Source: Minisyncoccota bacterium
Lineage (GTDB): Bacteria; Patescibacteriota; Minisyncoccia; Phycocordibacterales; UBA9973
Assembly (NCBI GenBank): GCA_031413715.1
Contig: JANOFO010000011.1
Location: 18,903-82,902, forward strand
Direction: 5' to 3'
Length of the DNA stretch: 64,000 bases
Each line of letters opens with the position of its first letter. Positions within the stretch are counted from its first letter, which is position 1. The position numbers were made by a program, and so were the translations under genes. Shown piece by piece: positions 1 to 64,000 of this stretch. The notes beneath the pieces are model-generated. The model was not told where the DNA came from. It saw only the letters and a list, made by a program, of their open reading frames with translations, and did not search any database.

Positions 1-493
1 TATAGCGGAATCCTTTGCCCTTGTATGGTTCTGGCTTTTTCATAGAACGGATTGATGCAGCAAAAGAACCTACGAGTTCCTTATCGATGCCTGAAATTGT
101 GATGTTGTTCTTCTCGGCTTTTACTTCTATACCTTCTGGGATAGTTACTTTCACTGGATGAGAGAAGCCAAGAGCAAGATTAAGGATCTTGCCAGCTACA
201 TCAGATTTAAATCCAACACCTTCTAATATTAGATTCTTTGTATAGCCAGTGTTCACACCGTCTACCATGTTTTTGACATGAGAAGCATATGCACCCCAGA
301 GAGCGTTCACTGTACGATCGCCTTCTTTGTTTGGAGTAAATGTTATTTCATTGTTGTTTATATGTATTGTGACATGGCCTGGGAAATCGCGGGTAAGTGT
401 TCCCTTTGGTCCTTTCGCAGAGAAAACTGTACCAGAGAGCTTGACCTCTGTACCGCTTGGAACTATTACTGTTTGTTTTCCTATACGTGACAT
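1..493 (-). CDS. rplF: 50S ribosomal protein L6, 5' portion (runs off window start)
   Basis: Minus-strand ATG at 491-493 gives MSRIGKQTVIVPSGTEV..., a canonical L6 N-terminus; sits downstream of rpsH in spc-operon order. Confidence 0.85.
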   Translation of the reverse strand, partial: MSRIGKQTVIVPSGTEVKLSGTVFSAKGPKGTLTRDFPGHVTIHINNNEITFTPNKEGDRTVNALWGAYASHVKNMVDGVNTGYTKNLILEGVGFKSDVAGKILNLALGFSHPVKVTIPEGIEVKAEKNNITISGIDKELVGSFAASIRSMKKPEPYKGKGFRY

Positions 494-517
494 ATATTTA
501 TTTCTTTATTTATCTTG

Positions 518-904
518 TTACCAAAGTTTGAATAACACTTCACCGCCGACCATTTCTTTGCGGGCTTGTTTGTCAGTTAGAATTCCTTTTGGTGTTGTAA
601 GAACAGTAAGTCCGAAACCGCTTCGAGTCGGCTTGATCTCCTTTACCCCTTTGTACACACGGCGAGAAGATTTGGATACGCGCTCAACTCCTGTAACTTT
701 AGGAGCTCCATCTACATATACGAGGCCGAGCTCAAGCGTAGGGAAACCTTTTTTTGTTTTCTTGGATACGGATTTAAGGAAACCTTCGCGTGCGAGACAT
801 TCTGCGATAGATTCTTTGATTTTTGAATACGGCACGGTAATAAACTCGTGCTCTCTTAGGCTTGCGTTCTTGATCATATTCATCATGTTTGCGATTTGAT
901 CCAT
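518..904 (-). CDS. rpsH: 30S ribosomal protein S8
   Basis: 128 aa; MDQIANMMNMIKNA...VPYSKIKESIAECLAREGF is typical S8; operon position. Confidence 0.9.
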   Translation of the reverse strand: MDQIANMMNMIKNASLREHEFITVPYSKIKESIAECLAREGFLKSVSKKTKKGFPTLELGLVYVDGAPKVTGVERVSKSSRRVYKGVKEIKPTRSGFGLTVLTTPKGILTDKQARKEMVGGEVLFKLW

Positions 905-913
905 ATAATTTGA

Positions 914-1099
914 TTACCAGCTTGATTTGCGAACACCAGGAAGCATGCCGTCGTTAGCGAGCTCGCGGAAGCAGATACGGCAAAGACCGAAGTCTCTCAT
1001 ATACGCATGGCCGCGACCGCAACGAAAACATCGATTTGTCTCTCGTGTTGAAAATTTGGACTTTTTACGATGTCGCGCTAAAACTGATGTTTTTGCCAT
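914..1099 (-). CDS. rpsZ: 30S ribosomal protein S14, zinc-binding type Z
   Basis: 61 aa; [25 protein letters not shown] zinc motif. Confidence 0.9.
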
Positions 1100-1202
1100 A
1101 AATAAAAATAAACGTTCTTAATCGAGCGATATCGTGTGTTATTTCTTAAAGCCTTTTGACCTTAAGGAGAAACACAGATCCTCTCAATACCGAACTCCCC
1201 CT

Positions 1203-1232
1203 ATACTATCAGATGCTAGTGTGAGTGTCAAA
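1203..1232 (-). promoter_or_regulatory. Sigma70-like promoter candidate (TTGACA-N17-TGaTAGTAT) upstream of rpsZ
   Basis: Minus strand reads TTGACActcacactagcatctgaTAGTAT; same -35/-10 pattern recurs upstream of rpsS, tuf, rpsO and nusA. Confidence 0.5.
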
Positions 1233-1400
1233 TGGTAAAGGGATTACTTTTTACAGTAATCCCTTGTCCGGCAAAAGTTTAACTTTTCAGCCGCTTATTA
1301 TTGTTATGGCATTCCTCTATAAATGGAATTATCTATAGAGTCTAAGTCGCCTTATCTCCTTGGAGACTATTTAACTATATTAGGGACTTAATGTCAAGCA

Positions 1401-1422
1401 AAAATCCCCTTTCGGGGATTTT
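1401..1422 (-). terminator. Stem-loop (aaaatcccc-tttc-ggggatttt) immediately after the rplE stop
   Basis: Perfect 9-bp stem in a 330-bp non-coding gap inside the ribosomal cluster; a second hairpin lies at 1238-1265. Confidence 0.45.
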
Positions 1423-1432
1423 ATGGGAAGTC

Positions 1433-1972
1433 TTATTTCTTAAACGGAATTCCGATGAGTTCGAAGAATTCTGTCGCTTCTGGTTTAGTCTTTGCAGTTG
1501 TTACGATCGTAACTGCGAGGCCGAAGAGGTCTTTGATATCTTCATCCCCTGTTTCTGGGAAGATCGTGTGCTCTTTGATGCTCATAGTGAGGTTGCCGAT
1601 ATTATCCACTATTTTTCGTTCAATACCGCGGAAGTCTTTGGTGCGAGGAATAGCTACATTGATAAGTTTGTCGAGGAATCCATACATGCGCGCACCGCGG
1701 AGTGTGACGAGGACGCCAATCGGATCACCAAGACGAACCTTAAAAGATGCGATGGATTTCTTGGCACCGCGAGTCGCAGGCTTCTGGCCAGTAATTTTTG
1801 CCAAGCGCTCCATGATGAACTTGTTGCGATCTTTATCGCGCTTGATCCCTGAGCCTGTTCCAGATGCGACTACTACTTTTACCAAGTGAGGCGCAGCCAT
1901 AGAACCCTTGTAGTGGTGAGCTGCTTTCATCTTGGTATATGCTTTCTTTTCTTTTTGTTTGACTGTTTCCAT
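1433..1972 (-). CDS. rplE: 50S ribosomal protein L5
   Basis: 179 aa; L5-like sequence (…RLGDPIGVLVTLRG…); position between rplX and rpsZ. Confidence 0.9.
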   Translation of the reverse strand: METVKQKEKKAYTKMKAAHHYKGSMAAPHLVKVVVASGTGSGIKRDKDRNKFIMERLAKITGQKPATRGAKKSIASFKVRLGDPIGVLVTLRGARMYGFLDKLINVAIPRTKDFRGIERKIVDNIGNLTMSIKEHTIFPETGDEDIKDLFGLAVTIVTTAKTKPEATEFFELIGIPFKK

Positions 1973-1977
1973 AAAAT

Positions 1978-2196
1978 TTAATTATTCTTCTTGACATTTG
2001 ATACATGGATCGGCATCGCAAGTTCAAGAATCTGGCTTGCTTCTCCGCGCTTCACCGCCTTGCGAGACTTCTTGTGGACATTGACGCCTTCAACAACTAC
2101 CTTGTTTTCACTTGGAATTGCTCGCATGACTTTGCCTTTCTTGCCTTTGTTTGCTCCGGCTATTATTATAACGTTATCACCTTTTTTAATCTTCAT
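1978..2196 (-). CDS. rplX: 50S ribosomal protein L24
   Basis: 72 aa; MKIKKGDNVIIIAGANKGKKGKV KOW motif. Confidence 0.9.
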   Translation of the reverse strand: MKIKKGDNVIIIAGANKGKKGKVMRAIPSENKVVVEGVNVHKKSRKAVKRGEASQILELAMPIHVSNVKKNN

Positions 2197-2271
2197 AAAT
2201 ATTGTTTATATTAATTTCTTTTCATTGCCTGCCCCGTAGCGAGCTTTGCTCTGCTGTGGGGTCTCCGTTAT

Positions 2272-2643
2272 CTATATCACCTCTTGGGCGAGGGATATAA
2301 TCTTCTGATAGCCTTTCTCTGCAAGCTCGCGAGGAATCGGTCCGAAGACGCGACCACCTTTTGGATCCTGCTTGTCTTTTTCAAGTATCACAACAGCATT
2401 ATCATCAAAACGAATGTATGAGCCATCTTTACGGCGCAATGCTGAAACAGTACGTACTACAACAGCTTGATGGACATCCTTTTTCTTCACGCCTTTGCGA
2501 GGCTCGGCAATCTTGACTGAAATGATGACCTTATCACCAATACCAGCATAGCGACGCTTTGATGAGCCAAGTACTTTGAAAACTTTGCCCACTTTACCGC
2601 CGGCGTTGTCTGTGATATTTACTACTGTTCCATCTTGTATCAT
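2272..2643 (-). CDS. rplN: 50S ribosomal protein L14
   Basis: 123 aa; MIQDGTVVNITDNAGGK... canonical L14. Confidence 0.9.
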   Translation of the reverse strand: MIQDGTVVNITDNAGGKVGKVFKVLGSSKRRYAGIGDKVIISVKIAEPRKGVKKKDVHQAVVVRTVSALRRKDGSYIRFDDNAVVILEKDKQDPKGGRVFGPIPRELAEKGYQKIISLAQEVI

Positions 2644-2665
2644 ATAATTTTTATGTAAGCATTAA

Positions 2666-2908
2666 CTACAGCACTTTGAACTTCTTATCTTTTGATATTG
2701 GGCGAGTCTCTTCTATCTCAACGTTGTCACCAATCTTCTTCTCGTTGTTTTCATCATGAGCTTTATATTTCTTGGTCTTCTTTATGCGCTTGCCGTATTT
2801 CGAGTGCTCCACAAAGCGTGTGACTTTCACCACAACTGTCTTGTCCATCTTGTCTGATGTCACTATACCTTTCAATATTTTCTTTGGTTTTGAAATTTTT
2901 GCTTCCAT
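2666..2908 (-). CDS. rpsQ: 30S ribosomal protein S17
   Basis: Start at internal ATG (2906-2908): [29 protein letters not shown]; the longer N-terminal extension of the ORF track would overlap rplP. Confidence 0.85.
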
Positions 2909-2912
2909 ATAA

Positions 2913-3329
2913 TTATCGTGCAACGACACGTGTTGTAACTGGCAATTTTGTACCGGCTTTGCGAAGGGCTTCTTTGGCAACAGCCTCCGTAACGCCATCG
3001 ACTTCAAAAATCACTCGGCCTGGGCGAATATCTAGACAGTACCCCTGAGGATCACCCTTACCCTTTCCCATTCCTACTTCTGCAGGCTTTGCGGTAAATG
3101 GTCTATCAGGGAATATTCTAATCCACATACGGCCAGTCTTGCCGATAGTTCGGGAAGTAACCTTGCGAGCTGATTCTATCTGATTTGATCGGATGCGTCC
3201 ACCAGCTGTAGCTTTTAGTCCGTATGAACCGAAGGCAACAGTAATACCGCGGGTATCAGGAGTGACCTTAGTCATGTCTGTACGACCGGTCTGCCACTTT
3301 CTAAATTTTACTTTTTTGGGTAGTAACAT
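2913..3329 (-). CDS. rplP: 50S ribosomal protein L16
   Basis: 138 aa; [16 protein letters not shown]... canonical L16. Confidence 0.9.
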
Positions 3330-3337
3330 AAAATATT

Positions 3338-4018
3338 TTAACTATTGTTTCTTGAATTATTCTTTACATCATTGAAAACCTCACCTCGGTATATCCATAC
3401 CTTGATACCAATATCGCCGTAACTCATGTGTGCTTTCTCACGGGCAAAGTCTACATCGGCACGGAATGTCTGAAGTGGGATTGATCCGCGCTTGATCTGC
3501 TCGGAGCGTGCGATTTCGGATCCTGCAAGGCGTCCTCCTACATATATACGAGCTCCTTTTACTCCACGAGCAGCCATAATTTTCTCAATAGCTTGCTTGA
3601 TAACACGGCGATATGGAAGACGCTTCTCAAGGCCTTCAGCGATAGCGCAGCCTACGATAGCTGCATCAGCATCAGGGTTAGATACTTCTACGATATCAAA
3701 TTTAAAGTCTTCAGGGATTGCTACGTCTTTCTTTTTCATTGCAGCTACGAGGTCAGCTTTTAGTTTTGCTGCACCTTCACCAGAGCGTCCAATTATCATA
3801 CCCGGTCGTGATGTATGAACCATAATTTTAGTTGCTTTTACATTGCGTTCAATCTCTATGCGAGACACATAGAAACCACGGAGTTTCTTCATAAGGAATT
3901 CACGAATAACAACATCGCTCGCAAGAAGAGTTTTGTATTTCTTATCAGCAAACCAGCGTGACTTCCAGTCACGGATGATTACGAGTCTATGTGCGTATGG
4001 GTGTACTACTTTTGACAT
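3338..4018 (-). CDS. rpsC: 30S ribosomal protein S3
   Basis: 226 aa; KH-domain S3 sequence. Confidence 0.9.
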   Translation of the reverse strand: MSKVVHPYAHRLVIIRDWKSRWFADKKYKTLLASDVVIREFLMKKLRGFYVSRIEIERNVKATKIMVHTSRPGMIIGRSGEGAAKLKADLVAAMKKKDVAIPEDFKFDIVEVSNPDADAAIVGCAIAEGLEKRLPYRRVIKQAIEKIMAARGVKGARIYVGGRLAGSEIARSEQIKRGSIPLQTFRADVDFAREKAHMSYGDIGIKVWIYRGEVFNDVKNNSRNNS

Positions 4019-4031
4019 AATATAATAGAGA

Positions 4032-4460
4032 TTAGCTTTTAGCGGATAGCTTCTTAGGGGTCGACTTTTTTATTTTAGATGCTAGTGTCTTTTTTTCTGC
4101 TTTCTGTATGTTGGTTGCTTTGGTTTTCTGGTCAGGTGTTTTCTCTATAAGGGTAAGCATGACATGGCTGGTGCGCTTGTTGATTCGTGATGCACTACCG
4201 CGGGCGCGGGGCATGGAACGCTTCATAACAATTCCTTTATCTACAGTAAAAGTTGAAATATAAAGATTTTCTTCAGATATGCCTGCTTGTTTTGCATTTG
4301 CTACTGCAGAAGAAAGAAGTTTCTTCATTGGCTCTGTCGCACGCTTTGGAAGCGCGCTCAAATGAACAAAAGCCTCAGCAACCCTTTTGCCTTTGAGGAG
4401 TCCAGCTACAAGGCGAACCTTGCGTGGGGACTGTCTGTAGTTTTTTAAAAATGCTTTCAT
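4032..4460 (-). CDS. rplV: 50S ribosomal protein L22
   Basis: 142 aa L22-like with Lys-rich tail. Confidence 0.85.
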   Translation of the reverse strand: MKAFLKNYRQSPRKVRLVAGLLKGKRVAEAFVHLSALPKRATEPMKKLLSSAVANAKQAGISEENLYISTFTVDKGIVMKRSMPRARGSASRINKRTSHVMLTLIEKTPDQKTKATNIQKAEKKTLASKIKKSTPKKLSAKS

Positions 4461-4472
4461 TACTATTAAAAA

Positions 4473-4817
4473 TTATTTCTTCTTGGTATCAGTGGCTGCT
4501 TTAGCGGATTTTGCTGCAGATATTTCGGCTTCTTTCTTTTTTTCTTCTAGTTCCTTCTGCATTTTGCCTCCGTGTCTGATGAACTTGCGAGTGGGAGAGA
4601 ATTCGCCAAGTCGGTGACCCACCATGTCCTCGCTCACCAAGACTTCTATATGGGTCTTGCCGTTGTGAACTCCAAAGACGAAACCTACCATCTCAGGCGA
4701 GATTACACATGGTCGTGACCATGTTTTAATCATCCCTGTTTCAATCGGTTTCTTACCAGCTATCTTTTTGAGAAGCCGTTCATCTACATATGGTCCTTTC
4801 TTTAGTGATCTGGTCAT
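4473..4817 (-). CDS. rpsS: 30S ribosomal protein S19
   Basis: ATG at 4815-4817 gives [19 protein letters not shown], the canonical S19 N-terminus; the ORF-track start at 4838 is a GTG further upstream. Confidence 0.9.
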
Positions 4818-4855
4818 AGATAATATAAATAAGCTCACAAAGAGCTCGTTCGTCT

Positions 4856-4884
4856 ATACTAGCAAATAGAGAAATAAAGTCAAA
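4856..4884 (-). promoter_or_regulatory. Promoter candidate TTGACT-N16-TGcTAGTAT upstream of rpsS
   Basis: Minus strand TTGACTttatttctctatttgcTAGTAT; a near-identical 35-nt block sits upstream of tuf. Confidence 0.5.
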
Positions 4885-4907
4885 TAGAAGCTCTGCTTGA
4901 TTACAGA

Positions 4908-5366
4908 CTAATTTTTTAATGCAAAACTTTTTTGTAGATTTTCCAAGTCTTGAACATACTGTCTTCTCTTTTCTAGTAGTTTAGTTTTTTGTTGCTCAGT
5001 AAGTTCTCCTCCTCTGTTTTTTAGATTATTTATCTTATTTTTTAAAGAAAAGTAAATTTCTCGCGTCTCATTAATGTCGGTATCAGTTAATTCTTTCATG
5101 TTTTTTATAAAGTGCTCGATAACGACAAAAAGTTGGTTAATTGATACTTCTCTCACTTCATTTTGAAGCCCAATTTGTTCTTCATTTAAAGGTCTACTAT
5201 TAACTAACGCATCAATAAGATCTATTTCTCGTTTCAGGATTAAAATTTTTTCGTTTGAGTCATTTAATTTATCTATGAAGTCTCCTATCTGTTCTAAATT
5301 TTCTCCTTCTTTGAGGATATAGGTGTCTAGACCCTTTTTAACTTGAAAATAATTCTTTTCTTCCAT
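4908..5366 (-). CDS. Hypothetical coiled-coil protein inserted in the ribosomal cluster
   Basis: 152 aa, charged and heptad-rich, no recognizable motif. Confidence 0.6.
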   Translation of the reverse strand: MEEKNYFQVKKGLDTYILKEGENLEQIGDFIDKLNDSNEKILILKREIDLIDALVNSRPLNEEQIGLQNEVREVSINQLFVVIEHFIKNMKELTDTDINETREIYFSLKNKINNLKNRGGELTEQQKTKLLEKRRQYVQDLENLQKSFALKN

Positions 5367-5439
5367 AATGTTTTTATTTTACCATTTTTACATTAAAATC
5401 CAATTGAACATTATGCACTCATATTTTTTATTTCATCTA

Positions 5440-5841
5440 TTAATTAAATTTATAGAGCAGGAGTATTTTCGGCAGGAAAACTATAAGTCCTACGATGCCG
5501 GCCATGGCAGCAGTGATGAGAACTGCGCCTGCGGCGACATCTTTGGTATCGCGAGCATAGGGGTGATAGGTAGGGCTAGTGAGATTGATATCGATCTCGA
5601 TCGCGGTATTGATAGACTCAGCGAGGATCACAAATCCGATTGCAAATATGATGAGCACCCATTCAATGGATGAGATGTGGAGGATGAAGCCAAGATAGAT
5701 CGCAAGTAGTCCAAAGAATATATGGACCCAGGCATTGTGTGTATTTCGAATGAAGATACCAATCCCCCGCCAAGCATTTGTCGTACTTCTGAGTCGAGAG
5801 AGTATAGAGAACCGCTTTTTTTCGGATAGTCTTGTTGCCAT
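5440..5841 (-). CDS. dgkA: Diacylglycerol kinase / undecaprenol kinase family membrane protein
   Basis: Three TM segments; ...AESINTAIEIDINL... and DVAAGAVLITAAMAGIV match the prokaryotic DgkA core (E. coli NSAIE..., SAAVLIAIIVA). Confidence 0.75.
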   Translation of the reverse strand: MATRLSEKKRFSILSRLRSTTNAWRGIGIFIRNTHNAWVHIFFGLLAIYLGFILHISSIEWVLIIFAIGFVILAESINTAIEIDINLTSPTYHPYARDTKDVAAGAVLITAAMAGIVGLIVFLPKILLLYKFN

Positions 5842-5877
5842 AGTGATATTATACACCCCTCAGTCACGATGTGACAG

Positions 5878-5895
5878 CTCCCCTTCGCAGGGGAG
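5878..5895. repeat. GC-rich hairpin repeat CTCCCCTTCGCAGGGGAG
   Basis: Exact reverse complement of the copy at 6264-6283; the two copies bracket the DUF559 gene. Confidence 0.7.
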
Positions 5896-5901
5896 CAAAA
5901 T

Positions 5902-6249
5902 TCACTCAAGTTCTGATTTTATCTTCATAAGCACTCCTTCCATATTTTTATTCACTTCATTATTCCATAAACGAAGAACTTTTATCCCTACAGTCTGTAA
6001 ATAAAAATCTCTTTCTTGATCGTATTCTTTATTTTCTATATGTTGAGAGCCGTCTAATTCGATAATTAGATTTTTCTCTTTGCAATAAAAATCAGCTATA
6101 TACGGTCCAACACCTTGTTGACGTCTGAATTTAACACCAAAGTTTTTACCTTTTAAATAGAACCAGAGTTTATATTCCTCTGGTGTCATTTCTTTGCGCA
6201 ATCGTTTCCTTCGCTCAAGTAATTTTGAATAATTAAATATCTCATACAT
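5902..6249 (-). CDS. DUF559-type endonuclease-domain protein
   Basis: 115 aa; ...KGKNFGVKFRRQQGVGPYIADFYC...IIELDGSQH... typical DUF559 core. Confidence 0.75.
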   Translation of the reverse strand: MYEIFNYSKLLERRKRLRKEMTPEEYKLWFYLKGKNFGVKFRRQQGVGPYIADFYCKEKNLIIELDGSQHIENKEYDQERDFYLQTVGIKVLRLWNNEVNKNMEGVLMKIKSELE

Positions 6250-6263
6250 AGCATTTGTATTTT

Positions 6264-6283
6264 CCTCCCCTGCGAAGGGGAGG
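6264..6283. repeat. GC-rich hairpin repeat CCTCCCCTGCGAAGGGGAGG, inverted copy of 5878-5895
   Basis: Seen directly; a third related hairpin CTCCCCCTTCACAGGGGAG lies at 6342-6360. Confidence 0.7.
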
Positions 6284-6341
6284 TGCCTTTAGGCGGAGGG
6301 GTGAACCCTATTTAGTATACACCCCCTCGCCCTAGCGGGCA

Positions 6342-6360
6342 CTCCCCCTTCACAGGGGAG
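6342..6360. repeat. Third related GC-rich hairpin CTCCCCCTTCACAGGGGAG
   Basis: Same CTCCCC/GGGGAG stem as the two copies flanking the DUF559 gene. Confidence 0.6.
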
Positions 6361-6380
6361 AAGAATCCAAACCCAATACA

Positions 6381-6404
6381 AAAAATACCCTTTCGGGTAT
6401 TTTT
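6381..6404. terminator. Palindromic hairpin aaaaataccc-tttc-gggtattttt just downstream of rplB
   Basis: 10-bp stem with T/A-rich flanks on both strands. Confidence 0.5.
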
Positions 6405-6414
6405 GTTGTATATA

Positions 6415-7260
6415 TTATGCTTTTGCTTTACCGACTTTTCGGCGAGAGACGATCCACATGTTTGAGTATTTTTTCGGTGTACGAGTCTTCTGACCTTTTC
6501 CAGATGGCTTGCCCCACATAGTCTTTGCACGGCGTAGTCCTCTTCCTTGGCGGCCTTCACCTCCACCGTGCGGGTGATCAACTGGATTCATGGCTGTACC
6601 GCGAACAGTTGGGCGGATGCCCTTCCATCGTGAACGTCCTGCTTTACCAAAGTTCTGAAGTTTGTATTCTGAGTTTGAAACTTCACCGATAGATGCATAG
6701 CAGTTCTCGGAAATCTTTCTTACTTCTGTTGATGGCATCTTTATATTCGTGTATCCGTTATCATTTGCCACTACCTGAGCAAATGTTCCTGCTCCGCGCG
6801 CAAGCTTGGCACCATTGCCTGGTTTAATTTCTACATTGTAAACAAATGTACCGATAGGAATGAGTTTAAGCGGAAGACGGTTGCCAGTAGTTAGCGGAGC
6901 TTTTTCGCCAACAGTAAATGTGTCCCCTACTTTCATAGATTTTGGCACAATAACATAGCGTTTCTCACCATCAGCATAAACTACGAGAGAAATAAATGCA
7001 TTGCGGTTTGGATCGTATTCTATTGAAGAAATCTTGGCTGGAATATCGCGCTTGTTGTACATGAAATCTATATCGCGATAAAGACGCTTGTGTCCACCAC
7101 CTTTGTGGCGAGTTGTTATACGGCCTTGATTGTTGCGACCGACAGATCTCTTGAAGCCTTTTGTAAGCGATTTCTCTGGCTTGCTCGTAGTCAAAACATT
7201 GCGGTATGACACAGTCGTTTGATGTCTCTTTGATGGTGTTGTAGGTTTATATGTTTTCAT
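6415..7260 (-). CDS. rplB: 50S ribosomal protein L2
   Basis: 281 aa; ...GRNNQGRITTRHKGGGHKRLYR..., MNPVDHPHGGGEG canonical L2. Confidence 0.95.
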   Translation of the reverse strand: MKTYKPTTPSKRHQTTVSYRNVLTTSKPEKSLTKGFKRSVGRNNQGRITTRHKGGGHKRLYRDIDFMYNKRDIPAKISSIEYDPNRNAFISLVVYADGEKRYVIVPKSMKVGDTFTVGEKAPLTTGNRLPLKLIPIGTFVYNVEIKPGNGAKLARGAGTFAQVVANDNGYTNIKMPSTEVRKISENCYASIGEVSNSEYKLQNFGKAGRSRWKGIRPTVRGTAMNPVDHPHGGGEGRQGRGLRRAKTMWGKPSGKGQKTRTPKKYSNMWIVSRRKVGKAKA

Positions 7261-7261
7261 A

Positions 7262-7591
7262 TTATGTAAATGCTATTTTATCACCTTTTTTCAAGTGAAC
7301 CACTGCCTTTTTACCACCTTGCTTTACGCCCATAATGCCCCCACGCATAACAACCTTTTTTGTTATCTGAGTGATAGAAATTTTTACAGGTGAGACATTG
7401 TATATCATCTTTATAGCTTTCTTTATCTCATTCTTATTAGCAATAGGAGCTACGTTGAAAGTATAGATACCTTTATCAGCTTCTATCGCAGATTTCTCAG
7501 TAATACGAGAACCGAGAATAAGAGGGTGCGTTTTACCTTTCTTGCTGTCATTTTTTTCTTCTTTCTTTAGTTGTGTTTTTTCTTTGGCCAT
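7262..7591 (-). CDS. rplW: 50S ribosomal protein L23
   Basis: 109 aa L23-like with Lys-rich N-terminus. Confidence 0.85.
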   Translation of the reverse strand: MAKEKTQLKKEEKNDSKKGKTHPLILGSRITEKSAIEADKGIYTFNVAPIANKNEIKKAIKMIYNVSPVKISITQITKKVVMRGGIMGVKQGGKKAVVHLKKGDKIAFT

Positions 7592-7597
7592 AAATTA

Positions 7598-8266
7598 TTA
7601 TTTCTTTTCTGTCTTACCACGAAGGAATGCAATACTCTCTGTCGGCTGCGCAATTATCACGTAGCGATGATTGAGCAAATCCACCGGATTAATATTGCGA
7701 ACTTCATCAACTTCTATTGTTGGGATATTAGCAAAACTTTTCTTGACTGTGTCACCCTTGGCAGGAACTGTCAGATATGTATTGCGTTTCTTTCCGCCTG
7801 TTATCTTTTCAAAACCTGAAACAGTGCTCAAGTCCTTCAAGACTGCCACAGCATCTTTCGTTTTTATATTCTTGAGTGCGAGTTCTTCTACGAAAAGGAT
7901 TTGACCCTTACGAAGTTTCTCAGAAAGTACGGTATAAAGTGCTTGAACGCGCATCTTTTTGTTGATTTTCTGTTCATAGCTCTTGTCATTGCGAGGACCG
8001 TGAGTAATACCACCTCCTTTCCAGATTGGGGAGCGTGTAGATCCGTGACGAGCGCGGCCTGTACCCTTCTGGCGCCATGGCTTGCGTCCACCACCCCTGA
8101 CTTCACCTCTACTTTTTGTGTGTGCAACCGGTGTGCGGGCATTAGCCTGCATCGCAGTCACCACTTGGTGAACAAGGTCAGCATTCCACGGAAGACCGAA
8201 AATGTTTTCCGGTACATTGAGCTTGCCGACTGCTTTACCTTTTTGATTGTATACTTGTGTTTCCAT
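7598..8266 (-). CDS. rplD: 50S ribosomal protein L4
   Basis: 222 aa; RGGGRKPWRQKGTGRARHGS motif. Confidence 0.9.
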   Translation of the reverse strand: METQVYNQKGKAVGKLNVPENIFGLPWNADLVHQVVTAMQANARTPVAHTKSRGEVRGGGRKPWRQKGTGRARHGSTRSPIWKGGGITHGPRNDKSYEQKINKKMRVQALYTVLSEKLRKGQILFVEELALKNIKTKDAVAVLKDLSTVSGFEKITGGKKRNTYLTVPAKGDTVKKSFANIPTIEVDEVRNINPVDLLNHRYVIIAQPTESIAFLRGKTEKK

Positions 8267-8275
8267 ACTGTATTT

Positions 8276-8899
8276 TTAGCCTATGATTTCAACCAAGGTT
8301 CCACGTCGTCCGGGAATTGCACCTTTGACTATTAATTGATTATTTTCTTTATCTATAGCAACTATTTCCAAGTTCTTGACTGTTATGCGGTCGCCACCTG
8401 TACGGCCAGCCATGCGCATACCTTTTGGAACTTTGTTACGTAGTCCTCCACCGATAGAACCTGGTTCACGCTCAGAGTGTTTCTGACCGTGAGAACGTGG
8501 GCCACCGTGGAATCCGTGGCGCTTCACGACACCTTGGAAACCTTTACCTTTTGAAAGACCAGTAACTGTAACGATGTCGCCTTTCGCAAACACATCAACA
8601 GTGATCCTGTCTCCAACTGCGATCTCTTCGATATCTCGGAATTCACGTAGATGCTTAAATGCTGTATTACCCTCTGCCCCTTTCTGCGAAGGAAGTGTGT
8701 GTCCGAGATGCGCTTTAGTAGCACGAGATGTTTTTTGTTCATCAAATGCTACTTGGATAGCTGTGTATCCATCTGTGTCAGGGTTTTTGACTTGAGTTAC
8801 TACCAATGGCCCCGCATCTACAACTGTAGCTGGGATCACTGTGCCATCAAGATCAAAGCACTGCATCATATGCTGTTTTTTACCAAGAATAAATTTCAT
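8276..8899 (-). CDS. rplC: 50S ribosomal protein L3
   Basis: 207 aa; MKFILGKKQHMMQCFDLDGTVIPATV canonical L3 N-terminus. Confidence 0.9.
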   Translation of the reverse strand: MKFILGKKQHMMQCFDLDGTVIPATVVDAGPLVVTQVKNPDTDGYTAIQVAFDEQKTSRATKAHLGHTLPSQKGAEGNTAFKHLREFRDIEEIAVGDRITVDVFAKGDIVTVTGLSKGKGFQGVVKRHGFHGGPRSHGQKHSEREPGSIGGGLRNKVPKGMRMAGRTGGDRITVKNLEIVAIDKENNQLIVKGAIPGRRGTLVEIIG

Positions 8900-8903
8900 A
8901 AAT

Positions 8904-8986
8904 GATTAGGTTCTAGTTTCGAGTGGCTAGTTTTTAGGGTCTGGGTCTTCTAGAACCTAGAAACTAATTACTAACAACTAATTAAT
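8904..8986. repeat. CTAG-rich intergenic spacer sharing motifs with 9362-9438
   Basis: Both spacers contain ttaggttctagtttc ... ctagaacctag ... actaacaactaatt(a/t)atttaa. Confidence 0.6.
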
Positions 8987-9361
8987 TTACATCATCTTCA
9001 CATCGATATCGACTCCAGATGGGAGGGATAGGTTTGTGAGAGCTTCGATTGTTTTTGGGTTTGGGTTAAGAATATCTATCACGCGCTTATGGATTCTGAT
9101 TTCAAACTGTTCACGCGCATTCTTGAAAACGAACGACGAGCGGTTGACCGTATACTTTTTAATCTCAGTTGGAAGTGGTATTGGCCCGACTATTTTTGCA
9201 TCATAGCGGAGAGCTGTATCGATAATCTGCTTGACGGATGCATCGAGAATCTTGTTCTCGTATGCGCGCACCCGAATGCGCAATTGGACAGTAGTTGCAT
9301 CTTCTTTCGCTTTTGCTTTCTTAACTACGGTTTTCTTTTTAGTTTTTAATGTTGTGGGCAT
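8987..9361 (-). CDS. rpsJ: 30S ribosomal protein S10 with Lys-rich N-terminal extension
   Basis: 124 aa; TTVQLRIRVRAYENKILD... S10 core. Confidence 0.85.
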   Translation of the reverse strand: MPTTLKTKKKTVVKKAKAKEDATTVQLRIRVRAYENKILDASVKQIIDTALRYDAKIVGPIPLPTEIKKYTVNRSSFVFKNAREQFEIRIHKRVIDILNPNPKTIEALTNLSLPSGVDIDVKMM

Positions 9362-9438
9362 ATCGTTAGGTTCTAGTTTCTAGGTTCTAGGTTCCTGTAT
9401 TTCTACTAGAACCTAGCCACTAGCTACTAACAACTAAT
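9362..9438. repeat. CTAG-rich intergenic spacer (tuf-rpsJ), paralogous to 8904-8986
   Basis: Shared motifs as above; unusual low-complexity CTAG content for an AT-rich genome. Confidence 0.6.
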
Positions 9439-10638
9439 TTATTTAATGATCTTTGTTACGACACCAGCGCCTACGGTCTTGCCACCTTCACGGATTGCGA
9501 AGTGCATAGACTCTTCGAGAGCAACCGGAGTAACAAGTTTGACTGAAAGTTTGACTGTATCACCTGGCATAACCATTTCGACTCCAGTAGGAAGTGTAGA
9601 TTCGCCAGTTACGTCTGTTGTACGTATGTAGAACTGAGGCTTGTATCCAGTAAAGAATGGAGTGTGGCGACCACCTTCCTCCTTTTTCAATATGTATACT
9701 TCACATTCAAATTCTGAATGAGGAGTAACTGTACCTGGCTTTGCAAGAACCTGACCGCGAGTGATGTCTTCTTTCTTGATACCACGGATTAGTATTCCAG
9801 CATTGTCGCCAGCCATACCTTCTTTCAAATTCTTGTTGAACATTTCAATGCCAGTGACTGTAGTCTTTGCAGTGTCCTTGATACCGACGATTTCTACATC
9901 CTCACCAACCTTGACGATTCCGCGTTCAATTTTACCTGTAACGACAGTACCGCGGCCTTCGATTGAGAAAATGTCCTCGATCGGCATAAGGAATGGCTTG
10001 ACGATGTCACGCTCTGGAACAGGGATGTATGTATCGAGTGCGTTTGCGAGTTCAAGTACTTTCATTGCCCATTCATCTGTATTGTCTTTTGCTTCAAGAG
10101 CTTTGAGACCTGAACCACGGATAACTGGAGCATTTGCGCCATCAAAGCCTTGTTTTGTAAGGAGTTCTCGGATTTCTTCTTCGACTAGATCAATCATGTC
10201 TTTATCATCAACCATGTCGCACTTGTTCAGAAATACGATGATTTTTGGTACACCCACTTGCTTAGCAAGGAGGACGTGTTCACGAGTCTGAGGCATCGCG
10301 CCATCAGTTGCAGCAACGACAAGTACCGCGCCGTCCATCTGAGCAGCACCTGTAATCATGTTCTTTATATAGTCCGCGTGACCTGGAGCGTCGATGTGCG
10401 CATAGTGACGAGCTGGAGTCCAGTATTCGTTGTGAGAAAGAGCGATCGTGATACCACGAGCTTTTTCTTCAGGAGCTGAGTCGATTTGATCTACGCCTTT
10501 AATTTTCGCACCGTATCCTTCACCTTGACGTGAGAGGACTTGGAGGATTGCCGCTGTAAGTGTAGTTTTTCCATGGTCAACGTGACCAATAGTTCCCACA
10601 TTTACGTGTGGCTTATCTCTGTTAAATTCTTCTGCCAT
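9439..10638 (-). CDS. tuf: Elongation factor Tu
   Basis: Start at ATG 10636-10638: [27 protein letters not shown]...; full GTPase and domains II/III. Confidence 0.95.
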
Positions 10639-10760
10639 ATATTTTATTGGTTGAGAGCGATAACGGAGCTTTTTTTGATGCTCTATTACAACTGCCAACA
10701 TAAATTAATAATAAATTAAAGGTGCTCCAACAAAAGTCAGAGTAAATCCCAATGACTCTC

Positions 10761-10788
10761 ATACTAGCAAATCTAAAAATAAAGTCAA
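10761..10788 (-). promoter_or_regulatory. Promoter candidate TTGACT-N16-TGcTAGTAT upstream of tuf
   Basis: Minus strand TTGACTttatttttagatttgcTAGTAT, near-identical to the rpsS copy. Confidence 0.5.
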
Positions 10789-10800
10789 ATCGATAGCCTG

Positions 10801-10840
10801 AACAACAAAACACCCCGAGATCTCGAGGTGTTTTGTTGTT
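10801..10840. terminator. Long perfect hairpin (14-bp arms aacaacaaaacacc / ggtgttttgttgtt) downstream of the 10842-11894 gene
   Basis: Seen directly; T-rich flank on plus strand. Confidence 0.6.
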
Positions 10841-10841
10841 T

Positions 10842-11894
10842 TTATACTTCTATTTCTTTTATCTTCACATCTTTCTCACTATCATCAAGAGGATCATACG
10901 TAGCGTTATTGTCTGGGTCTTTATCGCTGTGACATCCTGGGTCTTGAGTATCTTTTAATTCATCTTCAACATCATTATTATCAACATCATCACTACACTC
11001 TGGATCATCTCCGCCTCCACCACCTAGAGGTTCAGAACAGGATGCAGTGGTACCACCACCAGAACCAACACAACTCCATGTCCATGGGCCAGATCCTGCA
11101 TTATTTGCAGATGATCCTGCATTACAATTAAAGTGTGTAGAAGCACAGATACCATTGACGACAGTAACGGCGCAGACACTTCCATTCCACCAACTGCCCG
11201 ATGCACATATTGCGGTTGCTGTTTTACTACTCAACACTGTTGCCCCATCTTTGAGATTAAATACGGTGGATGGATTAGCAACCCACACTTGAAGAGGGGT
11301 AGCTTTATTGGCAAGTGTGGAAAGGACGCTACTAGTGTTTGCATCTACAAGTTGCGGATTTGTTGCACCAGTTGTATTCCATGTCGCGCCTGTAACCGTA
11401 CAAGTACTTGCGCCGATTGATATCGTACACGTATTCGGCGATACAGTAAGTGAACCAGAAGAAGATGAACCTCCTTCATCAGTTACAACGATGTCTACTG
11501 CATCAAATGCAGAACCTCCCTGATTATCACTTGCACTAAAACGCACTGTATATGTTCCTGGGACCGTCATTCCTGTGATACTTGTTGTAGATGCATTCGG
11601 AGAGGATATAATGGGTGTTACGGGACCAGTCCTGAAATACCAAAGCTGACTCGCGATCGTGCCGTCTGGGTCCGTTGCAGTACCAGTAAGTGTGACAGAA
11701 CTCGTAGGCAGTGTTATCGCTTGGTCAGGACCGGCATTTACTATTGGAGGAAGATTAGGAACTTCAACAGTATACGGGATAGAATAATCGTATTGAGTCC
11801 AACCGGCAGATGTGAGTTTTGGAGAAATCAAGATCGCTAGTACGAAAACAAATCCTAAGGTAATATATTTTTTATTTTTTGAGATTTTTTTCAT
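10842..11894 (-). CDS. Secreted/surface protein with PKD/Ig-like repeat and Cys-rich, acidic C-terminus
   Basis: Signal peptide MKKISKNKKYITLGFVFVLAILISP; NAGPDQAITLPTSSVTLTGTATDPDG PKD-like motif; 14 Cys in the C-terminal third; poly-D/E tail. Confidence 0.7.
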   Translation of the reverse strand: MKKISKNKKYITLGFVFVLAILISPKLTSAGWTQYDYSIPYTVEVPNLPPIVNAGPDQAITLPTSSVTLTGTATDPDGTIASQLWYFRTGPVTPIISSPNASTTSITGMTVPGTYTVRFSASDNQGGSAFDAVDIVVTDEGGSSSSGSLTVSPNTCTISIGASTCTVTGATWNTTGATNPQLVDANTSSVLSTLANKATPLQVWVANPSTVFNLKDGATVLSSKTATAICASGSWWNGSVCAVTVVNGICASTHFNCNAGSSANNAGSGPWTWSCVGSGGGTTASCSEPLGGGGGDDPECSDDVDNNDVEDELKDTQDPGCHSDKDPDNNATYDPLDDSEKDVKIKEIEV

Positions 11895-11898
11895 ATAT

Positions 11899-14229
11899 TT
11901 AGTTACATTTTTTCAAACTATTTGTAGAACAATACATCCCACCTCCAATAGTACATGTACCCGGGAGAGTAGTCGGATTACCCGAACATGTAAGTGCACA
12001 AACTCCTGTGTCACCCCCAAGTACAGGCTGTCCGTACGCAGGATTTTGTATATCGTCGTAGACACAAGGCTGCGTCTCCCCACAAGCAGGGAGAGAACCT
12101 CCACATTGCTGTTTGTTGTGAACAAGATAATCGTCGGCATAGTATGTATGATCGCCATCGAGAATGAAGTTATACAGATCGGTATTTTCTTTTGCTTCAT
12201 AACTAGCATCGACGGACTCAAGTTTTACAACCCCTTCCGATGTGATAAGTGTGTCTCCAACTGCGAGTTCTGTAACTTCAATACCAATATTTTCTTTTTC
12301 AGTTTTCTTTGGATCGATAGACTTCCATCCATCCATCGTTTTGAATGGGTGCTCTGCAGTTACGAAGTGTTTGCCCCCATTGAATGAATAGAGTGCTCCT
12401 CCTTCTAGCTTTGGTCTATGAAATGCAAGAACCGTATTGTTGCTAGTCTCTCCTTTCAATACATCTCCAATTTTGATGTCTTGAATATTTTTCTTTGTTC
12501 CATTAGCAAGCGTCACAAGCGTGTCGGCGATAAAACAATGGGCATAGTATCCAGGATCACCGCCAGGTGGTGTATCAAGAATAACAATGTCATTTTCAAA
12601 GACGCCAGTTGAGAAATCGACGAGGTATGAACCAGGGGTAGAAGGGGCACCAGGGTTAACAAATGCGTCATATACAGTTAGAATTGTGTCTCCTCCTCCA
12701 ATAGTTTGATCTGGAATTAATGTAAGTGTTGAATTTCCTGTTGTAGTTGCTTTTAGGTTAACCAGATTAGAATAAGTTGCGTTTGATACCATTGATGCTG
12801 AGACAGTTATTGGAGTCCCTGGTAAATAATTTGAACTATCTGTAGTTACTGTAGATAGTAAATCCCCGGTAGCACCAGCTGGGTATGTGGTAGCACTTAC
12901 TTTGTGAGCTGGTAACGCTCCTCCTAGCACTGTGAGTATAAAGAATAATACCCCAAGATGGACAGAGTTACCTTTTTTCTTTTTCATCATATATATTGCA
13001 ATGATTATAAGTACAATAACGAGAATTAGCGTAGCACGTGAGTTAAGTGGTTTTGATCCAGAAGATTGAACGCTTTTAAATGCAAAGTCTTTCTGATCAA
13101 GCACAGTCCCTAGACTATCGGCAAGTGCAAGAGAGACTTGCGGGTTGCGACAGAGCCCAGTCACTAAAATAGGAACGTCGGTCACTGGCCGGCTAGGGTC
13201 TTTGGTGATAACCTGGTTGAAAGTTTCACCGCATGACATACCATTTCCATTACTCAAATGTGCAGAGAGGGAGATGACAGCCTTTTCTGGGGATATTGCA
13301 TGAACATCGGTTCTCAAGAACTGATCTCCGAATTTTGTCCATATGAGTGAAAGATGCGCGGTATCGCCTCTCTGATACAAATCTTTATCAAGAGAAAGAT
13401 TTTGGATTGTAGCGCTTGTTCCGCGGATAAAATAATGAAGATCAATCGGATTGGAATTAACTTGCTCACTTGTAAGCGCTACCTTTAGGTCATAGAGCTG
13501 AGGGATTGTTCCCTTTGGCAATAGTATTGAAAAATTTTCGCTCTTTGATGCGACAAATGAAATAGAGCTCGCGTCGCCTCCTGTAGATGGAGCAATGTCT
13601 CCATAAGTAGATCGATATCTTGTTTCAAACGATGGGGTAAGAGAGAGGGCATTATTTGTATGGTTAATTGTATTACATGTGAGGCGAAGGGTTTCATCTG
13701 GTGAAATATCTACACCTTGTAAAAGTCCATAATGTTTGTTGCTCTTTTCGCCTTCAACTTTCAAATAACATGAACTGGTAACTACTTCAAAACCTTTTAT
13801 CGTGGAGTTGAGTGTGACCTTACCTGTGAATGCGACACTGAACGGAAATCCATTCTTGTTATTACTTACCAAGAATAAATTATAGGTGCCATTTAATTCC
13901 TTAGGCGCGGTATAAGTGATTTCCTTGGGGATACTGCTATGTTCTTGCAGGGTAAGTGACTCATCATACGCTTTCTCATCAACGATAGCGTTCCCCGATA
14001 TAAGCTGGACTCCGTATTTGACCCCAGTCTGCTGTCCTTCACGATTTGTGAGATCAAACGAGATATCAAAAACGTTATCCTTCTGAGAAATAATTTTTGC
14101 ATGTTGAATATCTACTGTGGCAATAGGAGTACTTGGTGAGGTAGTACTAGCCGCAAAAGCATTCTGTGAGAAAAAGGCTGAGGAAAAAACGAAAGCGCTG
14201 AAAATTAAAAACGTAGAGATATTCTTCAT
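11899..14229 (-). CDS. Large secreted/membrane protein with C-terminal Hint (pretoxin-HINT / bacterial intein-like) domain and 71-aa Cys-rich tail
   Basis: N-terminal signal peptide; internal TM (aa 399-413) followed by a signal-peptide-like segment (MMKKKKGNSVHLGVLFFILTVLGGALPAHKVSA); Hint blocks CFIADTLVTLANG (aa 565), VTAEHP, and ...DGDHTYYADDYLVHN (aa 705); tail with 8 Cys. Confidence 0.75.
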   Translation of the reverse strand: MKNISTFLIFSAFVFSSAFFSQNAFAASTTSPSTPIATVDIQHAKIISQKDNVFDISFDLTNREGQQTGVKYGVQLISGNAIVDEKAYDESLTLQEHSSIPKEITYTAPKELNGTYNLFLVSNNKNGFPFSVAFTGKVTLNSTIKGFEVVTSSCYLKVEGEKSNKHYGLLQGVDISPDETLRLTCNTINHTNNALSLTPSFETRYRSTYGDIAPSTGGDASSISFVASKSENFSILLPKGTIPQLYDLKVALTSEQVNSNPIDLHYFIRGTSATIQNLSLDKDLYQRGDTAHLSLIWTKFGDQFLRTDVHAISPEKAVISLSAHLSNGNGMSCGETFNQVITKDPSRPVTDVPILVTGLCRNPQVSLALADSLGTVLDQKDFAFKSVQSSGSKPLNSRATLILVIVLIIIAIYMMKKKKGNSVHLGVLFFILTVLGGALPAHKVSATTYPAGATGDLLSTVTTDSSNYLPGTPITVSASMVSNATYSNLVNLKATTTGNSTLTLIPDQTIGGGDTILTVYDAFVNPGAPSTPGSYLVDFSTGVFENDIVILDTPPGGDPGYYAHCFIADTLVTLANGTKKNIQDIKIGDVLKGETSNNTVLAFHRPKLEGGALYSFNGGKHFVTAEHPFKTMDGWKSIDPKKTEKENIGIEVTELAVGDTLITSEGVVKLESVDASYEAKENTDLYNFILDGDHTYYADDYLVHNKQQCGGSLPACGETQPCVYDDIQNPAYGQPVLGGDTGVCALTCSGNPTTLPGTCTIGGGMYCSTNSLKKCN

Positions 14230-14302
14230 AAATTAGAAATATATTGATTTAATATTACTCACTAAGTATACCATTTTCTCTTTGTAAAAGTTATCCACAA
14301 AT

Positions 14303-14330
14303 AAAAAAGTCGCTCCTGAATTGGAGCGAC
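14303..14330 (-). terminator. Rho-independent terminator after the lipoprotein gene
   Basis: Minus strand gtcgctcc-aattca-ggagcgac followed by TTTTTTATTTG. Confidence 0.6.
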
Positions 14331-14365
14331 GTTGATGTATTCGAACATACAATCTACGAAAAGCA

Positions 14366-15097
14366 CTAATTACTGACACGGATAAACTCCTGTGTATGGA
14401 TAACCATAAGATAAGGAGGGTTTAACGCTGGTTTTTGCATATGCCTCTTAAATCCACTTTCGTTAATCCAGTCCATAATCCAGTCGTCTCCCGCAATCAA
14501 ATGTACGTTTGAGGTCCACTCATTGGCTAAGGAGTACTTAGCTCGGTATTCAAAACCAGTTCCATTGTATAAAGATACATACACAGAATCATTGGTCTTA
14601 AAACGTAAAGTGTCCTTGTTAAGGGGGGCCGGAAATACCTGTGTAGAATCAACAATCTGTGTTGTGTAACTCGACATTGTAAACCGGCCTGTTTGGCATA
14701 GCCCTGTTCTGGGCGGTGAAAAGGCATAAACTACGACAGATTTTTCAAGGTAACCCCCGGTACTGTTTTTTGCATAGATTTTAATCTCCAATTCTGGCTG
14801 TTGCAGGTTTTCGGTCTGGACTATCAGCACCCCATTTGAGAACGTATAGGGCCGATTAGACCAGATGGAATCAACATCCGCTACTATAGTAGCAGTAACA
14901 TTTCCGCTTCCTGCGAACCAAAAAGTTGGTGGCACAGTAACGGTAAAGTTTGGTGTTTTCACCACTGGTTTTGGGTCAGGCTCTCCTCCTCCAGGAGGCT
15001 TGGGTAATGATTTGTTGTCGGGTGTGCAGCTGTTGAAAGTCAACAGCGCAATAAAGACAAAAGCTGTAGCCAAAAGGCTGTTGAAATTCTTTTTCAT
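14366..15097 (-). CDS. Putative lipoprotein / secreted protein
   Basis: MKKNFNSLLATAFVFIALLTFNSC signal peptide with Cys at end of h-region; no recognizable domain. Confidence 0.6.
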   Translation of the reverse strand: MKKNFNSLLATAFVFIALLTFNSCTPDNKSLPKPPGGGEPDPKPVVKTPNFTVTVPPTFWFAGSGNVTATIVADVDSIWSNRPYTFSNGVLIVQTENLQQPELEIKIYAKNSTGGYLEKSVVVYAFSPPRTGLCQTGRFTMSSYTTQIVDSTQVFPAPLNKDTLRFKTNDSVYVSLYNGTGFEYRAKYSLANEWTSNVHLIAGDDWIMDWINESGFKRHMQKPALNPPYLMVIHTQEFIRVSN

Positions 15098-15337
15098 AAT
15101 AACTGCTGTTTTATTTTGTTTTAGAAAATTATTGTTTCTTCGAAGGCGATTCTAGCCTTAGAAATTAAGACGAAGATTGCCTTCGAACAAACCTAAAACC
15201 TATTTTCAAAGGGCGCTTTTACGCTTTAGACAGCATAATTAGCTTCATGTCAAGTATACCCCCAATATAGCCTTTTGTCAACCCCCACACCCCCTGTTTT
15301 TCCACATTTTATCCACAGGTAAAAGACAGAAATGAAA

Positions 15338-15372
15338 ATAGACAATATTTGATTTAATAAAATATTGTCTAT
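15338..15372 (-). terminator. Hairpin terminator after the RNHCP gene
   Basis: 11-bp stem atagacaatat / atattgtctat followed by T-rich tract on minus strand. Confidence 0.5.
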
Positions 15373-15385
15373 TTTTAAGGCAATT

Positions 15386-15901
15386 TTAATGATTCCTCAA
15401 TTTTCCATAAAGAAGTGTAAGTAAAATCTTTTCATCATCAACCAAAATTAAACCATTATCTCTTATCTTCTTAAATAGTTTGGTGTCTAATTTTCGACTC
15501 TGAAAGAAAAGATTCATGATAGTCCGCTCATCATCCTCAGCTGATATACGGTTTATATTTAACTTTCCGCATTTTTGACAATCATGAATAATCATAACCT
15601 CACCACCATCTTTCTTTAAAGAAATACCTAATGGCTTCATAGAAGCATGACATTCTGACTTACGATCTCCCGGACTGACATCAACATGAAGAGAATATAA
15701 ACAGTATGGGCAATGGTTACGATGCTTAGTAGAAGTTGAATCCGACGGAATCTCTCTTCTGCAATGTTTACAGCGGAAACTTTCTGCTCGTAGCTGTAAT
15801 ATCATCTTTTTACCCATCTTTGAAATTTTCTTTGGATCTTTTTTTATTAAGGACGAGTCGTCATCAAAAGTCTTTTTTTTACTGAATTTTTGATATCCCA
15901 T
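15386..15901 (-). CDS. RNHCP-domain zinc-ribbon protein
   Basis: Literal RNHCP motif in KHRNHCPYCLYSLHVD plus CKHCRRE and HDCQKCGK Cys pairs. Confidence 0.7.
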   Translation of the reverse strand: MGYQKFSKKKTFDDDSSLIKKDPKKISKMGKKMILQLRAESFRCKHCRREIPSDSTSTKHRNHCPYCLYSLHVDVSPGDRKSECHASMKPLGISLKKDGGEVMIIHDCQKCGKLNINRISAEDDERTIMNLFFQSRKLDTKLFKKIRDNGLILVDDEKILLTLLYGKLRNH

Positions 15902-15994
15902 GATCTTATATTTTGTTGTATTGTACTACAATTCTTGTATAAGTCAAATTGACATATGTTGAAAATTATTTTATAGTAAATAAAAATAATTAAC

Positions 15995-16849
15995 ATGAAA
16001 ATAGAAATACTTGGCAGTGGCGGTTCAATCGTAACTCCGCGCCCAGGGTGTTATTGCGAGTCTTGCGTTAAAGCACGGACGTATGGTGCACCTTTCGTCA
16101 GAACAGGACCTTCAGTTTTCATTCATGATTATTCAATCTTGATAGATACGCCAGAAGATATCAGTGTTCAGTTGAATCGTTCTAAAATAGATACCATTGA
16201 CCATTGTTTATATTCGCACTGGCATGGCGATCATGTTTTAGGAAGAAGGATCTGGTACACACTTAATTATGATTTTGTAAACAAGAATCCCGTTCACAGA
16301 AAAACTATTGTTCATTTAACAGAAACTGAAGAGATTGATTTTCGAAACCACCTTGGACATCTCGACCATTTCAAAAAACTTGAGAATGAAGAGCTTATTC
16401 AGCTTTCTATCGAAAAGAATAATAAGCCTTTCTTTATCGAAGATTTGAAAATACAGCCCTATCCTCTGGCAGACAAGAGTGTTTTTGCTTTCTTATTTAA
16501 AGAAGGAGGTAAACAGATAGGTATCGCTATGGATGATTTATACAGATGGAAGCCGTCTGTCGCTTTTAATAACTTAGATCTATTAATCTTGCCAATTGGA
16601 ATCTTTGATTCGCACCCTATGACTGGAAAGCAATTGATGGATCCTGAGCATCACCTTCTAAAAGGCGAACTTACATTTAAAAGCACCTTGGCTTTACTTA
16701 AAAAGTTAAATCCTAAGCGAGTTGTGTTCATGCACATAGAAGAACATGATCAGATCAGTTTTGAGTCTTTAGGGTGTATTGGGAAAAAATTCAGTTCTAA
16801 GAGATGCCAAATTCTTTGTTCTTATGACGGAATGACAATAACAATCTGA
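15995..16849 (+). CDS. MBL-fold metallo-hydrolase (PhnP/PqqB-like subgroup)
   Basis: N-terminal ILGSGGS...PGCYCESC Cys cluster and SHWHGDH metal-binding motif. Confidence 0.7.
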   Translation: MKIEILGSGGSIVTPRPGCYCESCVKARTYGAPFVRTGPSVFIHDYSILIDTPEDISVQLNRSKIDTIDHCLYSHWHGDHVLGRRIWYTLNYDFVNKNPVHRKTIVHLTETEEIDFRNHLGHLDHFKKLENEELIQLSIEKNNKPFFIEDLKIQPYPLADKSVFAFLFKEGGKQIGIAMDDLYRWKPSVAFNNLDLLILPIGIFDSHPMTGKQLMDPEHHLLKGELTFKSTLALLKKLNPKRVVFMHIEEHDQISFESLGCIGKKFSSKRCQILCSYDGMTITI

Positions 16850-16877
16850 GTATGAAATCTTAAACAGGAGGGACTAA

Positions 16878-17888
16878 ATGTCCCTTTTTTGCTATAATTT
16901 TAGAATGAAGAAACGAATATATCCTGAATTACCTGGTTATTTAGGTCCAATCATATCTATATTTCCACAAGAGGTAAAAACAATGAAGCGCTTCTCATCA
17001 GGGATTATAAATGAATCCTATTTGATAACATTCACTGATAAAAGCCAAAAAGTATTAAGAATATATGCTCTGGGAAGAAAACTGGCAGAAGCAGTTCGGG
17101 AGATAAAGATTATGGAGAAACTGCGCAAAAAAGGTATCCCTATTCCAGAAATTTATACTATAAAAAGCAAAAAATACTTATTCTTTACAGACAAGAACTC
17201 AAAAAAAAGAATTGCATTGGTTATGGAGTTTGTGCCTGGTTCTGAACTAAAGTCATCAGACCATATTCTGATCGCAAGCTGTGCAAGGACTCAAGCAAAG
17301 ATGCATACTTTGCTTTTAAAAAAACGACCCTCTTTAAAAGAAGGCATACAGAGCACTACAAAGATTAAGAGGTGGATGGACAAAGAAATTACCGCTGCAT
17401 TAAGCAATACCAATCTTGAAAAAGGGATCAGGAAAGAAATATCAGAACGATATCAAAATATCAGAAGAGAATGGAATAAAAATCAGGATGTCTTTCTTAA
17501 AATTCCTTTTGGAGTCGTACATTTTGACTACGACAGCAGTAACATATTAATAAAGGATAATACTATCAGGGGTATAATTGATTTTGATGATATCACTGAA
17601 GCACCACTTGCAGTCGATCTTGGATTCTCACTTTGGTGGTGGATTTTTTTCAATCTCAAGAAAAACAGCTCAGAAATTGCAAAGAGTTACATAAAATCTT
17701 ATTCGTATACAAGAAGATTAACTCAACAAGAGATAGATCTACTCCCTCTTATTATAAGAGTGAGAAATATGATTTTATTATGTCTTCTTTTTATCAACAA
17801 CTCACCAAAGAAGATCCAGAGAAATAAAATCAATCAAGCACTTAGATTGGACGAACTACTTATTAATAAGCCTGCATATCTAAAATAA
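16878..17888 (+). CDS. Phosphotransferase-fold kinase (APH / choline-ethanolamine kinase family)
   Basis: VVHFDYDSSNILIKDNTIRGIIDFDDI matches the H-x-D-x4-N catalytic loop and IDFxD Mg site of APH/ChoK-like kinases. Confidence 0.65.
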   Translation: MSLFCYNFRMKKRIYPELPGYLGPIISIFPQEVKTMKRFSSGIINESYLITFTDKSQKVLRIYALGRKLAEAVREIKIMEKLRKKGIPIPEIYTIKSKKYLFFTDKNSKKRIALVMEFVPGSELKSSDHILIASCARTQAKMHTLLLKKRPSLKEGIQSTTKIKRWMDKEITAALSNTNLEKGIRKEISERYQNIRREWNKNQDVFLKIPFGVVHFDYDSSNILIKDNTIRGIIDFDDITEAPLAVDLGFSLWWWIFFNLKKNSSEIAKSYIKSYSYTRRLTQQEIDLLPLIIRVRNMILLCLLFINNSPKKIQRNKINQALRLDELLINKPAYLK

Positions 17889-17889
17889 A

Positions 17890-19047
17890 ATGAAACAAAT
17901 AAAGTACATTCCTTTTCACAAACCGACAATACCGAAAGAAGTTATAAAATCAATAACGGACTCCTTGGATTCTGGTTGGATAACTACCGGGCCGAAAGTG
18001 AAGCAATTCGAAAATGAACTCTCGACAATAATAGGGAAAAAAGATATCGTTGCAACTTCTTCTTGCACTGCTGCACTCCATACGGCATATGCGATGCTTA
18101 ATCTCCATAAAGGAGATGAAGTTATAGTGCCCAGCTTTACTTTTTGCTCAACGATAAATATGCTCGTTAACCTTGGTGTGGCTGCCGTTTTTGCTGATAT
18201 CAATGAAAACTCCTACTGTATAGATCCTAAAGATATCGAACATCGTATAACAAAAAAGACAAAAGCGATTGTTGTTGTTCATTATGCTGGTATGCCGGCA
18301 GATATGTCTTACATCAATAAAATCGCAAAGAAGCATAAGCTTTTTGTTATAGAAGATGCGGCTCATGCATTTTCTACTATTTATAAAGGACGCCCTATTG
18401 GAGCAGGTAAAAATATTACATGCTTCAGTTTCTATGCTACAAAAAACTTTACCACTGCCGAAGGTGGAGCTCTCGTATGTCAAAACAAAAAACAAGAGAA
18501 TCAAGCTCGTTTATTTATAAATCATGGTATCTCAAAAAATGCCACCACAAGATATACCCAAGGAGGAACATACAAGTATGATGTAATCTTCCCAGGGTAT
18601 AAATATAATCTGTCTGACATTCATGCATCAATTGGACTCTGTCAGCTTCCTTATAAAGGAATATTCCAACAAAAGAGATTAAGAGTTGTGAAAAAATATA
18701 GAAAGGGTCTGGGAATAAACAAAGATTTGATTCTTCCGATTGATCCTCCGTATAAAGATTCAGTGCATGCATGGCACTTGTTTACCATAGAGGTTCTTTC
18801 GACTTCAAAATGTACAAGGGATGAATTATTCTCTTTCCTTATGAGTAACAAGGTGGGTGCCAGTGTGCATTATATTCCTAACCATTTACAGTCATTTTAT
18901 CGGAATCAAAAAGTAGTCTTACCGGTTACCGAGAAAATTGCCGCCCGTATTATTTCCTTACCTTTATATGAATCGCTGAAGGATGAGGATATAAATCGAA
19001 TTATTAAATTAGTAAATTATGCTACGAAATATGGAATCAAGCAATAA
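17890..19047 (+). CDS. DegT/DnrJ/EryC1/StrS-family PLP-dependent sugar aminotransferase
   Basis: 385 aa; YIPFHKPTIPKEVIKSITDSLDSGWITTGPKVKQFE N-terminus; SFYATKNFTTAEGGALV PLP-lysine region. Confidence 0.85.
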   Translation: MKQIKYIPFHKPTIPKEVIKSITDSLDSGWITTGPKVKQFENELSTIIGKKDIVATSSCTAALHTAYAMLNLHKGDEVIVPSFTFCSTINMLVNLGVAAVFADINENSYCIDPKDIEHRITKKTKAIVVVHYAGMPADMSYINKIAKKHKLFVIEDAAHAFSTIYKGRPIGAGKNITCFSFYATKNFTTAEGGALVCQNKKQENQARLFINHGISKNATTRYTQGGTYKYDVIFPGYKYNLSDIHASIGLCQLPYKGIFQQKRLRVVKKYRKGLGINKDLILPIDPPYKDSVHAWHLFTIEVLSTSKCTRDELFSFLMSNKVGASVHYIPNHLQSFYRNQKVVLPVTEKIAARIISLPLYESLKDEDINRIIKLVNYATKYGIKQ

Positions 19048-19948
19048 GAAGATTGTAATCACAGGGGTTTCAGGATTTATTGGCAAGAATCTAGCAAAGC
19101 ATCTCAAACTTAGAGGTTATGAGATAATAGGGATAGACATTGCAGGTACGGGCGAGAGCTGTAGTACATTTTATCTAGGTAGTTTTAATGATGAGAGTAT
19201 CACTAGTATCGCCTTAAAAGAGGCTCATGCCGTATTTCATTTAGGAGCTATTGTAGGTGTTGATAGATGTCAGGATAATCCAGATTTAGTAAGACAAGTA
19301 AATTTTACACAAACGGTATTATTTTTAGACAGATGCGTAGAGCTAGGGATAAAAAAACTGATATTTTCTTCCTCATCTGAAGTATATGGTAACTCTAAAG
19401 ATCTCCCGTACAGAGAAGATACCGCTGTTTCTCCTATTTCTTTATATGCAAAATGCAAAAGAGATACTGAAATACACCTAGAAGTCTTGTCAAAATCTAG
19501 AGGTATGCAAGTATGTATTCCACGCTTCTTTAACGTATATGGACCTGGCCAAAGGTCCGACTTTGTAGTAACAAAATTCATCAATCTGGTAAAGACTAAT
19601 AAAAATATTGAAATATACGGGAATGGCCTTCAGACAAGAAGTCATACATTCATTGACGATGTGGTCAATGCTTTAGAAAAAATGATTACTTACAATGAAA
19701 CCCCATATGAAATTTTCAATGTAGGAAGTACTTTCGAATATACAATGAATGATGTAGCGAAAATAATCTTAGAATTTTTCCCCGATTCAAAATCAGAGGT
19801 TTTACATGTGGAGTATGGTTCAAATGGAACACGTGATATCTCTCTTGAAATTGACAGGAGAGTTCCCTCCATTCAAAAGACAGAAAATAAATTTTCTTTT
19901 AAAGCAAAAATTGATTTAAAAGAAGGAATTCAAAAGATGATTAGATAA
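19031..19948 (+). CDS. NAD-dependent epimerase/dehydratase (SDR family, UDP-sugar 4-epimerase-like)
   Basis: KIVITGVSGFIGKNL Rossmann motif; YAKCK catalytic YxxxK. Confidence 0.8.
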   Translation: MESSNKKIVITGVSGFIGKNLAKHLKLRGYEIIGIDIAGTGESCSTFYLGSFNDESITSIALKEAHAVFHLGAIVGVDRCQDNPDLVRQVNFTQTVLFLDRCVELGIKKLIFSSSSEVYGNSKDLPYREDTAVSPISLYAKCKRDTEIHLEVLSKSRGMQVCIPRFFNVYGPGQRSDFVVTKFINLVKTNKNIEIYGNGLQTRSHTFIDDVVNALEKMITYNETPYEIFNVGSTFEYTMNDVAKIILEFFPDSKSEVLHVEYGSNGTRDISLEIDRRVPSIQKTENKFSFKAKIDLKEGIQKMIR

Positions 19949-19960
19949 AAAAGTAAATAT

Positions 19961-22045
19961 ATGGAGAATGACTACAGATATATACCCATAAAAAGAGGTT
20001 TAATTACTCAACTTTATCCTTGGAACTTCTGGTACATTGATTTTTTGACACTTTTTCCTTTTCTATATATTAATAAATCTAAAAAAGACAAAATCCTCCA
20101 AGATTTAAAATATTTTTATCACACTGACAATATCTTTTTTCTTGATTCTGGTAAAAGTGCTCTCGTTACCTCAATGAAAGCTCTAGGTATAAAGGAAGGA
20201 AATGAAGTATACATCCAATCTTTTGTGTGTACTGATGTTGTGGATGCAATAATAATGACAGGAGCTCAACCTGTATTGATAGATTGTACTGATAACTTAT
20301 TGATTAATGCTAGTGATTTCGAGAAAAAAATTACTAGCAAAGGAAAATGTCTAGTGATTACAAATACTTATGGCTACGTTGAAAAAAGCGAGATATACCA
20401 AATAGCACGTAAGTATAATTTAAAAGTTATAGATGATTGTGCACAATTAGCAGAAATTAAGAAAGATTTCTCGACACAGAAAAAAGCTGATTTCTCAGTA
20501 TACAGCGTCGGCACTCAAAAACTATTCGCTACTACAGGAGGAGGAATTATAACTACAAATCAAAAAGAGCTTGCCGAGAGTGTCAATTTTACGATGCCGA
20601 ATCAGATTATTTCATATACTTCGCTTGTACGTAAATTGATATTGCGCTTAAGCTATTCATTTAAATTCTTATTACTACGGATCCAGGATTATATCAAGAT
20701 AAAAGTAATACATATCGCAAAAGAAAAAACGCCTTACGATCATCAAGATCCAGAATCTATACGGCCAAAAAAAATGAATATCCGAACGATATACTCCTTA
20801 TACTTGAAAAGTGTACGAAGTAATTCTCACCGCGACAAAACCAGACAAAACATTAAAACTCTAAATGATTATCTTAAGAAATTTGAGTGGATAAAACTAC
20901 CTCAAAGGGAGCATAATGATACTGTCCTATATTACACGATAACTGTTGCTAATGAAATCAGATACAAGCTTGGCGAATATCTAAGTAAGTACGGATTCCA
21001 ATCAACATGGAATTACATGCCGGTAAATTGGTATATGGCATATAAGAAGTATAGAGGTGAAACACCTAATTCTTTTTATCTATCGGGGAAAGTGCTTTCC
21101 CTTCCATTTAGAGATTTGTCAGACTTAAATATAAAAGAGATGATTTCTGTAATAGATAAATTTGAAAAGACAATCCTAAATTCAAAAGAGATAAAAGAAT
21201 TAACCATTAAGGACTGGTACTCAAGAACAGTAGGTTTATCAGGATATACATTTTTTTCTTCTATGGAATGGGTTTCTCTCACTGCAGAAATATTCAATCT
21301 TACCAATCATTTCCTTGTTATATCAGATAGTGGGGCTCTTATTTACACTATCGTCCAAGTTGATAAAAACGGTTTAGGTTATTCAACTTTTATTGGATAT
21401 GGAGGATTAATTACCGACAATATTATTTCTGATACTTTGACCAAGCGGATTTATCGCCTGATTGAGGATTATTTGCGGTTAAAGATAATTAGAATAAAGG
21501 ACTCTCCATTTATAGAAAAAACATCATGTGATGCAAATACAAAAAATACATCTGCAATAAAAATAGATACGGGATACGTACCTAATAAGAATATTAGGTA
21601 CTTCCTAAAAAAAGTAAATTATAATGTAGTCAGTATAAGAAAACTGGAGAGTAATGAGATTGATTCAATGTATGATTTATATCTAGATACCTCACTGCGC
21701 GTAAAAAGTGCTTACACAACACCAAAAGAGCTTTTTAAGTCTATGTTTACAATGAAAGACGTTTACATCCTTGGAGGATTTGATGAGAAGCAGAAACTTC
21801 ATGCCGCAAGCATTTTTATGTACGATAATCAGACGATGTATTATTGGTGGAATATGTCAGATGATATTGCCAAGAAAGAATACTATAATTATGCACTCAT
21901 ATATCATGCTATCGAACTAGCTGTTCAACAAAAACTAAATTGGTTTGACATGGCAACTTCACATTCTGAAACTTTAAAAGTATTTAAAAAATCTTGGGGA
22001 GCTATTGATGTACCGTTTCTTAGTCTTGAGGCCGAGGAGAAATAA
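19961..22045 (+). CDS. Fusion protein: DegT-like aminotransferase-fold N-domain plus FemAB/GNAT-like acyltransferase-like C-domain
   Basis: N-terminal 230 aa resemble DegT (SVYSVGTQKLFATTGGGIITT with conserved Lys); C-terminal ~250 aa (…YYWWNMSDD…YNYALIYHAIELAVQQKLNWFDMATS…) resemble FemAB/BioF2-like GNAT fold; middle ~170 aa unassigned. Confidence 0.5.
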   Translation: MENDYRYIPIKRGLITQLYPWNFWYIDFLTLFPFLYINKSKKDKILQDLKYFYHTDNIFFLDSGKSALVTSMKALGIKEGNEVYIQSFVCTDVVDAIIMTGAQPVLIDCTDNLLINASDFEKKITSKGKCLVITNTYGYVEKSEIYQIARKYNLKVIDDCAQLAEIKKDFSTQKKADFSVYSVGTQKLFATTGGGIITTNQKELAESVNFTMPNQIISYTSLVRKLILRLSYSFKFLLLRIQDYIKIKVIHIAKEKTPYDHQDPESIRPKKMNIRTIYSLYLKSVRSNSHRDKTRQNIKTLNDYLKKFEWIKLPQREHNDTVLYYTITVANEIRYKLGEYLSKYGFQSTWNYMPVNWYMAYKKYRGETPNSFYLSGKVLSLPFRDLSDLNIKEMISVIDKFEKTILNSKEIKELTIKDWYSRTVGLSGYTFFSSMEWVSLTAEIFNLTNHFLVISDSGALIYTIVQVDKNGLGYSTFIGYGGLITDNIISDTLTKRIYRLIEDYLRLKIIRIKDSPFIEKTSCDANTKNTSAIKIDTGYVPNKNIRYFLKKVNYNVVSIRKLESNEIDSMYDLYLDTSLRVKSAYTTPKELFKSMFTMKDVYILGGFDEKQKLHAASIFMYDNQTMYYWWNMSDDIAKKEYYNYALIYHAIELAVQQKLNWFDMATSHSETLKVFKKSWGAIDVPFLSLEAEEK

Positions 22046-22946
22046 TATAATTTTTATTGAGCCAATCTACAGTTTTATTAAAGTTTATACGCTTACTATA
22101 ATCCTCTTCTCTTATTTCGAGAGTCAAGAGTCTATCTTTATCATCGTTTTTCATGATATGAAGAAATTCTACGAGTTCTTCTTCAAGAAGGAGCCCTTGA
22201 TTAGGAACAACACCTTCATAACAATCAATATACGTATGAGGAAAAGTTAATACCTTAAAAGAACTCAGATGTAAGTGCTGAATCAAATTCTTAATTTGAT
22301 TCATATCGTTAAAATTGACATTTTTAGTTGTAGAAATATAAGGATGTATGTTACTGACAGCTTTTATAAATTCACAAGTAAAACCCCAGTGACAAAGATC
22401 TAATGTTACAGCAATATTCTTTAAATCCTTAATAAAAGTAAAGTCTTCTGGAAAGATAAATATGGAATCAAAATCGGAACCATCATTGCCGATGATGGGC
22501 ATATTTTCAAGGCAGATTTTAACATTCAAATTTTTATCACTTATATAGTTGTCTAAATCTTTTATTAAAGAGATATATTTATTCCTCATGTCAGAAATCT
22601 GAGCCTTCAAATGAAGATTGAGTGGAATAATCGCATTCGAATGAAGAACAAGTATAGGAATACCAGCCTCCGAACAAATGTTTATCGCCCTGAGCAATCC
22701 ATTGTAGTTGTCTTTATTTTCAAGATAACTTGCATTGTCTGTTGGAAAATGCAGAGAATTAACTATCCCTTTTTTGATAGTTTGAAGTCCCACTATTTCT
22801 TGAGTAAGTTTCTTAAGGGACTCATCTGTAAGGAGTTGGTTGATATCAAATACATTAGCCTCTATTTTAAAATCATTCAGGAGTATATATTTTAAAGGAA
22901 TTTGCTCAAGTGAACCTGTTTTATATGGGATAGAAATAGTAAGCAT
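22020..22946 (-). CDS. Xylose-isomerase-like TIM-barrel sugar phosphate isomerase/epimerase family protein
   Basis: 308 aa; KICLENMP and LVLHSN motifs characteristic of AP-endonuclease-2/IolE-like TIM barrels. Confidence 0.55.
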   Translation of the reverse strand: MLTISIPYKTGSLEQIPLKYILLNDFKIEANVFDINQLLTDESLKKLTQEIVGLQTIKKGIVNSLHFPTDNASYLENKDNYNGLLRAINICSEAGIPILVLHSNAIIPLNLHLKAQISDMRNKYISLIKDLDNYISDKNLNVKICLENMPIIGNDGSDFDSIFIFPEDFTFIKDLKNIAVTLDLCHWGFTCEFIKAVSNIHPYISTTKNVNFNDMNQIKNLIQHLHLSSFKVLTFPHTYIDCYEGVVPNQGLLLEEELVEFLHIMKNDDKDRLLTLEIREEDYSKRINFNKTVDWLNKNYIISPRPQD

Positions 22947-22947
22947 C

Positions 22948-23631
22948 TTAAGTTATTTTTCTAAAACAATAAAAAGCTTCGCGCGCAGAAGTATTATTTT
23001 TTGCTCCCCAAAGAAGAGCATTATATCGTATGGCTTCAATAGAGCGAGGATGAGGAAAATCTCTGACCTCAGACACATATGCGCTCATTGCCTTAAGTTT
23101 AGTTTCAAGATGATGACTAATGTCAATAAATACATTCGGAATAAAGAACCTTTGCGGAACAGGTCCAGACATTTCAGTCGAAGATAGTGTTTCGAATAGA
23201 TATATTTCCTTAACAAAAGGAGCTTCGATCGTTCGGGTGGCAGTAATCACCGCCTCGAAGGTTAATCGATGATCAATATTTAAATCACCAAAATGATGTG
23301 TGTACACTACCTCTGGGGTATTTAGTTTTATATATTCACTTATATTTTTTATAATATCCAGTAACGGAATAGTGTCAAATCTATTATCAGGTAGCGCTAA
23401 ATACTTATAATCTTTTATACCGATAATAGAAAGCGCTTTTGCAGTTTCAGTGGTGACTAGAGCCTCCATCTCATCAGTAAGTTTAGAATACTCTTTTTGT
23501 TGAGAACTCTTACCATCTCCCAGGATTAAGACCGACACAAAATCTCCGTTTGCCACATGTCTTGCCAAAGTTCCACCTACACCTATAATTTCATCATCTG
23601 GATGAGCTACGATAGCCATAATCTTTCTCAT
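22948..23631 (-). CDS. PIG-L/LmbE-family N-acetylglucosaminyl deacetylase
   Basis: MRKIMAIVAHPDDEIIGVGGTLARH with the AHPDDE zinc motif; start placed at internal ATG 23629-23631. Confidence 0.8.
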   Translation of the reverse strand: MRKIMAIVAHPDDEIIGVGGTLARHVANGDFVSVLILGDGKSSQQKEYSKLTDEMEALVTTETAKALSIIGIKDYKYLALPDNRFDTIPLLDIIKNISEYIKLNTPEVVYTHHFGDLNIDHRLTFEAVITATRTIEAPFVKEIYLFETLSSTEMSGPVPQRFFIPNVFIDISHHLETKLKAMSAYVSEVRDFPHPRSIEAIRYNALLWGAKNNTSAREAFYCFRKIT

Positions 23632-23758
23632 ATGGAGGATGATATCATCTTTTAACAAAACGAGGTAGTCAGTAAAAGTAGCTCTTATAGACCAGTAAGA
23701 TGAATGAAAATTCAATCATTTATAAAGATAACTACGCAAAATTTAATTTTGATATCGT

Positions 23759-24157
23759 TTATATAGTTAACACTTTGTCTCTTATTGTTAAAGGGAGTAG
23801 ATTAATATTTTTAATGTTATCTTTTTTTGTAAGAAAAATGGAGTAGCCAAAACTTTCTTTTGTTCCTTCCATAAACTTCTTATCCTCACCACCCCCAAGT
23901 CTTCCAGATAACAAAGTACACGTATAGAAGAATTCCTTTATATTATTAACATAATCATAAAATTCAAATAAAAGCTTGTCTACAGATACTTCTATCCCCA
24001 ATTCTTCTTGAAGTTCCCGAGCACAAGCTTCTTCACTGGTCTCCCCAAGCTCAATAGAACCCCCGGGGAAAACATAATAAACTTGGTTATCCTTTTCGCG
24101 TTTAATAAGTACTATTTGATTATCTATAAAAAGAATCGCCCGTGATTTATTTTTCAT
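23759..24157 (-). CDS. NUDIX hydrolase
   Basis: GGSIELGETSEEACARELQEELGIEV Nudix box. Confidence 0.8.
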   Translation of the reverse strand: MKNKSRAILFIDNQIVLIKREKDNQVYYVFPGGSIELGETSEEACARELQEELGIEVSVDKLLFEFYDYVNNIKEFFYTCTLLSGRLGGGEDKKFMEGTKESFGYSIFLTKKDNIKNINLLPLTIRDKVLTI

Positions 24158-24225
24158 ATATTTCTTTTAATTTCAATAACCGCTTTGAAGAAAAAGAACA
24201 GTATTATGAGTATACCAAAAATCCA

Positions 24226-24254
24226 TTGACGAGACAGCTCCTATATAGTAGTAT
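24226..24254 (+). promoter_or_regulatory. Promoter candidate TTGACG-N17-TAGTAT upstream of nusA
   Basis: Seen directly; followed by a ~100-nt leader containing hairpin ccttcg-cataaagcta-cggaagg. Confidence 0.45.
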
Positions 24255-24358
24255 TCATATATTAGTCCGTTCTGTCCGAACAGGGCTTTTATTTTACCCT
24301 CCTTCGCATAAAGCTACGGAAGGGCGAAGAAAATTTAATAATAAGTAAAATTAAATAT

Positions 24359-25591
24359 ATGTTAGACCTCAAAACAATGAAATCTGCCCTCGAGCAGCTT
24401 GAGACAGAAAGAAAAATACCTCGTGCCAAGATTATCGATGCTATTGAGCAGGCACTTGCTGCCGCCTACAAGAAAGATTACGGCAAAAAAGGCCAGATCG
24501 TCCGCGCCACTATCGATATCGAATCTGGAAAAATGGAATTCTGGCAAGTGAAGATCGTCGTAGACGATAGCCTCGTCCGCATGACGACTGATGATGAAGA
24601 TGCCGAAGAAGAAATCGCCGAAGATGATGAACGAGTGCGATTTAATGAAGAACATCACATTCTTCTTACCGATGCCAAGAAAATAAAAAGCGATGCCAAA
24701 CTTGAAGAAGAAATAATTTTCCCACTTGAAGCAAAAGACGATTACGGCCGTATTGCTGCCCAGACAGCCAAGCAAGTTATCATCCAGAAAATCCGCGAAG
24801 CGGAACGCGGTGCTATTATCGATGAGTACGGTAGCAAAGAAGGCGAGATCGTCAACGGCTTCGTCCAGAAAATGGAACGTGGCATTGTCTATATAGACTT
24901 CAACCGCGCAACGGGCATCATCTTGCCTGAAGAGCAAATCCCAGGAGAGTTTTATAAAAGGGGTGAACGTATTCGCGCATACCTTTACTCCGTCGAAGAA
25001 ACTCCGCGTGGAGTCAATCTTAAACTTTCTCGTACTCATCCTCAGCTTATCGAAGGACTCTTTGCCATGGAAGCTCCAGAAATTGCATCAGGTGTCGTAG
25101 AGATCAAAGCCATTGCCCGCGAAGCAGGATCACGATCCAAGATCGCAGTCTACTCAAATGATGAACATGTCGATCCAGTCGGATCGTGTGTCGGACAGAA
25201 AGGTATCCGCGTCACGACAGTCATGAGCGAGCTCAACGGAGAAAAAATCGATATCATTCCATGGTCTGCCGACATCTCTCACTTTATCTCAAGCGCTCTC
25301 TCCCCTGCGCATGCGCTCGACATCCAAGTCAATGAAGAAGAGCATAAAGCTATTGTCGAAGTAGCTGCAGATCAGCTTTCACTCGCGATCGGCAAGGGTG
25401 GGCAGAATGTCCGCCTTGCCGCAAAGCTCACAGGCTGGAGAATCGACATCAAAGGCATCGAAGGTGAAGTAATATCGAGCGATGATGCGGATGGAGACAA
25501 GAAGAGTGATATAATAAAAGAAGATGCTGATGAAGTTTCTCTCGACGAAGGTTTAGTCGACGATGGGACAGGAACAGCAACTAGTGCCTAG
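24359..25591 (+). CDS. nusA: Transcription termination/antitermination factor NusA with acidic insertion
   Basis: 410 aa; NusA N-domain, S1 and two KH regions recognizable; ~60-aa acidic insert (DDEDAEEEIAEDDERV...) and acidic C-terminus. Confidence 0.85.
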   Translation: MLDLKTMKSALEQLETERKIPRAKIIDAIEQALAAAYKKDYGKKGQIVRATIDIESGKMEFWQVKIVVDDSLVRMTTDDEDAEEEIAEDDERVRFNEEHHILLTDAKKIKSDAKLEEEIIFPLEAKDDYGRIAAQTAKQVIIQKIREAERGAIIDEYGSKEGEIVNGFVQKMERGIVYIDFNRATGIILPEEQIPGEFYKRGERIRAYLYSVEETPRGVNLKLSRTHPQLIEGLFAMEAPEIASGVVEIKAIAREAGSRSKIAVYSNDEHVDPVGSCVGQKGIRVTTVMSELNGEKIDIIPWSADISHFISSALSPAHALDIQVNEEEHKAIVEVAADQLSLAIGKGGQNVRLAAKLTGWRIDIKGIEGEVISSDDADGDKKSDIIKEDADEVSLDEGLVDDGTGTATSA

Positions 25592-25670
25592 CTTCTAGGG
25601 ACTAGTGTTGAAAAATTACAAAAATTAATTTCACTAGTTGCTAGCTCCTAGCTCCTAGTACCTAAAACTT
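25592..25670. repeat. CTAG-rich low-complexity intergenic spacer (nusA-ppa)
   Basis: tgcctagcttctagggactagtg...cactagttgctagctcctagctcctagtacctaa; same style as the r-protein spacers. Confidence 0.5.
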
Positions 25671-26216
25671 ATGAATCTATGGCACGACGTTTCAATTGGT
25701 AAAAATGTTCCGAATGAATTCAATTGTATAGTTGAAATCTCAAAGGGATCACACAATAAATACGAGATAGATAAAGAGACTGGTATGATTGCTCTTGATC
25801 GCGCAAATTATAATTCTGCTCCCTATCCTTTTGACTATGCGTTTGTTCCACAAACTCTCTGGGAAGACGGTGACGCGCTTGATGTAGTTATTCTTTCTAC
25901 GTTTCCACTTAACATCGGAATACTTGTAGCTGTTCGACCTGTAGCAATAATGGATATGAATGATTCTGGAGATTCTGATGCAAAGATAATTGCAGTTCCA
26001 ATTAACGATAAGCGCTTTGAGGATATCCAAGATATAACTGATCTCAATAAACACATGCTAAAGGAATACGCACATTTCTTTGAAACGTATAAAATACTCA
26101 AGGGTAAAACTCCTGAACAATATCCTGTAACTGTTTCAGGATATAAAGGAAAGAAAGAAGCAATGGAAGCTATTGCAAAATCCCAAGAACTTTATAAAGA
26201 AAAGTTCAGTAAGTAA
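25671..26216 (+). CDS. ppa: Inorganic pyrophosphatase
   Basis: 181 aa; family I PPase motifs (EISKGSHNKYEIDKETG, DGDALDVV). Confidence 0.9.
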   Translation: MNLWHDVSIGKNVPNEFNCIVEISKGSHNKYEIDKETGMIALDRANYNSAPYPFDYAFVPQTLWEDGDALDVVILSTFPLNIGILVAVRPVAIMDMNDSGDSDAKIIAVPINDKRFEDIQDITDLNKHMLKEYAHFFETYKILKGKTPEQYPVTVSGYKGKKEAMEAIAKSQELYKEKFSK

Positions 26217-26217
26217 T

Positions 26218-26802
26218 ATGCGTAAGATGATTCAAAATGGCGAACCTCATATAATCTCCGAGGGTAAGCTTGGAGCTATCGTTGGATTCCCAATGCTCGT
26301 TGACTCCGGTAATGGTCATATAGAAAAAACATTTGAAAGATTTGTGAGACCACCAGGCACTAGAATTATCGCGATTAGAGATAAAAAAATATTCCTTCAG
26401 AAAGAACATCGTTTAGAAACAAAAAATGAATTCGATTGGAGGTTGCCAGGAGGTAAAGTTGTAGATAGTTTTATAGAATATAAAAATTATCTCGGCAAGG
26501 AAATGCCTGAAAGTATGATCATAGAAGCAGGAAGACGAGAACTCCGAGAAGAAGCGAAACTTGACTCAAATTCAATAAAAGTTCTAAAGAAATCTTCTTG
26601 TGGCGCATCGGTTGAATGGGATCTTTATTATCTGATCGCTGAAAATATTACAGAACACGTGAATGACCATAACGAAGGAGAGGAAATCATAGATGGAAAA
26701 TGGTTCTCTTATGACAAAATAATAAAAATGTGTTTATCTGGGGAAATAGATGAAGATAGAACAGTAGCAACATTATATCAATATATAGAATCAAATAAGT
26801 AA
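26218..26802 (+). CDS. NUDIX hydrolase
   Basis: LPGGKVVDS...EAGRRELREEAKL Nudix box; start at ATG 26218 right after the ppa stop. Confidence 0.7.
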   Translation: MRKMIQNGEPHIISEGKLGAIVGFPMLVDSGNGHIEKTFERFVRPPGTRIIAIRDKKIFLQKEHRLETKNEFDWRLPGGKVVDSFIEYKNYLGKEMPESMIIEAGRRELREEAKLDSNSIKVLKKSSCGASVEWDLYYLIAENITEHVNDHNEGEEIIDGKWFSYDKIIKMCLSGEIDEDRTVATLYQYIESNK

Positions 26803-26803
26803 T

Positions 26804-27907
26804 ATGAAAACGACAATCAAAAAACTTGATAGAAGCGAGGTTGAGATATTGGGCGTTCTAAGTTGGGATGATTTTTCTAAATATGAAGATAAAGCTCTAA
26901 ATAAAATTAGCGAGCGATTAGAGCTACCTGGATTCCGCAAGGGCAAAGCGCCAGCAAACATTGTGAAGGAGAAAGTTACCGACATGATGATCCTAGAAGA
27001 AATGGCGGAGCTTGCACTTCATGATAAATATCAGAGTATCATTGAAGACAACGAGCTTGATGCAATCGGCCGACCACAGATAGCAATCACAAAGATTGCC
27101 AGAGGTTCTGATTTGGAATTCAAAATCGTAACGGCAGTGCTTCCAGAAATGAAACTCCCTGATTATAAAAAACTTGCAAAGACTAGTAGGGAGAAAAATC
27201 CAATCAAAGAAATCACTGTTGATGAAGCTGAAGTAGAGAAGACAATTCTTGAACTTCGTAAAATGAGAGCTTCCGCCGACACTAAAAAAGTTATGGCGGA
27301 CGAGCATCAAGCTATGCACGATAAAGGAATAGAGCATGACCACGATGTCAATAAAGACCTACTCGCCGAATCGCAAGCGGAGGAGGGACAATTGCCAGAA
27401 GCAGACGACGAATTTGCAAAAACATTTGGCGATTTTGCATCTATGGAAGCTTTCAAGGATAAAATTCGCAACAATATGAAAATAGAAAAGGAAACAGTAG
27501 AGAAGGATAAACTGCGCCTTTCTATTGTAGAAGAACTTTTAAAAGAAACTTCAGGCGATATTCCCGAGATATTGATTGAGAGTGAGACAGATAAAATTCT
27601 ATATCGCTTGCAAGCTGATATTACGAATGCAGGATTAAAATTTGAAGATTATTTGGTGCAGATAAGTAAAACAGAAGAAGATCTGCGAAAAGAATGGCGC
27701 ACTGATGCAGAAAAGAGAGCGAAACTTCAGATGATCATCCATACTATCTCAGTAAAGGAAAGTTTGAAGCCAAGTGAAGAAGAAATTGAAAAAGAAGTAA
27801 ACAATATAGTCACTATGTACAAAGATGCCGATCCCATGCGCGCTCGTGCCTATGTCGAGAACATGCTCGAGAATGAGAAAGTGTTTACATTTTTAGAAGC
27901 TCAATAA
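26804..27907 (+). CDS. tig: Trigger factor (short form)
   Basis: 367 aa; [16 protein letters not shown] signature. Confidence 0.85.
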
Positions 27908-27961
27908 TTCTTGCCCCGTTGAAAGTTTCATGAGCATTCGTTATAAAACTTTCCTATGGGG

Positions 27962-27970
27962 TGCTATAAT
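27962..27970 (+). promoter_or_regulatory. Extended -10 element TGcTATAAT 7 nt upstream of the clpP ATG (leaderless start candidate)
   Basis: gggGTGCTATAATaaacaatATG. Confidence 0.4.
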
Positions 27971-27977
27971 AAACAAT

Positions 27978-28568
27978 ATGTTAATTCCAACAGTTATCGA
28001 AAAGACAATGAACGGCGAGCGAGCATACGACATATACTCTCGCCTGTTAAATGATCGTATTATATTCCTCGGCGGCCCGATAGATGACCATGTCGCAAAC
28101 CTGGTCATCGCCCAGCTACTTTACCTTGACCACAGTGATTCAAAAAAAGACATCCAGCTATATATAAACTCCCCTGGCGGCTCAGTTACCGCAGGTCTCG
28201 CGATTGCCGATACCATGAATTTTGTAAAAGCTGATGTTTCTACTATATGTGTAGGCATCGCCGCATCAATGGGTGCGCTTCTACTGTCTGCAGGAACAAA
28301 GGGCAAAAGATTCTCTCTACCCAACTCTGAAGTCATGATCCACCAAGTCATGGGCGGTGCCGAAGGCCAAGCATCAGATATCGAGATCAATGCCAAGCAT
28401 ATCCTCCGTACCAAGGAAACGCTTACCAAGATACTCGCCAAAAATACTGGCAAACCGTTTGCGCAAGTAGACAAAGATTCCGATCGTGATTACTACATGA
28501 CCGCCGACGAGGCCAAGAAGTACGGCATCATCGACGACATTGTTTCCAAGCCGAAAACTGGAAAATAA
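27978..28568 (+). CDS. clpP: ATP-dependent Clp protease proteolytic subunit
   Basis: [25 protein letters not shown]...[14 protein letters not shown]...MIHQ... Ser-His catalytic context. Confidence 0.9.
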
Positions 28569-28588
28569 GAACTACAAAAAAATAATCG

Positions 28589-29629
28589 TTAAATACCGTT
28601 ATAATTCCTGCAAGAAAAAAGATACTGCTCGATGAATATATTTTTTATACTGAAAATTGAATTAGTCTCGTAAAATGTGAGCATCGCTTCTTTGTAAAGG
28701 GCTTCATTTACATTCCTATAGGAAAGTGGAGCCAAATTATGAGCGAGCAATACTGCATTTGTCACAAGACGAGCAGTTCTTTTGTTGCCATCTTCGAATG
28801 GTTGTATATAGCTGAGCCCTATCAGCATGAGTAGGGCTTTTTCGTATCTATTCGGCATTGCGTTCGTGGTTTTACAAAGTTTTTCAACCGCTTCTGTGAT
28901 CTGATGCACGTTATCAAGGGGGCGATAGTTAGAGCCGGTAATCCCCACCAAGCTCTTTCGCAACCCGTATGAAACATTCAAATCTTTAACCAAAATTTTG
29001 TGTACCTCTTCTATAAAAGCACTATTGATCTTTTCTGCTTTTTGTATATTGTCCAACACAAAATTAAAAGCATCTTTATGGTTGAGTATCATTGTAGCCT
29101 CTTCCATTGTATTGGTTTTCGATGCTATGCCGTCTTTCAATAATTTTTCAGTATTGAGCAACGTATACGTATTGCCTTCGATTTGTGAAGATTTCCAAGA
29201 AAGTTCAATAATAAAGCGCTCCAATTCTTTTTTGTGTATTATATCTGTTGCCGATTGCTTATTTTTTACATACTGTTTTGTCGATTCTTCTAAAGTTTCA
29301 GTTTCTTCATTTGTAAGTAGTGCAAATTTCGCCCCGTTGAACAGATCAAAATTGTAGCCCACTTCTCCTGACCTTTTATCTTGCTCAATACTGCAGTAGT
29401 CCTTCGCATCAAGAGGATTATGAATCTTGCCCAAAAGTGTGATCTCGTAGCCTAGGGAGCGGCCCTTGCCCACAGCAGATATAAACCCTGATTTTACCAG
29501 ATTTTGCAGATCTCTTTTTACCGTAATCAAAGATACTTCTTCCTTTAATTCTTTTCTAAGCAAGGAAGAAGGCATGCTTCTATTTTTACGGATAACTCCC
29601 AATAGCTGTTTTTGCCTGTTATTCATCAT
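28589..29629 (-). CDS. Fic-family protein with N-terminal wHTH domain
   Basis: HPFEDGNKRTARL Fic motif (GNG->GNK variant); N-terminal ~60 aa HTH-like. Confidence 0.8.
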   Translation of the reverse strand: MMNNRQKQLLGVIRKNRSMPSSLLRKELKEEVSLITVKRDLQNLVKSGFISAVGKGRSLGYEITLLGKIHNPLDAKDYCSIEQDKRSGEVGYNFDLFNGAKFALLTNEETETLEESTKQYVKNKQSATDIIHKKELERFIIELSWKSSQIEGNTYTLLNTEKLLKDGIASKTNTMEEATMILNHKDAFNFVLDNIQKAEKINSAFIEEVHKILVKDLNVSYGLRKSLVGITGSNYRPLDNVHQITEAVEKLCKTTNAMPNRYEKALLMLIGLSYIQPFEDGNKRTARLVTNAVLLAHNLAPLSYRNVNEALYKEAMLTFYETNSIFSIKNIFIEQYLFSCRNYNGI

Positions 29630-29637
29630 ATTTTATT

Positions 29638-29683
29638 CGTATCATTTCTATACCCTAATCGTATCATTTTGATACGATTAGGG
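29638..29683. promoter_or_regulatory. Putative operator: 14-bp perfect inverted repeat CCCTAATCGTATCA-ttt-TGATACGATTAGGG plus an extra half-site TCGTATCATTT, immediately upstream of fic
   Basis: Seen directly at 29653-29683 and 29638-29648. Confidence 0.55.
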
Positions 29684-29926
29684 CAACAGTTTGGTAAAGT
29701 AGATATTTTCCTCACATTTACACCAAAGAGAATACTATGGAAGTATCGGGCGACGCCAAGGAGAGAGATTTTGTAAGAATAACTAGATGTAAATACTTAC
29801 AAGCACTGCCCATTCCTCCACCGCAAAAACTCTCTTTGATGCAAGTGTGAAAAGCAAATTTGTCATACAATAAATAAGGAGGTGCGAGAGTTTCTGGCAT
29901 AACGTAAAAATGATATAGTAGTAATT

Positions 29927-30682
29927 ATGGATGCACTGTTTTTAATCGCCATTTTAATAATTTTCTCCTTATTATTTTTTTTGGGGAACCGAAGAAAAAA
30001 TCTTACCGAAGAATCTTTTATTTCGATTGTTAACCATACCTTCCGAACCCCGCTAACAAGGATCAAGTGGATGAGTGAAACGTTGGCTCAAGATATACCC
30101 CGCAGGGAACAGTTAGAGATTGCCCGCGATGTATCGAACTCTGTAAATAGACTTCTGGAAATTATTGACACTCTCTCTGGGATCAGAGACATAAATAGTA
30201 GTGCTTCATATCAACTGCGTGCAGTTTCTTTGCGCGAGATATTAGAACAAGCTGTCGCTAAATTCGGAATTCCACTGACTGAGAAGAAACTCACCATACA
30301 GATGCCCTCACTTCAAGACATGCCGCTTTTGTCAGTTGATACAAAAAAAATTACTTTCGTCATCGAGTCAATACTTGAAAATGCTATTTTGTATTCAAAT
30401 AAAGGCGGTAGTATAAAAATAGAATCCGAACTAAAGGATGGGTATATCAAACTTGCAATTACTGATAACGGAATCGGACTCACGGGTAAAGATAAGAGAA
30501 ATATATTTGATCGCTTTTATCGAGGTGAACGTGCAAAGAAAATGAATATACACGGTATGGGTCTTGGCCTCTACATTTCCCGCGTGATTATAAAGCGTCA
30601 TGGAGGCAAAATACATGCAAAATCAAAAGGCAAGGACAAAGGCACAGTATTTTATATCAAACTCCCAAGTAAAAAGGGTTGA
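29927..30682 (+). CDS. Compact membrane sensor histidine kinase (HisKA plus HATPase_c), no adjacent response regulator
   Basis: N-terminal TM; H-box NHTFRTPLTRI; N, G1 (DNGIGL) and G2 (GMGLGL) boxes. Confidence 0.8.
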   Translation: MDALFLIAILIIFSLLFFLGNRRKNLTEESFISIVNHTFRTPLTRIKWMSETLAQDIPRREQLEIARDVSNSVNRLLEIIDTLSGIRDINSSASYQLRAVSLREILEQAVAKFGIPLTEKKLTIQMPSLQDMPLLSVDTKKITFVIESILENAILYSNKGGSIKIESELKDGYIKLAITDNGIGLTGKDKRNIFDRFYRGERAKKMNIHGMGLGLYISRVIIKRHGGKIHAKSKGKDKGTVFYIKLPSKKG

Positions 30683-30896
30683 TCTCGACAAAAGTCCGAC
30701 TTTGCGGTATTATGAGAGTATCGAATTTTAACAGTTTAGTTGGTGTCCACTTTTAAGATACGGTTTATCTTTTACTGCGATTGATTATTTTATTCTATGA
30801 ACAAACATTTCTCTTTAATTCTGTGTGGATCTAAGAATATCAAAGATATAACTCGCCCATAAGCGTGCGTATTTTCCGAGTGACACTGTCACTTTT

Positions 30897-32423
30897 ATGA
30901 GTTTAACTGGAATTATAATTAGTGTTCTTGCACTTTTGGTAGGAGTCGGTGTCGGGTACTATTTGCGCCTGATTATTTCGCTTGGTCGCAAGGGTTCTAT
31001 GGAACTTGAGATCAAGCAGGTCATGCTCGGCGCAAAAGAAGAAGCACAGAAGGTCGTAGACGAAGCTAAAAAGAAAGCCGAGGAGAAGCTTGAGGAATCA
31101 CAAGCAACTGCCATCAAAAAAGAAGGTGAGTGGAAAGAGACAGAGCACCGTTTAATAAAAAAAGAAGAACTCCTTGATGCTAGGCAAGTAGAAATAGATC
31201 GCGAAGTTGAGAATATAAAAATCAAGGTTGAAGAAGTAAAGAAAGTCAAAGACCGTGTCGACAATATGCAATCTGAAAAGGAAGCTGAGCTACAAAAGAT
31301 CGCTCACCTATCTACAGAAGATGCTCGTGAGACACTATTTAAGAATATTGAGAATAAATACGAAGAAGATCTACTTGTGCGTATGCAGAAAATGGAGACG
31401 ACAAATACTGAGAAGCTTGATCGTCGTGCCAAAGACATACTTGCTGCATCTATAAACCGTCTTGCCTCTTCTACTGCAAGCGAGATGATGACTACATCGG
31501 TCAATATTCCGAATGATGAGATCAAAGGTAAAATCATTGGTAAAGAAGGCCGTAATATCCGTGCATTTGAACGTGCCTCAGGTGTCGAACTCATTATAGA
31601 CGAGACTCCGGGAGCAATTGTTATATCATCATTTGATCCAGTACGAAGACAGGTAGCCCGCCTTGCGCTTGAGAATCTTATTCTCGACGGCAGAATTCAG
31701 CCTGCAAAGATTGAAGAAGTTGTAGTGAAAGCTCAAGAGGATATAAATAAAATTATCAAAGACAAAGGCGACCAAGCAGTATACGAATGTGGCATATTCA
31801 ACCTCGACCCTCGCATCGTAGCTATAGTCGGACGCTTGTACTTCCGTACATCTTATGGGCAGAATGTTCTCCAGCACTCTATAGAGATGGCACATATCGC
31901 TGGAATGCTTGCTGAAGAGCTCGGTGGAGATTTGCAAATTGCTAAAGCCGGCGCACTCGTCCACGATATCGGTAAAGCGCTCGACCATGAAGTCCAAGGC
32001 ACGCACATAGACATTGGTATCCGCATCCTTCAGAAATTTGGCGCTGATCCACGTATCATTGTAGCCATGAAAAGCCATCACGACGATTGTCCTCATGAAT
32101 CTATCGAGGCAGTCATCGTGCAAACAGCCGATATGATCTCGGGTGGACGTCCTGGTGCTCGCCGTGACAGTGTTGAGAACTACATCAAACGCTTGCAAGA
32201 CCTCGAAGCTATAACCAAGACATTCGAAGGCGTCGAGAAGTCTTATGCTCTCGCTGCTGGACGTGAAATCCGCATCTTTGTCACTCCAGAGAAAGTAAAC
32301 GACATCGAAGCCAAGAATATGGCCCGCGACATTGCCAAAAAGATCGAACAAGAACTCAAATATCCGGGTGAAATCAAAGTCACCATGATTCGCGAGAATA
32401 GGATTATAGAATACGCAAGATAA
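30897..32423 (+). CDS. rny: Ribonuclease Y
   Basis: N-terminal TM, coiled coil, KH (GKEGRNIRAFE) and HD (ALVHDIGKA) domains. Confidence 0.9.
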   Translation: MSLTGIIISVLALLVGVGVGYYLRLIISLGRKGSMELEIKQVMLGAKEEAQKVVDEAKKKAEEKLEESQATAIKKEGEWKETEHRLIKKEELLDARQVEIDREVENIKIKVEEVKKVKDRVDNMQSEKEAELQKIAHLSTEDARETLFKNIENKYEEDLLVRMQKMETTNTEKLDRRAKDILAASINRLASSTASEMMTTSVNIPNDEIKGKIIGKEGRNIRAFERASGVELIIDETPGAIVISSFDPVRRQVARLALENLILDGRIQPAKIEEVVVKAQEDINKIIKDKGDQAVYECGIFNLDPRIVAIVGRLYFRTSYGQNVLQHSIEMAHIAGMLAEELGGDLQIAKAGALVHDIGKALDHEVQGTHIDIGIRILQKFGADPRIIVAMKSHHDDCPHESIEAVIVQTADMISGGRPGARRDSVENYIKRLQDLEAITKTFEGVEKSYALAAGREIRIFVTPEKVNDIEAKNMARDIAKKIEQELKYPGEIKVTMIRENRIIEYAR

Positions 32424-32454
32424 GAATTATTAAATAATAGTAATCTAAAGATAT

Positions 32455-32808
32455 ATGACAAATTTCACAGGTAAACCAAATTTTGATAGATTTATTCAAA
32501 ATAATCCAAAATCAGAGCAGGTAATAAATAAGTATAAGGAGGAATACTTAAAAGAATGGGGAGATCAGAACAATACCTCAGCAGATAACAATTTCATGAG
32601 AGCTGAAGCGTGGAAAGTTGCAGTTGGTTCTCCAGAAATGTTAGAAGCATTTCATCAAGCACGAGAAGAATACATAAAAGATCTTGAAAATAAACTAAAA
32701 AAGTTGAGCTCAGCAAAAGCAGGTGGCGAAAAAAGTGATTTATATGTCGAAGAAGGTGCTCTTCTTTCTAGAAAAGAAGATGTGTTCAGTGGAGAGCAAG
32801 CAGCTTAG
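32455..32808 (+). CDS. Hypothetical protein
   Basis: 117 aa ORF, charged, no motif. Confidence 0.5.
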   Translation: MTNFTGKPNFDRFIQNNPKSEQVINKYKEEYLKEWGDQNNTSADNNFMRAEAWKVAVGSPEMLEAFHQAREEYIKDLENKLKKLSSAKAGGEKSDLYVEEGALLSRKEDVFSGEQAA

Positions 32809-32823
32809 ATTAGATAACAAACT

Positions 32824-32848
32824 AAAAATCCCCTTATAGGGGATTTTT
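32824..32848. terminator. Bidirectional hairpin aaaaatcccct-tat-aggggattttt between convergent genes
   Basis: 11-bp stem with A/T runs on both sides. Confidence 0.65.
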
Positions 32849-32850
32849 AG

Positions 32851-33243
32851 TTACACCTCTTCTCTTTTAAGTACCAAAAGATTTAAATGGAAATGCCCAG
32901 GTACAGTCTGTCCTTTTGGAAGATTTTCCCAGATTACATCATAATGCTCAGATAAATAATCTTTCTTTATTGCATTGAATTCATCCAACTCTTCTGGTGT
33001 CAGCAGGTCCCAGTTGAAGGCGACTTCCCTCTTGGTAGATATTATATGGCTAGTAGTAGCGATAGCATCATAGGGGTATTTGTTCTCGATTATCACCCAA
33101 TGTTCGAATTCTTTTACTAAACATGATTTCCAGTCCAAGAACGGGTTAGTTCGAGTCCCTTTCTCTTCAAGCTCTCTCATATCAGACATGTATTTCGTCA
33201 TCATTTCATCTGATCGCAAAAATGTTCGGGTTATATTTAACAT
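32851..33243 (-). CDS. Hypothetical protein, possibly HIT-like fold
   Basis: 130 aa; C-terminal PGHFHLNLLVL resembles a degenerate HIT His motif; weak. Confidence 0.4.
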   Translation of the reverse strand: MLNITRTFLRSDEMMTKYMSDMRELEEKGTRTNPFLDWKSCLVKEFEHWVIIENKYPYDAIATTSHIISTKREVAFNWDLLTPEELDEFNAIKKDYLSEHYDVIWENLPKGQTVPGHFHLNLLVLKREEV

Positions 33244-33358
33244 ACTACAATTTATTATATCATGATATCTATTACTTAGAATAAATCCACCCCATAGGCA
33301 AGACCTATGGGGTGGAGGAATGTTCGTGTATTTCGCATATGGAGGATTATATCATATA

Positions 33359-33391
33359 AAAAGACAGCACTTGGTGCTGTCTTTTTGTTTT
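33359..33391. terminator. Hairpin gacagcac-ttgg-gtgctgtc with T-runs on both strands
   Basis: Downstream of the 33391-33714 minus-strand gene; a second GC hairpin ccaccccatagg / cctatggggtgg lies at 33287-33316. Confidence 0.55.
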
Positions 33392-33714
33392 TACTCAAGC
33401 TTTAATTCATAGCAAACTTTTTTACCTTTCATAGAAACACAGTGTATCCAATAAACATTAGTTACATAATTAACTTGGAAACCATTTTGCTTTAAAAACT
33501 CAGTGGCTTTGTCACGGAAACAACAGACTAATGATTCCTCTTCTTTAATTTCCATAAAAGATGAAGAGTTATTAATCTTGGTAAATACTCTTACTGCAAG
33601 TAAATTTTCTTCATTAGTTAGTGGAATATTATACGTATCAGTATTTTTATTACAACTAACCAATTTTAAACTGATCTTTTTCATTTTAGTTGGTTTTAGA
33701 TTTTTGAAGAGCAA
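33391..33714 (-). CDS. Hypothetical protein
   Basis: 107 aa ORF. Confidence 0.45.
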   Translation of the reverse strand: MLFKNLKPTKMKKISLKLVSCNKNTDTYNIPLTNEENLLAVRVFTKINNSSSFMEIKEEESLVCCFRDKATEFLKQNGFQVNYVTNVYWIHCVSMKGKKVCYELKLE

Positions 33715-33723
33715 TAAAATTAT

Positions 33724-33996
33724 TTAATCAAAGAAATAGGTTAGACTGCCGAGATAACACCACTCAAACCAACCATCAATTTTCTTTAAAATCAGCTTCT
33801 TGTATTTAGGTATTGAAATTATTACCCCAAAGTATAGTAGCCATAAAATTAATATTGGATTCAAATAGCAAGCGATCAAGACAAGCAAAAGGATTAACCC
33901 ACCAGCAAATAATCCTATGAACAACAACGACATTGTTGTAATACAAGATAGTATTCGCAGTGTGCTAATACCAATTTCAAATAATTTATTTTTCAT
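33724..33996 (-). CDS. Small integral membrane protein (2-3 TM)
   Basis: 90 aa, strongly hydrophobic. Confidence 0.5.
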   Translation of the reverse strand: MKNKLFEIGISTLRILSCITTMSLLFIGLFAGGLILLLVLIACYLNPILILWLLYFGVIISIPKYKKLILKKIDGWFEWCYLGSLTYFFD

Positions 33997-34132
33997 ATGC
34001 GTTAAGTTTTAATTTACACAAATTATCACATGAATTTCATATTCTGTCATATATGTCGACACTATCTATAATATTGCTATTATATTCATGTAGTGTATGA
34101 TGATAATGTTGTCTAATTAATCTGACAGAATT

Positions 34133-34882
34133 ATGAAAAATGAACAATTAGTGAGTATTTTAAATGATACAGGTCTCACAGAAAATGAGGCGCAGGTGTA
34201 TTTGACTTCCCTCTCTTTAGGCCCAACTACTATATTAAGAATTGCAAAATCGTCAGGGATTCGTCGAACCACTGTTTACTCGGTGGTAGAAACACTCAAG
34301 AACAAGGGTTTGATGCATATCAAGCCTGTAGGACTCAAGCAACTCTATGTAGCCGAGCATCCGGATCGACTTGAGAGCATAATTGAGAGTAAGAAGCGTT
34401 CTTTGCAGAAATTATTGCCTGAATTTACTGCACTTTATAATCTAAAAGGTGGAGAAAGCACTGTTAAGTACTATGAAGGACTAAATGCCGTAAAAAATAT
34501 TTACGAAACGATCCTTGATCCATTAAAACCTAATGATGACTATCTTGTAATCTCAGATCTTGAAAAATTTTTTGTAAAGATAGATAAGAAATATTTCGAA
34601 GAATTCCTAGAAAAGCGTATAAAATCAAGGGTAAAAGCGAGATTGATAGCCACAGATTCAGAAAAGTCTCGATATATGAAGCAGTATGCCAAAAATATGA
34701 ATCATGAAGTGAGAATTCTCCCTGAGGGTTCGAAACTTTCAGTAGATACCATGATAACTCCTCAGAAGGTCACAATTTTCAACATGGACGAGCCTGTTTC
34801 AGCCATAAGCTTGGAAAATAAGGCTATGATAGAGATGCATAAAGAGCTTTTCGAGATTATTTGGCGGTCATTACCCGAATAA
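34133..34882 (+). CDS. TrmB-family transcriptional regulator (paralog 1 of 4)
   Basis: N-terminal LGLTENEAQVYLTSLSLGPTTILRIAKSSGIRRTTVYSVVETLKNKGL HTH typical of TrmB; ~170-aa C-terminal domain. Confidence 0.75.
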   Translation: MKNEQLVSILNDTGLTENEAQVYLTSLSLGPTTILRIAKSSGIRRTTVYSVVETLKNKGLMHIKPVGLKQLYVAEHPDRLESIIESKKRSLQKLLPEFTALYNLKGGESTVKYYEGLNAVKNIYETILDPLKPNDDYLVISDLEKFFVKIDKKYFEEFLEKRIKSRVKARLIATDSEKSRYMKQYAKNMNHEVRILPEGSKLSVDTMITPQKVTIFNMDEPVSAISLENKAMIEMHKELFEIIWRSLPE

Positions 34883-35039
34883 ATTGCCTTTATATATCAA
34901 CACCTTTTGAGCTTGCGTCAAAATCCCCTTGGTATATAATAAGATTATCCTGTTTAAAGGACCACGTGTGCACAGGGTCGAATATTATTCAGATAGTATT
35001 CTCACATTTTTCACAAAGATTGGTGTGGGCAAAGAAATA

Positions 35040-35312
35040 ATGAATAAACAAGCATTAGTTGAATGGGTTCATGGCAAAATCGGCGGTACAAAAGTACAGG
35101 CTGAAGAAGTTGTGAACGGTATGTTTGATGCTATTGTCGCTACTTTGAAAAAAGGCGACGAAGTATCAATTGCAGGAATCGGAATCTTTTCAGTCAAGCA
35201 ACGCGCAGCTCGTATGGCTCGCAATCCAAAGACTGGAGCAGCAGTAAAAGTGGCTGCAACAAAGGTTCCAAAGTTCAGAGCTGCAAAGGCTTTGAAAGAT
35301 GCTGTAAAATAA
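35040..35312 (+). CDS. hup: DNA-binding protein HU
   Basis: MNKQALVEWV...GFGTFSV-like core (GIGIFSVKQRAARMARNPKTG); start at internal ATG 35040. Confidence 0.85.
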   Translation: MNKQALVEWVHGKIGGTKVQAEEVVNGMFDAIVATLKKGDEVSIAGIGIFSVKQRAARMARNPKTGAAVKVAATKVPKFRAAKALKDAVK

Positions 35313-35333
35313 TTTTTTTATACATATTAAAAT

Positions 35334-35364
35334 ACCACTCTATTCTATCCATGAGTGGTTTTTT
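35334..35364 (+). terminator. Rho-independent terminator after hup
   Basis: accactc-(12 nt)-gagtggt followed by TTTTT. Confidence 0.55.
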
Positions 35365-35398
35365 AATGCCTGGTCATTTACATAGTGGTATAATATAA

Positions 35399-35575
35399 AT
35401 GACATTCGATATTTGGCTATATAAAAAACTGCTTATGATAAATATACTTTTGTATCATTTAGATCAAGCTGTTAGGTTTGCTAGGGGGTTTGGAATTTGG
35501 ATTTTATTTCTTGCAGTATTTTTTACTTTTCAAAATATTATAGGAAAACGCAAACTTAAAAAGAAACAACAATAG
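35399..35575 (+). CDS. Candidate small membrane protein (58 aa), possibly leaderless
   Basis: ORF MTFDIWLYKKLLMINILLYHLDQAVRFARGFGIWILFLAVFFTFQNIIGKRKLKKKQQ preceded by tgGTATAAT; one TM; not in the ORF track (<60 aa). Confidence 0.25.
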   Translation: MTFDIWLYKKLLMINILLYHLDQAVRFARGFGIWILFLAVFFTFQNIIGKRKLKKKQQ

Positions 35576-35660
35576 TAAGTTATTTCTTGCAAGCATTCGT
35601 CAGTTGGATCGTGGGTTGCTCTCGGGCAGCCCACTTTTTATATTCTAAAAGAAAAAGCTG

Positions 35661-36467
35661 CTATTTTTTAATTTCCTTAAGGAAACTCTCACCATCTTTT
35701 TCTTGTCCGACAAGCCTTTTAGACGATTTCCACACAAGCTCAAATTGCGAAGACAACATTTCCACGAATTCATTACTTTCAACTATAAATCCAAATGACT
35801 CCTTTTTTGAGGAAATAAATGCTACTTTATTTCCATATATCCAATAACCCATCGAAAAGGCAATTTCTGGGGGTGCAATGCGGATTTCTCTAAAAAATTT
35901 ATCTCCTCCTCCCATAAAAGTAAGCTTTTTTATATCTACTACCTGTGTTTCTGGCCATATTGCCCGTACGTATATTCTTTGCCTAACACGTTCTATATTG
36001 AGGTTTTTAAAATACTCTTCAGAGATGTTTTCAATGATAGACTTAATCGGCCAGTATGACATTGTTTGAATATCTCTATACAGAAGTACATCTTTTAAGA
36101 TATTTCTGAGCCCTTCCTTACCTTCAAAGAGTTGAAATTTTGGGCTTGTTGTCACTCCCCCTAATTTAATATGATCAAAGGTTTTTATAATATCATCCTT
36201 CCCTTTCTCTAATTCATTTATACGTTCTTCCAAGATTGAAACTAGCATATCTTTTGAATTTGCAATAAAAGTTTTCACTCCATTTTTTTGAGATTCGGTT
36301 ACAATACCAAGTTTTTGCAACTTACGCACAAACCCATATAAAGAAGGACGAGAAAGTCCGGTTTTCTTTGCTAAATTGCCAGCAGTTTGTTCACCGTTTT
36401 CCAAAAGAAAAAGAAATACTTTTATCTCTTGATTCTTGAGTCCAAGCTTGGATAGAATCTTTTCCAT
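35661..36467 (-). CDS. TrmB-family transcriptional regulator (paralog 2 of 4)
   Basis: LGLKNQEIKVFLFLLENGEQTAGNLAKKTGLSRPSLYGFVRKLQKLGIV HTH. Confidence 0.75.
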   Translation of the reverse strand: MEKILSKLGLKNQEIKVFLFLLENGEQTAGNLAKKTGLSRPSLYGFVRKLQKLGIVTESQKNGVKTFIANSKDMLVSILEERINELEKGKDDIIKTFDHIKLGGVTTSPKFQLFEGKEGLRNILKDVLLYRDIQTMSYWPIKSIIENISEEYFKNLNIERVRQRIYVRAIWPETQVVDIKKLTFMGGGDKFFREIRIAPPEIAFSMGYWIYGNKVAFISSKKESFGFIVESNEFVEMLSSQFELVWKSSKRLVGQEKDGESFLKEIKK

Positions 36468-36590
36468 ATTTGAATTTTAACAAAATGTGGTATGTTGTCA
36501 AATTTGTACAACAGTATTTACATGTATTGACAACTTGTATATACTATGTCTGAAATAAATTCATTCCAATCAAATAAAAAATAAATAATT

Positions 36591-37073
36591 ATGAAAAAAT
36601 TATTTTTCTTGCTGACTTCTCTACTCATAGTAGGATTTAGTTTTTCTCAAAACTCTAAAAAAGGATTGCAGAAAATAACCTTCGGCGTCGTGTTTCCAGT
36701 CGCCGCTAACACATCGTTCGAAGGAACAGAAAAGCCATTTACGGTAGGATTTAATTTACTTCCAAACATATGCTTTGTAACGTCCAGTACATATCACAAC
36801 TTTTTATATAGTATGGGAGACAATGCATTAAGAATGATAAACGGAGGTAAAATAAAGGAAGATCTGGGGTTATATATTGCTCTTGCTAAAAATTTAAGCT
36901 CATCTGGCGGATATGCAGGTGTTGGTATTGAAAAATTCATCCCTGCTGCTCCAGGTGTAACATTCTTTCTTTTTGTAGAGGGAGGAAGAAATATTGTTCC
37001 CACAAATTCCAAAAACGTTCTAAAAATTGGATTTCATTTAAATATCCAATCTATTCTTTGGAAAAAGAAATGA
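36591..37073 (+). CDS. Secreted hypothetical protein
   Basis: Signal peptide MKKLFFLLTSLLIVGFSFSQ; strong AGGA-less start but clear ORF. Confidence 0.5.
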   Translation: MKKLFFLLTSLLIVGFSFSQNSKKGLQKITFGVVFPVAANTSFEGTEKPFTVGFNLLPNICFVTSSTYHNFLYSMGDNALRMINGGKIKEDLGLYIALAKNLSSSGGYAGVGIEKFIPAAPGVTFFLFVEGGRNIVPTNSKNVLKIGFHLNIQSILWKKK

Positions 37074-37095
37074 TGTAATCAGAAATTCCTTACCG

Positions 37096-37123
37096 CAGGA
37101 TGCCATTGGCATCCTGTTTTTTT
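37096..37123 (+). terminator. Rho-independent terminator
   Basis: caggatgcc-attg-gcatcctg followed by TTTTTTT. Confidence 0.65.
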
Positions 37124-37137
37124 ATTTACAAAATCTG

Positions 37138-37208
37138 TGCGGGATAAGAGAATCGAACTCTTGCCAGCAGTTTGGAAAACTGCAGTTCTACCACTAAACT
37201 AATCCCGC
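37138..37208 (-). tRNA. tRNA-Gly (anticodon UCC), no encoded CCA
   Basis: Hand-folded cloverleaf: acceptor GCGGGAT/ATCCCGC, anticodon stem GCAGT/ACTGC with loop TTTCCAA, T-arm AAGAG-TTCGATT-CTCTT. Confidence 0.8.
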
Positions 37209-37359
37209 AAATTGAGTGCTGGGAATTTCGACTCTTACAGAGTCAGTGTGCCTTTTCAATTTGCTAACGCAAATAATGAAAAGGTTTTCGAATCCCGGAC
37301 ATACGCAAAGTAGTTTGCGTATCACCCCTACAATACCACGCCAAAGCGCGGTCTTGTTG

Positions 37360-37432
37360 TCGGGGTGCCGGGATTCGAACCCGGAGTCGCCTGTTCCCAA
37401 AACAGGAATGTTAGCCGTTACACCACACCCCG
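37360..37432 (-). tRNA. tRNA-Pro (anticodon UGG), no encoded CCA
   Basis: Acceptor CGGGGTG/CACCCCG, anticodon stem CCTGT/ACAGG loop TTTGGGA, T-arm CCGGG-TTCGAAT-CCCGG. Confidence 0.8.
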
Positions 37433-37490
37433 AAAAATAAACTTCCGCAAAAATACTCACCTATAGTAGCATACTTTTACTTAAAAACAA

Positions 37491-37895
37491 TTATAAAATC
37501 ACATTTTCTATAGTTCTGACTCGTGCTGTTTTATTCTTAATATCCAAATAAACGAGGATAACATCGAACTGCCAAGAGGTGTTCCCTATTCTTTTATGTA
37601 TCAAATATGTCTGGATTGTCCTTGAGAGACGTTTCATCTTCCAGGGATGCATGTTCTCTTCTGGTCTTTTGATAAATGGGTTTTCATCTTTAAAATCAGG
37701 AAGTGCAACACAAGAAACAGATTTGACCTCTACGAAGTACAACTTCCCTTCTTTTTCTGCAATTATATCTATTTCACCCCATTTTTTCGTGTAATTTCTC
37801 TCTAATATGGTGAAATTATGTTTCATGAGAAACTTACAGGCTATATCTTCGCCTAACTGTCCTACTTTTTGAGAATTTGAAGTAAAATTCTTCAT
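37491..37895 (-). CDS. yraN: YraN/UPF0102-family endonuclease
   Basis: GQLGEDIACKFLMKHNFTILERNYTKKWGEIDIIAEKEGKLYFVEVKS matches the UPF0102 signature. Confidence 0.75.
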   Translation of the reverse strand: MKNFTSNSQKVGQLGEDIACKFLMKHNFTILERNYTKKWGEIDIIAEKEGKLYFVEVKSVSCVALPDFKDENPFIKRPEENMHPWKMKRLSRTIQTYLIHKRIGNTSWQFDVILVYLDIKNKTARVRTIENVIL

Positions 37896-38156
37896 AAGTG
37901 TTTCACGTGAAACAGTTAATTATTTATCGGACATATATTTGAATAGTAAATTCTGTCCTTCAAAAATTACCATTATATTGTAAGTCTATTTTTAATAAAA
38001 ATCAATATGCCTGTATTTTGTAGCTTTAGTAAAGAAGTGTCTTTTATCAACAATGCACACATAGTTATCCACAAAAATCTTAATTTAAAAGGTTTTTAGT
38101 AGGGGATAAAAGACGAATAACGGTCACATTGAGATTGAGTATCAGAGACAAAATTG

Positions 38157-38227
38157 TGCGGCGTAGGAGAATCGAACTCCTGTCTCATCCTTGGCAAGGA
38201 CGTGTTCTACCACTAAACCAACACCGC
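38157..38227 (-). tRNA. tRNA-Gly (anticodon GCC), no encoded CCA
   Basis: Acceptor GCGGTGT/ACGCCGC, anticodon loop TTGCCAA, T-arm AGGAG-TTCGATT-CTCCT. Confidence 0.8.
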
Positions 38228-38327
38228 ATTAAAACATGCCAATTATAATATTTTTATTTAAATAAAGCAATTATTTCTTCGGAATTTAGTTGTTTTTCGA
38301 AGAATTTTGTGGTAAGATAGTTTTGCA

Positions 38328-38771
38328 GTGAAAAAGTGCACTAGATGTAAAAAAGAAAAGCCTGTAGAGGAATTCAATTTTAAAATCAAGAAAACAGGAT
38401 TACGGCAATTACAATGCCGAGAATGTACTCGCTTATTAATTAAAAACCATTATAATACAAACAAGCAGTATTATTTATTAAAAGCAAGAAAGCGTAATAA
38501 AATTTTGCGCGATGAAATTAACCTTTATATATATGAGTATTTATCAAGAAATCCTTGTGTAGATTGCGGGGAATCAGATGTTGTCGTTCTAGAGTTTGAT
38601 CACATGGGAATAGTCCCAAAATTAAATACAGTCTCCTTCTTAGCAAGAGTACATCGTCCGATAAATGAGATACAAGCAGAAATGGATAAATGCGAAGTTA
38701 GATGTGCTAACTGTCATAAAAGAAAAACCGCAAGAGATTTTAAATGGTTTAAAAATAATATGCGCCCGTAG
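38328..38771 (+). CDS. HNH endonuclease with N-terminal zinc ribbon; 3' end overlaps tRNA-Arg
   Basis: CTRCKK...CRECTR ribbon; CVDCGESDVVVLEFDH...CANCH HNH core; stop codon TAG at 38769-38771 lies inside the tRNA acceptor stem. Confidence 0.7.
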   Translation: MKKCTRCKKEKPVEEFNFKIKKTGLRQLQCRECTRLLIKNHYNTNKQYYLLKARKRNKILRDEINLYIYEYLSRNPCVDCGESDVVVLEFDHMGIVPKLNTVSFLARVHRPINEIQAEMDKCEVRCANCHKRKTARDFKWFKNNMRP

Positions 38772-38834
38772 CTCAACGGATAGAGCATTTGTCTTCGGAA
38801 CAAAAGGTTGGGGGTTCGATTCCCTCCGGGCGCA
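38762..38834 (+). tRNA. tRNA-Arg (anticodon UCG)
   Basis: Acceptor GCGCCCG/CGGGCGC, D-arm GCTCAACGGATAGAGC, anticodon stem TTTGT/ACAAA with loop CTTCGGA, T-arm GGGGG-TTCGATT-CCCTC. Confidence 0.85.
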
Positions 38835-38846
38835 CCCAAGTTTCCT

Positions 38847-40418
38847 ATGAAACTATCTATAGACAACAATCTAATACCCTCATATGTTACACATGTAACA
38901 GAAACGCTTGAAAAGGGCGGTTTTGAGGCTTTTCTTGTAGGTGGTTGTGTTCGCGATCTTATTATGAGTAAAGTACCAAAGGATTGGGATATAACTACTA
39001 ACGCCACTCCAAATCAGATAATAGCCTTATTTGAAAAGACAGTGTATGAAAATACTTATGGAACAGTAGGGGTAGTAGTGGACGTTCCACCCGCCGACGG
39101 AGTACCTGTGTCGGACAGGCATGAAACAGAAGAAACTGTTATTCGTGAAACGTTTCTAGGGGCTAGTAGTAAAGAGTTTAAAGCTATTGTTGAAGTTACT
39201 CCATATAGAATTGAGGCAAAATATAGCGATTTTAGACACCCCGACGAAGTCAGGTTTAGTGATAGCATCGAGGACGACCTTAAAAGACGTGATTTTACTA
39301 TGAATGCCTTGGCATACAACCCCTCTAAAACGTCCATTATTGACCTCTATAAAGGACAAACAGACATAAAGGACAAAGTGGTCAGAGCAGTGGGCAACGC
39401 CTCAGATAGATTCAATGAGGATGCATTGCGTATGCTTCGAGCAGTCAGATTTGCAACACAACTTGGCTTTGCGATTGAGTACGATACCATGCAAGCAATT
39501 GTTGATAATTCTGAACTTCTAAAGAATATTTCAGGAGAAAGAATCCGAGATGAATTCGTAAAAATTATTGAATCTAAAAACCCAGCAATGGGAATTGGTA
39601 TGCTTTCAAAACTTGGATTATTGAAATACATAATTCCGGAGCTTGAAGAAGGAATTGGTAATGAGCAAGGCGGGGCACATATATACGATGTTTTCGAGCA
39701 CTGTCTCCAGGCACTTGATCATTCTGCCAACAAAGGATTCTCAACAGAAATCCGTCTGTCAGCGCTCTTTCATGATATCGGCAAACCCCGCACCAAAAGG
39801 CTGCCGCCTTTGGTACGGGGCAAGCCTCTTAAACCAACATTTTATGGCCATGAAGTCGTGGGAGCAAGGATGGCAGGCAAAATAATGGAGCGACTGAAGT
39901 TCTCAAAGAAAACTACGGATCTAGTCGTTTCTCTTGTTCGCAACCACATGTTTTTCTCTGATACGGAACAAATCACGCTATCTGCAGTTCGACGCATTGT
40001 ACAGAAAGTAAGAAAGGAGCATATCTGGGAACTTATGCAGATACGCGAATGCGATCGCGTCGGCATGAAGAAAAAAGAAGCGCCATATCGTCTGCGTAAA
40101 TATCATGCCATGATCGAAGAAGTACTCCGCGATCCGATCTCCGTCGGCCAGCTCGCAATCGACGGGGAAGTGATGATCAAAGAACTCGAAATGAAACCAT
40201 CTCGCCGGATGGGATGGATCTTGCATGCGCTTTTAGAAGTTGTACTCGATGATCCGAAAAAAAATACAGTAGGATATCTAAAAGAAAAAGCGCTTGAGCT
40301 CGATAAACTTACTGAGAAAGAATTAGAAAAACTTGGTGAGGCTGGAAAAGAGAAGAAGGAAGAACTTGAAGAGGAAGAAGTGGCAAAAGTCCATGCCAAG
40401 CATGGGGTAAAAAAATAA
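38847..40418 (+). CDS. cca: CCA-adding tRNA nucleotidyltransferase with HD domain
   Basis: FLVGGCVRDLIMSKVPKDWDITT polymerase-beta head; LFHDIGKP HD motif; start at ATG 38847 just after the tRNA. Confidence 0.85.
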   Translation: MKLSIDNNLIPSYVTHVTETLEKGGFEAFLVGGCVRDLIMSKVPKDWDITTNATPNQIIALFEKTVYENTYGTVGVVVDVPPADGVPVSDRHETEETVIRETFLGASSKEFKAIVEVTPYRIEAKYSDFRHPDEVRFSDSIEDDLKRRDFTMNALAYNPSKTSIIDLYKGQTDIKDKVVRAVGNASDRFNEDALRMLRAVRFATQLGFAIEYDTMQAIVDNSELLKNISGERIRDEFVKIIESKNPAMGIGMLSKLGLLKYIIPELEEGIGNEQGGAHIYDVFEHCLQALDHSANKGFSTEIRLSALFHDIGKPRTKRLPPLVRGKPLKPTFYGHEVVGARMAGKIMERLKFSKKTTDLVVSLVRNHMFFSDTEQITLSAVRRIVQKVRKEHIWELMQIRECDRVGMKKKEAPYRLRKYHAMIEEVLRDPISVGQLAIDGEVMIKELEMKPSRRMGWILHALLEVVLDDPKKNTVGYLKEKALELDKLTEKELEKLGEAGKEKKEELEEEEVAKVHAKHGVKK

Positions 40419-40445
40419 CCCGCGCGTTGTACACGGGTTATTTTA
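40417..40445. terminator. Hairpin aacccg-(11 nt)-cgggtt followed by ATTTT after cca
   Basis: Seen directly. Confidence 0.5.
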
Positions 40446-40876
40446 GTAAAGAAAAGTCTACTCTTCTTCAGACTGATCAGCGTGGATAGATTCATCCCCC
40501 AACTTCTCTCCTGTCTTTTCTGCTACAACTTTTTCGTTGTTGCGAATTTCAGAATCATCTAATGGAAGTAATAAAACTTTTTCCTTCTTTGGCTTTTTTT
40601 TCTTGTTTCTGGGCATGGGCAGTAAATTTAAATGAAAAATATATTGAGAAAGAATTTCCTAATAAAAGGATCTGTCAAAGACTTAGATATATTTTGACTA
40701 ATCCTTCTTTTTTTCTTTTTGGAGCTTACATAAATACATGAAGATTGAACCTGCAATAATAAAGCAGATAACAGCTCCGATAGGTTTCCAGTCCATTTCA
40801 ATAAGATTTGAATCGATCATATCATATTTATTGTCTATGGTATACTGATAAATATTAAGAATAAGAATTTGAAATT

Positions 40877-41368
40877 ATGATCACAAAAGAACAATACATA
40901 GAAGCGCTCGTGAATGAATTTCGCATTATAAAGCACTTGGCCGAAAAAGTGAAGCCAGAGCAACTCTCGCATAAGCCGACGGAGAAGCAGCGGACAACCA
41001 ACGAACTGCTTCATTATTTGACTCATATATTTAGCGCTGGAGTCGATGGGGTAGTAAGCGGGGACGCGGATGCATGGAAAAAGCATTTCGGGAGTCCAGC
41101 ACCAACGCTCGAAAATTTCGCGGAGCTCATAGACAAAGAAGAAAAAGAAATAAGAGACATGCTTGCACCACTTACAGAAGATGATCTTGCAAAGGAAATC
41201 GCCATGTGGGGTATGACTCAGAGCCGGGCACTTCACCTCCTTGGACTCCTCAAGATTGCATCAGCATACAAAATGCAGTTATTCCTTTATATGAAACAAT
41301 CGGGTACCGAGAATATCGGCACGATGAATCTCTGGGCTGGTATGGATCAACCACCAAAAGCAAATTAA
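40877..41368 (+). CDS. Hypothetical helical protein (possibly DinB/YfiT-like four-helix bundle)
   Basis: 163 aa; family assignment weak. Confidence 0.5.
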   Translation: MITKEQYIEALVNEFRIIKHLAEKVKPEQLSHKPTEKQRTTNELLHYLTHIFSAGVDGVVSGDADAWKKHFGSPAPTLENFAELIDKEEKEIRDMLAPLTEDDLAKEIAMWGMTQSRALHLLGLLKIASAYKMQLFLYMKQSGTENIGTMNLWAGMDQPPKAN

Positions 41369-41371
41369 ATT

Positions 41372-41403
41372 AAAATCCCTCCGACCTAGGTCGGAGGGAT
41401 TTT
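41372..41403. terminator. Perfect 32-bp palindrome aaaatccctccgacc-ta-ggtcggagggatttt between convergent genes (bidirectional terminator)
   Basis: Seen directly. Confidence 0.7.
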
Positions 41404-41406
41404 AAT

Positions 41407-43104
41407 TTATACAAATTCCTGTTGGTAGCATTTTTCGCAGTAGACAGTCTCGGGTCGATCAGGAGCAAACGCTGTTGTGATATCGGCATTGCACTTTGCG
41501 CAGTTTCTTTTCCAGAGGTGTGGGGGATTGAGTCTATCGAAACGAGCCTTCTGTCTGCACTGTGGACAAAAATGGGGAATGGGTAAAGAAAGCTTAATCA
41601 AGAGATTCAATTCATCAGGAATTATTTTGTAAGCTCGTGAACAATGTGAACACGAGATCACTTCATTAGTGATAGAGGAGGTTGTGTTCTCTATGATATC
41701 AGGAAGAGAGGATGCATCTATAGTGGTTGTGGTTGTAGGATTTTCTGTCTCACTCCATCTATATCCTTGCGCCAATATATCTTCTTTGGCTTTCGGAAAG
41801 AACCTCATAGCATTAGATTTATTATATGGAAATTTACTTATCTCAGGTGGGAAGAACTCTCCGTAAGGAAAATTTCGTCCTTGTGCATCTATATATGTAT
41901 TCTTCTTCATATCCTCGATAATCTGAGCTTTTAGTTTCTCAAATTCCTCTTTAAAATATTCTTTATTTAAAATACAATATGATTTTCTTTTTAAATTAAC
42001 ACAGCCAAAATTATTTTTCCCAGAAATATTCCAGATGCAGTACTGCAGATTAAATACATCTGGCCAACATTCCAAAGAAAAGTAAACAGAGTCAGTATTT
42101 TCACCAACAGTCACACTTTCATATATACTAGTTGCATTATTGCCCCAACCCGAATAATCTACGCAGTCTTTTGCAGGCTTCACCGTGATAAACTCACATC
42201 TTCTACAATCTTCCGCGCCACTGCAAATATACATATTTTCTGAATTTTTGGACTCGTATGTGTATTCTCCTGTGACATTTAAATTCAAGGAGTTGCCGCT
42301 ATACTCTCGATTTGGTTTTGTGAGCCAAAACGCCCTTGAAGTCTTTTTTAATTCTTGCAATTTTTCCCAAGAATCAAGACCCAATTCCTTGAGCTTTTCT
42401 GCGTATTCTTCTTTAGAATATTTCACATTGAAGATAGAATAAGATTCTCCGCGTAGATTTACACATCCGACACAATTAGTGCAGTTGTAGCAATTACGTG
42501 AGAACCATACATCGACACAAGTATCACATTCCTCGGAGAAGAAAGTCTGGTAGCATTTATTAATTCCGATTGATTCATAGCAGAGTTCGCAATCCAGTGC
42601 GCGCAAACAATCAGCACTATATTTTACAGTATTTAAAAGTGAAGAATAATAAACATTGTCACAAAAATCAGCCCAAAATATCAAGTAACAATCTTTAGAC
42701 CATGCGAGGGCATTGGCGTAATTACAATTTTTATTACTTATATAAAGACTCGTCAGAGCAGAGTAGGGAGTCTTGTTGGTAAGTTCTTTTACCTGTTCTA
42801 GGAATGGACGTGTTGGGTCATAGTCCATGCCGTATTCAGTGCCATCCCAATCATCTTTCCACCAACATGGTTGGCAGTAGATGCTCATTTTTTCTTCTGG
42901 TGAATACACAGAGAGGGTTTTATCGCCGCATTTATCACAATTGCGCCAACTTAAATTCCAGGTATTTTGAAATGCGAAGCGTCTGACAAGTCGGCACTCC
43001 GGACACCATGTCGGGTAGGGAACATTGATCTTCTTATAGTAAAGCTGATCGCGTTCATCAATACCGAAATCTTTTTTACAATTCTGACAGCTTCTTGTTT
43101 CCAT
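41407..43104 (-). CDS. Large Cys-rich protein with paired zinc-ribbon (CxxC...CxxC) modules at both termini
   Basis: 565 aa, ~50 Cys; N-terminal CQNCKK...CPECR, CDKCGDK...CQPCW; C-terminal CSHCSR...CPQCRQ, CAKCNAD...CEKCYQ; internal duplicated Cys-spaced segments; paralog begins at 63887. Confidence 0.7.
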   Translation of the reverse strand: METRSCQNCKKDFGIDERDQLYYKKINVPYPTWCPECRLVRRFAFQNTWNLSWRNCDKCGDKTLSVYSPEEKMSIYCQPCWWKDDWDGTEYGMDYDPTRPFLEQVKELTNKTPYSALTSLYISNKNCNYANALAWSKDCYLIFWADFCDNVYYSSLLNTVKYSADCLRALDCELCYESIGINKCYQTFFSEECDTCVDVWFSRNCYNCTNCVGCVNLRGESYSIFNVKYSKEEYAEKLKELGLDSWEKLQELKKTSRAFWLTKPNREYSGNSLNLNVTGEYTYESKNSENMYICSGAEDCRRCEFITVKPAKDCVDYSGWGNNATSIYESVTVGENTDSVYFSLECWPDVFNLQYCIWNISGKNNFGCVNLKRKSYCILNKEYFKEEFEKLKAQIIEDMKKNTYIDAQGRNFPYGEFFPPEISKFPYNKSNAMRFFPKAKEDILAQGYRWSETENPTTTTTIDASSLPDIIENTTSSITNEVISCSHCSRAYKIIPDELNLLIKLSLPIPHFCPQCRQKARFDRLNPPHLWKRNCAKCNADITTAFAPDRPETVYCEKCYQQEFV

Positions 43105-43107
43105 ATA

Positions 43108-43704
43108 TTAATTCATCTTTACTTTAATTATTCCAGTATTATTTTCGCTCGATAAATATCCTGTCCACTTTTCTAATTCTGGTACCTCTATAGAAAGCGG
43201 TATCTCTGGTTTAGTAAAAACGACAATACTTTCAAAAGATTTTTGTAGTATCTCTGCCTTTGCTACACACATATCAATATTGCCCGAAAGGACAAGCTTG
43301 TTTAGATCAAGGCATACCTTAAACACATCCTGGCCAAATGCTTCGATATTCTTAACAAGAATCACTCTTTCATCTATATCTTCCAGCTCTTTAATCGCCT
43401 CGATAAATAAATTCTCATTGCCGCTATCGAGAATCAAGACCTCGCTATCCTTGTTATATTTTAAATCTTCGATTGTGCTAGCAAAAGTTATTTTAGAATG
43501 ATCAGGTCCAATCTGTTCGAGAAAGTTATCCTTGGCCATAGGAAATGCAGTAAAAAATAATATCTTGGAACCTGCTCGAAAAAGCTCTGCTATGAGGCTT
43601 ACAGTAAAATGAGAACCTCCAGACTTCTCTCCATAGATAACTAAGTATGGCAGATCTTGTTCGGTTATTTTATAAGCCCCATTATTGAGTATAATTTCAT
43701 TCAT
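43108..43704 (-). CDS. RecA/KaiC-like P-loop-fold protein with degenerate Walker A, translationally coupled to the Cys-rich gene
   Basis: LVIYGEKSGGSHFTVSLIAELFRAGSKILFFT resembles KaiC/RadA-type ATPase core but GEKSGGS lacks the GK[ST]; 3-nt gap to upstream gene. Confidence 0.5.
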   Translation of the reverse strand: MNEIILNNGAYKITEQDLPYLVIYGEKSGGSHFTVSLIAELFRAGSKILFFTAFPMAKDNFLEQIGPDHSKITFASTIEDLKYNKDSEVLILDSGNENLFIEAIKELEDIDERVILVKNIEAFGQDVFKVCLDLNKLVLSGNIDMCVAKAEILQKSFESIVVFTKPEIPLSIEVPELEKWTGYLSSENNTGIIKVKMN

Positions 43705-43757
43705 AAGTTTATCTTAACAAAAAACTAAAGAAAAGACTTGTAAATATCTATTAAATA

Positions 43758-44510
43758 TTAACCCAGTTCAAGCTCCTGTTCAACTTGGTTTACAAATTCG
43801 AAAAAAGATTTATCTTTTTTTAACTGGTGGCTCCGTGGTCTTGAAAAAGGGACATCAAATATCTTTTTTATTTGGGCGGGTCGCTTAGACAAAACAACAA
43901 TCTTATCAGATAGGAAAGCTGCTTCAGCAACATCATGAGTAACAAATAAAACGGTCATTTTCTCTTTCTCCCAAATTCGAGTCAAGAGCTCTTGCATTTG
44001 AGATCGAGTTTGTGAATCAAGAGAACCAAATGGTTCATCCATAAGTAGGATTTTGGGTGTATTGGCTAGAGCGCGCGCAATGGCTACTCTTTGCTGCATA
44101 CCTCCGGAAAGATTCTTTGGGTGCGCAGTGCTGAAGTCTTTCAATCCTGTCATTTCAAGATAATGATCAAGAAGTTCTTTTTTATTCGCTTCTGAAAAAT
44201 CTTCCTTTAGATTAAGGCCAAATAATATATTATCTTCTACTGAGAGCCAGGGGAAAAGAGAGAAGTTTTGAAACACCATGCCTTTTTCTTGACTAGCACC
44301 TATCGTTTCTTTTTCATCAATAAGAATCGACCCGCTATTTTTTTCGACAAGACCGGAAACAAGACGCAAGATTGTGCTCTTGCCACAGCCGCTCGGTCCG
44401 ACGATTGAAATAAACTCCGAATCTCCAATTACCAAATCAAGGTTCTCAACAGCAAGAATTTGTGATTTTAAATTCGTATATTGTTTTGTAAGATTTTTAA
44501 TTTTAAGCAT
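43758..44510 (-). CDS. ABC transporter ATP-binding protein (NitT/TauT family)
   Basis: Walker [10 protein letters not shown], signature LSGGMQQRV, Walker B LLMDEPF. Confidence 0.9.
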
Positions 44511-45279
44511 ACGATTTGTCTGTCCAAGGGAATAATATTCTTGAGCTAATCTTAAAAAGATAATCTGTTAGGATCCCAAGAAAACCGATAACGACGATTC
44601 CCGCGAAAATATTATCTACTCTTAAAAATCTTTGGGACTCGATCATGAGATGCCCCAGACCAGAGGATGAACCAACTATTTCTGCGATAATGACGAATGT
44701 CCAAGCAGCCCCGAACATGATCCGGAAGGAATTCCAAATTGCAGGCATGGAGTAGGGAAGAATGACTTTCCATACAATATCGCTTTTTGTAGCACCAAGT
44801 GTCAGAGCCGCTTCCACAAGCTCTTTTCGGGTAGAGTGGACCGTATCCGCAATGAGAAGGGTCAAATATGGCGCGACGGCTAGTAAAATCAGGGTAATCT
44901 TTCCCATCTCCCCAATTCCACACCAGATAATGATAAGTGGAATAAAAGCAGAAGGTGGAACATAGCGAACAAATCCAATGATCGGTTCAATTGCCGATTC
45001 AGATTTTCGTGATATACCAAAGAGCATGCCGAGCGGCAACGCAATGAAAACAGAGAGGGTAAAACCTATGACAATTCTAAAGAGACTTGCCCCTATATCT
45101 CCAAGTAAATTTCCTTGCGCGAACAACGTTACGATGGAAGTAAGGACAGAGGCCGGTGATGGTAGAAAAAATGACGGGACAATATTGAGGGAGTAGATAA
45201 TCTGCCAAACAATTACAAAAGCGAGTCCTCCGGCAAAGGATAAAAGTAGATATTTGAGTTTTTCTCGTTTTGTTTCCAT
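44503..45279 (-). CDS. ABC transporter permease (NitT/TauT family)
   Basis: 6 TM; EAA-like loop ...AALTLGATKSDIVWKVILP. Confidence 0.85.
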   Translation of the reverse strand: METKREKLKYLLLSFAGGLAFVIVWQIIYSLNIVPSFFLPSPASVLTSIVTLFAQGNLLGDIGASLFRIVIGFTLSVFIALPLGMLFGISRKSESAIEPIIGFVRYVPPSAFIPLIIIWCGIGEMGKITLILLAVAPYLTLLIADTVHSTRKELVEAALTLGATKSDIVWKVILPYSMPAIWNSFRIMFGAAWTFVIIAEIVGSSSGLGHLMIESQRFLRVDNIFAGIVVIGFLGILTDYLFKISSRILFPWTDKSYA

Positions 45280-45286
45280 ACATTAA

Positions 45287-46279
45287 CTACTTGTTTAAAG
45301 ATTTCAATAGTGAATCATCAATAATAGAATTCGCGGCAGTAGATTTTCTAATCAATCCAAGTCTCTGCCACAGTGCACCTGCCTGATCAATCACATGATA
45401 AATGGAAGTATCACCTTTAGAGAAATATTTCATATTATCCTCATACGTTGTCCATTTAAATGTTGTCATCTGATCGACAACATCTTGCTTATTTAAATTA
45501 AAACCTTTCGCTATTATTTCGTATGATTCGTCAGGATGTGAAACTACGTAATCCATAGCAGTAAATACTCCTCGCATAAACGCTTTTACATCTTCAGGGC
45601 GATTTTCTACAACCTCTGCTCTCCAAATAGGACCACCAGGTAGTATTGGTAAATTCTTTGAAGACACAAGAAGGTGGCCACCTTCTTGATCAGTTGATTT
45701 CGAGAGCCATGGTTCCCACGTAACAGCTGCATCGACTTTTCCGGCTACAAAAGAAGCTCCTGCGTCAGCTGCACTTTGATTAATCGTTTTTATCTCAGAA
45801 GCATCAATGTGGTTTTGATCAAGTAAATATGAAAGGAGTAGGTGAGAAGGTGAGCCGGTTTCATATGCTATTGTTTTGCCTTTCAAATCTTCGAGGGTAT
45901 TGATCCCTTTTTTGACAACGATTCCGTCCGCTCCATCAGAGACATCATTAAGAGAAACAATTTTTATTGGAACTCCCGCATCAGCTAAAATCTGGACAGT
46001 TTCAGGCGTCCAACTTGTTATTGCATCGACTTTCCCCGAGGCAAGAAGCTGTTTTGCAATAGTATTTTCATCAGTTTGCTCAAGTTCAACGATGACTCCT
46101 TCTTTTTCCCAGAAACCCTTTTCTTCCGCGATAAAATATATACCACTACCAATCCAGGTGTTAAAGCTAATGCGCAACGGTTCTTGAGTTATTCTTTCTT
46201 CCGGCCGATTAAATATAAAAATTCCTACTCCGAGAAGAACAATAATACTAACTATGATCAAAATATATTTATTATTCAT
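45287..46279 (-). CDS. ABC transporter substrate-binding protein (NMT1/SsuA/TauA-like)
   Basis: Signal anchor plus periplasmic-binding-fold sequence; operon with permease/ATPase. Confidence 0.75.
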   Translation of the reverse strand: MNNKYILIIVSIIVLLGVGIFIFNRPEERITQEPLRISFNTWIGSGIYFIAEEKGFWEKEGVIVELEQTDENTIAKQLLASGKVDAITSWTPETVQILADAGVPIKIVSLNDVSDGADGIVVKKGINTLEDLKGKTIAYETGSPSHLLLSYLLDQNHIDASEIKTINQSAADAGASFVAGKVDAAVTWEPWLSKSTDQEGGHLLVSSKNLPILPGGPIWRAEVVENRPEDVKAFMRGVFTAMDYVVSHPDESYEIIAKGFNLNKQDVVDQMTTFKWTTYEDNMKYFSKGDTSIYHVIDQAGALWQRLGLIRKSTAANSIIDDSLLKSLNK

Positions 46280-46477
46280 TTATTTTAGGCTGTTTTAAGT
46301 AATGCTCGACATTTTGCTATTTATATGAAGAACATTATGCACTGAATTTTATAAATAGTCAATAAATACTACATAAGAAATAGTAAAAATACTTATATTT
46401 TAAAGAGTTTTTTGCGTAATTAGAATATTTTCGTCAGAAATATTGACATTTATGAGAATTAAAGATAGCATAGGAGA

Positions 46478-47224
46478 GTGGATAATATAAAAACTCTTAT
46501 AAAACTCGGGCTCACTGGAAAACAAGCACAAGTATACTTGGCTTTGCTTGAGCTTGGTGAATCAACTATGACTCGGATTGCCAGAAAGGCGAACTTGAAG
46601 CGCCCAACAGTTTACTTGGTCATAGATGAATTAAATATGCTTGGCCTCATAAGTGAAGTAGTGAAGGGTAAGAAAAAGTTCTACTCTGCCGTACACCCGA
46701 AGCGACTCGTAGAGATTGCGAAGTTTCGTGCAGGTCAAGCGGAAAAAATATTGCCTGAACTTGTAGCAATTCAAAAAAGTGACATGAAACCAAAAATCAG
46801 AATGCTCGAGGGAGTATCAGGTGCACGGATTGCGTATCAAGAGGCATTTGCATCGCTCAACAACAAAGAGGAAGGCTTATGGCTCGGCAATATAACATTT
46901 ATGGTAGAAAATTTCCCTGAATTACTCCAAGAGTACAATGTCTTGATTAAGAAGATTCGAGATCCGCACATCCGCGAACTCATTTACGGAGGTGAAAAGA
47001 GCAGAGAGTGGGTTCAAAATATGCAAGATAAGATTCCAAAGAATCATTTCATAAAATATTTTGGCGAAGGAAAAGGTTTCGGTATAACTGATCAATTTAT
47101 AATAGGGAACCAAATTATTAATTTTTCTCTAGGGAAAGAAATCTTTGTTCTCATTATTGAAAGCAAAGAAATAGCTCAAAGCCAACGGGCGCTCTTTGAA
47201 ATACTCTGGGAGAAAACAAAATAA
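46478..47224 (+). CDS. TrmB-family transcriptional regulator (paralog 3 of 4), divergent from the ABC transporter operon
   Basis: LGLTGKQAQVYLALLELGESTMTRIARKANLKRPTVYLVIDELNMLGLI HTH; apparent GTG start. Confidence 0.7.
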   Translation: MDNIKTLIKLGLTGKQAQVYLALLELGESTMTRIARKANLKRPTVYLVIDELNMLGLISEVVKGKKKFYSAVHPKRLVEIAKFRAGQAEKILPELVAIQKSDMKPKIRMLEGVSGARIAYQEAFASLNNKEEGLWLGNITFMVENFPELLQEYNVLIKKIRDPHIRELIYGGEKSREWVQNMQDKIPKNHFIKYFGEGKGFGITDQFIIGNQIINFSLGKEIFVLIIESKEIAQSQRALFEILWEKTK

Positions 47225-47252
47225 AAACACACTCGAATTCGAGTGTGTTTTT
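47223..47252. terminator. Perfect palindrome aaaaacacactcgaattcgagtgtgttttt between convergent genes
   Basis: Seen directly. Confidence 0.7.
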
Positions 47253-47267
47253 ATAAAAGCCCACAAA

Positions 47268-47882
47268 CTATTTCACCAACACAGTAACTGTGACTTCTAC
47301 TACCTCATTGGCAAATTTTTGATCGATTCCGAATTCTTTCATGTCTATATTGAATTTAGCAACGTATCTTTCTGGGTATGTCTGCTCAATAATTGCATCG
47401 AAGCTAACATTCTTGGACACGCCATGAATCGTCATGACACCAGAGATTTTGCCATCTTTAGACGGAGTTAATTTAAATGTTGCAGTTGGGTACTTGGCCA
47501 CATCAAAGAATGCATCTGTCTTTAGATGTTTCGTGACTGCTTCAGTGTCAGTTGTTAGGGAGTTCATATCTACTGTGACTTCACCCTTCAAATCATTGCC
47601 ACTAAAAGAAAGTTTAGAATCTATCTTGCTGAAAGATCCACTGTGAACCTTGCCCGGACCAAAACCCTTGAATGCTATTTTCACACTAGCGTTATCAACT
47701 TCCTTGTTTGAGACAATGTTATTTGTGGTGACTTCGCTCACTTTAGGATCAGCTGAACTGGTCGCACTGTTTACCTCGGTTACATTTGCTACTGGTACTA
47801 AAGCATCTGGTTTTGTCTGAATCGCAAACCATACAACTACAACAAGAATGATTATAATTAAAACAATTGCAATTTTTTTCAT
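47268..47882 (-). CDS. YceI-like polyisoprenoid-binding domain protein with N-terminal membrane anchor
   Basis: TM anchor; KIAFKGFGPGKVHSGSF... and MTIHGVSKNVSF motifs typical of YceI. Confidence 0.75.
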   Translation of the reverse strand: MKKIAIVLIIIILVVVVWFAIQTKPDALVPVANVTEVNSATSSADPKVSEVTTNNIVSNKEVDNASVKIAFKGFGPGKVHSGSFSKIDSKLSFSGNDLKGEVTVDMNSLTTDTEAVTKHLKTDAFFDVAKYPTATFKLTPSKDGKISGVMTIHGVSKNVSFDAIIEQTYPERYVAKFNIDMKEFGIDQKFANEVVEVTVTVLVK

Positions 47883-47994
47883 ATATTTAAAATAAATATT
47901 ACTAATAGATTGATATTATACACGAATGGTGTAAAAATAAAAAAGATCTGTTTATAACAGATCTACCATCAATCAGGATGGGGCTGGTTTAGTT

Positions 47995-48114
47995 TTATAC
48001 AGGTGACCCTTTAGAAGGGTCAAATACAAATAATATGTATGCTATCGCTATGATAGCAACATAGAAAATTACTTCCTGCCATAATGGCAGGCCCTGTTTA
48101 GTTTCTCTTGTCAT
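47995..48114 (-). CDS. Candidate small membrane protein (39 aa) with its own promoter and terminator
   Basis: MTRETKQGLPLWQEVIFYVAIIAIAYILFVFDPSKGSPV; upstream TTGCTT-N16-TGcTATAAT (48125-48152); downstream hairpin agatctgtt-ata-aacagatct then TTTTTTATTTTT. Confidence 0.35.
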   Translation of the reverse strand: MTRETKQGLPLWQEVIFYVAIIAIAYILFVFDPSKGSPV

Positions 48115-48154
48115 ATTCTTTTGTATTATAGCACGAAATCAACAAAAAGCAAAA

Positions 48155-48952
48155 TTATTTTATTTCGAGCACGATAGGGCAGTGGTCAGAACCCATAGCT
48201 TCAGAAAGTATGGATGCAGATTTTACTTTAGATTTTAATTTTGCAGATACGAGGAAGTAGTCGATCCGCCAGCCGACGTTGCGCTCGCGAGCTCCGGCAA
48301 AGTGACTCCACCAAGTGTAGTGACCATTGCCTTTCGTAAACATTCGGAATGTATCTATGAATCCTGCATCGACGAAATTCTGAAATCCTTCGCGCTCCTC
48401 GTCTGTAAATCCTTTATTGCCTTCATTTTCCTTCGGACGGGCAAGATCATCCGGTGTGTGAGCAACATTGAGGTCCCCACAGAAAATTACTGGTTTATGT
48501 TTCTCAAGTTCCTTCATATATGCGAGGAATGCTTTATCCCAAACTTTGTGGCGGAGGGGAATACGAGAGAGGTCATCCTTGGCATTCGGAGTATAAACCG
48601 TGACGACAAAAAATTTTTCAAATTCGGCTGCTATCACTCTGCCTTCGGCATTCGCATCGCCATATTTATCTGCAACCAGTTTAAATTTCTTGGCGATCTT
48701 TGCGGGAATATCAAGCATAACTGAAATAGGTACTGCTCGCGTAAATATAGCCGTACCGCTGTAGCCTTTCTTTCCACTCGATGAGTTCCAGTATTCCTCG
48801 TACTCGGGGAGATCAACTTCGGATTGATGCTGTTCAGCTTTTGTCTCTTGCAAACAAATAATGTCGGGCTTGTATTTCTTCACAAAAGGAACAAATAGAC
48901 CTTTCTTATGAACTGCGCGGATACCATTTACGTTCCAAGAGATGATTTTCAT
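48155..48952 (-). CDS. xth: Exodeoxyribonuclease III
   Basis: MKIISWNVNGIRAVHKK..., ...DHCPIVLEI ExoIII/APE motifs. Confidence 0.9.
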   Translation of the reverse strand: MKIISWNVNGIRAVHKKGLFVPFVKKYKPDIICLQETKAEQHQSEVDLPEYEEYWNSSSGKKGYSGTAIFTRAVPISVMLDIPAKIAKKFKLVADKYGDANAEGRVIAAEFEKFFVVTVYTPNAKDDLSRIPLRHKVWDKAFLAYMKELEKHKPVIFCGDLNVAHTPDDLARPKENEGNKGFTDEEREGFQNFVDAGFIDTFRMFTKGNGHYTWWSHFAGARERNVGWRIDYFLVSAKLKSKVKSASILSEAMGSDHCPIVLEIK

Positions 48953-49105
48953 AAATACAGTGTATCAGATATTTTACCTTTGACTCAGTAACCCCGCTGT
49001 GTTAGATTGTCTGAGTAATGAGTAAATTAGTTTAACCCCCCAGTCCTAATTTACTTTTGTTCTCAATGGGGAAGTACAACCGCTCTTTTTACAGGAGCGG
49101 TCCTT

Positions 49106-50032
49106 TTATTTCCCCTTGCTGTGAAACTTTTTATGCACGTCTCGCAGTTGTGCATCAGTGACGTGCGTATATATCTGAGTAGTAGCGATATTGGCATGAC
49201 CTAGCATTATCTGCACCGAGCGGATGTCGGCGCCGTTTGATAGTAAATCAGTGGCAAAGCAATGGCGAATGACGTGCGGAGTAACTTTTTTCGAAATACC
49301 TGCTTTGATGGCACACTGTTTTACAATCCGCTCGATTGAACGGCGAGCGAGGGGCTTTATGTCACTAGTGTTTTTTATTTCACTACCAATCTGAACAAAC
49401 AGAGCATCAGACATGTCCTTCCTTAGGGATAAATACTTTTTCAAAGTAGCTCGGGCTTCTTCTGAGATGAATACAACTCTTATCTTGCCACCCTTGCCAC
49501 GGATAGAGAACTCGCCTTGAGTAAAATCAATATCATTTGTAAGTGAACAAAGCTCAGACACGCGTAAGCCAGTAGAAAATAAAAGTTCAAGAATAGATCT
49601 ATCTCGTAGAGATTTTATATCATCACCTGGAGATGCCGCAAGGAGGCGAGTAAGCTCGCTGTTTGAGATGAGATCAAGGTGGCGCTCGGGAACTTTGGCC
49701 AAGTCTATCTCTTCTGCTGACATTGATTTTATATTTTTACGAGTGAGGTATTTCAAAAAAACTCTAAGCGCGATCATATAGTAATTCTGTGTTTTCCTTG
49801 AGACTGTTTTCCCTGTTGCTCTGTTATTGCCCATAGACTGACGATTGAGCCACAAGCGAAACTCCCGTACCGATGTGCTGTTTATGTCTTCTGGATTTTT
49901 AGCTTTTGAAAATGTCAGGAATCGAGTAATGTAATGGTCATAATTCTCCACTGTCTTTAAACTCCTTCCTTTTTCAATCTCTATATGCTCAAGGAATTCT
50001 CTCTTTAGTTGTTCTAATTTTGTAGTAGCCAT
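49106..50032 (-). CDS. xerC: Tyrosine site-specific recombinase XerC/XerD family
   Basis: R...HxxR...Y active-site residues (IRHCFATDLLSNGADIRSVQIMLGHANIATTQIYTHV); start placed at internal ATG 50032 (MATTKLEQL...); C versus D not distinguishable. Confidence 0.8.
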   Translation of the reverse strand: MATTKLEQLKREFLEHIEIEKGRSLKTVENYDHYITRFLTFSKAKNPEDINSTSVREFRLWLNRQSMGNNRATGKTVSRKTQNYYMIALRVFLKYLTRKNIKSMSAEEIDLAKVPERHLDLISNSELTRLLAASPGDDIKSLRDRSILELLFSTGLRVSELCSLTNDIDFTQGEFSIRGKGGKIRVVFISEEARATLKKYLSLRKDMSDALFVQIGSEIKNTSDIKPLARRSIERIVKQCAIKAGISKKVTPHVIRHCFATDLLSNGADIRSVQIMLGHANIATTQIYTHVTDAQLRDVHKKFHSKGK

Positions 50033-50114
50033 TGTAGTGCCTGCACTGCGTAGCCAAGGCGAAGTAGTGTCGCACAATAATTGTAGCATATATAAACTTT
50101 GTATATAACAAGAA

Positions 50115-50882
50115 TTAATTATATAAATCAATTCTCCTGTCTTTGAACAAATCATTATATTGATTCCATTTTTTATTGCGCGACCTTTCTATATCAACAT
50201 CAATTACTACCACTGCTTCAGCAGTATCAGCTTTTGAAAGAGTAGCTCCTCGATTATCAATAATCTCACTTCCCCCTTGAAATATTTGTCCCCGTTCTTT
50301 TCCAATTCGATTGACAATAATCGAGAAAACTCCATTTTCGATACTTCGTGCCCGCATCATAGTAAATCCATAATCAAAAACAAAATTAGCAGTGTTACAG
50401 AAAATATCAGCTCCTTCTAATGCGAGCGATCTCCAGTATTCAGGAAACATATAATCGTAACAAACGCCGAGGCCAATACGAACACCTCTCCACTCGAACA
50501 GTGTCGGCTTAGTCATACCTATATCGAACAAAAGTTTTTCTTTTAGAAACAAATGTGATTTTTGGTGCCGCGTGATCACCCCTTCAGGTCCGACGGCAAT
50601 TGCACTACTAAATACTTTTCCATCTCTCAATTCAGGCATACCAAAAATAAGACAAGCGTTATTGTCTTTTGCAATACAAATAAGTTCTTTGACGCTATTG
50701 CCGTTAAGCGGTTCTGCTAGCGATAAAAGTTCTTCTCTACTTGAAACCATATATCCAGTAATACACATTTCAGGAAGAACCAGCAGGTCAGCTTTTGCAT
50801 TCTCAACAAGTTCTTTAATTTTGGCAATATTTTTTGACTTCTCGCCAAATTGCGGATCAAATTGTACATATCCTATTTTCAT
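50115..50882 (-). CDS. Carbon-nitrogen hydrolase (nitrilase superfamily)
   Basis: LLVLPEMCITGY and GVCYDYMFPE motifs (Glu-Lys-Cys triad context). Confidence 0.8.
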   Translation of the reverse strand: MKIGYVQFDPQFGEKSKNIAKIKELVENAKADLLVLPEMCITGYMVSSREELLSLAEPLNGNSVKELICIAKDNNACLIFGMPELRDGKVFSSAIAVGPEGVITRHQKSHLFLKEKLLFDIGMTKPTLFEWRGVRIGLGVCYDYMFPEYWRSLALEGADIFCNTANFVFDYGFTMMRARSIENGVFSIIVNRIGKERGQIFQGGSEIIDNRGATLSKADTAEAVVVIDVDIERSRNKKWNQYNDLFKDRRIDLYN

Positions 50883-50885
50883 ATT

Positions 50886-52442
50886 TTATTTCAAAACACC
50901 AACTGTTTCTTCGACAGCTGCGATAATAGTATATTCAACAACAAGCTTTCTCATTTGTTCGATATCTCGATAATATTCTCTATCTTCGGTAATCGGAGGA
51001 ACTACACCTCTTATTATTTTGAGTGCAGTCGCACCTGCAAGCGAAGGAGAAAGCGGGCTTCTAACTTGATAAGCTTGAGCGGCGGCCATTAACTCAATAG
51101 CGACAACATACTGAGCATTTTTAATTATTTGCATGCATTTTTGCGCAGCAATTGAGCCCATCGAAACGTGGTCTTCCTGATTAGCAGAAACTGGGATACT
51201 ATCTACTGAAGCCGGGTGGGCAAGGATCTTGTTCTCTGACACAAGTGCCGCCTGTGAATATTGAGCGACCATAAGCCCGCTGTTTAACCCTCTGTCTTCG
51301 TCTTTACCTTGCACTAGAAATGCTGGCATTCCACCGTTTAATGCAGGATCGAGTAGGTTATTGGTACGACGCTCGGAAATATTGGCAATTTCACTCATTG
51401 CTATACCTAGAGCATCCATGGCAATACCAACGGGTTCACCGTGAAAGTTACCACCTGTCAGACATATTTCCTCTTTAGTAAAGTAAAGTGGATTATCTGC
51501 ACATGAATTTATCTCAATTTCAACTTGCTGTTTCGCAAAGTCGAGAGTGTCCCGGCATGCACCGACTACTTGCGGTGTACACCGCAAACTATATGCGTTC
51601 TGGACGCTTTGTTTCGGTTGCTTGAGAATCTCACTACCCGCAATAAGTGTTCGTATATTTTCAGCACTTTCATTTTGGCCTTTGAAAGGACGGAGTGCAT
51701 GATAGCGGGCATCGTAGGCAAGCTCGACACAGTTAAGTGCATCGATAGTCATAGCGGCCGATATTTCAGAAGTACGAATAAGCCGTTCACTTTCATATAC
51801 ATCAAAACAAGCATATGAAGTGGTGAATTGCGTACCATTAATAAGTGCAAGTCCTTCACGATACATAAGCTTGACTGGTTCAATGCCAGCTTTCTCCATT
51901 GCTAGAGCTCCTTCATACAGAGTTCCTTCATAGAAAGCCTGACCTTCACCAAAGACAACCAACCCCATTTGCGAAAGCGGAGCAAGATCTCCACTGGTAC
52001 CAACAGAACCTTTCTCGCAAATAAAAGGAGTTACACCCTTGTTAAGCATATCTCTCATTGTTTCAAGAATAATAGGTCGAACTCCAGAGTAACCTTTAGC
52101 TAAAACATTCATGCGAAGCAATATGCAAGCACGCGATATCTCTTCTCGAACTGGATCACCAACGCCCGAAGCATGAGCGCGGACCATTCTATAAGAGAGC
52201 TCGATGGTTTTCTCTTTTGGTAAAATTGAATTACCAAAAGCTCCAACACCAGTGTTGGTACCATACATGACTTTGCCATCGGCCATCATTTTCTCAAGTG
52301 TGTTCCAGTTTTTTTGAACAGATTCAATAATATCAATCGGAATAGTGACTTTCGCTTTATATCGAGCAACCGCTACGACATCTTCTACTGATAAACCCTC
52401 TCCGACAATTCTAACCTCTCTTATTTTTAATGCATCTTTCAT
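50886..52442 (-). CDS. Histidine/aromatic amino-acid ammonia-lyase family (MIO-dependent); TSG in place of the canonical ASG triad
   Basis: 518 aa; GSVGTSGDLAPLSQ MIO region; overall HAL/PAL architecture. Confidence 0.8.
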   Translation of the reverse strand: MKDALKIREVRIVGEGLSVEDVVAVARYKAKVTIPIDIIESVQKNWNTLEKMMADGKVMYGTNTGVGAFGNSILPKEKTIELSYRMVRAHASGVGDPVREEISRACILLRMNVLAKGYSGVRPIILETMRDMLNKGVTPFICEKGSVGTSGDLAPLSQMGLVVFGEGQAFYEGTLYEGALAMEKAGIEPVKLMYREGLALINGTQFTTSYACFDVYESERLIRTSEISAAMTIDALNCVELAYDARYHALRPFKGQNESAENIRTLIAGSEILKQPKQSVQNAYSLRCTPQVVGACRDTLDFAKQQVEIEINSCADNPLYFTKEEICLTGGNFHGEPVGIAMDALGIAMSEIANISERRTNNLLDPALNGGMPAFLVQGKDEDRGLNSGLMVAQYSQAALVSENKILAHPASVDSIPVSANQEDHVSMGSIAAQKCMQIIKNAQYVVAIELMAAAQAYQVRSPLSPSLAGATALKIIRGVVPPITEDREYYRDIEQMRKLVVEYTIIAAVEETVGVLK

Positions 52443-52531
52443 ATATTTATTTTTTAATTAATAATCTTCCTTGATTATGAGGAAGAAAAGATATTGGAGA
52501 GAATCACAGGAAACCCTCCAATATTAATTTT

Positions 52532-52723
52532 TCATCGTAATCTCTCCCCAACAAAAGGAACTATTTTCTTTGCTGTATCTTCCTCTGTTTGAAAATCAAT
52601 TCTTTCAAAGCACAGAGAGCAATAAGGCTTAGAAACTGCCCTATCTTTATCGAGACTTTCTTCGTATCTTGGATAAATTAATTTGTGTTTACCATCTGGT
52701 GATTTTTCACATTTTTTCTCCAT
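52532..52723 (-). CDS. Small Cys-containing hypothetical protein
   Basis: 63 aa from internal ATG (MEKKCEKSPDGKHKLIYPRYEE...CSLCFERIDFQ); start uncertain. Confidence 0.35.
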   Translation of the reverse strand: MEKKCEKSPDGKHKLIYPRYEESLDKDRAVSKPYCSLCFERIDFQTEEDTAKKIVPFVGERLR

Positions 52724-52742
52724 GTTTAAGATATTTAAGTTG

Positions 52743-53348
52743 TTATCTAAAATTTGAATTAAAAGAATTTGGTTCATTACGATAATTGCGAAATCCCTTT
52801 TCATAATTTTCGGCTAACTTTAAGTTTTTAATTTTAAGATAATTAAGAATCATCAAAAAATCACGTTTATTATTATCATTAACCCCAGTACTATGTCCGT
52901 TTCTCCAATATACTTCATCATCTAAGTTAATTTTTTCTAAAAGTTGAATAAGTTGTTGTTCACTCAACTTTCTACAATTTAAATCAATTGTCTGCTTATA
53001 CAAATCAAGTAATTTAAATAAAACCTGAAGCAATCCAACAAAATCATTTGTACTAAAATGTGTTGCCTTTAGGTTTTCAAAATCAGACGAATCAAATTCA
53101 TTTTTTTGAAACTTTGTAATAATTCTGAAGAAATCTTCTAATTTTATAAAGTTAAATTTTTCATCTAACTCTTGTTCAATATCGTCAAGAACTCTTAAGC
53201 AAAATGGTCCTTTTTCAGGGTTGGAATTTGCTTCTGGCAACCATACATCAATTTCTGCTGATATAGTTGTTAGCAATGTTTGATTTTGGCGTAACGCATA
53301 AGCTCCTCCAAACCTTTCTTTTTCAAATTGATCTCTTAATTTTCTCAT
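52743..53348 (-). CDS. Hypothetical protein
   Basis: 201 aa ORF, no motif recognized. Confidence 0.5.
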   Translation of the reverse strand: MRKLRDQFEKERFGGAYALRQNQTLLTTISAEIDVWLPEANSNPEKGPFCLRVLDDIEQELDEKFNFIKLEDFFRIITKFQKNEFDSSDFENLKATHFSTNDFVGLLQVLFKLLDLYKQTIDLNCRKLSEQQLIQLLEKINLDDEVYWRNGHSTGVNDNNKRDFLMILNYLKIKNLKLAENYEKGFRNYRNEPNSFNSNFR

Positions 53349-53425
53349 TTGAATAATTTTTAATGTACAGAGCAGTTATTTATGGTAGGTGACAAACCTC
53401 TTTGTTGATCAGGGACAACACGAGA

Positions 53426-53455
53426 AACCCCTTCTTAAAAACTTAAGAAGGGGTT
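53426..53455. terminator. Hairpin aaccccttcttaa-aaac-ttaagaaggggtt
   Basis: 13-bp stem downstream of the yerC-like gene. Confidence 0.6.
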
Positions 53456-53481
53456 GGTTTCTAATCGCTTTGCGCTTTTGC

Positions 53482-53823
53482 CTATGTACTAGAATACAAT
53501 CCTTTCCCAAGTTTGGTAGGATTGTGATGATGAGCGATTCTATCGAGTATAAGACGGTAGCCACCTAAACTGCCTTTGAGCCACTTGGAAATGCGGGCGA
53601 TAGTGGTAGAAGAAAGGCCGGTCTGCTCGATAATAGCGGCATACTGAGTATCACGAGAGAGGAGGCGAGCGGCTTCTAGGCGCTTGCCGAATTCCTCGAT
53701 CTCGCCTTCGGTCATGAGATCACGAAGAAAACGCTTTGCCTCATCAGCAGTTTCTAAAGAGAGGATTGCCTGTAGTAATTGATTATTCACTTTTTTGTTC
53801 CAATTTATTTCCATATATTCCAC
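53482..53823 (-). CDS. YerC/YecD-family (TrpR-like) protein
   Basis: ...AKRFLRDLMTEGEIEEFGKRLEAARLL...TGLSSTTIARISKWLK... matches the TrpR-like YerC family. Confidence 0.7.
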   Translation of the reverse strand: MEYMEINWNKKVNNQLLQAILSLETADEAKRFLRDLMTEGEIEEFGKRLEAARLLSRDTQYAAIIEQTGLSSTTIARISKWLKGSLGGYRLILDRIAHHHNPTKLGKGLYSST

Positions 53824-53910
53824 TTTAGCAAACTAAAGTACTTTAGTCAAGTAAAGTTACCCACATTATTCTCAGTCAGGAAGGGGTTATAAGGAAAGGC
53901 CATGTGAAAC

Positions 53911-53939
53911 TTGCATTTTTGGGCAATATGTGCTAGTAT
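53911..53939 (+). promoter_or_regulatory. Promoter TTGCAT-N17-TGcTAGTAT placed so that rpsO would be leaderless
   Basis: -10 ends 8 nt before ATG 53948. Confidence 0.5.
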
Positions 53940-53947
53940 ATACGGAC

Positions 53948-54208
53948 ATGTTAACAGTAAAGAAAAAGCAGAATATTATAAAGAAAAGCCAGCTTCATGA
54001 CAAAGACACTGGTTCACCTGAAGTGCAGATAGCCATTCTAAGCAAAAGGATTGATGAGCTTGCAAGCCACCTAAAGGAGCATAAGAAAGACAACCACTCC
54101 CGGCGCGGACTTATCAAGATGGTTGCAGATCGCAGAGGTCATCTGAAACACCTAGAGAAGACAGACAAGACTCGCTTTATGACTCAGACTAAAAAACTAA
54201 AAGTTTAA
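53948..54208 (+). CDS. rpsO: 30S ribosomal protein S15
   Basis: MLTVKKKQNIIKKSQLHDKDTGSPEVQIAILSKRIDELASHLKEHKKDNHSRRGL canonical S15. Confidence 0.9.
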   Translation: MLTVKKKQNIIKKSQLHDKDTGSPEVQIAILSKRIDELASHLKEHKKDNHSRRGLIKMVADRRGHLKHLEKTDKTRFMTQTKKLKV

Positions 54209-54212
54209 CAAG

Positions 54213-54238
54213 ATGTCTCGCAAGAGGCATTTTGTTTT
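54213..54238 (+). terminator. rpsO terminator hairpin atgtctc-gcaa-gaggcat plus TTTGTTTT
   Basis: Seen directly. Confidence 0.6.
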
Positions 54239-54332
54239 GCTACACCCCGTAGTAGATTTTAATAATGTTCTGATTTATCAGAACGTCTCAAAGACTTTAT
54301 TAAAATTCACTATCGGGGTACAATAGATATAC

Positions 54333-54833
54333 ATGATAATTAAACATAAGGAGCAAAGGGTGGGGGTTTTCATAGACACATCGAATCTCTACCACAGCGC
54401 AAAAAATTTATATAAAAGGAAAGTGAACTTCGGAGCTGTACTTAAGGATGCAGTCGCTGGGAGGAAGCTAGTACGCGCCACAGCTTATGTCATAACAAGC
54501 GAGGGAGGAAGTGAAAAAAGCTTCTTCGACGCGCTGACCAAGCTCGGAATTGAAACTAAGACAAAAGAACTCCAGATATTCTCGGGTGGCGCTAAAAAGG
54601 GCGACTGGGATGTAGGTATTACTGTAGATGCTATGAAAATGGCGCCTAGGCTTGATGCTGTGATTCTAGTGGCGGGAGACGGAGATTTCATTCCTCTTGT
54701 TGAGTACCTCCAAGGACTATTGGTCCAGGTGGAAGTAGTATCTTTCGGCAAATCAACATCCATGAAGCTCAAAGACATCGCCGACGACTTCCTCGACCTC
54801 TCCGAGAACCCTAGAAAATATTTAATACATTAA
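54333..54833 (+). CDS. NYN-domain (LabA/YacP-like) protein
   Basis: VFIDTSNLY...DWDVGITVDAM...ILVAGDGDFIPLV Asp residues of the NYN nuclease fold. Confidence 0.75.
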   Translation: MIIKHKEQRVGVFIDTSNLYHSAKNLYKRKVNFGAVLKDAVAGRKLVRATAYVITSEGGSEKSFFDALTKLGIETKTKELQIFSGGAKKGDWDVGITVDAMKMAPRLDAVILVAGDGDFIPLVEYLQGLLVQVEVVSFGKSTSMKLKDIADDFLDLSENPRKYLIH

Positions 54834-54899
54834 GATAAAAAATAACCGCCATTCAAATCTGAATAACGGTTGTTTTAATACTTCTTTAATTAGTTTAAA

Positions 54900-55625
54900 T
54901 TAAGCTGCTGTCTCTATTAAAAAAGGCCAGCATTTTTCTTCTCCAAAAACTTCACCGTCGTCATGTAAATTACTTGAATTTAACAATGAATTAGAAACTG
55001 AAAAAAGATATCCCTTTTCAGAAATAAATCGGTGATTTTTTTCCCTTTTAACAAAGACATCAACTCTCAAAGATTTATTGTCTTTTACAAGAACCTCGCG
55101 GAAATCTTCCATAAGGATATTACCCTTGTTAACTTCTTTGATGATTCCATCAATGACAGAAAACGTTTCGTCGTCATTCTTGTAACAAAGCTGAACGAAA
55201 TTCCCAATTTCTTTCGACAAAGCGCTTCTTATTTCTCCAATAAAAGTTTTATAAAGTTCTAAACCTTCACCGATATCAAAAAACTTTTTTGTTTGTTCAT
55301 AGCCTGGCAAAATTGGTATTTCGCCAAAGGCGTTGTCCAATCTTATGATTTTTTTCTGAGGCAACTTTTGGTCATTCGCATCATGGAAATCCCCATAATA
55401 ATCAGCTTGCAATGTATTTTCATTAATGAAAACAACATTAAAAAAATTGACGGCTTCTTCAATTGACAATCCAATGTCACTAATCCTGCCTAAGCAAAGA
55501 CTGATGATATTTTTACCTTTCAATCTCCCTTTTATTTCTTCTACCATAATGTTGTAAAGAGCAGAAAAAGTCACAATGTTTGTTCTCTGTGTGTTAGGGT
55601 AGCCCCTAAAAACTATACTTTTCAT
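54900..55625 (-). CDS. Hypothetical protein
   Basis: 241 aa ORF, no motif recognized. Confidence 0.5.
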   Translation of the reverse strand: MKSIVFRGYPNTQRTNIVTFSALYNIMVEEIKGRLKGKNIISLCLGRISDIGLSIEEAVNFFNVVFINENTLQADYYGDFHDANDQKLPQKKIIRLDNAFGEIPILPGYEQTKKFFDIGEGLELYKTFIGEIRSALSKEIGNFVQLCYKNDDETFSVIDGIIKEVNKGNILMEDFREVLVKDNKSLRVDVFVKREKNHRFISEKGYLFSVSNSLLNSSNLHDDGEVFGEEKCWPFLIETAA

Positions 55626-55835
55626 AACTGTATTTTATTTGATGATTTGAATATTCGATCGGAGTATAACCCTATTTATAAAAAAAGTAAATGTGGAATA
55701 AAGAATAGTTTTCTGCTATGCTAATAACATTAATAGGGATAATCAGTTATTCTCCAGACAAATAGAATTGAAACCATATGAGGAAAGCGTTTCAAGCCTA
55801 GAGTCTGTAGAATAGCTCACCCGGTAGTGAATTTT

Positions 55836-55870
55836 GGCGAAGTGCAAAGCACGCTCTTGAGAGCATCGCC
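55836..55870 (+). promoter_or_regulatory. Structured element in the pnp 5' leader (nested hairpins ggcga...tcgcc)
   Basis: ggcgaagtgcaaagcacgctcttgagagcatcgcc ~30 nt upstream of the pnp ATG. Confidence 0.35.
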
Positions 55871-55898
55871 GAAATCTACTATCCGGGTCACAATATAT

Positions 55899-58022
55899 AT
55901 GCAAAGTAAAGAATACGAGGTAGAAATTGGCGGTAAGAAGATTACCGCGGTTTTCAGTGATTTAGCAGAGCAGGCAAATGGGTCAGTAATGCTCAAGTGC
56001 GAGGGGACAGTGATCATGGCTACAGCTGTCATTTCAAAGAGTGGAGACAATAATCCAGGATTTTTTAATTTAACAGTTGAATACTTGGAAAAGTTTTACG
56101 CGGCGGGGAAAATTTTAGGCAGTCAATTCATGCGTCGCGAAGGACGCCCTTCAGACCAAGCCATACTTGCAGCACGCATGACTGACCGTACAATCCGACC
56201 GCTGTTTGATCATCACATTAAAAATGCCGTGCAGGTTATCATCACAGTCATCGCGATCGGCAAGGCCGACCCAAAGACTCTAGCAGTAAATGCTGCATCG
56301 ATCGCGCTTCATGTATCAGACATACCATGGAAAGGCCCAGTCGGCGCAGTGCATGTAAGCAAAACCAAGGAAGATCCTACAATTAAAATAAACGATTATA
56401 TTCCAAACTCCGACGAACCTGTATACGATCTTGACTTGCTAGTCTGCGGAAAAGACAAGACTATAAATATGATCGAGGCGATGGCATTTGAACTTGGTGA
56501 AGATGAAATGGGTAATTGTTTTGACATGGCAGTGGCAGAGATAACAAAGTGGGAAGAATTCCAAGAGAAACTAAGAAAGGAATTGGGCAAGGAAAAACTT
56601 TCTTTCCCGAAAACAGAAGCCCCACAAGATGTGATCGAGCTATTTGATAAAAACGTAAAATCTATACTCGATGCGGGATTATTTAGCAAAGAAAGCAAGA
56701 AAGTAACTGCAGAGGCTGAATCTATCTGGAAAAATTTGATAAATGAGACATATCCAGTTTATGACGACAAAGATAAATATATCGCTCATGACTATATGCA
56801 TCACTATCTTGATCATGCATTTCATAATGCAGCACTAGAGAAAGGTGTGCGTGCTGACGGACGAGCCCTCGATGAAGTGCGCGGCCTTTATGCGAAAGCA
56901 GGCGAAATATCAGATGTACTGCACGGCTCAGGGATATTCTATAGAGGAGAGACTCATGTACTCTCAATACTCACGCTTGCTGGGCCTGAGAGCATGCATA
57001 CGATTGATGGCATAGAATTCTCAGCCAAGAAAAGATTTATGCATCACTACAATTTCCCTCCATACTCAAGCGGAGAGACTGGCCGCGTGGGCGGGATGAA
57101 CAGGAGAGAAATGGGTCATGGCTTTCTCGTAGAAAAAGCACTGACAGCAGTCATGCCAGATAAAATTTTGTTCCCTTACACTGTTCGCGTTGTTTCAGAA
57201 TCCGTGGCTTCAAACGGATCGACATCTCAGGCCTCAATATGTGCTTCGACTGTCGCTCTTATGGATGGAGGAGTTCCTATCAAAACTCCAGTTGCTGGTA
57301 TATCAATAGGTGCAATGATTGACCTAAAAGATAAAAATAAATATGTACTGCTCACCGATATTCAAGGACCAGAAGATCATTATGGAGATATGGACTTCAA
57401 GGTCGCGGGAACCAAAGATGGCATAACCGCCATACAGCTTGATGTAAAAGTCGACGGAATATCTGTAACTATTTTAAAAGAAGCTCTCGTTCGCGCAAAA
57501 ACAGCACGGCTTAAAATTTTGGAAACCATCACAGCTGAGCTTGCTGTACCTCGAGTAAGCATTTCGCCAAATGCTCCAATGATTCTTACCGTTAAAATCA
57601 AGAAGGATCAAATCGGCATGATTATCGGCCCAGGGGGCAAGAACGTAAACGCAATACGCGAAGAGACTGGAGCAGAGATTACAATAGAGGAAGATGGCAC
57701 AGTCTTCATCACTGGCAAAAATGGCGGGGCAGAAAAAGCAAAAAAAATTATTGAAGATATGACTCATGAGTACAAGCCAGGTGATACTGCAGAAGGTGAA
57801 GTGGTCAAACTCATGGACTTCGGTGCATTCGTACGAATCGCAGCCGGAACCGAAGGCTTGGTTCATGTATCTGAGATCGCACCATTCCGCGTAGAGAAGG
57901 TAGCTGATATACTTAAAGAGGGCGATAAAGTTCCCGTAAAAATAATAAAAGTGGATGAAAAAGGCCGCTTGAATCTATCGATCAAAGATGCTGATCCAAA
58001 CTTTTTCAAACCGAAATCGTAA
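55899..58022 (+). CDS. pnp: Polyribonucleotide nucleotidyltransferase (PNPase)
   Basis: MQSKEYEVEIGGKKITA... two RNase PH domains, KH (GPGGKNVNAIREETG) and S1 tail. Confidence 0.95.
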   Translation: MQSKEYEVEIGGKKITAVFSDLAEQANGSVMLKCEGTVIMATAVISKSGDNNPGFFNLTVEYLEKFYAAGKILGSQFMRREGRPSDQAILAARMTDRTIRPLFDHHIKNAVQVIITVIAIGKADPKTLAVNAASIALHVSDIPWKGPVGAVHVSKTKEDPTIKINDYIPNSDEPVYDLDLLVCGKDKTINMIEAMAFELGEDEMGNCFDMAVAEITKWEEFQEKLRKELGKEKLSFPKTEAPQDVIELFDKNVKSILDAGLFSKESKKVTAEAESIWKNLINETYPVYDDKDKYIAHDYMHHYLDHAFHNAALEKGVRADGRALDEVRGLYAKAGEISDVLHGSGIFYRGETHVLSILTLAGPESMHTIDGIEFSAKKRFMHHYNFPPYSSGETGRVGGMNRREMGHGFLVEKALTAVMPDKILFPYTVRVVSESVASNGSTSQASICASTVALMDGGVPIKTPVAGISIGAMIDLKDKNKYVLLTDIQGPEDHYGDMDFKVAGTKDGITAIQLDVKVDGISVTILKEALVRAKTARLKILETITAELAVPRVSISPNAPMILTVKIKKDQIGMIIGPGGKNVNAIREETGAEITIEEDGTVFITGKNGGAEKAKKIIEDMTHEYKPGDTAEGEVVKLMDFGAFVRIAAGTEGLVHVSEIAPFRVEKVADILKEGDKVPVKIIKVDEKGRLNLSIKDADPNFFKPKS

Positions 58023-58044
58023 ATGGGTACAAAAATCTAATAGA

Positions 58045-58944
58045 ATGGAAGAAAATAAATCCCAACAAAATAGTACCGGAGAGAATTTGAAGACGATTCA
58101 TACATATACGTCCGATATGGCTGATGCTGTTCGTGAAAACGAAGCGACGGTTATAAAGATAGCTCTCGCTGAAAAAGATAAGCGTGAACAGGAAGATATG
58201 TATAAAAAAGCACAGGGAACAGGAATTTCAAAATTCTTTTTAACTCTGGGAGGAATTATTCTTTTAGTTGGCGCTAGTATCCTCGTCTATTTCTTGATGC
58301 AAAGGAATGGGGCTATAAATGCACCCGTGAAAGCTCCAACAGCTGTTCCGGCAATTATATCGTACGATGATCAATCTTTCGTTGACCTTTCAAATGCCAC
58401 AAGTGCAAGCGACGTGACAGAAGCGATCAATCTCGAAGTGGAAAAGGGTGGAGCGCTCGGATCCATAAAGTCGCTATTATTAACAAAATTCGCGGAAGGA
58501 AAAGCGCAACTCTTTCCATTTGACGATTTTTTATCTTTGACTAAGATTGCGCCACCTCAAACACTCGTGCGTACGCTGAGCGGTGAGTACATGGTGGGAA
58601 TATATACATCAGAATCATCTAGAGCCCATTTATTCATGGTAGTACAGGTAAAAGATTTCAATCAAGCGTATGCCGCTCTCTTGGAATGGGAAAAAACAAT
58701 GCTCGATGACTTGTTTATCCTTTTCCATATTGACGTTTCAGGTGATCACAGTTCACTTTTCGAAAAACCTTGGAACGACATCATCATAAACAACAAGGAT
58801 GCACGTATTTTGTATGATGAGAGTGGAGATGATGTTCTCTATTATGTGTTTGCCGATAAAAACAATCTAATCATTGCTGATAATCAGGATGCTATTGAGG
58901 AAATTACTGCTCGCCTTCTCGTAAAAAATACGAAACCGCTTTAA
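58045..58944 (+). CDS. Hypothetical membrane-anchored protein
   Basis: One TM (FFLTLGGIILLVGASILVYFLM) then ~230-aa soluble domain. Confidence 0.5.
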   Translation: MEENKSQQNSTGENLKTIHTYTSDMADAVRENEATVIKIALAEKDKREQEDMYKKAQGTGISKFFLTLGGIILLVGASILVYFLMQRNGAINAPVKAPTAVPAIISYDDQSFVDLSNATSASDVTEAINLEVEKGGALGSIKSLLLTKFAEGKAQLFPFDDFLSLTKIAPPQTLVRTLSGEYMVGIYTSESSRAHLFMVVQVKDFNQAYAALLEWEKTMLDDLFILFHIDVSGDHSSLFEKPWNDIIINNKDARILYDESGDDVLYYVFADKNNLIIADNQDAIEEITARLLVKNTKPL

Positions 58945-59051
58945 GATTGCCATTTATAATAATAATGCTACTATTAAAAATACCTGTCCCGTTAAAAAAT
59001 CCACGAACAGGGATATACACGAAAAGATTATTATTTAAATTTTTTAATGAG

Positions 59052-59411
59052 ATGAATAAAGATATATACAAGAAAAAATTGGAAGAGGAGAAAAAACTGC
59101 TTGAAGAAGAGCTTGGTGCTTTGGGCCGTATTGATAAAACTACCGGCGAGTGGGAAGCTACTCCAGAAGCCCAAACTGCGCCAGAAGCTGATGAAAATGA
59201 CTTGGCTGACCGCAACGAAGATTATGAAGAGAGAACAGCTACGATGTCGGCCCTTATGGCAAGACTCGAAGATATAGACAAGGCTCTTATGAAGATAGAT
59301 GGTGAGGAATATGGCATATGTGAGTCTTGCGGTAAAAAAATAGAAGACGATCGCTTGGAAGCAAATCCTAGTGCACGCACATGTAAAGAGTGCATGGACA
59401 AGGCGCTATAG
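59052..59411 (+). CDS. DksA/TraR-family C4 zinc-finger protein
   Basis: Coiled-coil then CESCGKKIEDDRLEANPSARTCKEC. Confidence 0.75.
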   Translation: MNKDIYKKKLEEEKKLLEEELGALGRIDKTTGEWEATPEAQTAPEADENDLADRNEDYEERTATMSALMARLEDIDKALMKIDGEEYGICESCGKKIEDDRLEANPSARTCKECMDKAL

Positions 59412-59470
59412 TTAATCCTCCTGTTTAGAAAAACTTTAAAATAGAATCTATATGATAAAAAAGGGAACAT

Positions 59471-61075
59471 ATGTTCTCTTTTTTATTTATGTCATTCTCA
59501 CGCGTTTATTCTGCACAGACACATTTATTGAAAGGAAGAGTTGTCACTGTAGAAGTAGATATTACAAAAAATACACTTCATGCATTTACTCTGGTCGGCT
59601 TGCCTGATAAAGCAGTCGATGAATCAAAAGATCGCATGAGTTCTGCCCTCAAGAATTCTGGCTTTGCTTCGCCTAAAAATCAGAATCAGAAAATAGTTAT
59701 CTCTCTTTCACCAGCGGATTTAAAAAAAGAAGGTCCGTATTTTGATTTGGCTATCGCTTTAGCATATCTTCTGTCCGCCGAAGAGATAGATTTCGATCCA
59801 GAGAGTAGACTGTTCCTCGGTGAATTATCTCTCAACGGCGAACTCCAATCTATAAAAGGCGCTCTACCACTAACCCAAGAGGCTAAGCGTTTAGGCTATA
59901 GAGAAATATTTCTGCCGAAACAAAATGCGAGAGAAGCTGCACTTGTAGAAGGTATAATTGTATATGGAGCCGAAACATTAAAAGAGGTCATAGATCACAT
60001 TTATAAAATAAAGAGAGATAAAAAAGGGAATCCTCTCGAGCAAGAGCGAACAAAACTTTTACCTACTCCGAAAACAGAAATTATTCACGAACAAAGGGAA
60101 CCTGCTATCGACTTTGCAGATATTCGTGGACAGGAAGGTGCGAAACGAGGAATCGAAATTGCTGCAGCCGGAGGACACAACATTGCCATGTCAGGCCCGC
60201 CTGGCACTGGTAAGACAATGCTTGCACGAGTATTTTCATATATATTGCCAGACCTTAAAAATGAAGAAATTTTAGAAATTACTGGCATACACTCAGTTGT
60301 GGGTTTACTTGAAAATGATCTAGTTACAGAGTCGCCATTTCGCGCTCCACATCATACCGCAAGCTATGTATCAATGATCGGCGGAGGAGCAAATCCAAAA
60401 CCAGGAGAGGTAACACTAGCTCATAGAGGCGTTCTTTTTCTAGACGAATTTACTGAATTTGAAAAAAGAGTACTAGAATCTCTGCGCCAACCGCTTGAGG
60501 ATAACGTCGTGTCGATTTCGCGTGCTCGCGGGTCTGCAATATTCCCATCAAACTTTATTCTCGTCGCGGCCATGAATCCATGTCCATGCGGAAACAAAGG
60601 CAACAAACAGAAAAAATGCATCTGCAAACCTCACGATCTAGATAGATACAATAGGAAATTATCAGGTCCCATTATGGACCGCATTGATATCTGGGTAACT
60701 GTGGGTGTTGTTGATTATGAAAAGCTATCAAGCTCTGAGCAATTAGGAGAGAGAACTATTTCAATCAAAGAAAGAGTGAGAAAAGCTCGGGATATACAAA
60801 CAAAAAGGTTCAAATCTATACAAGAAGAAAATTCTGCACGGAAAATAAACACTAACAGCGATATGAATGTAAAAGATTTGGCAATATATGCACCCCTTAC
60901 GCCAGATATAAAAAAGCTACTCAATGATTCGGCTGAACGCTTGCAACTCTCTGCTCGAGCATACCATCGCACCATCAAACTCGCCCGTACAATCGCCGAC
61001 CTTGAAGGAAGTGAATCCATCACTTCCGCCCATATCCTCGAAGCTTTACAGTATAGACCCCGTACACAAAATTAG
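59471..61075 (+). CDS. comM: Mg-chelatase-like AAA+ protein YifB/ComM
   Basis: Lon-like N-domain; Walker A SGPPGTGKT, Walker B LFLDEF; C-terminal ChlI-like region. Confidence 0.85.
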   Translation: MFSFLFMSFSRVYSAQTHLLKGRVVTVEVDITKNTLHAFTLVGLPDKAVDESKDRMSSALKNSGFASPKNQNQKIVISLSPADLKKEGPYFDLAIALAYLLSAEEIDFDPESRLFLGELSLNGELQSIKGALPLTQEAKRLGYREIFLPKQNAREAALVEGIIVYGAETLKEVIDHIYKIKRDKKGNPLEQERTKLLPTPKTEIIHEQREPAIDFADIRGQEGAKRGIEIAAAGGHNIAMSGPPGTGKTMLARVFSYILPDLKNEEILEITGIHSVVGLLENDLVTESPFRAPHHTASYVSMIGGGANPKPGEVTLAHRGVLFLDEFTEFEKRVLESLRQPLEDNVVSISRARGSAIFPSNFILVAAMNPCPCGNKGNKQKKCICKPHDLDRYNRKLSGPIMDRIDIWVTVGVVDYEKLSSSEQLGERTISIKERVRKARDIQTKRFKSIQEENSARKINTNSDMNVKDLAIYAPLTPDIKKLLNDSAERLQLSARAYHRTIKLARTIADLEGSESITSAHILEALQYRPRTQN

Positions 61076-61116
61076 CATTAAGATTATCCTATAATCAACA
61101 CAAGCGATAGCACGAC

Positions 61117-61596
61117 ATGATTATTGCTGAAAAAATATTAACACTTCTTAATACCCAAACATCTCGATACAAGGGAGTCCCGTTAAACATATTCGGACTG
61201 CCAGTATTTAAGGAACACCATCCGCAATCAATACGAAATACCGTTTCTAAACTCCACTCTCAAAATCTTATTTTGTACTCAGGATCTTCAATGAAAATAA
61301 CAAAAAATGGTAAAAATTATTTAAAAAGAAGAAGCGTACTCCTGCAAACATTCGAATCTCCATTTAATGATATTCAACCAAAAAACTTACTAGTTTTATT
61401 TGATATTCCTGAAAATCGAAAAGCTGAGCGAGAATGGCTTAGAAGACATCTACGGAGATTCGGATACCATATGATCCAAAAGAGCGTTTGGGTTGGACCT
61501 TCGCCGCTACCTCAAGAATTTATCACTTATATAAAGAAGATACAGCTTAAGGATTCGATAAAAACCTTCAAACTCGCAAAACCATACCTAGGATGA
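61117..61596 (+). CDS. Putative PaaX-like regulator (wHTH plus Cas2-fold-like C-terminal domain)
   Basis: C-terminal LLVLFDIPENRKAEREWLRRHLRRFGYHMIQKSVWV resembles PaaX_C / Cas2-like fold; weak. Confidence 0.4.
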   Translation: MIIAEKILTLLNTQTSRYKGVPLNIFGLPVFKEHHPQSIRNTVSKLHSQNLILYSGSSMKITKNGKNYLKRRSVLLQTFESPFNDIQPKNLLVLFDIPENRKAEREWLRRHLRRFGYHMIQKSVWVGPSPLPQEFITYIKKIQLKDSIKTFKLAKPYLG

Positions 61597-61654
61597 GATA
61601 AACCTCATAATCACAGCAAGCGATCGCTTGTCGTGATTATGAACAAATATAAAA

Positions 61655-62431
61655 TTAGATTTCTTTATTTAATCTTTTTGCTTCTACCCAAGCGAGCTCG
61701 TAGATTTTCTTCATTGCATCAGCAATTTCAGCTGACTCGATAATGATACCGAGCTTCTCTCGCCAGGATGCGATCATAACTTTGTTGTCGTATATATTAA
61801 TTTCCGGTGAGAAATAAAATTTATCAGCTGGAACAAACGCTGTTTCTCTTGATTCTTCTTTATCTTTCGACCTTCTTTCGACACCAACTTCAGTTTTTGG
61901 AATAATAGCGCGGATTGAGATACCGTTACTAGCACGACGCTTATAATACTTAGGAAAATAGTTCGGCAATGCTGCATGCATATCATCAACTGTTGCATAC
62001 GCACGGATCGGCTCATGGGATGTCAGAGTATCCTCGTATACTTCTATCAACCCTTCGACGCCTTCGTAAAATCTGACACGCGAACGATCGGAAACATTGT
62101 GAATCGATTTGAGTTCAGGAATAATGTCTTCACTTTTTTTTAGTGCTTCATGCTTCTGTTTGATATCTTCAGTGATGAATCTACTCAAATTCTCTGGCGA
62201 CTCAGCGCTGTATTCTTGCTTAGGTTCTTTGCCTGAGATACTGACGAGACCCTTGGCGGATAGGGAATCGAGGATATCATAGCCAGTAGTGCGATTTATA
62301 TTAGCCCTACGCGAGATAGCTGAAACCGTCCCACGCCCAAGCTCAAGAAGCGAGATATACACACCCGCTTCCTTATCGGAAAGACCTACTTCTACTAACT
62401 TGTTCCGAAGTTGTACTTGCTCTTTTTTCAC
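61655..62431 (-). CDS. TrmB-family transcriptional regulator (paralog 4 of 4)
   Basis: VGLSDKEAGVYISLLELGRGTVSAISRRANINRTTGYDILDSLSAKGLV HTH. Confidence 0.75.
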   Translation of the reverse strand: MKKEQVQLRNKLVEVGLSDKEAGVYISLLELGRGTVSAISRRANINRTTGYDILDSLSAKGLVSISGKEPKQEYSAESPENLSRFITEDIKQKHEALKKSEDIIPELKSIHNVSDRSRVRFYEGVEGLIEVYEDTLTSHEPIRAYATVDDMHAALPNYFPKYYKRRASNGISIRAIIPKTEVGVERRSKDKEESRETAFVPADKFYFSPEINIYDNKVMIASWREKLGIIIESAEIADAMKKIYELAWVEAKRLNKEI

Positions 62432-62620
62432 ACTTTAATTATATATTATGGTCTACATTTGTGTCAATTTATTTCCACGATTTTCCTTTTTCTAATTTTT
62501 AACCCTATTTATATGCTATTTTATATATCATTTTTGACGATACTGCTTGACAAATAATATATTTTGTTTATTCTTAACTAGAAAACAAAATTTCGCTCAT
62601 CAAAAACTAAAGGAGGGACT

Positions 62621-63790
62621 ATGAATATAATGTTGCAAATTTGGGGAGGATTATTTTATCTTCTTGCAAAAATTTTTCTCGCAAAAACTGCTGATAAAAA
62701 AGAGTCTCCGCTTAGGCGGCTAGGATGGCTAACATATCTTTTTGGGGCACCCGCATGGATTATTTTGCTTGCCTTAGATAAAAATTGGATAGCTATGGGA
62801 GTAGAAGCGGGTGGCATTCCATCAATGATAGTTGGTCTGGTAAATTCGAAATCAAAAAGAATAAAAAGGATTATACACTGGTTATTATTTTTCCTTATTA
62901 GTTCAAGCATTGTTTATAGTGTTTATGATAAAAATGGTTTTAACACTACTTCTCAATACCTTGAATTGGGAGTGACTCTAGGATTTTTGATTGGAACTTA
63001 CCTACTATCCCAAGAAAATATTTATGGGTGGCTATGGTTCATGTTGATGAACGCAAGTATGGCAATACTAATGTCTATAAATGAAAAGTGGATACTTGTA
63101 ACACTCCAGTTAGTATCTTTATGCATTGTTACCTATGGGTTCTGGAAATCACTCAAAAAGTCTCGACGAAACGAGGGTAATATGGATATAAGCCATTTTT
63201 ATGACATCTTTGTTAATTTTTTCAGCAAAAGGAAATTAATTAAAGTTCAGAAAAAGAGACTGAAAAAATTCCTCCAAGACAATTATTGGGATTTAAAGGA
63301 TCGTAATCCTATGGGTTATATCTGTAAATATTTCAACTGGGAATTCACTGAGCCTAAAGAAAAAGGCTGCATGATTGAGCTGGGAACAATGCCTGATTGC
63401 GATTTTAAATTTACTATTTGGCATAACAAACCATGTATGGAGGAAGACGGACCAAACCCTGGAGAAGGATCCCCACATTGTTTGAATCAGCTAAAAGGCG
63501 ATGAGAAATATTTTACGGTAGAATTATTTGAATTGAACAGCGGTTGGAAAACATACGACACCGGCAGGCCAAGCGGTTATTCAGATACATTCATTTGTAC
63601 AATCCACATTTTGAGGGAAAATTTCACCTTTAAAGAAATGAATATAGGGGAATGGTATCTAGGAACATGCGAAATACCTTTCTTGTTCAATTTTAAGGGT
63701 ACAGGGCGTTCAGGTAGCTTAGTTCTGAAATTTGATCACAAGAATAAAGCTCGTGGAGAATGCACATTGTTTTTTCCAAACTTATTATAA
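62621..63790 (+). CDS. Membrane protein (5 TM) with ~200-aa Cys-containing soluble C-terminal domain
   Basis: Strong SD aaaGGAGGgact before ATG (rare in this window); hydrophobic N-half. Confidence 0.55.
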   Translation: MNIMLQIWGGLFYLLAKIFLAKTADKKESPLRRLGWLTYLFGAPAWIILLALDKNWIAMGVEAGGIPSMIVGLVNSKSKRIKRIIHWLLFFLISSSIVYSVYDKNGFNTTSQYLELGVTLGFLIGTYLLSQENIYGWLWFMLMNASMAILMSINEKWILVTLQLVSLCIVTYGFWKSLKKSRRNEGNMDISHFYDIFVNFFSKRKLIKVQKKRLKKFLQDNYWDLKDRNPMGYICKYFNWEFTEPKEKGCMIELGTMPDCDFKFTIWHNKPCMEEDGPNPGEGSPHCLNQLKGDEKYFTVELFELNSGWKTYDTGRPSGYSDTFICTIHILRENFTFKEMNIGEWYLGTCEIPFLFNFKGTGRSGSLVLKFDHKNKARGECTLFFPNLL

Positions 63791-63886
63791 AACAGTTAAT
63801 TTTTAAACCAGAGAAGAATCCGCCAAAAGTTTTCTTCTCTGCTTTATAAAGTTAATTTAGTGCTATTATTAATTAGTAATATAAAT

Positions 63887-64000
63887 ATGACCAAGCAAAA
63901 TTGTAAAACATGTGAAAAAGAGATTGAGATCCGCAATGAAGACATCGTATTTTACGAGCAAATGAAGGTAGATATTTCAAATTTTTGTCCCGAATGCAGA
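63887..64000 (+). CDS. Cys-rich zinc-ribbon protein, N-terminal fragment; paralog of the 41407-43104 gene (runs off window)
   Basis: MTKQNCKTCEKEIEIRNEDIVFYEQMKVDISNFCPECR aligns with METRSCQNCKKDFGIDERDQLYYKKINVPYPTWCPECR. Confidence 0.6.
   Translation, partial: MTKQNCKTCEKEIEIRNEDIVFYEQMKVDISNFCPECR

Follow-up and report, generated by a model that had tools for sequence, protein, structure and literature searches.

In an uncultured Nomurabacteria/Paceibacteria lineage (CPR), an ancient fission at the rplB-rpsS junction most likely divided the S10-type ribosomal-protein cluster into two units with promoters of their own, leaving an insulated gap that has gathered variable genes, a reading to which we assign a probability of roughly 0.8. 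The upstream unit (tuf-rpsJ-rplCDWB) would end at a strong intrinsic terminator, and the downstream unit (rpsS-rplV-rpsC and onwards) would run from a near-copy of the 28-nt tuf promoter and start with a short conserved 5' hairpin. DNA between the rplB terminator and the rpsS promoter would be insulated from both units, and genes could therefore be gained or lost there without polar effects on the ribosomal genes.

A probable ancestral break in the S10 cluster

The S10 operon of E. coli and B. subtilis (rpsJ-rplC-rplD-rplW-rplB-rpsS-rplV-rpsC-rplP-rpmC-rpsQ) has a single promoter, followed by a leader that responds to L4, and its rplB-rpsS junction ranks with the best-conserved gene adjacencies known from bacteria. 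The window (the whole 64-kb stretch of DNA that was analysed) carries the same genes in the same order on either side of the break, with tuf upstream, as in many bacteria; it differs in lacking rpmC between rplP and rpsQ, in having rplB followed by a terminator and rpsS preceded by a second, tuf-class promoter, and in giving no Rfam match to a ribosomal-protein leader. All genes of the cluster lie on the minus strand, and rplB (6415-7260; TIGR01171, E 5.5e-117) and rpsS (4473-4817; TIGR01050, E 7.6e-34), both identified by profile search, are parted by 1,597 nt. As the original prediction stated, three genes on the same strand, namely a DUF559 nuclease gene, dgkA, and an open reading frame of 152 aa, break the canonical adjacency. 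The two units and their putative control elements are as follows.

10761-10788, minus strand: tuf promoter of the upstream unit, TTGACTTTATTTTTAGATTTGCTAGTAT, of the same 28-nt class as the rpsS promoter
6415-10638, minus strand: tuf-to-rplB unit (upstream transcription unit), comprising tuf 9439-10638, rpsJ 8987-9361, rplC 8276-8899, rplD 7598-8266, rplW 7262-7591, and rplB 6415-7260 (from ORFs, L2 family matches, and Pfam labels of an identical Logan contig)
6375-6408, minus strand: intrinsic-terminator-like hairpin directly 3' of the rplB stop codon, AAAAATACCC-GAAA-GGGTATTTTTT, with 10 pairs and its stem at 6381-6404
4856-4883, minus strand: rpsS promoter, with -35 TTGACT at 4878-4883, a T-rich spacer, and extended -10 TGCTAGTAT at 4856-4864
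4818-4855, minus strand: rpsS leader, with a 5'-proximal hairpin GAGCUC-UUUGU-GAGCUU at 4831-4847, a U-rich tract UAUUUAUAUU, and the ATG at 4817
1433-4817, minus strand: rpsS-to-rplE unit (downstream unit), comprising rpsS 4473-4817, rplV 4032-4460, rpsC 3338-4018, rplP 2913-3329, rpsQ 2666-2908, rplN 2272-2643, rplX 1978-2196, and rplE 1433-1972 (from ORFs and Pfam labels of the identical Logan contig)

The promoter-like element before rpsS has the form TTGACT-16-TAGTAT with an upstream TG and is conserved in relatives: among 59 distinct leader sequences (61 loci examined), TTGAC is invariant and the -10 box nearly so. The 64-kb window has two copies of its 28-nt motif, one ahead of tuf and one ahead of rpsS, where none is expected by chance, and across related loci it was found about 48-49 times before each of these two genes, with four occurrences at other places and none on the opposite strand. 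This conservation supports the element as a real promoter at which transcription would restart, as had been proposed. The leader hairpin downstream of it (-8.3 kcal/mol) has a mean stem of 5.85 bp over the 59 sequences, compared with 1.24 bp in shuffles; its loop varies freely, A-U to G-C changes occurred three times, and G.U wobbles are present (pair counts come from a hairpin-anchored extraction; the MAFFT alignment misplaces the 3' arm in some rows). At the gathering threshold, an Rfam scan of the whole window returned four tRNAs and no ribosomal-protein leader, and a permissive scan of 4300-7400 gave sub-threshold, chance miRNA-like matches only, all on a long hairpin beside the DUF559 gene. 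Since neither the rpsS leader nor the hairpin modules described below are matched, they do not belong to known RNA families.

Upstream, a hairpin followed by a T-run is present no more than 160 nt beyond the rplB stop codon in 72 of 80 loci, whereas the same combination follows rplW in 1/82, rpsS in 9/59, and rplV in 4/58 loci. None of the 62 related species-level loci in which both genes could be seen has the canonical rplB-rpsS adjacency; the gap measures 152-5,713 nt (median ~1.1 kb), every gap is at least 150 nt long even at cargo-free loci, and gaps of more than 6 kb occur in at least six further loci (L017, L027, L029, L045, L063, and L075). Loci with an empty gap (L057, with 152 nt, L070, L076, and L059) keep both the terminator and the rpsS promoter. 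When L2 of the deepest branch (L071) was used as query, at least 120 matches were listed, each at least 81% identical to the query; two sister-clade contexts from this search (L175 and L176/L177) have rplB-rpsS spacers of 520-600 nt, and the contig of a third from the same sister clade (L178) stops at rplB. Look-ups of the exact DgkA and S19 proteins for empty-site variants of the same species gave the same arrangement only. With every locus split, the terminator widespread, and the rpsS promoter and leader conserved, the original idea of a recent insertion into an intact operon is not borne out; across the sampled relatives, in which L2 is always at least 72% identical to that of the window, the distribution suggests that the split is ancestral to the whole clade.

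Gene content of the gap

The three genes that occupy the gap in the window are listed below, together with the promoter element of the second.

5902-6249, minus strand: DUF559 Vsr-like PD-(D/E)XK nuclease gene, 115 aa, catalytic domain only (PF04480)
5842-5853, minus strand: predicted dgkA promoter from a sequence scan, -10 box TATAAT at 5848-5853 plus a 6-nt spacer to the ATG
5440-5841, minus strand: dgkA, prokaryotic diacylglycerol/undecaprenol kinase family, 133 aa (PF01219)
4908-5366, minus strand: species-specific orphan ORF, 152 aa, predicted mostly helical, with no family match

The DgkA protein covers positions 2-102 of the 102 positions of PF01219 (E 1e-30, 106 bits, cut-off 22.3). 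The GTG at 5856 that is listed as its start is probably incorrect, given that homologues begin at the ATG at 5841. A TATAAT-like box precedes this ATG by 5-9 nt in 43 of 50 loci and by exactly 6 nt in 33, and a -10 box at this distance implies that the dgkA mRNA is probably leaderless. The gene sits between rplB and rpsS in ~50 related loci. On the tree, it is present in 38/40 species of the main clade, is absent from the 12-species sister clade, and has gone from the gap at least twice (L036 and L057), indicating that dgkA is an ancient resident of the gap. By virtue of this stable residence, relatives show the same ancient arrangement for dgkA, but not for the DUF559 gene or the 152-aa ORF.

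The DUF559 protein covers positions 3-108 of the 109 positions of PF04480 (E 4.5e-36, 123.5 bits, cut-off 20.6), matches NF007294 (E 2e-25), and aligns with PDB 3HRL (E 1.4e-21) with conservation of the E-x-DG-xQH, D..R, and LR.WN.E (WN-xE) positions. Further matches are to PHROG families of phage HNH and homing endonucleases, in their C-terminal parts; its score against TIGR00632 (vsr, the family of very-short-patch T/G-mismatch repair, an activity linked to a cytosine methyltransferase) is 14.3 bits, below the cut-off of 97.85, and no methyltransferase adjoins the gene in the window. PADLOC returned a partial match of 63 residues to DpdF (E 7e-07) for this protein and nothing for dgkA or the orphan ORF; a defence island was rejected, as only the nuclease domain gave this DpdF-like match. 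Among relatives, DUF559 occupies the identical position beside rplB in the window locus, L058, and L084/85 (3 of ~60 species), with ~50 others lacking it.

The 152-aa ORF immediately precedes the rpsS promoter and probably did not arise by chance: none of 2000 shuffles of 4840-5439 reached 152 aa, the longest being 118 aa. It found only itself among 5.8e9 clusters in a k-mer search and among 1.84e9 representatives in an exhaustive phmmer search, matches nothing in Pfam, NCBIfam, PADLOC, or PHROGs, and is flanked by no convincing direct or inverted repeats in a repeat search. The earlier label of a coiled-coil protein finds no support in a single-sequence AlphaFold model of low confidence (pLDDT 61.5), which consists of a beta-hairpin and five helices.

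Across the related loci, the gap cargo falls into 62 clusters, and 145 ORFs match 50 Pfam families, including DAGK_prokar (43), OMPdecase (9), Pribosyltran (7), DHO_dh (5), and sigma-70 (2), as well as TatC, rve_3, and the YafQ toxin. Toxin-antitoxin, transposase-like, sigma factor, surface protein, and ORFan genes are represented, many of them on the opposite strand, and pyrimidine genes recur in ~11 species. This diversity between conserved flanks indicates that the gap is a clade-wide hot spot of variable content.

An unlikely alternative to ancient fission and insulation is that the gap genes were recruited to a selected location, being co-regulated with the ribosomal genes through read-through and a shared growth-rate promoter. 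The retention of dgkA throughout most of the clade, the recurrence of the pyrimidine genes, and the lack of an evident terminator between dgkA, the ORFan, and the rpsS promoter in the window are in line with such recruitment, but the separate -10 box of dgkA directly after a strong terminator, its repeated loss from the gap, and the heterogeneity and frequent opposite orientation of the remaining cargo all speak against it. It is very improbable that DUF559, dgkA, and the ORF form an unrelated or selfish block recently inserted into an intact S10 operon, with a fortuitous or imported promoter restoring rpsS expression. Three genes do break the canonical order, and the GC contents of DUF559 (30.7%, z -1.7) and the ORFan (28.8%, z -2.1) are lower than the window mean (38.9%) and the ribosomal genes (42-47%), with both genes missing from the nearest relatives (L001-L003, L008, and L033). 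However, dgkA holds its position in dozens of species with an operon-like GC content of 45.3%, loci without cargo still conserve the terminator as well as the promoter and leader of rpsS, and the rpsS promoter is of the tuf class throughout the clade; moreover, the three genes differ in phyletic age and therefore do not constitute one block. As regards the foreign origin that the original prediction proposed to check by composition, the low GC of DUF559 and the ORFan gives weak support, whereas dgkA resembles the operon and the codon usage of the gap genes is not aberrant. An assembly chimera or mis-join at 4.9-6.3 kb, conceivable for a metagenome-assembled genome in which GC falls to 28-30% around 4.8-5.4 kb, is excluded for practical purposes by a separately assembled Logan contig of 8,052 bp (SRR20217197) with 100% identity to window positions 2348-10399, by a second contig from a different run (SRR20217205) with 100% identity to 4435-5495 that spans dgkA-ORF-rpsS, and by ~60 other genomes sharing the split with dgkA.

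Hairpin modules around the DUF559 gene

The DUF559 cassette sits exactly between the rplB terminator and the -10 box of dgkA, the old resident. The cassette boundaries were set by alignment of empty and filled sites, and the DUF559 gene is accompanied by three copies of a structured module.

6320-6366, minus strand: degenerate hairpin module F' (forward), core CTCCCCTGTGAAGGGGGA
6259-6305, minus strand: hairpin module R (reverse), TTCACCCCTCCGCC..GGCACCTCCCCTTCGCAGGGGAGGAAAA, with an exact 18-nt core at 6265-6282
5854-5901, minus strand: hairpin module F (forward), ATTTTGCTCCCCTGCGAAGGGGAGCTGTCACATCGTGACTGAGGGGTG, with an exact core at 5878-5895, abutting the dgkA -10 box

Modules R and F stand in inverted orientation around DUF559. 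Module F' is followed by a -10-like TATACT (6314-6319), a probable DUF559 promoter, from which module R would be transcribed as the 5' UTR, and F' and R together fold, as DNA, into a long hairpin of -35.2 kcal/mol (z -6.8). The module consensus is a two-hairpin structure with compensatory changes, in which almost all pairs are Watson-Crick and few are G.U. No further copies occur in the 64-kb window; within ~1 Mb of related loci, DUF559-bearing loci have a few exact copies of the core at more distal positions, and away from DUF559 there are two weak matches with 2 mismatches each, in DUF559-less loci. Across phyla, the two-hairpin architecture is found near DUF559 genes at 6.2 per kb, compared with a background of 0.18 per kb. 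Gaps of other species contain solo modules without an ORF. In all three rplB-site cassettes, TGTATAMT stands on both sides, and dgkA would therefore keep a promoter. The paired TGTATAMT might be a target-site duplication of the kind that flanks transposons with terminal inverted repeats, but it coincides with the -10 box of the host and may equally be element-borne.

These features suggest that the hairpin-bracketed DUF559 gene is a selfish nuclease cassette, so the earlier description of selfish or accessory DNA fits DUF559, which looks selfish, but not dgkA, the old and stable resident. We tentatively raise the wider possibility, which we consider less than even, that stand-alone DUF559 genes with their modules form an undescribed cross-phylum class of selfish or mobile elements that recognise the module hairpins and settle at -10 boxes, recurrently in the Nomurabacteria gap. 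The module of such a class would have three parts, namely one hairpin rich in C, another whose stem co-varies freely, and a G-rich tail repeating the 3' arm, and the Vsr-like nuclease would recognise it as a DNA hairpin or cruciform. Insertion would take place at -10 boxes within terminator-promoter spacers and would copy or provide a TATAAT box through which the downstream host gene stays expressed, and the rplB-rpsS gap would be one recurrent landing pad.

It seems rather doubtful that the modules are instead ordinary cis-regulatory or insulating UTR hairpins of a vertically inherited housekeeping Vsr-like repair gene. The rplB-site DUF559 proteins are mutual best or near-best matches (72-78% identity) and about as diverged as host proteins, a pattern that ancient vertical inheritance with many losses could also produce; module R also falls within the 5' UTR predicted for the gene, and the TG of an extended -10 comes from module F. 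Such a role is harder to reconcile with modules on both sides of the gene and in both orientations, with solo modules in ORF-less gaps, and with pairing that is nearly free of G.U, as expected of a DNA-level palindrome. Cassettes 73-79% identical also occur at unrelated loci such as ruvB-ruvC, and the rplB site is filled in so few species, each time with TGTATAMT on both sides.

Comparison with known systems and significance

Like chromosomal integration hot spots or "islets", the gap combines conserved flanks with a highly variable content of toxin-antitoxin, transposase-like, and orphan genes. Unlike them, it is not located at a tRNA or tmRNA gene, no integrase is present in the window (an integrase-core domain occurs in the gap of one relative only), and no bacterial gene cluster is more conserved than the one that contains it. 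The DUF559 gene resembles free-standing homing endonuclease genes in its patchy occurrence at one fixed intergenic site among relatives and in its Vsr-like PD-(D/E)XK fold, shared with I-Bth0305I (PDB 3r3p), whose catalytic domain has been grouped with Vsr/DUF559 (PMC3424549). However, at 115 aa it is associated with no intron, intein, or N-terminal DNA-binding domain, and on either side it has structured repeat modules of a kind normally absent from homing endonuclease genes. REP/RAYT (REPIN) and IS200/IS605-type elements likewise place a small nuclease gene between inverted co-varying hairpin repeats, but the DUF559 enzyme is a PD-(D/E)XK nuclease and not a Y1/HUH transposase, and its modules, unlike REP sequences, are not dispersed, occurring almost only beside DUF559 in the ~1 Mb from relatives. 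E. coli YcjD and N. gonorrhoeae NGO0050 (PDB 3HRL) belong to the same DUF559 family, and the ycjD locus also has a C-rich hairpin with a G-rich tail (cccctctggggagagggttagggtgagggg), sharing the architecture and differing in sequence; if the selfish class exists, ycjD may belong to it. The literature searched, of incomplete coverage, contained nothing on a DUF559-module cassette or on a split S10 operon in CPR.

The association between DUF559 and the modules across phyla provides a concrete hypothesis about a domain that is widespread but of unknown function, testable in E. coli through ycjD. The block of 16 ribosomal proteins is the backbone of CPR phylogenomics, and its physical division, by an insert that sometimes exceeds 6 kb and carries pyrimidine synthesis genes, matters for binning and marker-contig logic. 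The gap may represent a naturally insulated site, a "safe harbour" in organisms that are not yet engineerable. For operon evolution, the locus would illustrate how an essential operon can be divided with its stoichiometry kept, via promoter duplication.

Gene order at the rplB-rpsS break in the window and its relatives

The ribosomal-protein cluster of the window lies on the minus strand, and three additional open reading frames separate rplB from rpsS. The coordinates and gene identities of the original prediction are right, with family matches agreeing for DUF559, DgkA, L2 and S19:

9439-10638, minus strand, tuf
8987-9361, minus strand, rpsJ
8276-8899, minus strand, rplC
7598-8266, minus strand, rplD
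7262-7591, minus strand, rplW
6415-7260, minus strand, rplB, bona fide L2 by family match
5902-6249, minus strand, first extra ORF, DUF559 domain (E 4.5e-36)
5440-5841, minus strand, second extra ORF, dgkA, full-length prokaryotic diacylglycerol-kinase family (E 1e-30)
4908-5366, minus strand, third extra ORF, 152 aa, no family match
4473-4817, minus strand, rpsS, bona fide S19 by family match

The order after rpsS is rplV, rpsC, rplP, rpsQ, rplN, rplX and rplE. Window positions 2348-10399 are matched at 100% identity by a separately assembled Logan contig (run SRR20217197), and a contig of run SRR20217205 is identical to positions 4435-5495, which rules out a mis-join. Elsewhere in the window, a four-tRNA cluster (37137-38838) has three minus-strand genes (Gly-tcc, Pro-tgg and Gly-gcc) and one plus-strand gene (Arg-tcg).

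Relatives were selected by L2 with one genome per species, yielding 80 loci (L2 72-93% identical), all from uncultured Nomurabacteria, Paceibacteria or Patescibacteria, in which L23, L2, DUF559, DgkA, the 152-aa protein, S19, L22 and S3 were mapped. Canonical rplB-rpsS adjacency was found in none of these loci. The distance between the two genes ranges from 152 to 5,713 nt (median about 1.1 kb) in the 62 species-level loci containing both, and in at least six more rpsS is out of view despite 6 kb of downstream sequence. The dgkA gene lies inside the gap in about 50 loci; in a neighbour-joining tree of L2, S19, S3 and L22, it occurs in 38 of the 40 species of one large clade, with two losses (loci L036 and L057) nested within, and also in L065. 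A 12-species sister clade has no dgkA in the gap, and further sister-clade contexts show 520-600-nt spacers with no operon-strand gene. Among relatives, L058 is the only one of these loci with DUF559 in the gap, joined by L084/85, which were located later, and across the related loci compared the 152-aa protein is restricted to the window's own species. Gene order thus divides the three genes that had been proposed as one insertion: dgkA is stable in the gap, and DUF559 and the 152-aa ORF are absent from the window's nearest kin (L001-L003, L008 and L033), all of which carry dgkA.

In the window, a 4-nt spacer separates rplP from rpsQ (2906-2915): rpmC (L29) is missing from this canonical place, and a search of the 64 kb gave no L29-like sequence. 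It is likewise absent there throughout the dgkA-bearing clade (gaps of 8-66 nt; L002-L057), and most of the sister clade retains it (gaps of 235-330 nt; L062-L079, L175 and L176).

Predicted transcriptional punctuation of the split cluster

A predicted intrinsic terminator immediately follows the rplB stop codon in almost all loci; that of the window (6381-6404, minus strand) reads AAAAATACCC-GAAA-GGGTATTTTTT. A simple terminator finder was positive after rplB in 72 of 80 loci, compared with 1/82 after rplW, 9/59 after rpsS and 4/58 after rplV. On the other side of the gap, 59 distinct leader sequences share a conserved block 5' of rpsS, consisting of TTGAC(T/A), a T-rich 17-nt spacer and TG-C-TAGTAT, followed after about 8 nt by a GAGCUC-loop-GAGCUU hairpin, then a U-rich tract and the ATG. 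Spacer included, the promoter is 28 nt long and has exactly two copies in the 64-kb window, with zero expected by chance:

4856-4883, minus strand, promoter before rpsS
10761-10788, minus strand, promoter before tuf

In the related loci, 49 copies precede rpsS, 48 precede tuf, four lie elsewhere and none is on the opposite strand, indicating that both halves of the cluster are headed by the same specialised promoter, which would be a simple way of matching their outputs. Just upstream of the tuf promoter (10842-14229, minus strand), two large proteins of secreted or surface type are encoded; one has 350 aa, and the other, of 776 aa, has a C-terminal region that is Hint/intein-like by eye (…CFIADTLVTLANGT…HNKQQC).

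In the rpsS leader hairpin, the GCUC/GAGC core is invariant and the loop varies in sequence and length (4-7 nt). Three double changes in the stem convert A-U to G-C, several pairs are G.U wobbles, and the stem averages 5.85 bp versus 1.24 bp in shuffles; the wobbles and the varying loop length favour an RNA hairpin over a direct repeat bound by protein. Its simplest reading is a 5'-terminal stabilising stem-loop, because it would start 1-3 nt from the predicted 5' end, and the U-tract makes an attenuator possible. An Rfam search returned no family matching this hairpin. A second long spacer of 333 nt separates rplE from rpsN in the spc part (1100-1432, minus strand), with a terminator-like hairpin aaaatccccgaaaggggattttt right after rplE, TTGACA-17-TAGTAT, promoter-like and preceded by TG, at 1203-1231, and a leader of about 100 nt ahead of rpsN; it may represent a further operon split or a regulatory RNA.

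Where dgkA directly follows the rplB terminator, the terminator's T-run merges into TTG-TATAAT and then ATG. Of 50 loci, 43 have a TATAAT-like box 5-9 nt 5' of the dgkA ATG, and 33 have it at exactly 6 nt. Transcription from sigma-70 promoters starts about 7 nt after the -10 box, a position that falls on the ATG, so the dgkA mRNA is predicted to be leaderless. With its own -10 box, a GC content of 45.3%, similar to that of the ribosomal genes, and its presence throughout most of the large clade, dgkA is an old resident with its own promoter, not part of a recent insertion. TATAAT 6 nt before ATG without a Shine-Dalgarno sequence is seen in the window (5842-5853) and at the dgkA starts of 43 loci, the same layout occurs at DUF559 starts with an upstream module (L083 and L087), and rpsS and rplV have no obvious Shine-Dalgarno sequence; leaderless or Shine-Dalgarno-independent initiation may be common in this lineage.

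The DUF559 cassette and its flanking modules

The DUF559 gene of the window is flanked by an exact 18-nt hairpin core, CTCCCCTGCGAAGGGGAG, with no other copy in the 64 kb and none expected by chance:

5878-5895, 18-nt core
6265-6282, 18-nt core, inverted
6343-6360, degenerate third copy

The closest DUF559 homologues with fetched contexts (73-79% identical) are located directly after rplB (L084/85), after ruvB (L083 and L086) or elsewhere (L087), and each carries the same module, about 48 nt long, on both sides, within about 60 nt and in inverted orientation. From a catalogue of 23 distinct instances, 22 were aligned, giving the form TTTT(G/C), hairpin 1, (C/G)TG, hairpin 2, (CT/CG)GAGGGGTG. 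The pair that closes hairpin 1 is C-G in 12 copies and G-C in 8, and hairpin 2 differs in sequence in nearly every copy with pairing always kept (9, 3 and 13 double changes at inner positions). Very few G.U pairs occur in the stems, which, together with use in both orientations, suggests a DNA-level palindrome.

Across about 1 Mb of Nomurabacteria loci, the 18-nt core occurs almost only beside DUF559. DUF559 genes recovered in a metagenome scan reach as low as 36% identity and come from hosts ranging from CPR to gut bacteria. The modules flanking them are unrelated in sequence and alike in architecture, with a C-rich hairpin, sometimes a second hairpin, and a G-rich tail in which the 3' arm is repeated. 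A generic module detector scored 6.2/kb in 150-nt DUF559 flanks versus 0.18/kb elsewhere in the same loci, with modules at 65 of 76 non-redundant DUF559 loci (both sides in 28). In E. coli K-12, the DUF559 gene ycjD (L172; NC_000913.3, 1351040-1351410) has a partial duplicate of its own 3' end downstream, along with C-rich hairpin/G-rich tail sequences cccctctggggagagggttagggtgagggg that share this architecture. The rplB-rpsS spacers of L005, L010, L018, L020, L036, L078 and L079 contain GC-rich hairpin modules of the C-run/G-run kind with no DUF559 ORF, some directly adjoining the -35 of the rpsS promoter (e.g., ccctctccttggtaaggagaggggaaataaaTTTGACT in L005). These could be what lost cassettes left behind, or solo modules.

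When empty and filled rplB sites are aligned, two states can be told apart. Empty sites read terminator, TTTTTTGT, putative insertion point, TGTATACTA, N and ATG; in filled sites (the window, L058 and L084), the module-ORF-module unit lies right after the -10 box and is followed by a second TGTATAMT, which in the window is the TATAAT 6 nt 5' of the dgkA ATG. This second box could be either a target-site duplication or an element-borne -10 box, and dgkA would retain a promoter under either origin. The window protein contains the conserved core of the solved homologue 3HRL and matches PHROG families of phage homing and HNH endonucleases in their catalytic parts, and the DUF559 family has been grouped with Vsr and the homing endonuclease I-Bth0305I (PMC3424549). 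Ancient vertical descent of the cassette with many precise losses is possible, as the three rplB-site proteins are mutually 72-78% identical and the window copy is 77% identical to the ruvB-site copy L083. Based on module linkage, the insertion-site pattern and family context, we think that the cassette is a putative selfish nuclease unit that recognises its own modules and may be mobile.

The orphan ORF and cargo turnover in the spacer

The 152-aa ORF has no homologue in protein sequence database searches, and its GC content is low (28.8%, with 2 of 50 window ORFs lower), its codon usage ordinary. Chance ORFs obtained by shuffling the region are far shorter, and a low-confidence structural model is mostly helical. 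Its stop codon (4908-4910) lies 25 nt before the rpsS -35 (4878-4883), and no terminator was found between it and dgkA or before rpsS. The most fitting description is a lineage-specific orphan gene, either born in the permissive spacer or brought into it; as a tentative working guess, its product might be a small protein with a structural or adaptor role, encoded on a transcript shared with dgkA.

The gap is a hot spot of variable gene content. Its 151 ORFs across the loci form 62 sequence clusters, and a Pfam scan of 145 of them matched 50 families. Along with 43 DgkA proteins there is a recurrent pyrimidine set (nine OMP decarboxylases, seven phosphoribosyltransferases, five dihydroorotate dehydrogenases and three amidohydrolases), and other matches include sigma-70 factors, histidine phosphatases, mechanosensitive-channel and PKD-domain proteins, TatC, integrase core, YafQ toxin and GDSL lipase. 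Cargo occupies the terminator-to-dgkA and dgkA-to-rpsS-promoter intervals on either strand, and comparable variability is absent at the rplW-rplB, rpsS-rplV and rplV-rpsC junctions of the same loci. The terminator-to-promoter spacer would be the sole place in the cluster that tolerates DNA gain or loss without polar effects.

Collectively, the rplB-rpsS break is a real and well-explained feature: the three intervening genes of the original prediction are confirmed, and its evolutionary interpretation is corrected by the conserved punctuation and the old dgkA. Fission of operons and hot spots of integration are both familiar, and an incomplete literature search found no published report of this one, nor any description of the DUF559-module association, which is the most novel element and whose mechanism is putative. 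What sets the rplB-rpsS break apart is its site within the S10 cluster, together with a duplicated promoter, a terminator and leader that are conserved, and clade-wide turnover of cargo.

Pyrimidine-synthesis genes (OMP decarboxylase, orotate phosphoribosyltransferase-like, dihydroorotase-like and dihydroorotate dehydrogenase) occur in the gap of about 11 species (L001, L004, L008, L009, L013, L018, L021, L028, L037, L051 and L058), between dgkA and rpsS, and in L175 upstream of tuf. Their presence is noteworthy, given that these organisms are usually described as lacking nucleotide synthesis.

Follow-up and report, generated by a model that had tools for sequence, protein, structure and literature searches.

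Bacterial intein-like (BIL) Hint domains have been known for two decades, and their purpose in most bacterial proteins is unclear. The locus analysed here poses this question in a compact and tractable form: what does a Hint domain with intact catalytic residues do in a putatively exported protein of about 330 aa, directly in front of a short C-terminal flank that strictly co-occurs with it? The gene lies on the reverse strand of a 64,000-nt stretch of DNA, referred to as the window (ORF 11899..14229 (-), ATG start, 776 aa plus stop), and an identical copy of the protein (P0001) is found in NCBI and in an independent Logan assembly. An initial annotation had read the ORF as one secreted protein of a putative CPR-type organism, in which a pretoxin-type Hint would release a cysteine-rich effector or bacteriocin-like peptide. 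The guess at the organism agrees with the names of homologs and related loci, which are CPR/Patescibacteria-like.

The open reading frame is a fusion of two surface-protein genes

The 776-aa ORF is a natural fusion of two neighbouring surface-protein genes, A and B (whole ORF, 11899..14229 (-)). The two genes are separated by 5 nt in locus L002 (A at 4685-5995, B at 6001-7104) and by 11 nt in locus L004, and they form a single ORF in the window, in L006 (where the ortholog has 786 aa) and in L025. Among the A-family proteins, 32 of 50 are fused to B with a signal-peptidase-like A-x-A site retained. The transmembrane (TM) helix and the second signal-peptide-like segment listed in the initial annotation are both present; they are not features of one secreted protein but the seam of the fusion of two genes that are separate in related genomes.

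Based on hydropathy and motif inspection, by which all signal peptides and the topology were assigned, module A (aa 1-419) would consist of a signal peptide, an ectodomain of ~370 aa and a TM/poly-Lys anchor. The predicted signal peptide (aa 1-26, 14152..14229 (-), MKNISTFLIFSAFVFSSAFFSQNAFA with putative cleavage before AST) reaches a Kyte-Doolittle maximum of 2.26 over 11 aa in its h-region and continues with AFA and, after the predicted cut, A, in line with the N-terminal signal peptide proposed earlier. Homologs have the same n/h/c layout with an A-x-A end. The ectodomain (aa 27-398, 13036..14151 (-)) contains four cysteines (154, 185, 333 and 360) and belongs to no known family, with no match in Pfam and none among PDB sequences at E <= 1; module A as such has 50 homologs, with E values reaching 0. 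The TM anchor (aa 399-415, 12985..13035 (-), ATLILVIVLIIIAIYMM, Kyte-Doolittle 3.1 over 17 aa) is followed by KKKK (aa 416-419), and in split homologs the A protein ends 10-23 aa past the TM segment.

Module B (aa ~414-776) appears to keep its own signal peptide, which would now be a second membrane-spanning segment (aa 416-446, 12892..12984 (-), KKKKGNSVH / LGVLFFILTVLGGAL / PAHKVSA and then T). The segment, with its hydrophobic part at aa 425-439 (followed by VSA and, after the predicted cut, T), can be aligned to signal peptides that are truly N-terminal, those of B genes standing alone (P0081, P0135 and the 283-aa gene of L004). Inspection of the 32 fused homologs shows a small-x-small motif behind the second hydrophobic segment in 23 by regular expression and in most of the others by eye. 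Signal peptidase would probably still cut after VSA446, and this cut would set free an extracellular protein that comprises the Ig-like domain, the linker, the Hint and the cysteine-rich tail. An in-frame ATG-ATG at aa 414-415 (window 12985-12990) could be an internal start. It has no Shine-Dalgarno sequence upstream, and neither has the annotated start or the B start of L002, so this comparison is uninformative.

The mature part of module B begins with the B-N domain (aa 447-546, 12592..12891 (-)), an Ig-like beta-sandwich common to B genes with different heads. In other B genes these heads are TSP1, ASH/Ig or Cys-repeat modules. A flexible linker (aa 547-564, 12538..12591 (-), ending in ILDTPPGGDPGYYAH; pLDDT < 50 for model residues 101-115) leads to His564, the -1 residue of the N-terminal scissile bond, a position that is variable among the Hint relatives.

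The fused genes are part of a conserved gene order: a ~241-aa protein, A, B, a PKD protein, EF-Tu and S10. The PKD protein is encoded 4 nt downstream of the 776-aa ORF as a 350-aa secreted protein with a signal peptide, and it also follows B genes that have no Hint.

Module B contains a type A bacterial intein-like Hint

The domain behind the linker (aa 565-705, 141 aa, 12115..12537 (-)) is a Hint of the type A bacterial intein-like kind with all catalytic hallmarks. Block A starts at Cys565 (CFIADTLVTLANG), block B contains Thr624-x-x-His627 within VTAEHP, and block G ends with His704-Asn705 (YNFILDGDHTYYADDYLVHN up to Asn705). All sequence features listed in the initial annotation are found where it had placed them. 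In an alignment of 18 sequences from several phyla (A3), C1, T60, H63, H140, N141 and K142 are invariant, and the catalytic residues are near-invariant in about 80 proteins.

Profile searches and structure agree with this assignment. The Vint profile (PF14623) scores 27.2 bits on the whole protein and 29.4 on the B part for a cut-off of 27, a borderline match that covers the N-terminal half only; among the Hint relatives the Hom_end_hint profile reaches 2.7e-14. The structure check returned the Hint beta-fold of the HINT (Hedgehog/intein) superfamily. With a Hint profile above its cut-off, a Hint beta-fold and a tail that matches no common cell-wall-binding domain, the Hint part of the initial annotation holds. 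Its assignment to PT-HINT does not: PF07591 gives 13.8 bits for a cut-off of 27.7 (E 0.07, aa 650-699 only). Of 72 Hint relatives, only 23 match this profile, even with a threshold of E <= 1e-3.

Type A BIL domains are reportedly the subject of Amitai et al. in 2003 and Dassa et al. in 2004. The domain shares with the Clostridium thermocellum BIL (PDB 2LWY) a Hint fold of ~140 aa without endonuclease, the N-terminal Cys, T-x-x-H, the C-terminal His-Asn, the absence of a +1 nucleophile and a placement within variable parts of secreted or surface proteins, not at conserved sites of housekeeping proteins. The class is defined by the lack of a Cys, Ser or Thr nucleophile at +1 (PMC4031507). Sequence similarity to 2LWY is weak and limited to the C-terminal part (E 1.2e-3 with a single sequence, 4.5e-5 with a profile). 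Unlike the known type A BILs, the Hint of the window does not reach PT-HINT, the Pfam model built on such domains, and its subfamily stands out by an invariant Lys at +1 and, within Patescibacteria, by a Cys-rich C-flank that is obligate.

The closest solved relative is BIL2 of the polyubiquitin-like BUBL1 locus of Tetrahymena thermophila (PDB 6TMM, 6Y75; identity 23-24%), which shares the W-K-S motif after block B, the C-terminal His-Asn and the lack of a +1 nucleophile. BIL2 works in the eukaryotic cytoplasm between ubiquitin-like domains, of which it conjugates the upstream one to lysines. Here, in contrast, Ig-like and Cys-rich parts flank the Hint of a predicted exported bacterial protein, and lysine chemistry is a hypothesis only.

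Outside this locus the domain is found in very different surroundings. Among the Hint relatives, three or more unrelated N-flanks and over six kinds of C-flank occur. For example, the Hint of Mucilaginibacter lies inside a giant surface protein, and the Hint also occurs in tandem arrays. Since some relatives stop 1-4 residues past His-Asn-Lys, a cargo is no intrinsic part of the Hint module. In eight of them the protein ends <=2 residues after His-Asn-Lys, with Asn and Lys kept. Simple release of a C-flank does not account for these eight proteins, a pattern which suggests that the junction residues serve another step. Within the 64-kb window there is no second copy of the Hint or of the tail.

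The residue at +1 is Lys706; of 111 distinct junctions, 108 (97%) have a Lys in this position. It is kept whatever the C-flank is: a Cys-rich tail, an acidic linker, another Hint or a stop. The rule extends over Patescibacteria, Bacteroidota, Proteobacteria, Chloroflexota and DPANN archaea. In the literature searched we found neither an invariant +1 Lys nor an obligate Cys-rich C-flank described, and nothing relevant on Hint or intein-like domains in CPR/Patescibacteria.

The cysteine-rich tail is detected only behind this Hint

A tail of 71 aa with 8 Cys directly follows His-Asn, exactly as first noticed (aa 706-776, 11902..12114 (-); the interval 11899-12114 given earlier includes the stop codon). 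It begins with the invariant Lys706 and has the spacing C-6-C-5-C-21-C-3-C-10-C-7-C-7-C, the last Cys being one residue from the C-terminus. Fifteen tails share an invariant scaffold consisting of the +1 Lys, the 8 Cys and one Gly (G37), and each is just 22-32% identical to the tail of the window. Other tails after the invariant His-Asn-Lys fall into further classes, so that 6, 8, 9, 11, 13 and 15 Cys are found in total. Compared with the Hint, the tail diverges at about double the rate, the median identities being 68% for the Hint and 35% for the tail.

We searched 1.84 billion representative proteins with a tail profile and obtained 11 matches at E <= 1e-3, of which 10 lie immediately after this Hint. 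The remaining one is spurious: P0134 looked like a strong match but is a low-complexity repeat protein and was discarded. The tail is therefore detected only directly behind this Hint in the 1.84e9 representatives; no Hint-less copy was found among them, with the limit that the profile has restricted sensitivity for short, divergent Cys-rich tails and could miss copies. Judged by these searches, the tail is a Patescibacteria-specific partner of this Hint.

The composition and predicted structure of the tail point to no familiar class. It is rich in Gly, Thr and Pro, hydrophilic and not cationic, with a net charge of -1. Neither this 8-Cys tail nor the tail of a 13-Cys relative matches anything in Pfam at E <= 10, and the tail of a 15-Cys relative matches only DUF7949, below cut-off (E 0.038). 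The tail model is of low confidence (pLDDT 47-70 in context, 59.4 alone), and the best Foldseek match in the PDB for the latter model, a spider toxin over 29 columns, is not significant (E 2.7). At this model confidence the comparison with knottin or bacteriocin folds is uninformative and does not count as a negative. A redox switch between Cys1 and a tail Cys, considered from Cys parity, was rejected since tails with even and with odd Cys counts both occur.

Processing would detach the tail outside the cell

For the A+B surface fusion we lean towards autoprocessing of the type A BIL kind outside the cell, with the tail detached and with a surface, adhesion or structural role for it likelier than that of a toxin. 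Once folded outside the cell, the Hint would need neither ATP nor a cofactor. Cys565 would attack the His564-Cys565 peptide bond to form a thioester, and cyclisation of Asn705 would break the Asn705-Lys706 bond; on the conserved residues, tail release by Asn cyclisation is plausible. Cleavage products dominate in the type A BILs characterised so far, and some splicing occurs, in which the flanks are ligated through the freed amine (PMC4031507). Since cleavage dominates there, the most likely outcome would be that the 71-aa tail, probably with four disulfides, comes off the Hint, with release of the Ig-like domain as well. As a minor or alternative outcome, the Ig-like domain would be ligated to the Lys706 amine. 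In this conserved surface-protein locus, the B position can be taken by several different heads that evolve fast, and the tail is one of them. As a partner of the Hint and such an exchangeable head, it is more readily given a surface, adhesion or structural role than that of a toxin.

The conservation of the junction lysine raises an alternative, which we consider unlikely, in which the reaction is directed to this residue. The Cys565 thioester would be resolved by an amine of Lys706, either epsilon, as in BUBL BIL2, or alpha, once freed by Asn cyclisation in the way proposed for splicing by type A BILs. The product would be an Ig-like domain covalently attached, outside the cell and without ATP, either to the tail or to another surface protein through one of its lysines. 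The presence of Lys in 108 of 111 junctions with any kind of C-flank argues for it, as do the ability of type A BILs to ligate their flanks via a freed amine (PMC4031507) and the absence of Hint-less tails from the representatives searched. The lysine chemistry of the closest solved relative makes ligation a candidate outcome. In BIL2, however, the nucleophilic lysine is inside the downstream ubiquitin-like domain and not at +1, where Met-Gln follows the junction. Type A BILs that were tested give mainly cleavage products (PMC4031507), members that end at His-Asn-Lys would gain just one residue, and no structural evidence places Lys706 near Cys565.

In a wider and more doubtful form of this idea, the whole His-Asn-Lys Hint subfamily would be an ATP-independent extracellular ligase. 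The acceptor lysine would be Lys706 or one that belongs to a partner, for example module A or the PKD protein, the tail would be the acceptor module, and the surface apparatus of an ultra-small episymbiotic bacterium would be put together covalently by this reaction.

The initial annotation favoured a polymorphic toxin with the Cys-rich peptide as its delivered effector or bacteriocin, set free by a pretoxin Hint, and this we now regard as improbable. As in the PT-HINT domains (PF07591) of CdiA, MafB and Rhs-type toxins, the Hint stands right before a variable C-terminal region of a predicted secreted protein and would cut at its C-terminal end. The C-termini are polymorphic (6-15 Cys) after a conserved junction and evolve faster than the Hint, the intact His-Asn makes C-terminal release chemically plausible, and PF07591 is touched by some relatives (the 23 of 72 above). 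The window's own PF07591 score is nevertheless below threshold, and its Hint family also occurs without a C-flank and in tandem arrays. In CDI loci with PT-HINT, a small ORF (72-156 aa) follows after no more than a few nucleotides (PMC4725963). The downstream immunity ORF looked for at the window locus is not there; the 350-aa secreted PKD protein is found instead, unlike the CDI layout. Nor is there an immunity-like gene next to the cassette in 22 other Patescibacteria loci, in which the immediate downstream genes on the same strand, where present, all start with signal peptides. The proposed cargo fares no better, as the tail has no toxin, knottin or bacteriocin family match at E <= 10 and, within the limits of a low-confidence model, no fold match; its negative charge and Gly/Thr/Pro-rich composition also speak against this reading, and some relatives have no C-flank to deliver. 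Finally, the locus lies beside the EF-Tu and ribosomal protein genes and otherwise contains modules of the adhesin type.

Hedgehog Hints use a sterol as acceptor and carry a sterol-recognition region directly after the Hint. A transfer of this kind, which we hold to be quite improbable here, would depend on the N-terminal junction only and have the thioester attacked by a non-protein acceptor, for example a lipid or cell-wall precursor, so that the Ig-like domain becomes anchored and the tail serves as adduct-recognition region. As in Hedgehog/Hog (PDB 1AT0), a predicted exported protein has a segment of ~70 aa after the Hint and would form a Cys thioester on its N-terminal domain. The tail is strictly tied to the Hint and resembles the sterol-recognition region in size and position, and the tail-less relatives leave the N-terminal reaction as the common denominator. 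The terminal His-Asn is invariant here, however, and an active Asn would detach the tail, which is hydrophilic and Cys-rich rather than hydrophobic and helical. We know of no Hedgehog-type Hint with a terminal His-Asn.

It is highly improbable that the Hint has degenerated into a structural domain that is catalytically dead, or that it splices a host protein as a canonical intein: the fold alone is compatible with either, but every catalytic position is conserved across phyla, and a canonical intein is rejected by the +1 Lys in place of Cys, Ser or Thr, by the unrelated flanks among relatives, by the absence of a homing endonuclease in the 141 aa and by the failure to find, among the representatives searched, a Hint-less host protein joining the N-domain to the tail.

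Implications

Annotation and topology prediction have to reckon with cases such as the A/B fusion, in which a single ORF containing an internal signal peptide codes for two secreted proteins. If the junction lysine is the acceptor, energy-free covalent linking of proteins outside the cell would be widespread, and the domain would be a potential protein-ligation tool. If the ligase reading is true, this subfamily would, in chemical terms, match on the outside of bacteria the ubiquitin-like conjugation carried out by Tetrahymena BUBL BIL2. For the biology of CPR bacteria, the locus points to a modular surface system beside the EF-Tu and ribosomal protein genes, made up of an anchor, an adaptor of the Ig-like type and heads that can be exchanged, with which these bacteria could attach to their host cells.

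A bacterial intein-like Hint domain with an invariant junction

The ORF at 11899..14229 (minus strand) begins with ATG and encodes 776 aa; NCBI and an independent Logan assembly both contain an identical protein (P0001). Its Hint domain (12115-12537, minus strand, 141 aa) starts at Cys565 with CFIADTLVTLANG, contains Thr624 and His627 in a VTAEHP motif and ends in YLVHN at Asn705. The C-terminal tail (11902-12114, minus strand, 71 aa) has exactly 8 Cys spaced C-6-C-5-C-21-C-3-C-10-C-7-C-7-C, the final Cys lying one residue before the C-terminus. Accordingly, all motifs quoted in the initial annotation are present, as is its count of eight Cys.

The same annotation had proposed a Hint domain, and this is borne out by profile, alignment and structure. 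The Pfam model Vint scores 27.2 bits on the whole protein (cut-off 27) and 29.4 bits on the C-terminal half, with sub-threshold matches to Hom_end_hint, Hint, AXH and PT-HINT. Using phmmer against PDB sequences, the whole Hint aligns to BIL2, the Tetrahymena BUBL domain (E 2.8e-5, improving to 3.7e-7 with the family profile as query); weaker matches are an intein C-terminal domain protein, the gp41-1 and DnaB inteins and a Clostridium thermocellum bacterial intein-like (BIL) domain. An AlphaFold model of aa 447-776, based on a 72-sequence alignment, has pLDDT 84-98 across the Hint, and Foldseek with this model retrieves BIL2 (E 2.3e-9, TM 0.78-0.80) and also mini-inteins. We conclude that this is a genuine Hint domain, one of the bacterial intein-like kind.

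Type A BILs are defined by a C-terminal His-Asn and the absence of a +1 nucleophile (PMC4031507), and the Hint of the window agrees with this published definition in all its sequence criteria. The suggested membership of PT-HINT does not hold, PF07591 reaching 13.8 bits against a cut-off of 27.7. The 72 relatives scanned match a variety of Hint-clan models: Vint (49), Hom_end_hint (48), AXH (46), PT-HINT (23), Hint (15) and Hint_2 (11). Judged by these profile matches, the domain and its relatives form a distinct subfamily without its own model. Some relatives already carry the NCBI label "Hint domain-containing protein".

Cys1, T-x-E-H-P and V-H-N are almost invariant in about 80 retrieved proteins, and an 18-sequence alignment from several phyla has C1, T60, H63, H140, N141 and K142 as invariant columns. 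Lys occupies +1 in 108 of the 111 distinct ...TY[YF]A...HN junctions counted in proteins and GTDB loci. What follows His-Asn-Lys is a Cys-rich tail (57 junctions), a Gly/acidic linker (16), a stop within two residues (8), another Hint (5) or other sequence (22).

Scanning GTDB with one genome per species gave 137 Hint relatives. With taxon labels as in the MAG records, matches reaching the tail were found only in Patescibacteria MAGs (Paceibacteria, Nomurabacteria, "Saccharibacteria"); the bare Hint occurs in Bacteroidota, Alpha- and Gammaproteobacteria, Bdellovibrionales, Chloroflexota, Peribacteria and DPANN archaea. Five tandem His-Asn-Lys Hints (L033, 4681-6870) lie in a surface protein of >3,616 aa from Mucilaginibacter angelicae, with only K-G-G-x-S linkers between them.

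Two tandem Hints are found in Negadavirga, Olivibacter and an alphaproteobacterial MAG (L039, L054, L055). Seven proteins (P0113, P0114, P0116, P0121, P0124, P0129, P0132) have the Hint behind a ~47-70-aa N-flank resembling a signal peptide, followed by a long acidic Gly/Ser/Asp-rich tail with the conserved terminal motif GPDLS..EE..AI.NGW[QK]; this is a different architecture. The similar GTDB loci L036-L085 are mostly proteobacterial. Close Hint relatives (46-61% identity) are also present in DPANN archaea and other CPR lineages (L041, a Woesearchaeota MAG; L046, an archaeon MAG; L031, Peribacteria), which suggests that ultra-small, host-dependent organisms have exchanged the module.

The Cys-rich tail as partner of the Hint domain

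Fifteen tails with 8 or 9 Cys share Lys1, eight Cys and one Gly as invariant residues while being only 22-32% identical to that of the window. Compared pairwise in 11 proteins with such tails, the window's protein among them, the Hint has a median identity of 68% and the tail one of 35%. Further modules are present in the longer tails, which have 11 to 15 Cys. Those with 13 and 15 Cys (P0055, P0058, P0060, P0064, P0067, P0080, P0088 and others) have an extra conserved module, GPYEG..C..F....C..GW.THGC.W, for which we found just a sub-threshold DUF7949 match (E 0.038).

Searching 1.84 billion representative proteins with the tail profile gave 11 matches at E <= 1e-3, of which 10 lie directly behind this Hint and the eleventh was rejected as a spurious repeat protein. 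As far as profile searches indicate, the tail is therefore detected nowhere except in partnership with this Hint. Its predicted structure is of low confidence (pLDDT 47-70 in context, 59 alone), and no significant fold match was found with this model as query. Within Patescibacteria the Hint and tail are joined to at least three unrelated N-domains; the cassette therefore behaves as a mobile C-terminal module.

A gene fusion in a conserved surface locus

Whole-protein homologs mostly cover just the first 50-70% of the protein, and many are ~440 aa long, ending 10-23 residues beyond the TM/Lys-Arg anchor. The C-terminal third as sole query retrieves, for the most part, separate proteins of about 350-390 aa that bear a signal peptide of their own. 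These two parts (A, anchored ectodomain; B, Ig-like N-domain and variable head) are encoded by adjacent genes in related loci. In L002, a stop codon and 5 nt lie between A (4685-5995) and a Hint-bearing B (P0081, 6001-7104); in L004, an 11 nt gap separates A from a 283-aa B with the same Ig-like N-domain and no Hint; A and B share a single ORF in the window and in L006 and L025. In total, 32 of 50 A-family proteins are fused to B and 18 are split, ending after the TM anchor. By homology, then, the protein is a two-gene fusion.

Hydropathy defines three hydrophobic segments: an N-terminal h-region that ends in AFA|A, a strong TM (aa 399-415) with KKKK after it, and a further segment (aa 425-439) with PAHKVSA|T after it. 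Fused proteins retain the n/h/c signal-peptide layout, which ends in a small-x-small motif and then D/N/T-T/S-Y/F. Given this layout and the split and fused homologs, the TM helix and second signal-peptide-like segment of the initial annotation, both present, are therefore read as the A anchor and the retained B signal peptide, and belong to two fused genes. The Lys-rich loop should face the cytoplasm and, by topology rules, both ectodomains should therefore be extracellular. The conserved A-x-A site suggests that signal peptidase may still separate A from B; B could also be translated separately from the in-frame ATG-ATG at aa 414-415. Module A has four Cys, two within motifs recurring in the homologs shown, which would fit extracellular disulfide formation.

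Genomic look-ups gave a conserved gene order: ~241-aa protein, A, B, PKD protein, EF-Tu, S10, L3. At the first position the window has a 243-aa protein (14366-15097, minus strand) with a lipoprotein-like N-terminus (…LLTFNSC) and no matching Pfam family. Its remote homology to the L002 gene at this position (25% identity over 126 aa, pairwise E 7e-7) makes it a probable fourth member of the locus.

Past the Ig-like domain of B, the 32 fusions among the A family (P0002-P0050) differ completely, with Hint and tail, TSP1 repeats, ASH/Ig, Cys repeats or domains of no known family. The locus behaves as though a constant anchor were fitted with exchangeable heads. A Cys motif of the neighbouring PKD protein, C.S.H..C...W.W.C.G.GGG...SC, is found again in the A-B fusion P0011, within its variable head (BLASTP E 4e-8). 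The acidic C-terminus of the PKD protein (...DDVDNNDVED...KIKEIEV) is similar to that of the 401-aa gene at the syntenic position in L004; the genes of this locus seem to have shuffled modules among themselves.

The EF-Tu ORF as listed (9439-10701, minus strand, 420 aa) has 21 surplus N-terminal residues; related loci use a conserved start, which in the window lies at 10638. Upstream, L002, L004 and L006 have NusA, pyrophosphatase and trigger factor; the window (15386-22045) has an RNHCP-domain gene and sugar-modification genes (DegT aminotransferases, epimerase, APH-like kinase), a difference that points to a local rearrangement.

Possible mechanisms of Hint processing

The best-supported mechanism, towards which we lean, is extracellular autoprocessing. 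Sec would export both modules, signal peptidase would probably cut after Ala26 and Ala446, and the Hint would then fold outside the cell, forming a thioester at His564|Cys565 and a succinimide at Asn705|Lys706. This would release the tail and the Ig-like domain, in line with type A BILs, whose main reaction is cleavage, ligation by way of the freed alpha-amine being possible (PMC4031507).

This last reaction favours lysine-directed ligation, as does BIL2, the closest solved relative of our Hint, which uses the epsilon-amine of a lysine to resolve its thioester and attaches its N-flank to targets (PMC8616854). Such ligation is therefore a serious rival, if a rather improbable one. The Asn and Lys of the junction are retained even in relatives in which nothing follows them.

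We consider it unlikely that the tail is a toxin, the effector or bacteriocin-like cargo envisaged in the initial annotation. In CDI loci, PT-HINT precedes the toxin domain and a small immunity ORF of 72-156 aa lies within a few nucleotides after it (PMC4725963). The gene 4 nt downstream of our ORF (10842-11894, minus strand) encodes instead a secreted 350-aa PKD protein with a signal peptide (PF22352, E 1.8e-16), which is also found behind the Hint-less B genes of L004 and L005. In 22 other Patescibacteria loci, the gene directly after the Hint-tail gene on the same strand, where present, begins with a signal peptide and encodes a PKD protein or a paralog of the carrier N-domain. The tail is Gly/Thr/Pro-rich with a net charge of -1 and matches no Pfam family at E <= 10. 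The sole polymorphic-toxin feature found here is the polymorphism of the tails. With TSP1, ASH/Ig or Cys-repeat modules in other heads at the B position, the context looks like a modular surface or adhesion system rather than a toxin-immunity pair.

A Hedgehog-like transfer, in which the tail would be the recognition region, is slightly less probable still. That the Hint is a dead domain or a true intein is very improbable.

Hint and BIL domains of bacteria are already known. What appears to be undescribed in the literature searched is the His-Asn-Lys-invariant subfamily, the Cys-rich tail that is its obligate partner in Patescibacteria, the fusion of A to B with a signal peptide in its interior, and the place of the Hint among the exchangeable heads of a conserved surface locus.

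Follow-up and report, generated by a model that had tools for sequence, protein, structure and literature searches.

What does a compact group of amino-sugar enzyme genes produce in an ultra-small bacterium? The question is raised by a locus at 15995-23715 of the window (the whole stretch of 64,000 nucleotides that was analysed), which a first-pass annotation read as an unusual amino-sugar tailoring cluster serving either (a) a decorated cell-surface glycan or (b) an aminoglycoside- or aminocyclitol-like small molecule with a self-resistance kinase. All eight of the open reading frames it listed were found at their coordinates, with Pfam families above gathering score apart from the exceptions given below. 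Family calls and related loci support amino-sugar tailoring that includes an aminoacyl-transfer step, and the rarity of the cluster was borne out: in a set of 5.8 billion clustered proteins, the kinase and FemAB-like families number about 10 each. We tentatively propose, with somewhat less than even confidence, that the genes build an N-aminoacylated diamino sugar from UDP-N-acetylhexosamine, and that this product would be released as a small molecule and not added to a polymer. The features are as follows.

15386..15901, minus strand: RNHCP zinc-ribbon protein, 171 aa (Pfam RNHCP, 109.7 bits), divergent from the operon
15902..15994, no strand: divergent intergenic region with back-to-back promoter-like sites (consensus matches)
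15995..16849, plus strand: MBL-fold metallohydrolase, 284 aa, with a PhnP-like N-terminus (Lactamase_B_2, 45.9 bits)
16878..17888, plus strand: orphan APH-fold kinase, 336 aa (Pfam APH, 95.5 bits)
17890..19047, plus strand: DegT1, ArnB-like nucleotide-sugar 4-aminotransferase, 385 aa (Pfam DegT, 386 bits)
19019..19948, plus strand: extended SDR, 309 aa, putative UDP-(HexNAc)uronate C4-oxidase/decarboxylase (Pfam Epimerase, 160 bits; GDP_Man_Dehyd)
19961..22045, plus strand: 694-aa DegT2-FemABX fusion (N-terminal DegT; C-terminal FemAB_like/Acetyltransf_6 matches sub-threshold)
19961..21169, plus strand: DegT2 domain of the fusion, a divergent DegT-family PLP enzyme (Pfam DegT, 98.7 bits)
21170..22045, plus strand: predicted FemABX-like aminoacyl-tRNA-dependent transferase domain of the fusion (TIGR03019, structure model)
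22020..22946, minus strand: metal-dependent TIM barrel of the AP_endonuc_2 superfamily, EndoIV/CbiR-like, 308 aa (AP_endonuc_2, 40.7 bits)
22948..23631, minus strand: PIG-L/LmbE-family N-deacetylase, 227 aa from the ATG at 23631 (Pfam PIG-L, 94 bits)
23759-24157, minus strand: NUDIX hydrolase, not conserved in relatives

The genes are tightly packed, neighbours overlapping by up to 29 nt or standing at most 43 nt apart, and the divergent region carries promoter-like sites on the plus strand (TTGACA-17-TATAGT, 11/12 consensus, 15949-15977) and the minus strand (TTGACT-16-TACAAT, 10/12 consensus, 15947-15920). The PIG-L reading frame reaches a TTG at 23715, but the ATG at 23631 is most likely the start because it gives 227 aa, the length of the orthologs. 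The NUDIX gene, earlier counted as a member, lies next to the cluster in no relative.

About 16 independent loci (designated L plus a number) show this gene order, at 25-78% amino-acid identity, and the arrangement is therefore not due to chance. Its conserved core comprises DegT1, the SDR, the divergent DegT2, the FemABX-like transferase, the EndoIV/CbiR-like TIM barrel, and a deacylase (PIG-L or M20), in an order kept across Nomurabacteria, Staskawiczbacteria, Parcubacteria, Saccharibacteria, and one 68%-GC non-CPR contig. The entry module varies: some loci join the core to the APH-fold kinase, mostly accompanied by the MBL hydrolase, and others to a UDP-HexNAc-type 6-dehydrogenase; none of the loci compared holds both kinase and dehydrogenase. 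Surrounding genomic context differs from lineage to lineage, and serine recombinases stand at the cassette edges in L016, L017, and L026. The flanks also hold MFS and EamA exporters (L035, L018), GNATs (L035, L037), a glmS gene adjoining the cassette (L037), and a WbqC-like gene from a family typical of O-antigen clusters (L035). The cassette appears to be a rare, self-contained, horizontally mobile unit that ultra-small (CPR) bacteria share.

That mobility bears on whether the product decorates the cell surface, in which case the cassette would supply a UDP-activated N-aminoacyl amino sugar for glycosyltransferases encoded elsewhere. We regard this as possible but doubtful, and hold with the same doubt that the sugar would go to peptidoglycan, a teichoic-acid-like polymer, a lipid, or an S-layer protein and tune envelope charge, as Ara4N on lipid A, D-alanylation, and lysyl-phosphatidylglycerol do. 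An ArnB-like DegT1, the SDR and NDP-sugar dehydrogenase (classic nucleotide-sugar enzymes), and the WbqC-like gene all speak for a surface glycan, as do the membership of cell-wall enzymes and MprF-type lipid aminoacylases in the FemABX fold and the match of the transferase to an exopolysaccharide-associated family; glycosyltransferases could also lie elsewhere in the carrier genomes, the flanks inspected having covered at most 10 kb per locus, with part of their ORFs annotated. Among the annotated flanking genes, however, none of the lineages examined showed a glycosyltransferase, flippase, polymerase, or initiating phosphotransferase, so that the suggestion that orthologous clusters might sit inside O-antigen or teichoic-acid loci did not hold. 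A cassette that shifts between recombinase-flanked contexts would, moreover, need a matching transferase in each recipient, and the constant phosphodiesterase-like TIM barrel, the kinase, the exporters, and the GNATs are unexpected for a donor-sugar pathway. Scenario (a) is thereby weakened while a modified scenario (b) remains, and since the cassette is never beside enzymes that attach sugars to the cell surface in the annotated flanks, we consider it more likely that the product is small and secreted.

The first enzymes of the core point to nucleotide-sugar chemistry, their substrates being assigned from nearest-family similarity that lies below every equivalog cutoff. DegT1, present in all lineages, is by sequence closest to ArnB by a wide margin: its top NCBIfam match is ArnB (350 bits, cutoff 631) followed by PseC (320), and its top three PDB matches are all ArnB (280 bits), with the best non-ArnB enzyme at 203. 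The SDR is about equidistant from 4-epimerases and UDP-GlcA decarboxylases among PDB structures, and its SSSE(V/I)Y and YxxxK motifs are invariant, the Glu-bearing motif being kept in both cluster types; we regard it as a putative UDP-(HexNAc)uronate C4-oxidase/decarboxylase. The NDP-sugar 6-dehydrogenase is clustered in four lineages (L017/L036, L026, L035/L040, and L037), where it is nearest to UDP-ManNAc/GlcNAc dehydrogenases (311 and 252 bits) as opposed to Ugd (at most 177 bits). It is missing from the window and most kinase-type loci, which makes the uronic-acid route less secure for the window.

DegT2 is a more divergent enzyme, with Pfam DegT and PDB matches confined to residues 47-209 and 45-210, respectively, a glutamine:scyllo-inositol transaminase as its best PDB match, and a Schiff-base Lys and PLP Asp that are invariant in 11 orthologs. 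The fusion reported by the first-pass annotation stands as a single 694-aa reading frame in the window, but in most relatives DegT2 (395-436 aa) and the FemABX-like transferase (285 aa) are separate genes with an ATGA overlap. A second fusion, in the Saccharibacteria locus L018, has a different linker, and the sequences indicate that fusion arose twice independently and is lineage-specific. This translational coupling and the two independent fusions show that the two proteins are paired, and they would act together. The best curated family of the FemABX-like domain is TIGR03019 pepcterm_femAB (EPS-associated PEP-CTERM FemAB, E 3e-10). Its AF2 model (pLDDT 77.6) retrieved Sbb17/Sba18 bound to streptothrisamine as the top Foldseek matches in the PDB (E 9e-12, TM 0.67), ahead of FemX and FemA, from which we infer an aminoacyl-tRNA-dependent amino-sugar transferase.

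The TIM barrel, a core gene in all lineages, had been read as an IolE/UlaE-like sugar isomerase. Its eight orthologs instead matched only endonuclease IV and the CbiR phosphodiesterase among curated families at E<=0.1 (NCBIfam nfo in 4/8, CbiR in 3/8, isomerase families in none), although these family matches are weak (E 4e-6 to 2e-4) and an hhalign profile comparison was not significant. Residues H66, H102, E147, D183, H186, H224, and E277 are invariant. A role as sugar isomerase, epimerase, or eliminase is possible. A deacylase is always present and its two types are interchangeable: PIG-L, with an AHPDDE motif and weak PDB matches to diacetylchitobiose deacetylase, LmbE, and BshB, is replaced by an M20 ArgE/DapE-type enzyme in L017 and L037.

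Among the entry modules, the kinase bears on a self-resistance pathway. Of the curated families it comes closest to type II homoserine kinase (ThrB_alt), with 87 bits where the cutoff is 271, and its best PDB match, 2ppq, is likewise a type II homoserine kinase; it scores 24.9 bits against APH(3') (cutoff 205) and 22.6 against APH(2'') (cutoff 620), matches NahK-type APH-fold anomeric sugar kinases weakly, and gave no choline-kinase match. The family comprises 12 clusters, with about 12 members, all within the cassette but for one 24%-identical outlier, with invariant HxDxxxxN and DFDD motifs. On sequence grounds it is best described as an orphan APH-fold clade distinct from LicA, APH(3'), and homoserine kinase. 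The phosphocholine (LicA) and APH(3')-type resistance readings are accordingly not supported, and a homoserine kinase with no link to sugars does not apply, given the score far under cutoff and the constant sugar-cluster context. The MBL hydrolase is an accessory confined to kinase-type clusters (the window, L002-5, L024, L025, and L031), missing from L018/L030 and all dehydrogenase-type loci; it carries an HWHGDH motif, matches PhnP and other MBL families weakly in NCBIfam, and aligns with PDB 6b9v and PhnP in its N-terminal region only.

Scenario (b) taken literally, a classical aminoglycoside or aminocyclitol cluster with an APH self-resistance kinase, is very improbable. Two DegT-family enzymes, one nearest to a scyllo-inositol transaminase, an APH-fold kinase, and a PIG-L protein as in 2'-N-acetylparomamine deacetylases do recall such pathways, yet the kinase reaches no APH resistance family, the NDP-sugar dehydrogenase points to nucleotide-sugar rather than cyclitol chemistry, and no locus or annotated flank holds a cyclitol synthase, with 2-deoxy-scyllo-inosose synthase, inositol-phosphate synthase/dehydrogenase, and glycosyltransferase absent from every locus. 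The deacylases (PIG-L, M20, M28), reversible aminotransferases, kinase, phosphoesterases, and transporters, together with the weak NahK-like matches, could also serve salvage, catabolism, or detoxification, in which host amino sugars or an exogenous aminoglycoside-like toxin would be deacylated, deaminated, oxidised, and phosphorylated; CPR bacteria rely on host metabolites. We consider this improbable, for both the tRNA-dependent aminoacyl transferase and the NDP-sugar 6-dehydrogenase belong to biosynthesis, glmS adjoins one cassette, and neither a glycoside hydrolase nor a sugar-uptake system is consistently linked.

Just outside the range first assigned to the cluster lies a conserved companion gene encoding RNHCP, which adjoins the cassette in 11 of about 13 assessable lineages in varying position and orientation, overlaps the dehydrogenase gene in L017, and retains its Cys/His pattern. 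RNHCP is fused to the 30S GTPase RsgA in 7/10 long RNHCP proteins scanned. Rarer fusions join it to UvrC and to cytidylate-kinase-like domains, and the fusions suggest that it binds nucleic acids. On a Vibrio plasmid it shares an operon with rsgA; RsgA works at the 30S decoding centre (PMC9032327). Near-constant adjacency, occasional co-operonic arrangement, and these fusions would fit a role in directing the amino-sugar product to rRNA, tRNA, or the 30S subunit. That RNA or ribosomes are the target is nonetheless very unlikely: the cassette lacks a transferase able to link the sugar to RNA, RNHCP is not adjacent in L035/L040 and L037 despite an intact enzymatic core, and we know of no precedent for RNA-directed amino-sugar modification.

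For the released N-aminoacyl diamino sugar that we favour, the chemistry proposed here draws throughout on family similarity, gene context, and the structure model. The dehydrogenase, in the four lineages outside the window that have it, would convert UDP-HexNAc to a uronic acid; the SDR would oxidise C4 and so yield a UDP-4-keto sugar, the oxidation probably being coupled to decarboxylation as it is in ArnA-C/UXS; and DegT1 would install the 4-amine. The FemABX-like protein would then transfer an amino acid from aminoacyl-tRNA to the sugar amine, as Sba18/Orf11 do on streptothrisamine, while DegT2 may perform a second amination, for which no second keto group has an obvious source, or may have the aminoacyl group as its substrate. 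The N-acetyl group would be removed by PIG-L (in other lineages by M20), and the TIM barrel, with the MBL hydrolase where present, may cleave a phospho(di)ester, plausibly freeing the sugar from UDP. The kinase could protect the producer by phosphorylating the product or provide an alternative entry replacing the dehydrogenase, and RNHCP may be a nucleic-acid- or 30S-binding companion that serves as an immunity factor or a regulator.

Several known systems share parts of this scheme. The kinase has the APH fold and the catalytic HxDxxxxN and DFD motifs of ThrB_alt, APH, NahK, MtnK, and LicA but falls far under all curated cutoffs, and the TIM barrel belongs to the AP_endonuc_2 Pfam superfamily of EndoIV and CbiR, with an invariant His/His/Glu/Asp/His/His/Glu pattern that is similar to the metal ligands of EndoIV, but scores far under their cutoffs (26 vs 130 and 17 vs 105 bits). 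The early steps of pseudaminic and legionaminic acid synthesis (PseB/PseC/PseH/PseG) use an SDR, a DegT aminotransferase, an N-acyltransferase, and hydrolytic release of the sugar from its nucleotide, the step logic proposed here, and PseC is the second-best family of DegT1; however, the cassette lacks a PseI/NeuB condensing or CMP-activating enzyme, does not reach the PseC, PseB, or LegB cutoffs, and would use a TIM-barrel/MBL phosphoesterase for release in place of a GT-B hydrolase. The Arn pathway to UDP-4-amino-4-deoxy-L-arabinose (PmrHFIJKLM) provides the nearest relatives of DegT1 in both sequence and solved structure. It also resembles the cassette in the succession of DegT1 and an extended SDR, whose Ser-Ser-Glu-Val-Tyr motif we take to be like that of ArnA-C/UXS decarboxylases, in the nucleotide-sugar 6-dehydrogenase of four lineages, and in an N-acylation and N-deacylation that parallel the ArnA formyltransferase and ArnD. 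The cassette differs in lacking a formyltransferase domain, the ArnC/ArnT glycosyltransferase, and the ArnE/F flippase, in a DegT1 below the ArnB equivalog cutoff, in a dehydrogenase of UDP-HexNAc and not Ugd type, in an acyl donor that is probably aminoacyl-tRNA, and in adding DegT2, the TIM barrel, the kinase, and RNHCP. From streptothricin pathways it differs in having no streptolidine, NRPS, carbamoyltransferase, or glycosyltransferase steps and in a transferase coupled or fused to a DegT-family PLP enzyme, a pairing of which we know no earlier description. Although sequence identity is 12-13%, no structures match the FemABX-like domain better than those of Sba18/Sbb17/Orf11 (E ~1e-11, TM 0.65-0.68), which share its size of about 285 aa and the absence of the FemA coiled-coil. 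These enzymes use aminoacyl-tRNA to aminoacylate the amino-sugar amine of streptothrisamine in the synthesis of streptothricin-type antibiotics (BD-12) (PMC12945691).

The compact gene cluster that follows EF-Tu in the window is best read as a nucleotide-sugar tailoring cluster with predicted tRNA-dependent aminoacylation, unusual both in its architecture and in its host phylum. All of the ORFs named in the first-pass annotation are present with the Pfam domains given for them, the FemAB-like part scoring below threshold (FemAB_like, 20.1 bits vs 27). Its view of the locus as an aminosugar-tailoring cluster with aminoacyl transfer is supported; its proposals of a LicA- or APH(3')-type kinase, an aminocyclitol product, an IolE/UlaE-like isomerase, and a NUDIX member are not. 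The genes of the cluster touch or overlap along the window, and an RNHCP zinc-ribbon gene lies directly upstream of the range that the first-pass annotation covered:

15386-15901, minus strand: RNHCP zinc-ribbon gene
15995-16849, plus strand: MBL hydrolase, Pfam domain
16878-17888, plus strand: APH-fold kinase, Pfam domain
17890-19047, plus strand: DegT1, ArnB-like aminotransferase, Pfam domain
19019-19948, plus strand: SDR enzyme, Pfam domain
19961-22045, plus strand: 694-aa ORF, DegT2 (a divergent DegT-family PLP enzyme, Pfam DegT) followed by the sub-threshold FemAB-like part
22020-22946, minus strand: TIM barrel, Pfam AP_endonuc_2
22948-23715, minus strand: PIG-L deacetylase, Pfam domain
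23759-24157, minus strand: NUDIX hydrolase, Pfam domain

The 93 nt preceding the MBL gene contain a near-consensus promoter-like site, and the divergent upstream gene has one of its own, set back-to-back with the first. The GC content of the cluster is 0.32-0.35 vs 0.42-0.44 in the immediate flanks, which is a weak sign of transfer, other parts of the window being equally AT-rich. The surrounding genome is CPR/Patescibacteria-like, with a ribosomal-protein operon and EF-Tu (to ~10.7 kb), NusA, and inorganic pyrophosphatase, and with trigger factor, ClpP, RNase Y, and four tRNAs elsewhere in the window; the Logan accession SRR20217197 contains a contig identical to the window contig, and the 694-aa protein is also present in NCBI, where the longest contig recorded for it measures 104 kb. 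Two proteins are encoded at 10842-14229 (minus strand), between EF-Tu and the cluster: one of 350 aa with a PKD domain and one of 776 aa that weakly matches a Hint/Vint domain. At 14366-15097 follows a 243-aa ORF with no family match; this slot is a variable region, since the related locus L002 has different genes there. Further along, three genes stand in a row at 49106-52442 (minus strand), for a tyrosine recombinase/integrase, for a carbon-nitrogen hydrolase, and for an ammonia-lyase of aromatic amino acids (histidine/phenylalanine). They may represent a second acquired island, and such a catabolic set is unusual in a reduced genome. Three TrmB-family regulators lie inside 13 kb (34133-34882, 35661-36467, and 46478-47224), one of them adjoining an NMT1/THI5-like ABC transporter operon (43758-46279). 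The mechanically called TTG start of a CCA-adding enzyme/poly(A) polymerase ORF (38808-40418) overlaps a tRNA-Arg(TCG) gene (38761-38838), so the true start must be further downstream. A Fic/DOC-domain protein (28589-29629, minus strand) follows ClpP, and a second NUDIX hydrolase, unrelated to the cluster-adjacent one, follows the pyrophosphatase (26173-26802, plus strand).

Related loci were found through homolog neighbourhoods, a GTDB scan, and a metagenome scan and were mapped by tblastn and ORF calling. About 16 independent versions of the cluster were recovered at 25-78% identity, in Nomurabacteria, Staskawiczbacteria, Parcubacteria, and Saccharibacteria and on one non-CPR contig of 68% GC (L037). 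Every version contains DegT1, the SDR, DegT2, the FemAB-like protein, and the TIM barrel, together with a single deacylase: most loci have PIG-L in this place, whereas L017 and L037 have an M20 enzyme of the ArgE/DapE type. The RNHCP gene adjoins the cluster in 11 of ~13 assessable lineages, at either end and in divergent or co-operonic arrangement; the NUDIX gene is conserved beside it in no relative and was rejected as a member for that reason. The APH-fold kinase occurs in ~8 lineages, usually alongside the MBL hydrolase, and an NDP-sugar 6-dehydrogenase, which was looked for in the window and not found there, occurs in four (L017/L036, L026, L035/L040, and L037), its start being overlapped by the RNHCP stop in L017. 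Kinase and dehydrogenase are mutually exclusive (no locus has both), and the kinase carriers L016 and L025 retain a 244-aa dehydrogenase remnant; the exclusivity of kinase plus MBL vs dehydrogenase could reflect an alternative entry route, an alternative protection chemistry, or lineage history. In the Nomurabacteria-type locus L005 (1988-2383), the kinase is cut to an 89-aa ORF that matches its C-terminal third only, with the remaining cluster genes intact, and may be dispensable there or an assembly error. In L008, the FemAB-like gene is separated from the TIM barrel by an insertion (5260-7203) that carries a gene for seryl-tRNA synthetase and an ORF of 196 aa, a single case that is intriguing given the predicted aminoacyl-tRNA donor.

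The location of the cluster varies by lineage, adjoining EF-Tu in the window and in L002 and lying elsewhere in the others, and serine recombinases or resolvases are found at its edge in L016, L017, and L026. In L010 (3103-11223), it abuts a defence island with type I restriction-modification (HsdR, HsdS), a ThsB-TIR protein, and a PemK toxin. The FemAB-like and kinase families comprise only 8 and 12 clusters, respectively, among 5.8 billion, and this rarity together with the shifting location gives the picture of a mobile accessory cassette equipped with all that it requires. Searches of the literature on CPR biosynthetic gene clusters and on Saccharibacteria DegT proteins returned nothing on this cluster.

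DegT2 (395-436 aa) and the FemAB-like protein (283-297 aa) have genes of their own in most relatives, where an ATGA overlap links the two. The window has an in-frame fusion of them, and in the Saccharibacteria locus L018 a 670-aa ORF with a different linker aligns end to end with the window fusion. Translational coupling, and fusion on two independent occasions, speak for joint action of the two proteins. An assembly artefact was rejected as the source of the fusion, given the in-frame junction, the same 694-aa protein in NCBI and Logan, and the independent fusion in L018. The Saccharibacteria-like locus L030 (10865-11714) has its FemAB-like gene split into two overlapping ORFs of 124 and 200 aa, perhaps by a frameshift or as a pseudogene; in the related L018 the fusion is intact. 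DegT2 is very divergent, with only residues 45-210 aligning to known sugar aminotransferases; its Schiff-base lysine and PLP aspartate are nevertheless kept in 11 of 11 orthologs, so that it is not a ColD/E1-type dehydratase. A conserved aromatic/hydrophobic insertion (R-x-K-Y-Y-F-T-F-F-like, ~residues 215-245 of the window protein) and a hydrophobic N-terminus are present in DegT2 and absent from DegT1, and may form a membrane-association or partner-binding element.

The FemAB-like domain, which also scored below the TIGR03019 cutoff (39.7 bits vs 260) and whose profile retrieved nothing meaningful in a PDB sequence search, was modelled by AF2 at a pLDDT of 77.6. The model has the tandem GNAT-like FemX fold, with a Foldseek probability of 1.00 to Sbb17/Sba18, FemX, and FemA (TM 0.62-0.68). 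Its best PDB matches, at equal length, were Sbb17 and Sba18 (E ~1e-11, TM 0.65-0.68), described in the PDB as 'aminoacyl-tRNA-dependent peptide synthase complexed with streptothrisamine', followed by FemX, FemA, MprF-type aminoacyl-PG synthases, and tandem GNATs; the acyl-CoA enzymes among the latter were more distant structural matches. A literature search for Sba18/Sbb17 found nothing relevant. According to the review PMC12945691, Orf11 depends on Gly-tRNA to aminoacylate the amino sugar in an antibiotic of the streptothricin type. From the modelled fold, the donor of the FemABX-like enzyme is predicted to be an aminoacyl-tRNA.

DegT1 is closest to ArnB, scoring 350 bits in NCBIfam, below the equivalog cutoff of 631; its three best PDB matches are ArnB (273-280 bits), with non-ArnB enzymes at or below 203. 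By its PDB scores (UXS1 97 bits, ArnA ~52, 4-epimerases 104-114), the SDR appears to be about as close to UDP-sugar 4-epimerases as to UDP-glucuronate decarboxylases. The motifs SSSE(V/I)Y and YxxxK are kept in all of its orthologs, and we take the Ser-Glu of the former to be the UXS/ArnA signature, presumably distinct from the Asp-Glu of RmlB-type 4,6-dehydratases and the Ala/Thr of GalE. Where a dehydrogenase is clustered, it scores 311, 252, and 224 bits against UDP-ManNAc/UDP-GlcNAc 6-dehydrogenases vs at most 177 against Ugd; a UDP-HexNAc-type enzyme fits both the N-deacetylase in the pathway and the glmS gene that adjoins the cluster in L037. The PIG-L protein (94.1 bits vs a Pfam gathering threshold of 28.2), which carries VAHPDDE, is a bona fide member of the PIG-L/LmbE family; it falls under the BshB and MshB equivalog cutoffs and is weakly similar to diacetylchitobiose deacetylase, LmbE, and BshB.

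The MBL protein resembles PhnP-type enzymes in its N-terminal region only. The TIM barrel passes the Pfam AP_endonuc_2 threshold, and across eight orthologs at an NCBIfam E of at most 0.1, endonuclease IV (nfo, 4/8) and the CbiR phosphodiesterase (3/8) were the only curated families matched. Because no isomerase, epimerase, or dehydratase family of the IolE/UlaE type appeared in that search, the earlier isomerase label was dropped. Seven His/Glu/Asp residues are invariant; alignment of the profile by hhalign with E. coli Nfo did not reach significance, although the metal-ligand motifs aligned. A PDB sequence search with the profile gave nothing meaningful, and a single-sequence AF2 model was unusable (pLDDT 42). 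The protein may be phosphodiesterase-like (EndoIV/CbiR), a weak assignment.

The kinase belongs to Pfam APH (PF01636; 95.5 bits vs a gathering threshold of 23.2), and its HxDxxxxN and DFD catalytic motifs are invariant in six divergent orthologs. Its best family was type II homoserine kinase, far under cutoff (PRK05231 87 bits vs 271; thrB_alt 70 vs 256), and it misses the resistance families (APH(3') 24.9 bits vs 205; APH(2'')-Ig 22.6 vs 620). No choline-kinase family was found among its Pfam and NCBIfam matches, and the phosphocholine reading was rejected on that ground. Essentially all of the ~12 members of its clade lie inside the cassette, and the distant homolog P0140 stands in an unrelated context of GroES/GroEL and VapBC.

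Homology, conserved synteny, fusions, and fold are direct observations, and from these we infer all of the chemical steps. The SDR would oxidise C4 of a UDP-HexNAc, probably by way of a uronic acid and probably decarboxylating it in the process, after which DegT1 would install the 4-amine by ArnA/ArnB logic. The DegT2-FemABX-like pair would then transfer an amino acid from aminoacyl-tRNA to a sugar amine by Sba18/Orf11 logic; if DegT2 acts as another aminotransferase, it would require a further keto group. PIG-L or M20 would take off the N-acetyl group, and the TIM barrel, with the MBL hydrolase where present, would cleave a phospho(di)ester, plausibly freeing the sugar. PseG, which releases the nucleotide in pseudaminic acid synthesis, is an analogue of the last step. 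It is unlikely that the cassette is catabolic.

No glycosyltransferase, flippase (Wzx), polymerase (Wzy), ABC exporter, initiating phosphotransferase, nucleotidyltransferase, or cyclitol synthase was found in the cluster or its annotated flanks across ~16 lineages, nor an ArnA formyltransferase domain, ArnC/ArnT, or ArnE/F in the window cluster or the related loci examined. The locus is thus no canonical O-antigen, capsule, or teichoic-acid locus, and the only O-antigen-type family in the annotated flanks is a WbqC-like gene in L035, beside an MFS transporter, an M28 peptidase, and two GNATs. Other flanks hold an EamA transporter (L018) or a GNAT and a BpsA_C-like gene (L037). A literal aminocyclitol cluster, as first suggested for an aminoglycoside-like pathway, is unlikely, both a cyclitol-forming enzyme and a glycosyltransferase being absent from the scanned window ORFs and from the related loci examined. 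That the product is a released small molecule is our tentative preference, at somewhat below an even chance; it is favoured by the consistent absence of transferases, by the mobility of the cassette, by the retention everywhere of a phosphodiesterase-like enzyme, by genes for modification and export that vary between loci, and by the fold shared with Sba18. A serious rival, which we hold to be possible at a distinctly lower probability, is that the cassette makes a donor sugar used by transferases whose genes lie elsewhere; both the similarity of the FemAB-like protein to PEP-CTERM FemAB and the WbqC-like gene speak for it, but the annotated flanks contain no such transferases.

The RNHCP family (~1,000 representatives in an exhaustive HMMER search) has associations of its own, and a literature search on the domain returned chemistry papers only. 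Seven of ten long members scanned (P0188-P0256 set) are RsgA GTPase fusions with RNHCP at the C-terminus, and the others pair it with pentapeptide repeats, UvrC, or a cytidylate-kinase-like domain. On plasmids (RNHCP loci L019, L020), RNHCP stands in an apparent operon with a TetR gene and rsgA in Vibrio, and in Streptomyces two RNHCP genes lie among an APH fragment and genes for FBP-domain proteins, which we take to be FusB-like EF-G-binding proteins. RsgA is a 30S-stimulated GTPase that checks decoding-centre maturation (PMC9032327). By analogy with these partners, RNHCP would most simply be a nucleic-acid- or 30S-binding zinc ribbon, and its associations suggest a ribosome-related role independent of this cluster; within the cassette, a putative role in immunity, regulation, or targeting can be proposed. 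That the cassette itself is an RNA-modification system is unlikely. For the uncharacterised domain, two associations now lend themselves to testing, one with the 30S GTPase RsgA and the other with this pathway.

The proposed order of steps predicts a 4-N-aminoacyl-2,4-diamino-2,4-dideoxypentose, which we take to be the scaffold of prumycin, for which we know of no reported gene cluster. Prumycin inhibits protein synthesis (PMC8772736, PMC10458361). It is conceivable, albeit improbable, that the cassette traded among CPR bacteria makes a translation-targeting aminoacyl-diaminosugar antibiotic, with RNHCP as a new 30S-binding immunity factor, the kinase or GNATs as producer protection, and the DegT-FemABX pair as a new partnership of PLP chemistry with tRNA-dependent aminoacylation. 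CPR bacteria are usually considered to be without specialised metabolism; a diffusible aminoacyl amino sugar would place this pathway among the very few specialised-metabolite pathways of CPR/Patescibacteria and would bear on interactions of epibionts with hosts and competitors. Were the product a surface glycan instead, the cassette would still stand for a cationic modification of the envelope that is as yet uncharacterised, in bacteria that live as parasites by means of their cell surface. To our knowledge, tRNA-dependent aminoacylation of amino sugars has so far been known from the streptothricin-type pathways of Streptomyces, and the DegT2-FemABX pair would extend it to a new phylum and a new fused architecture.
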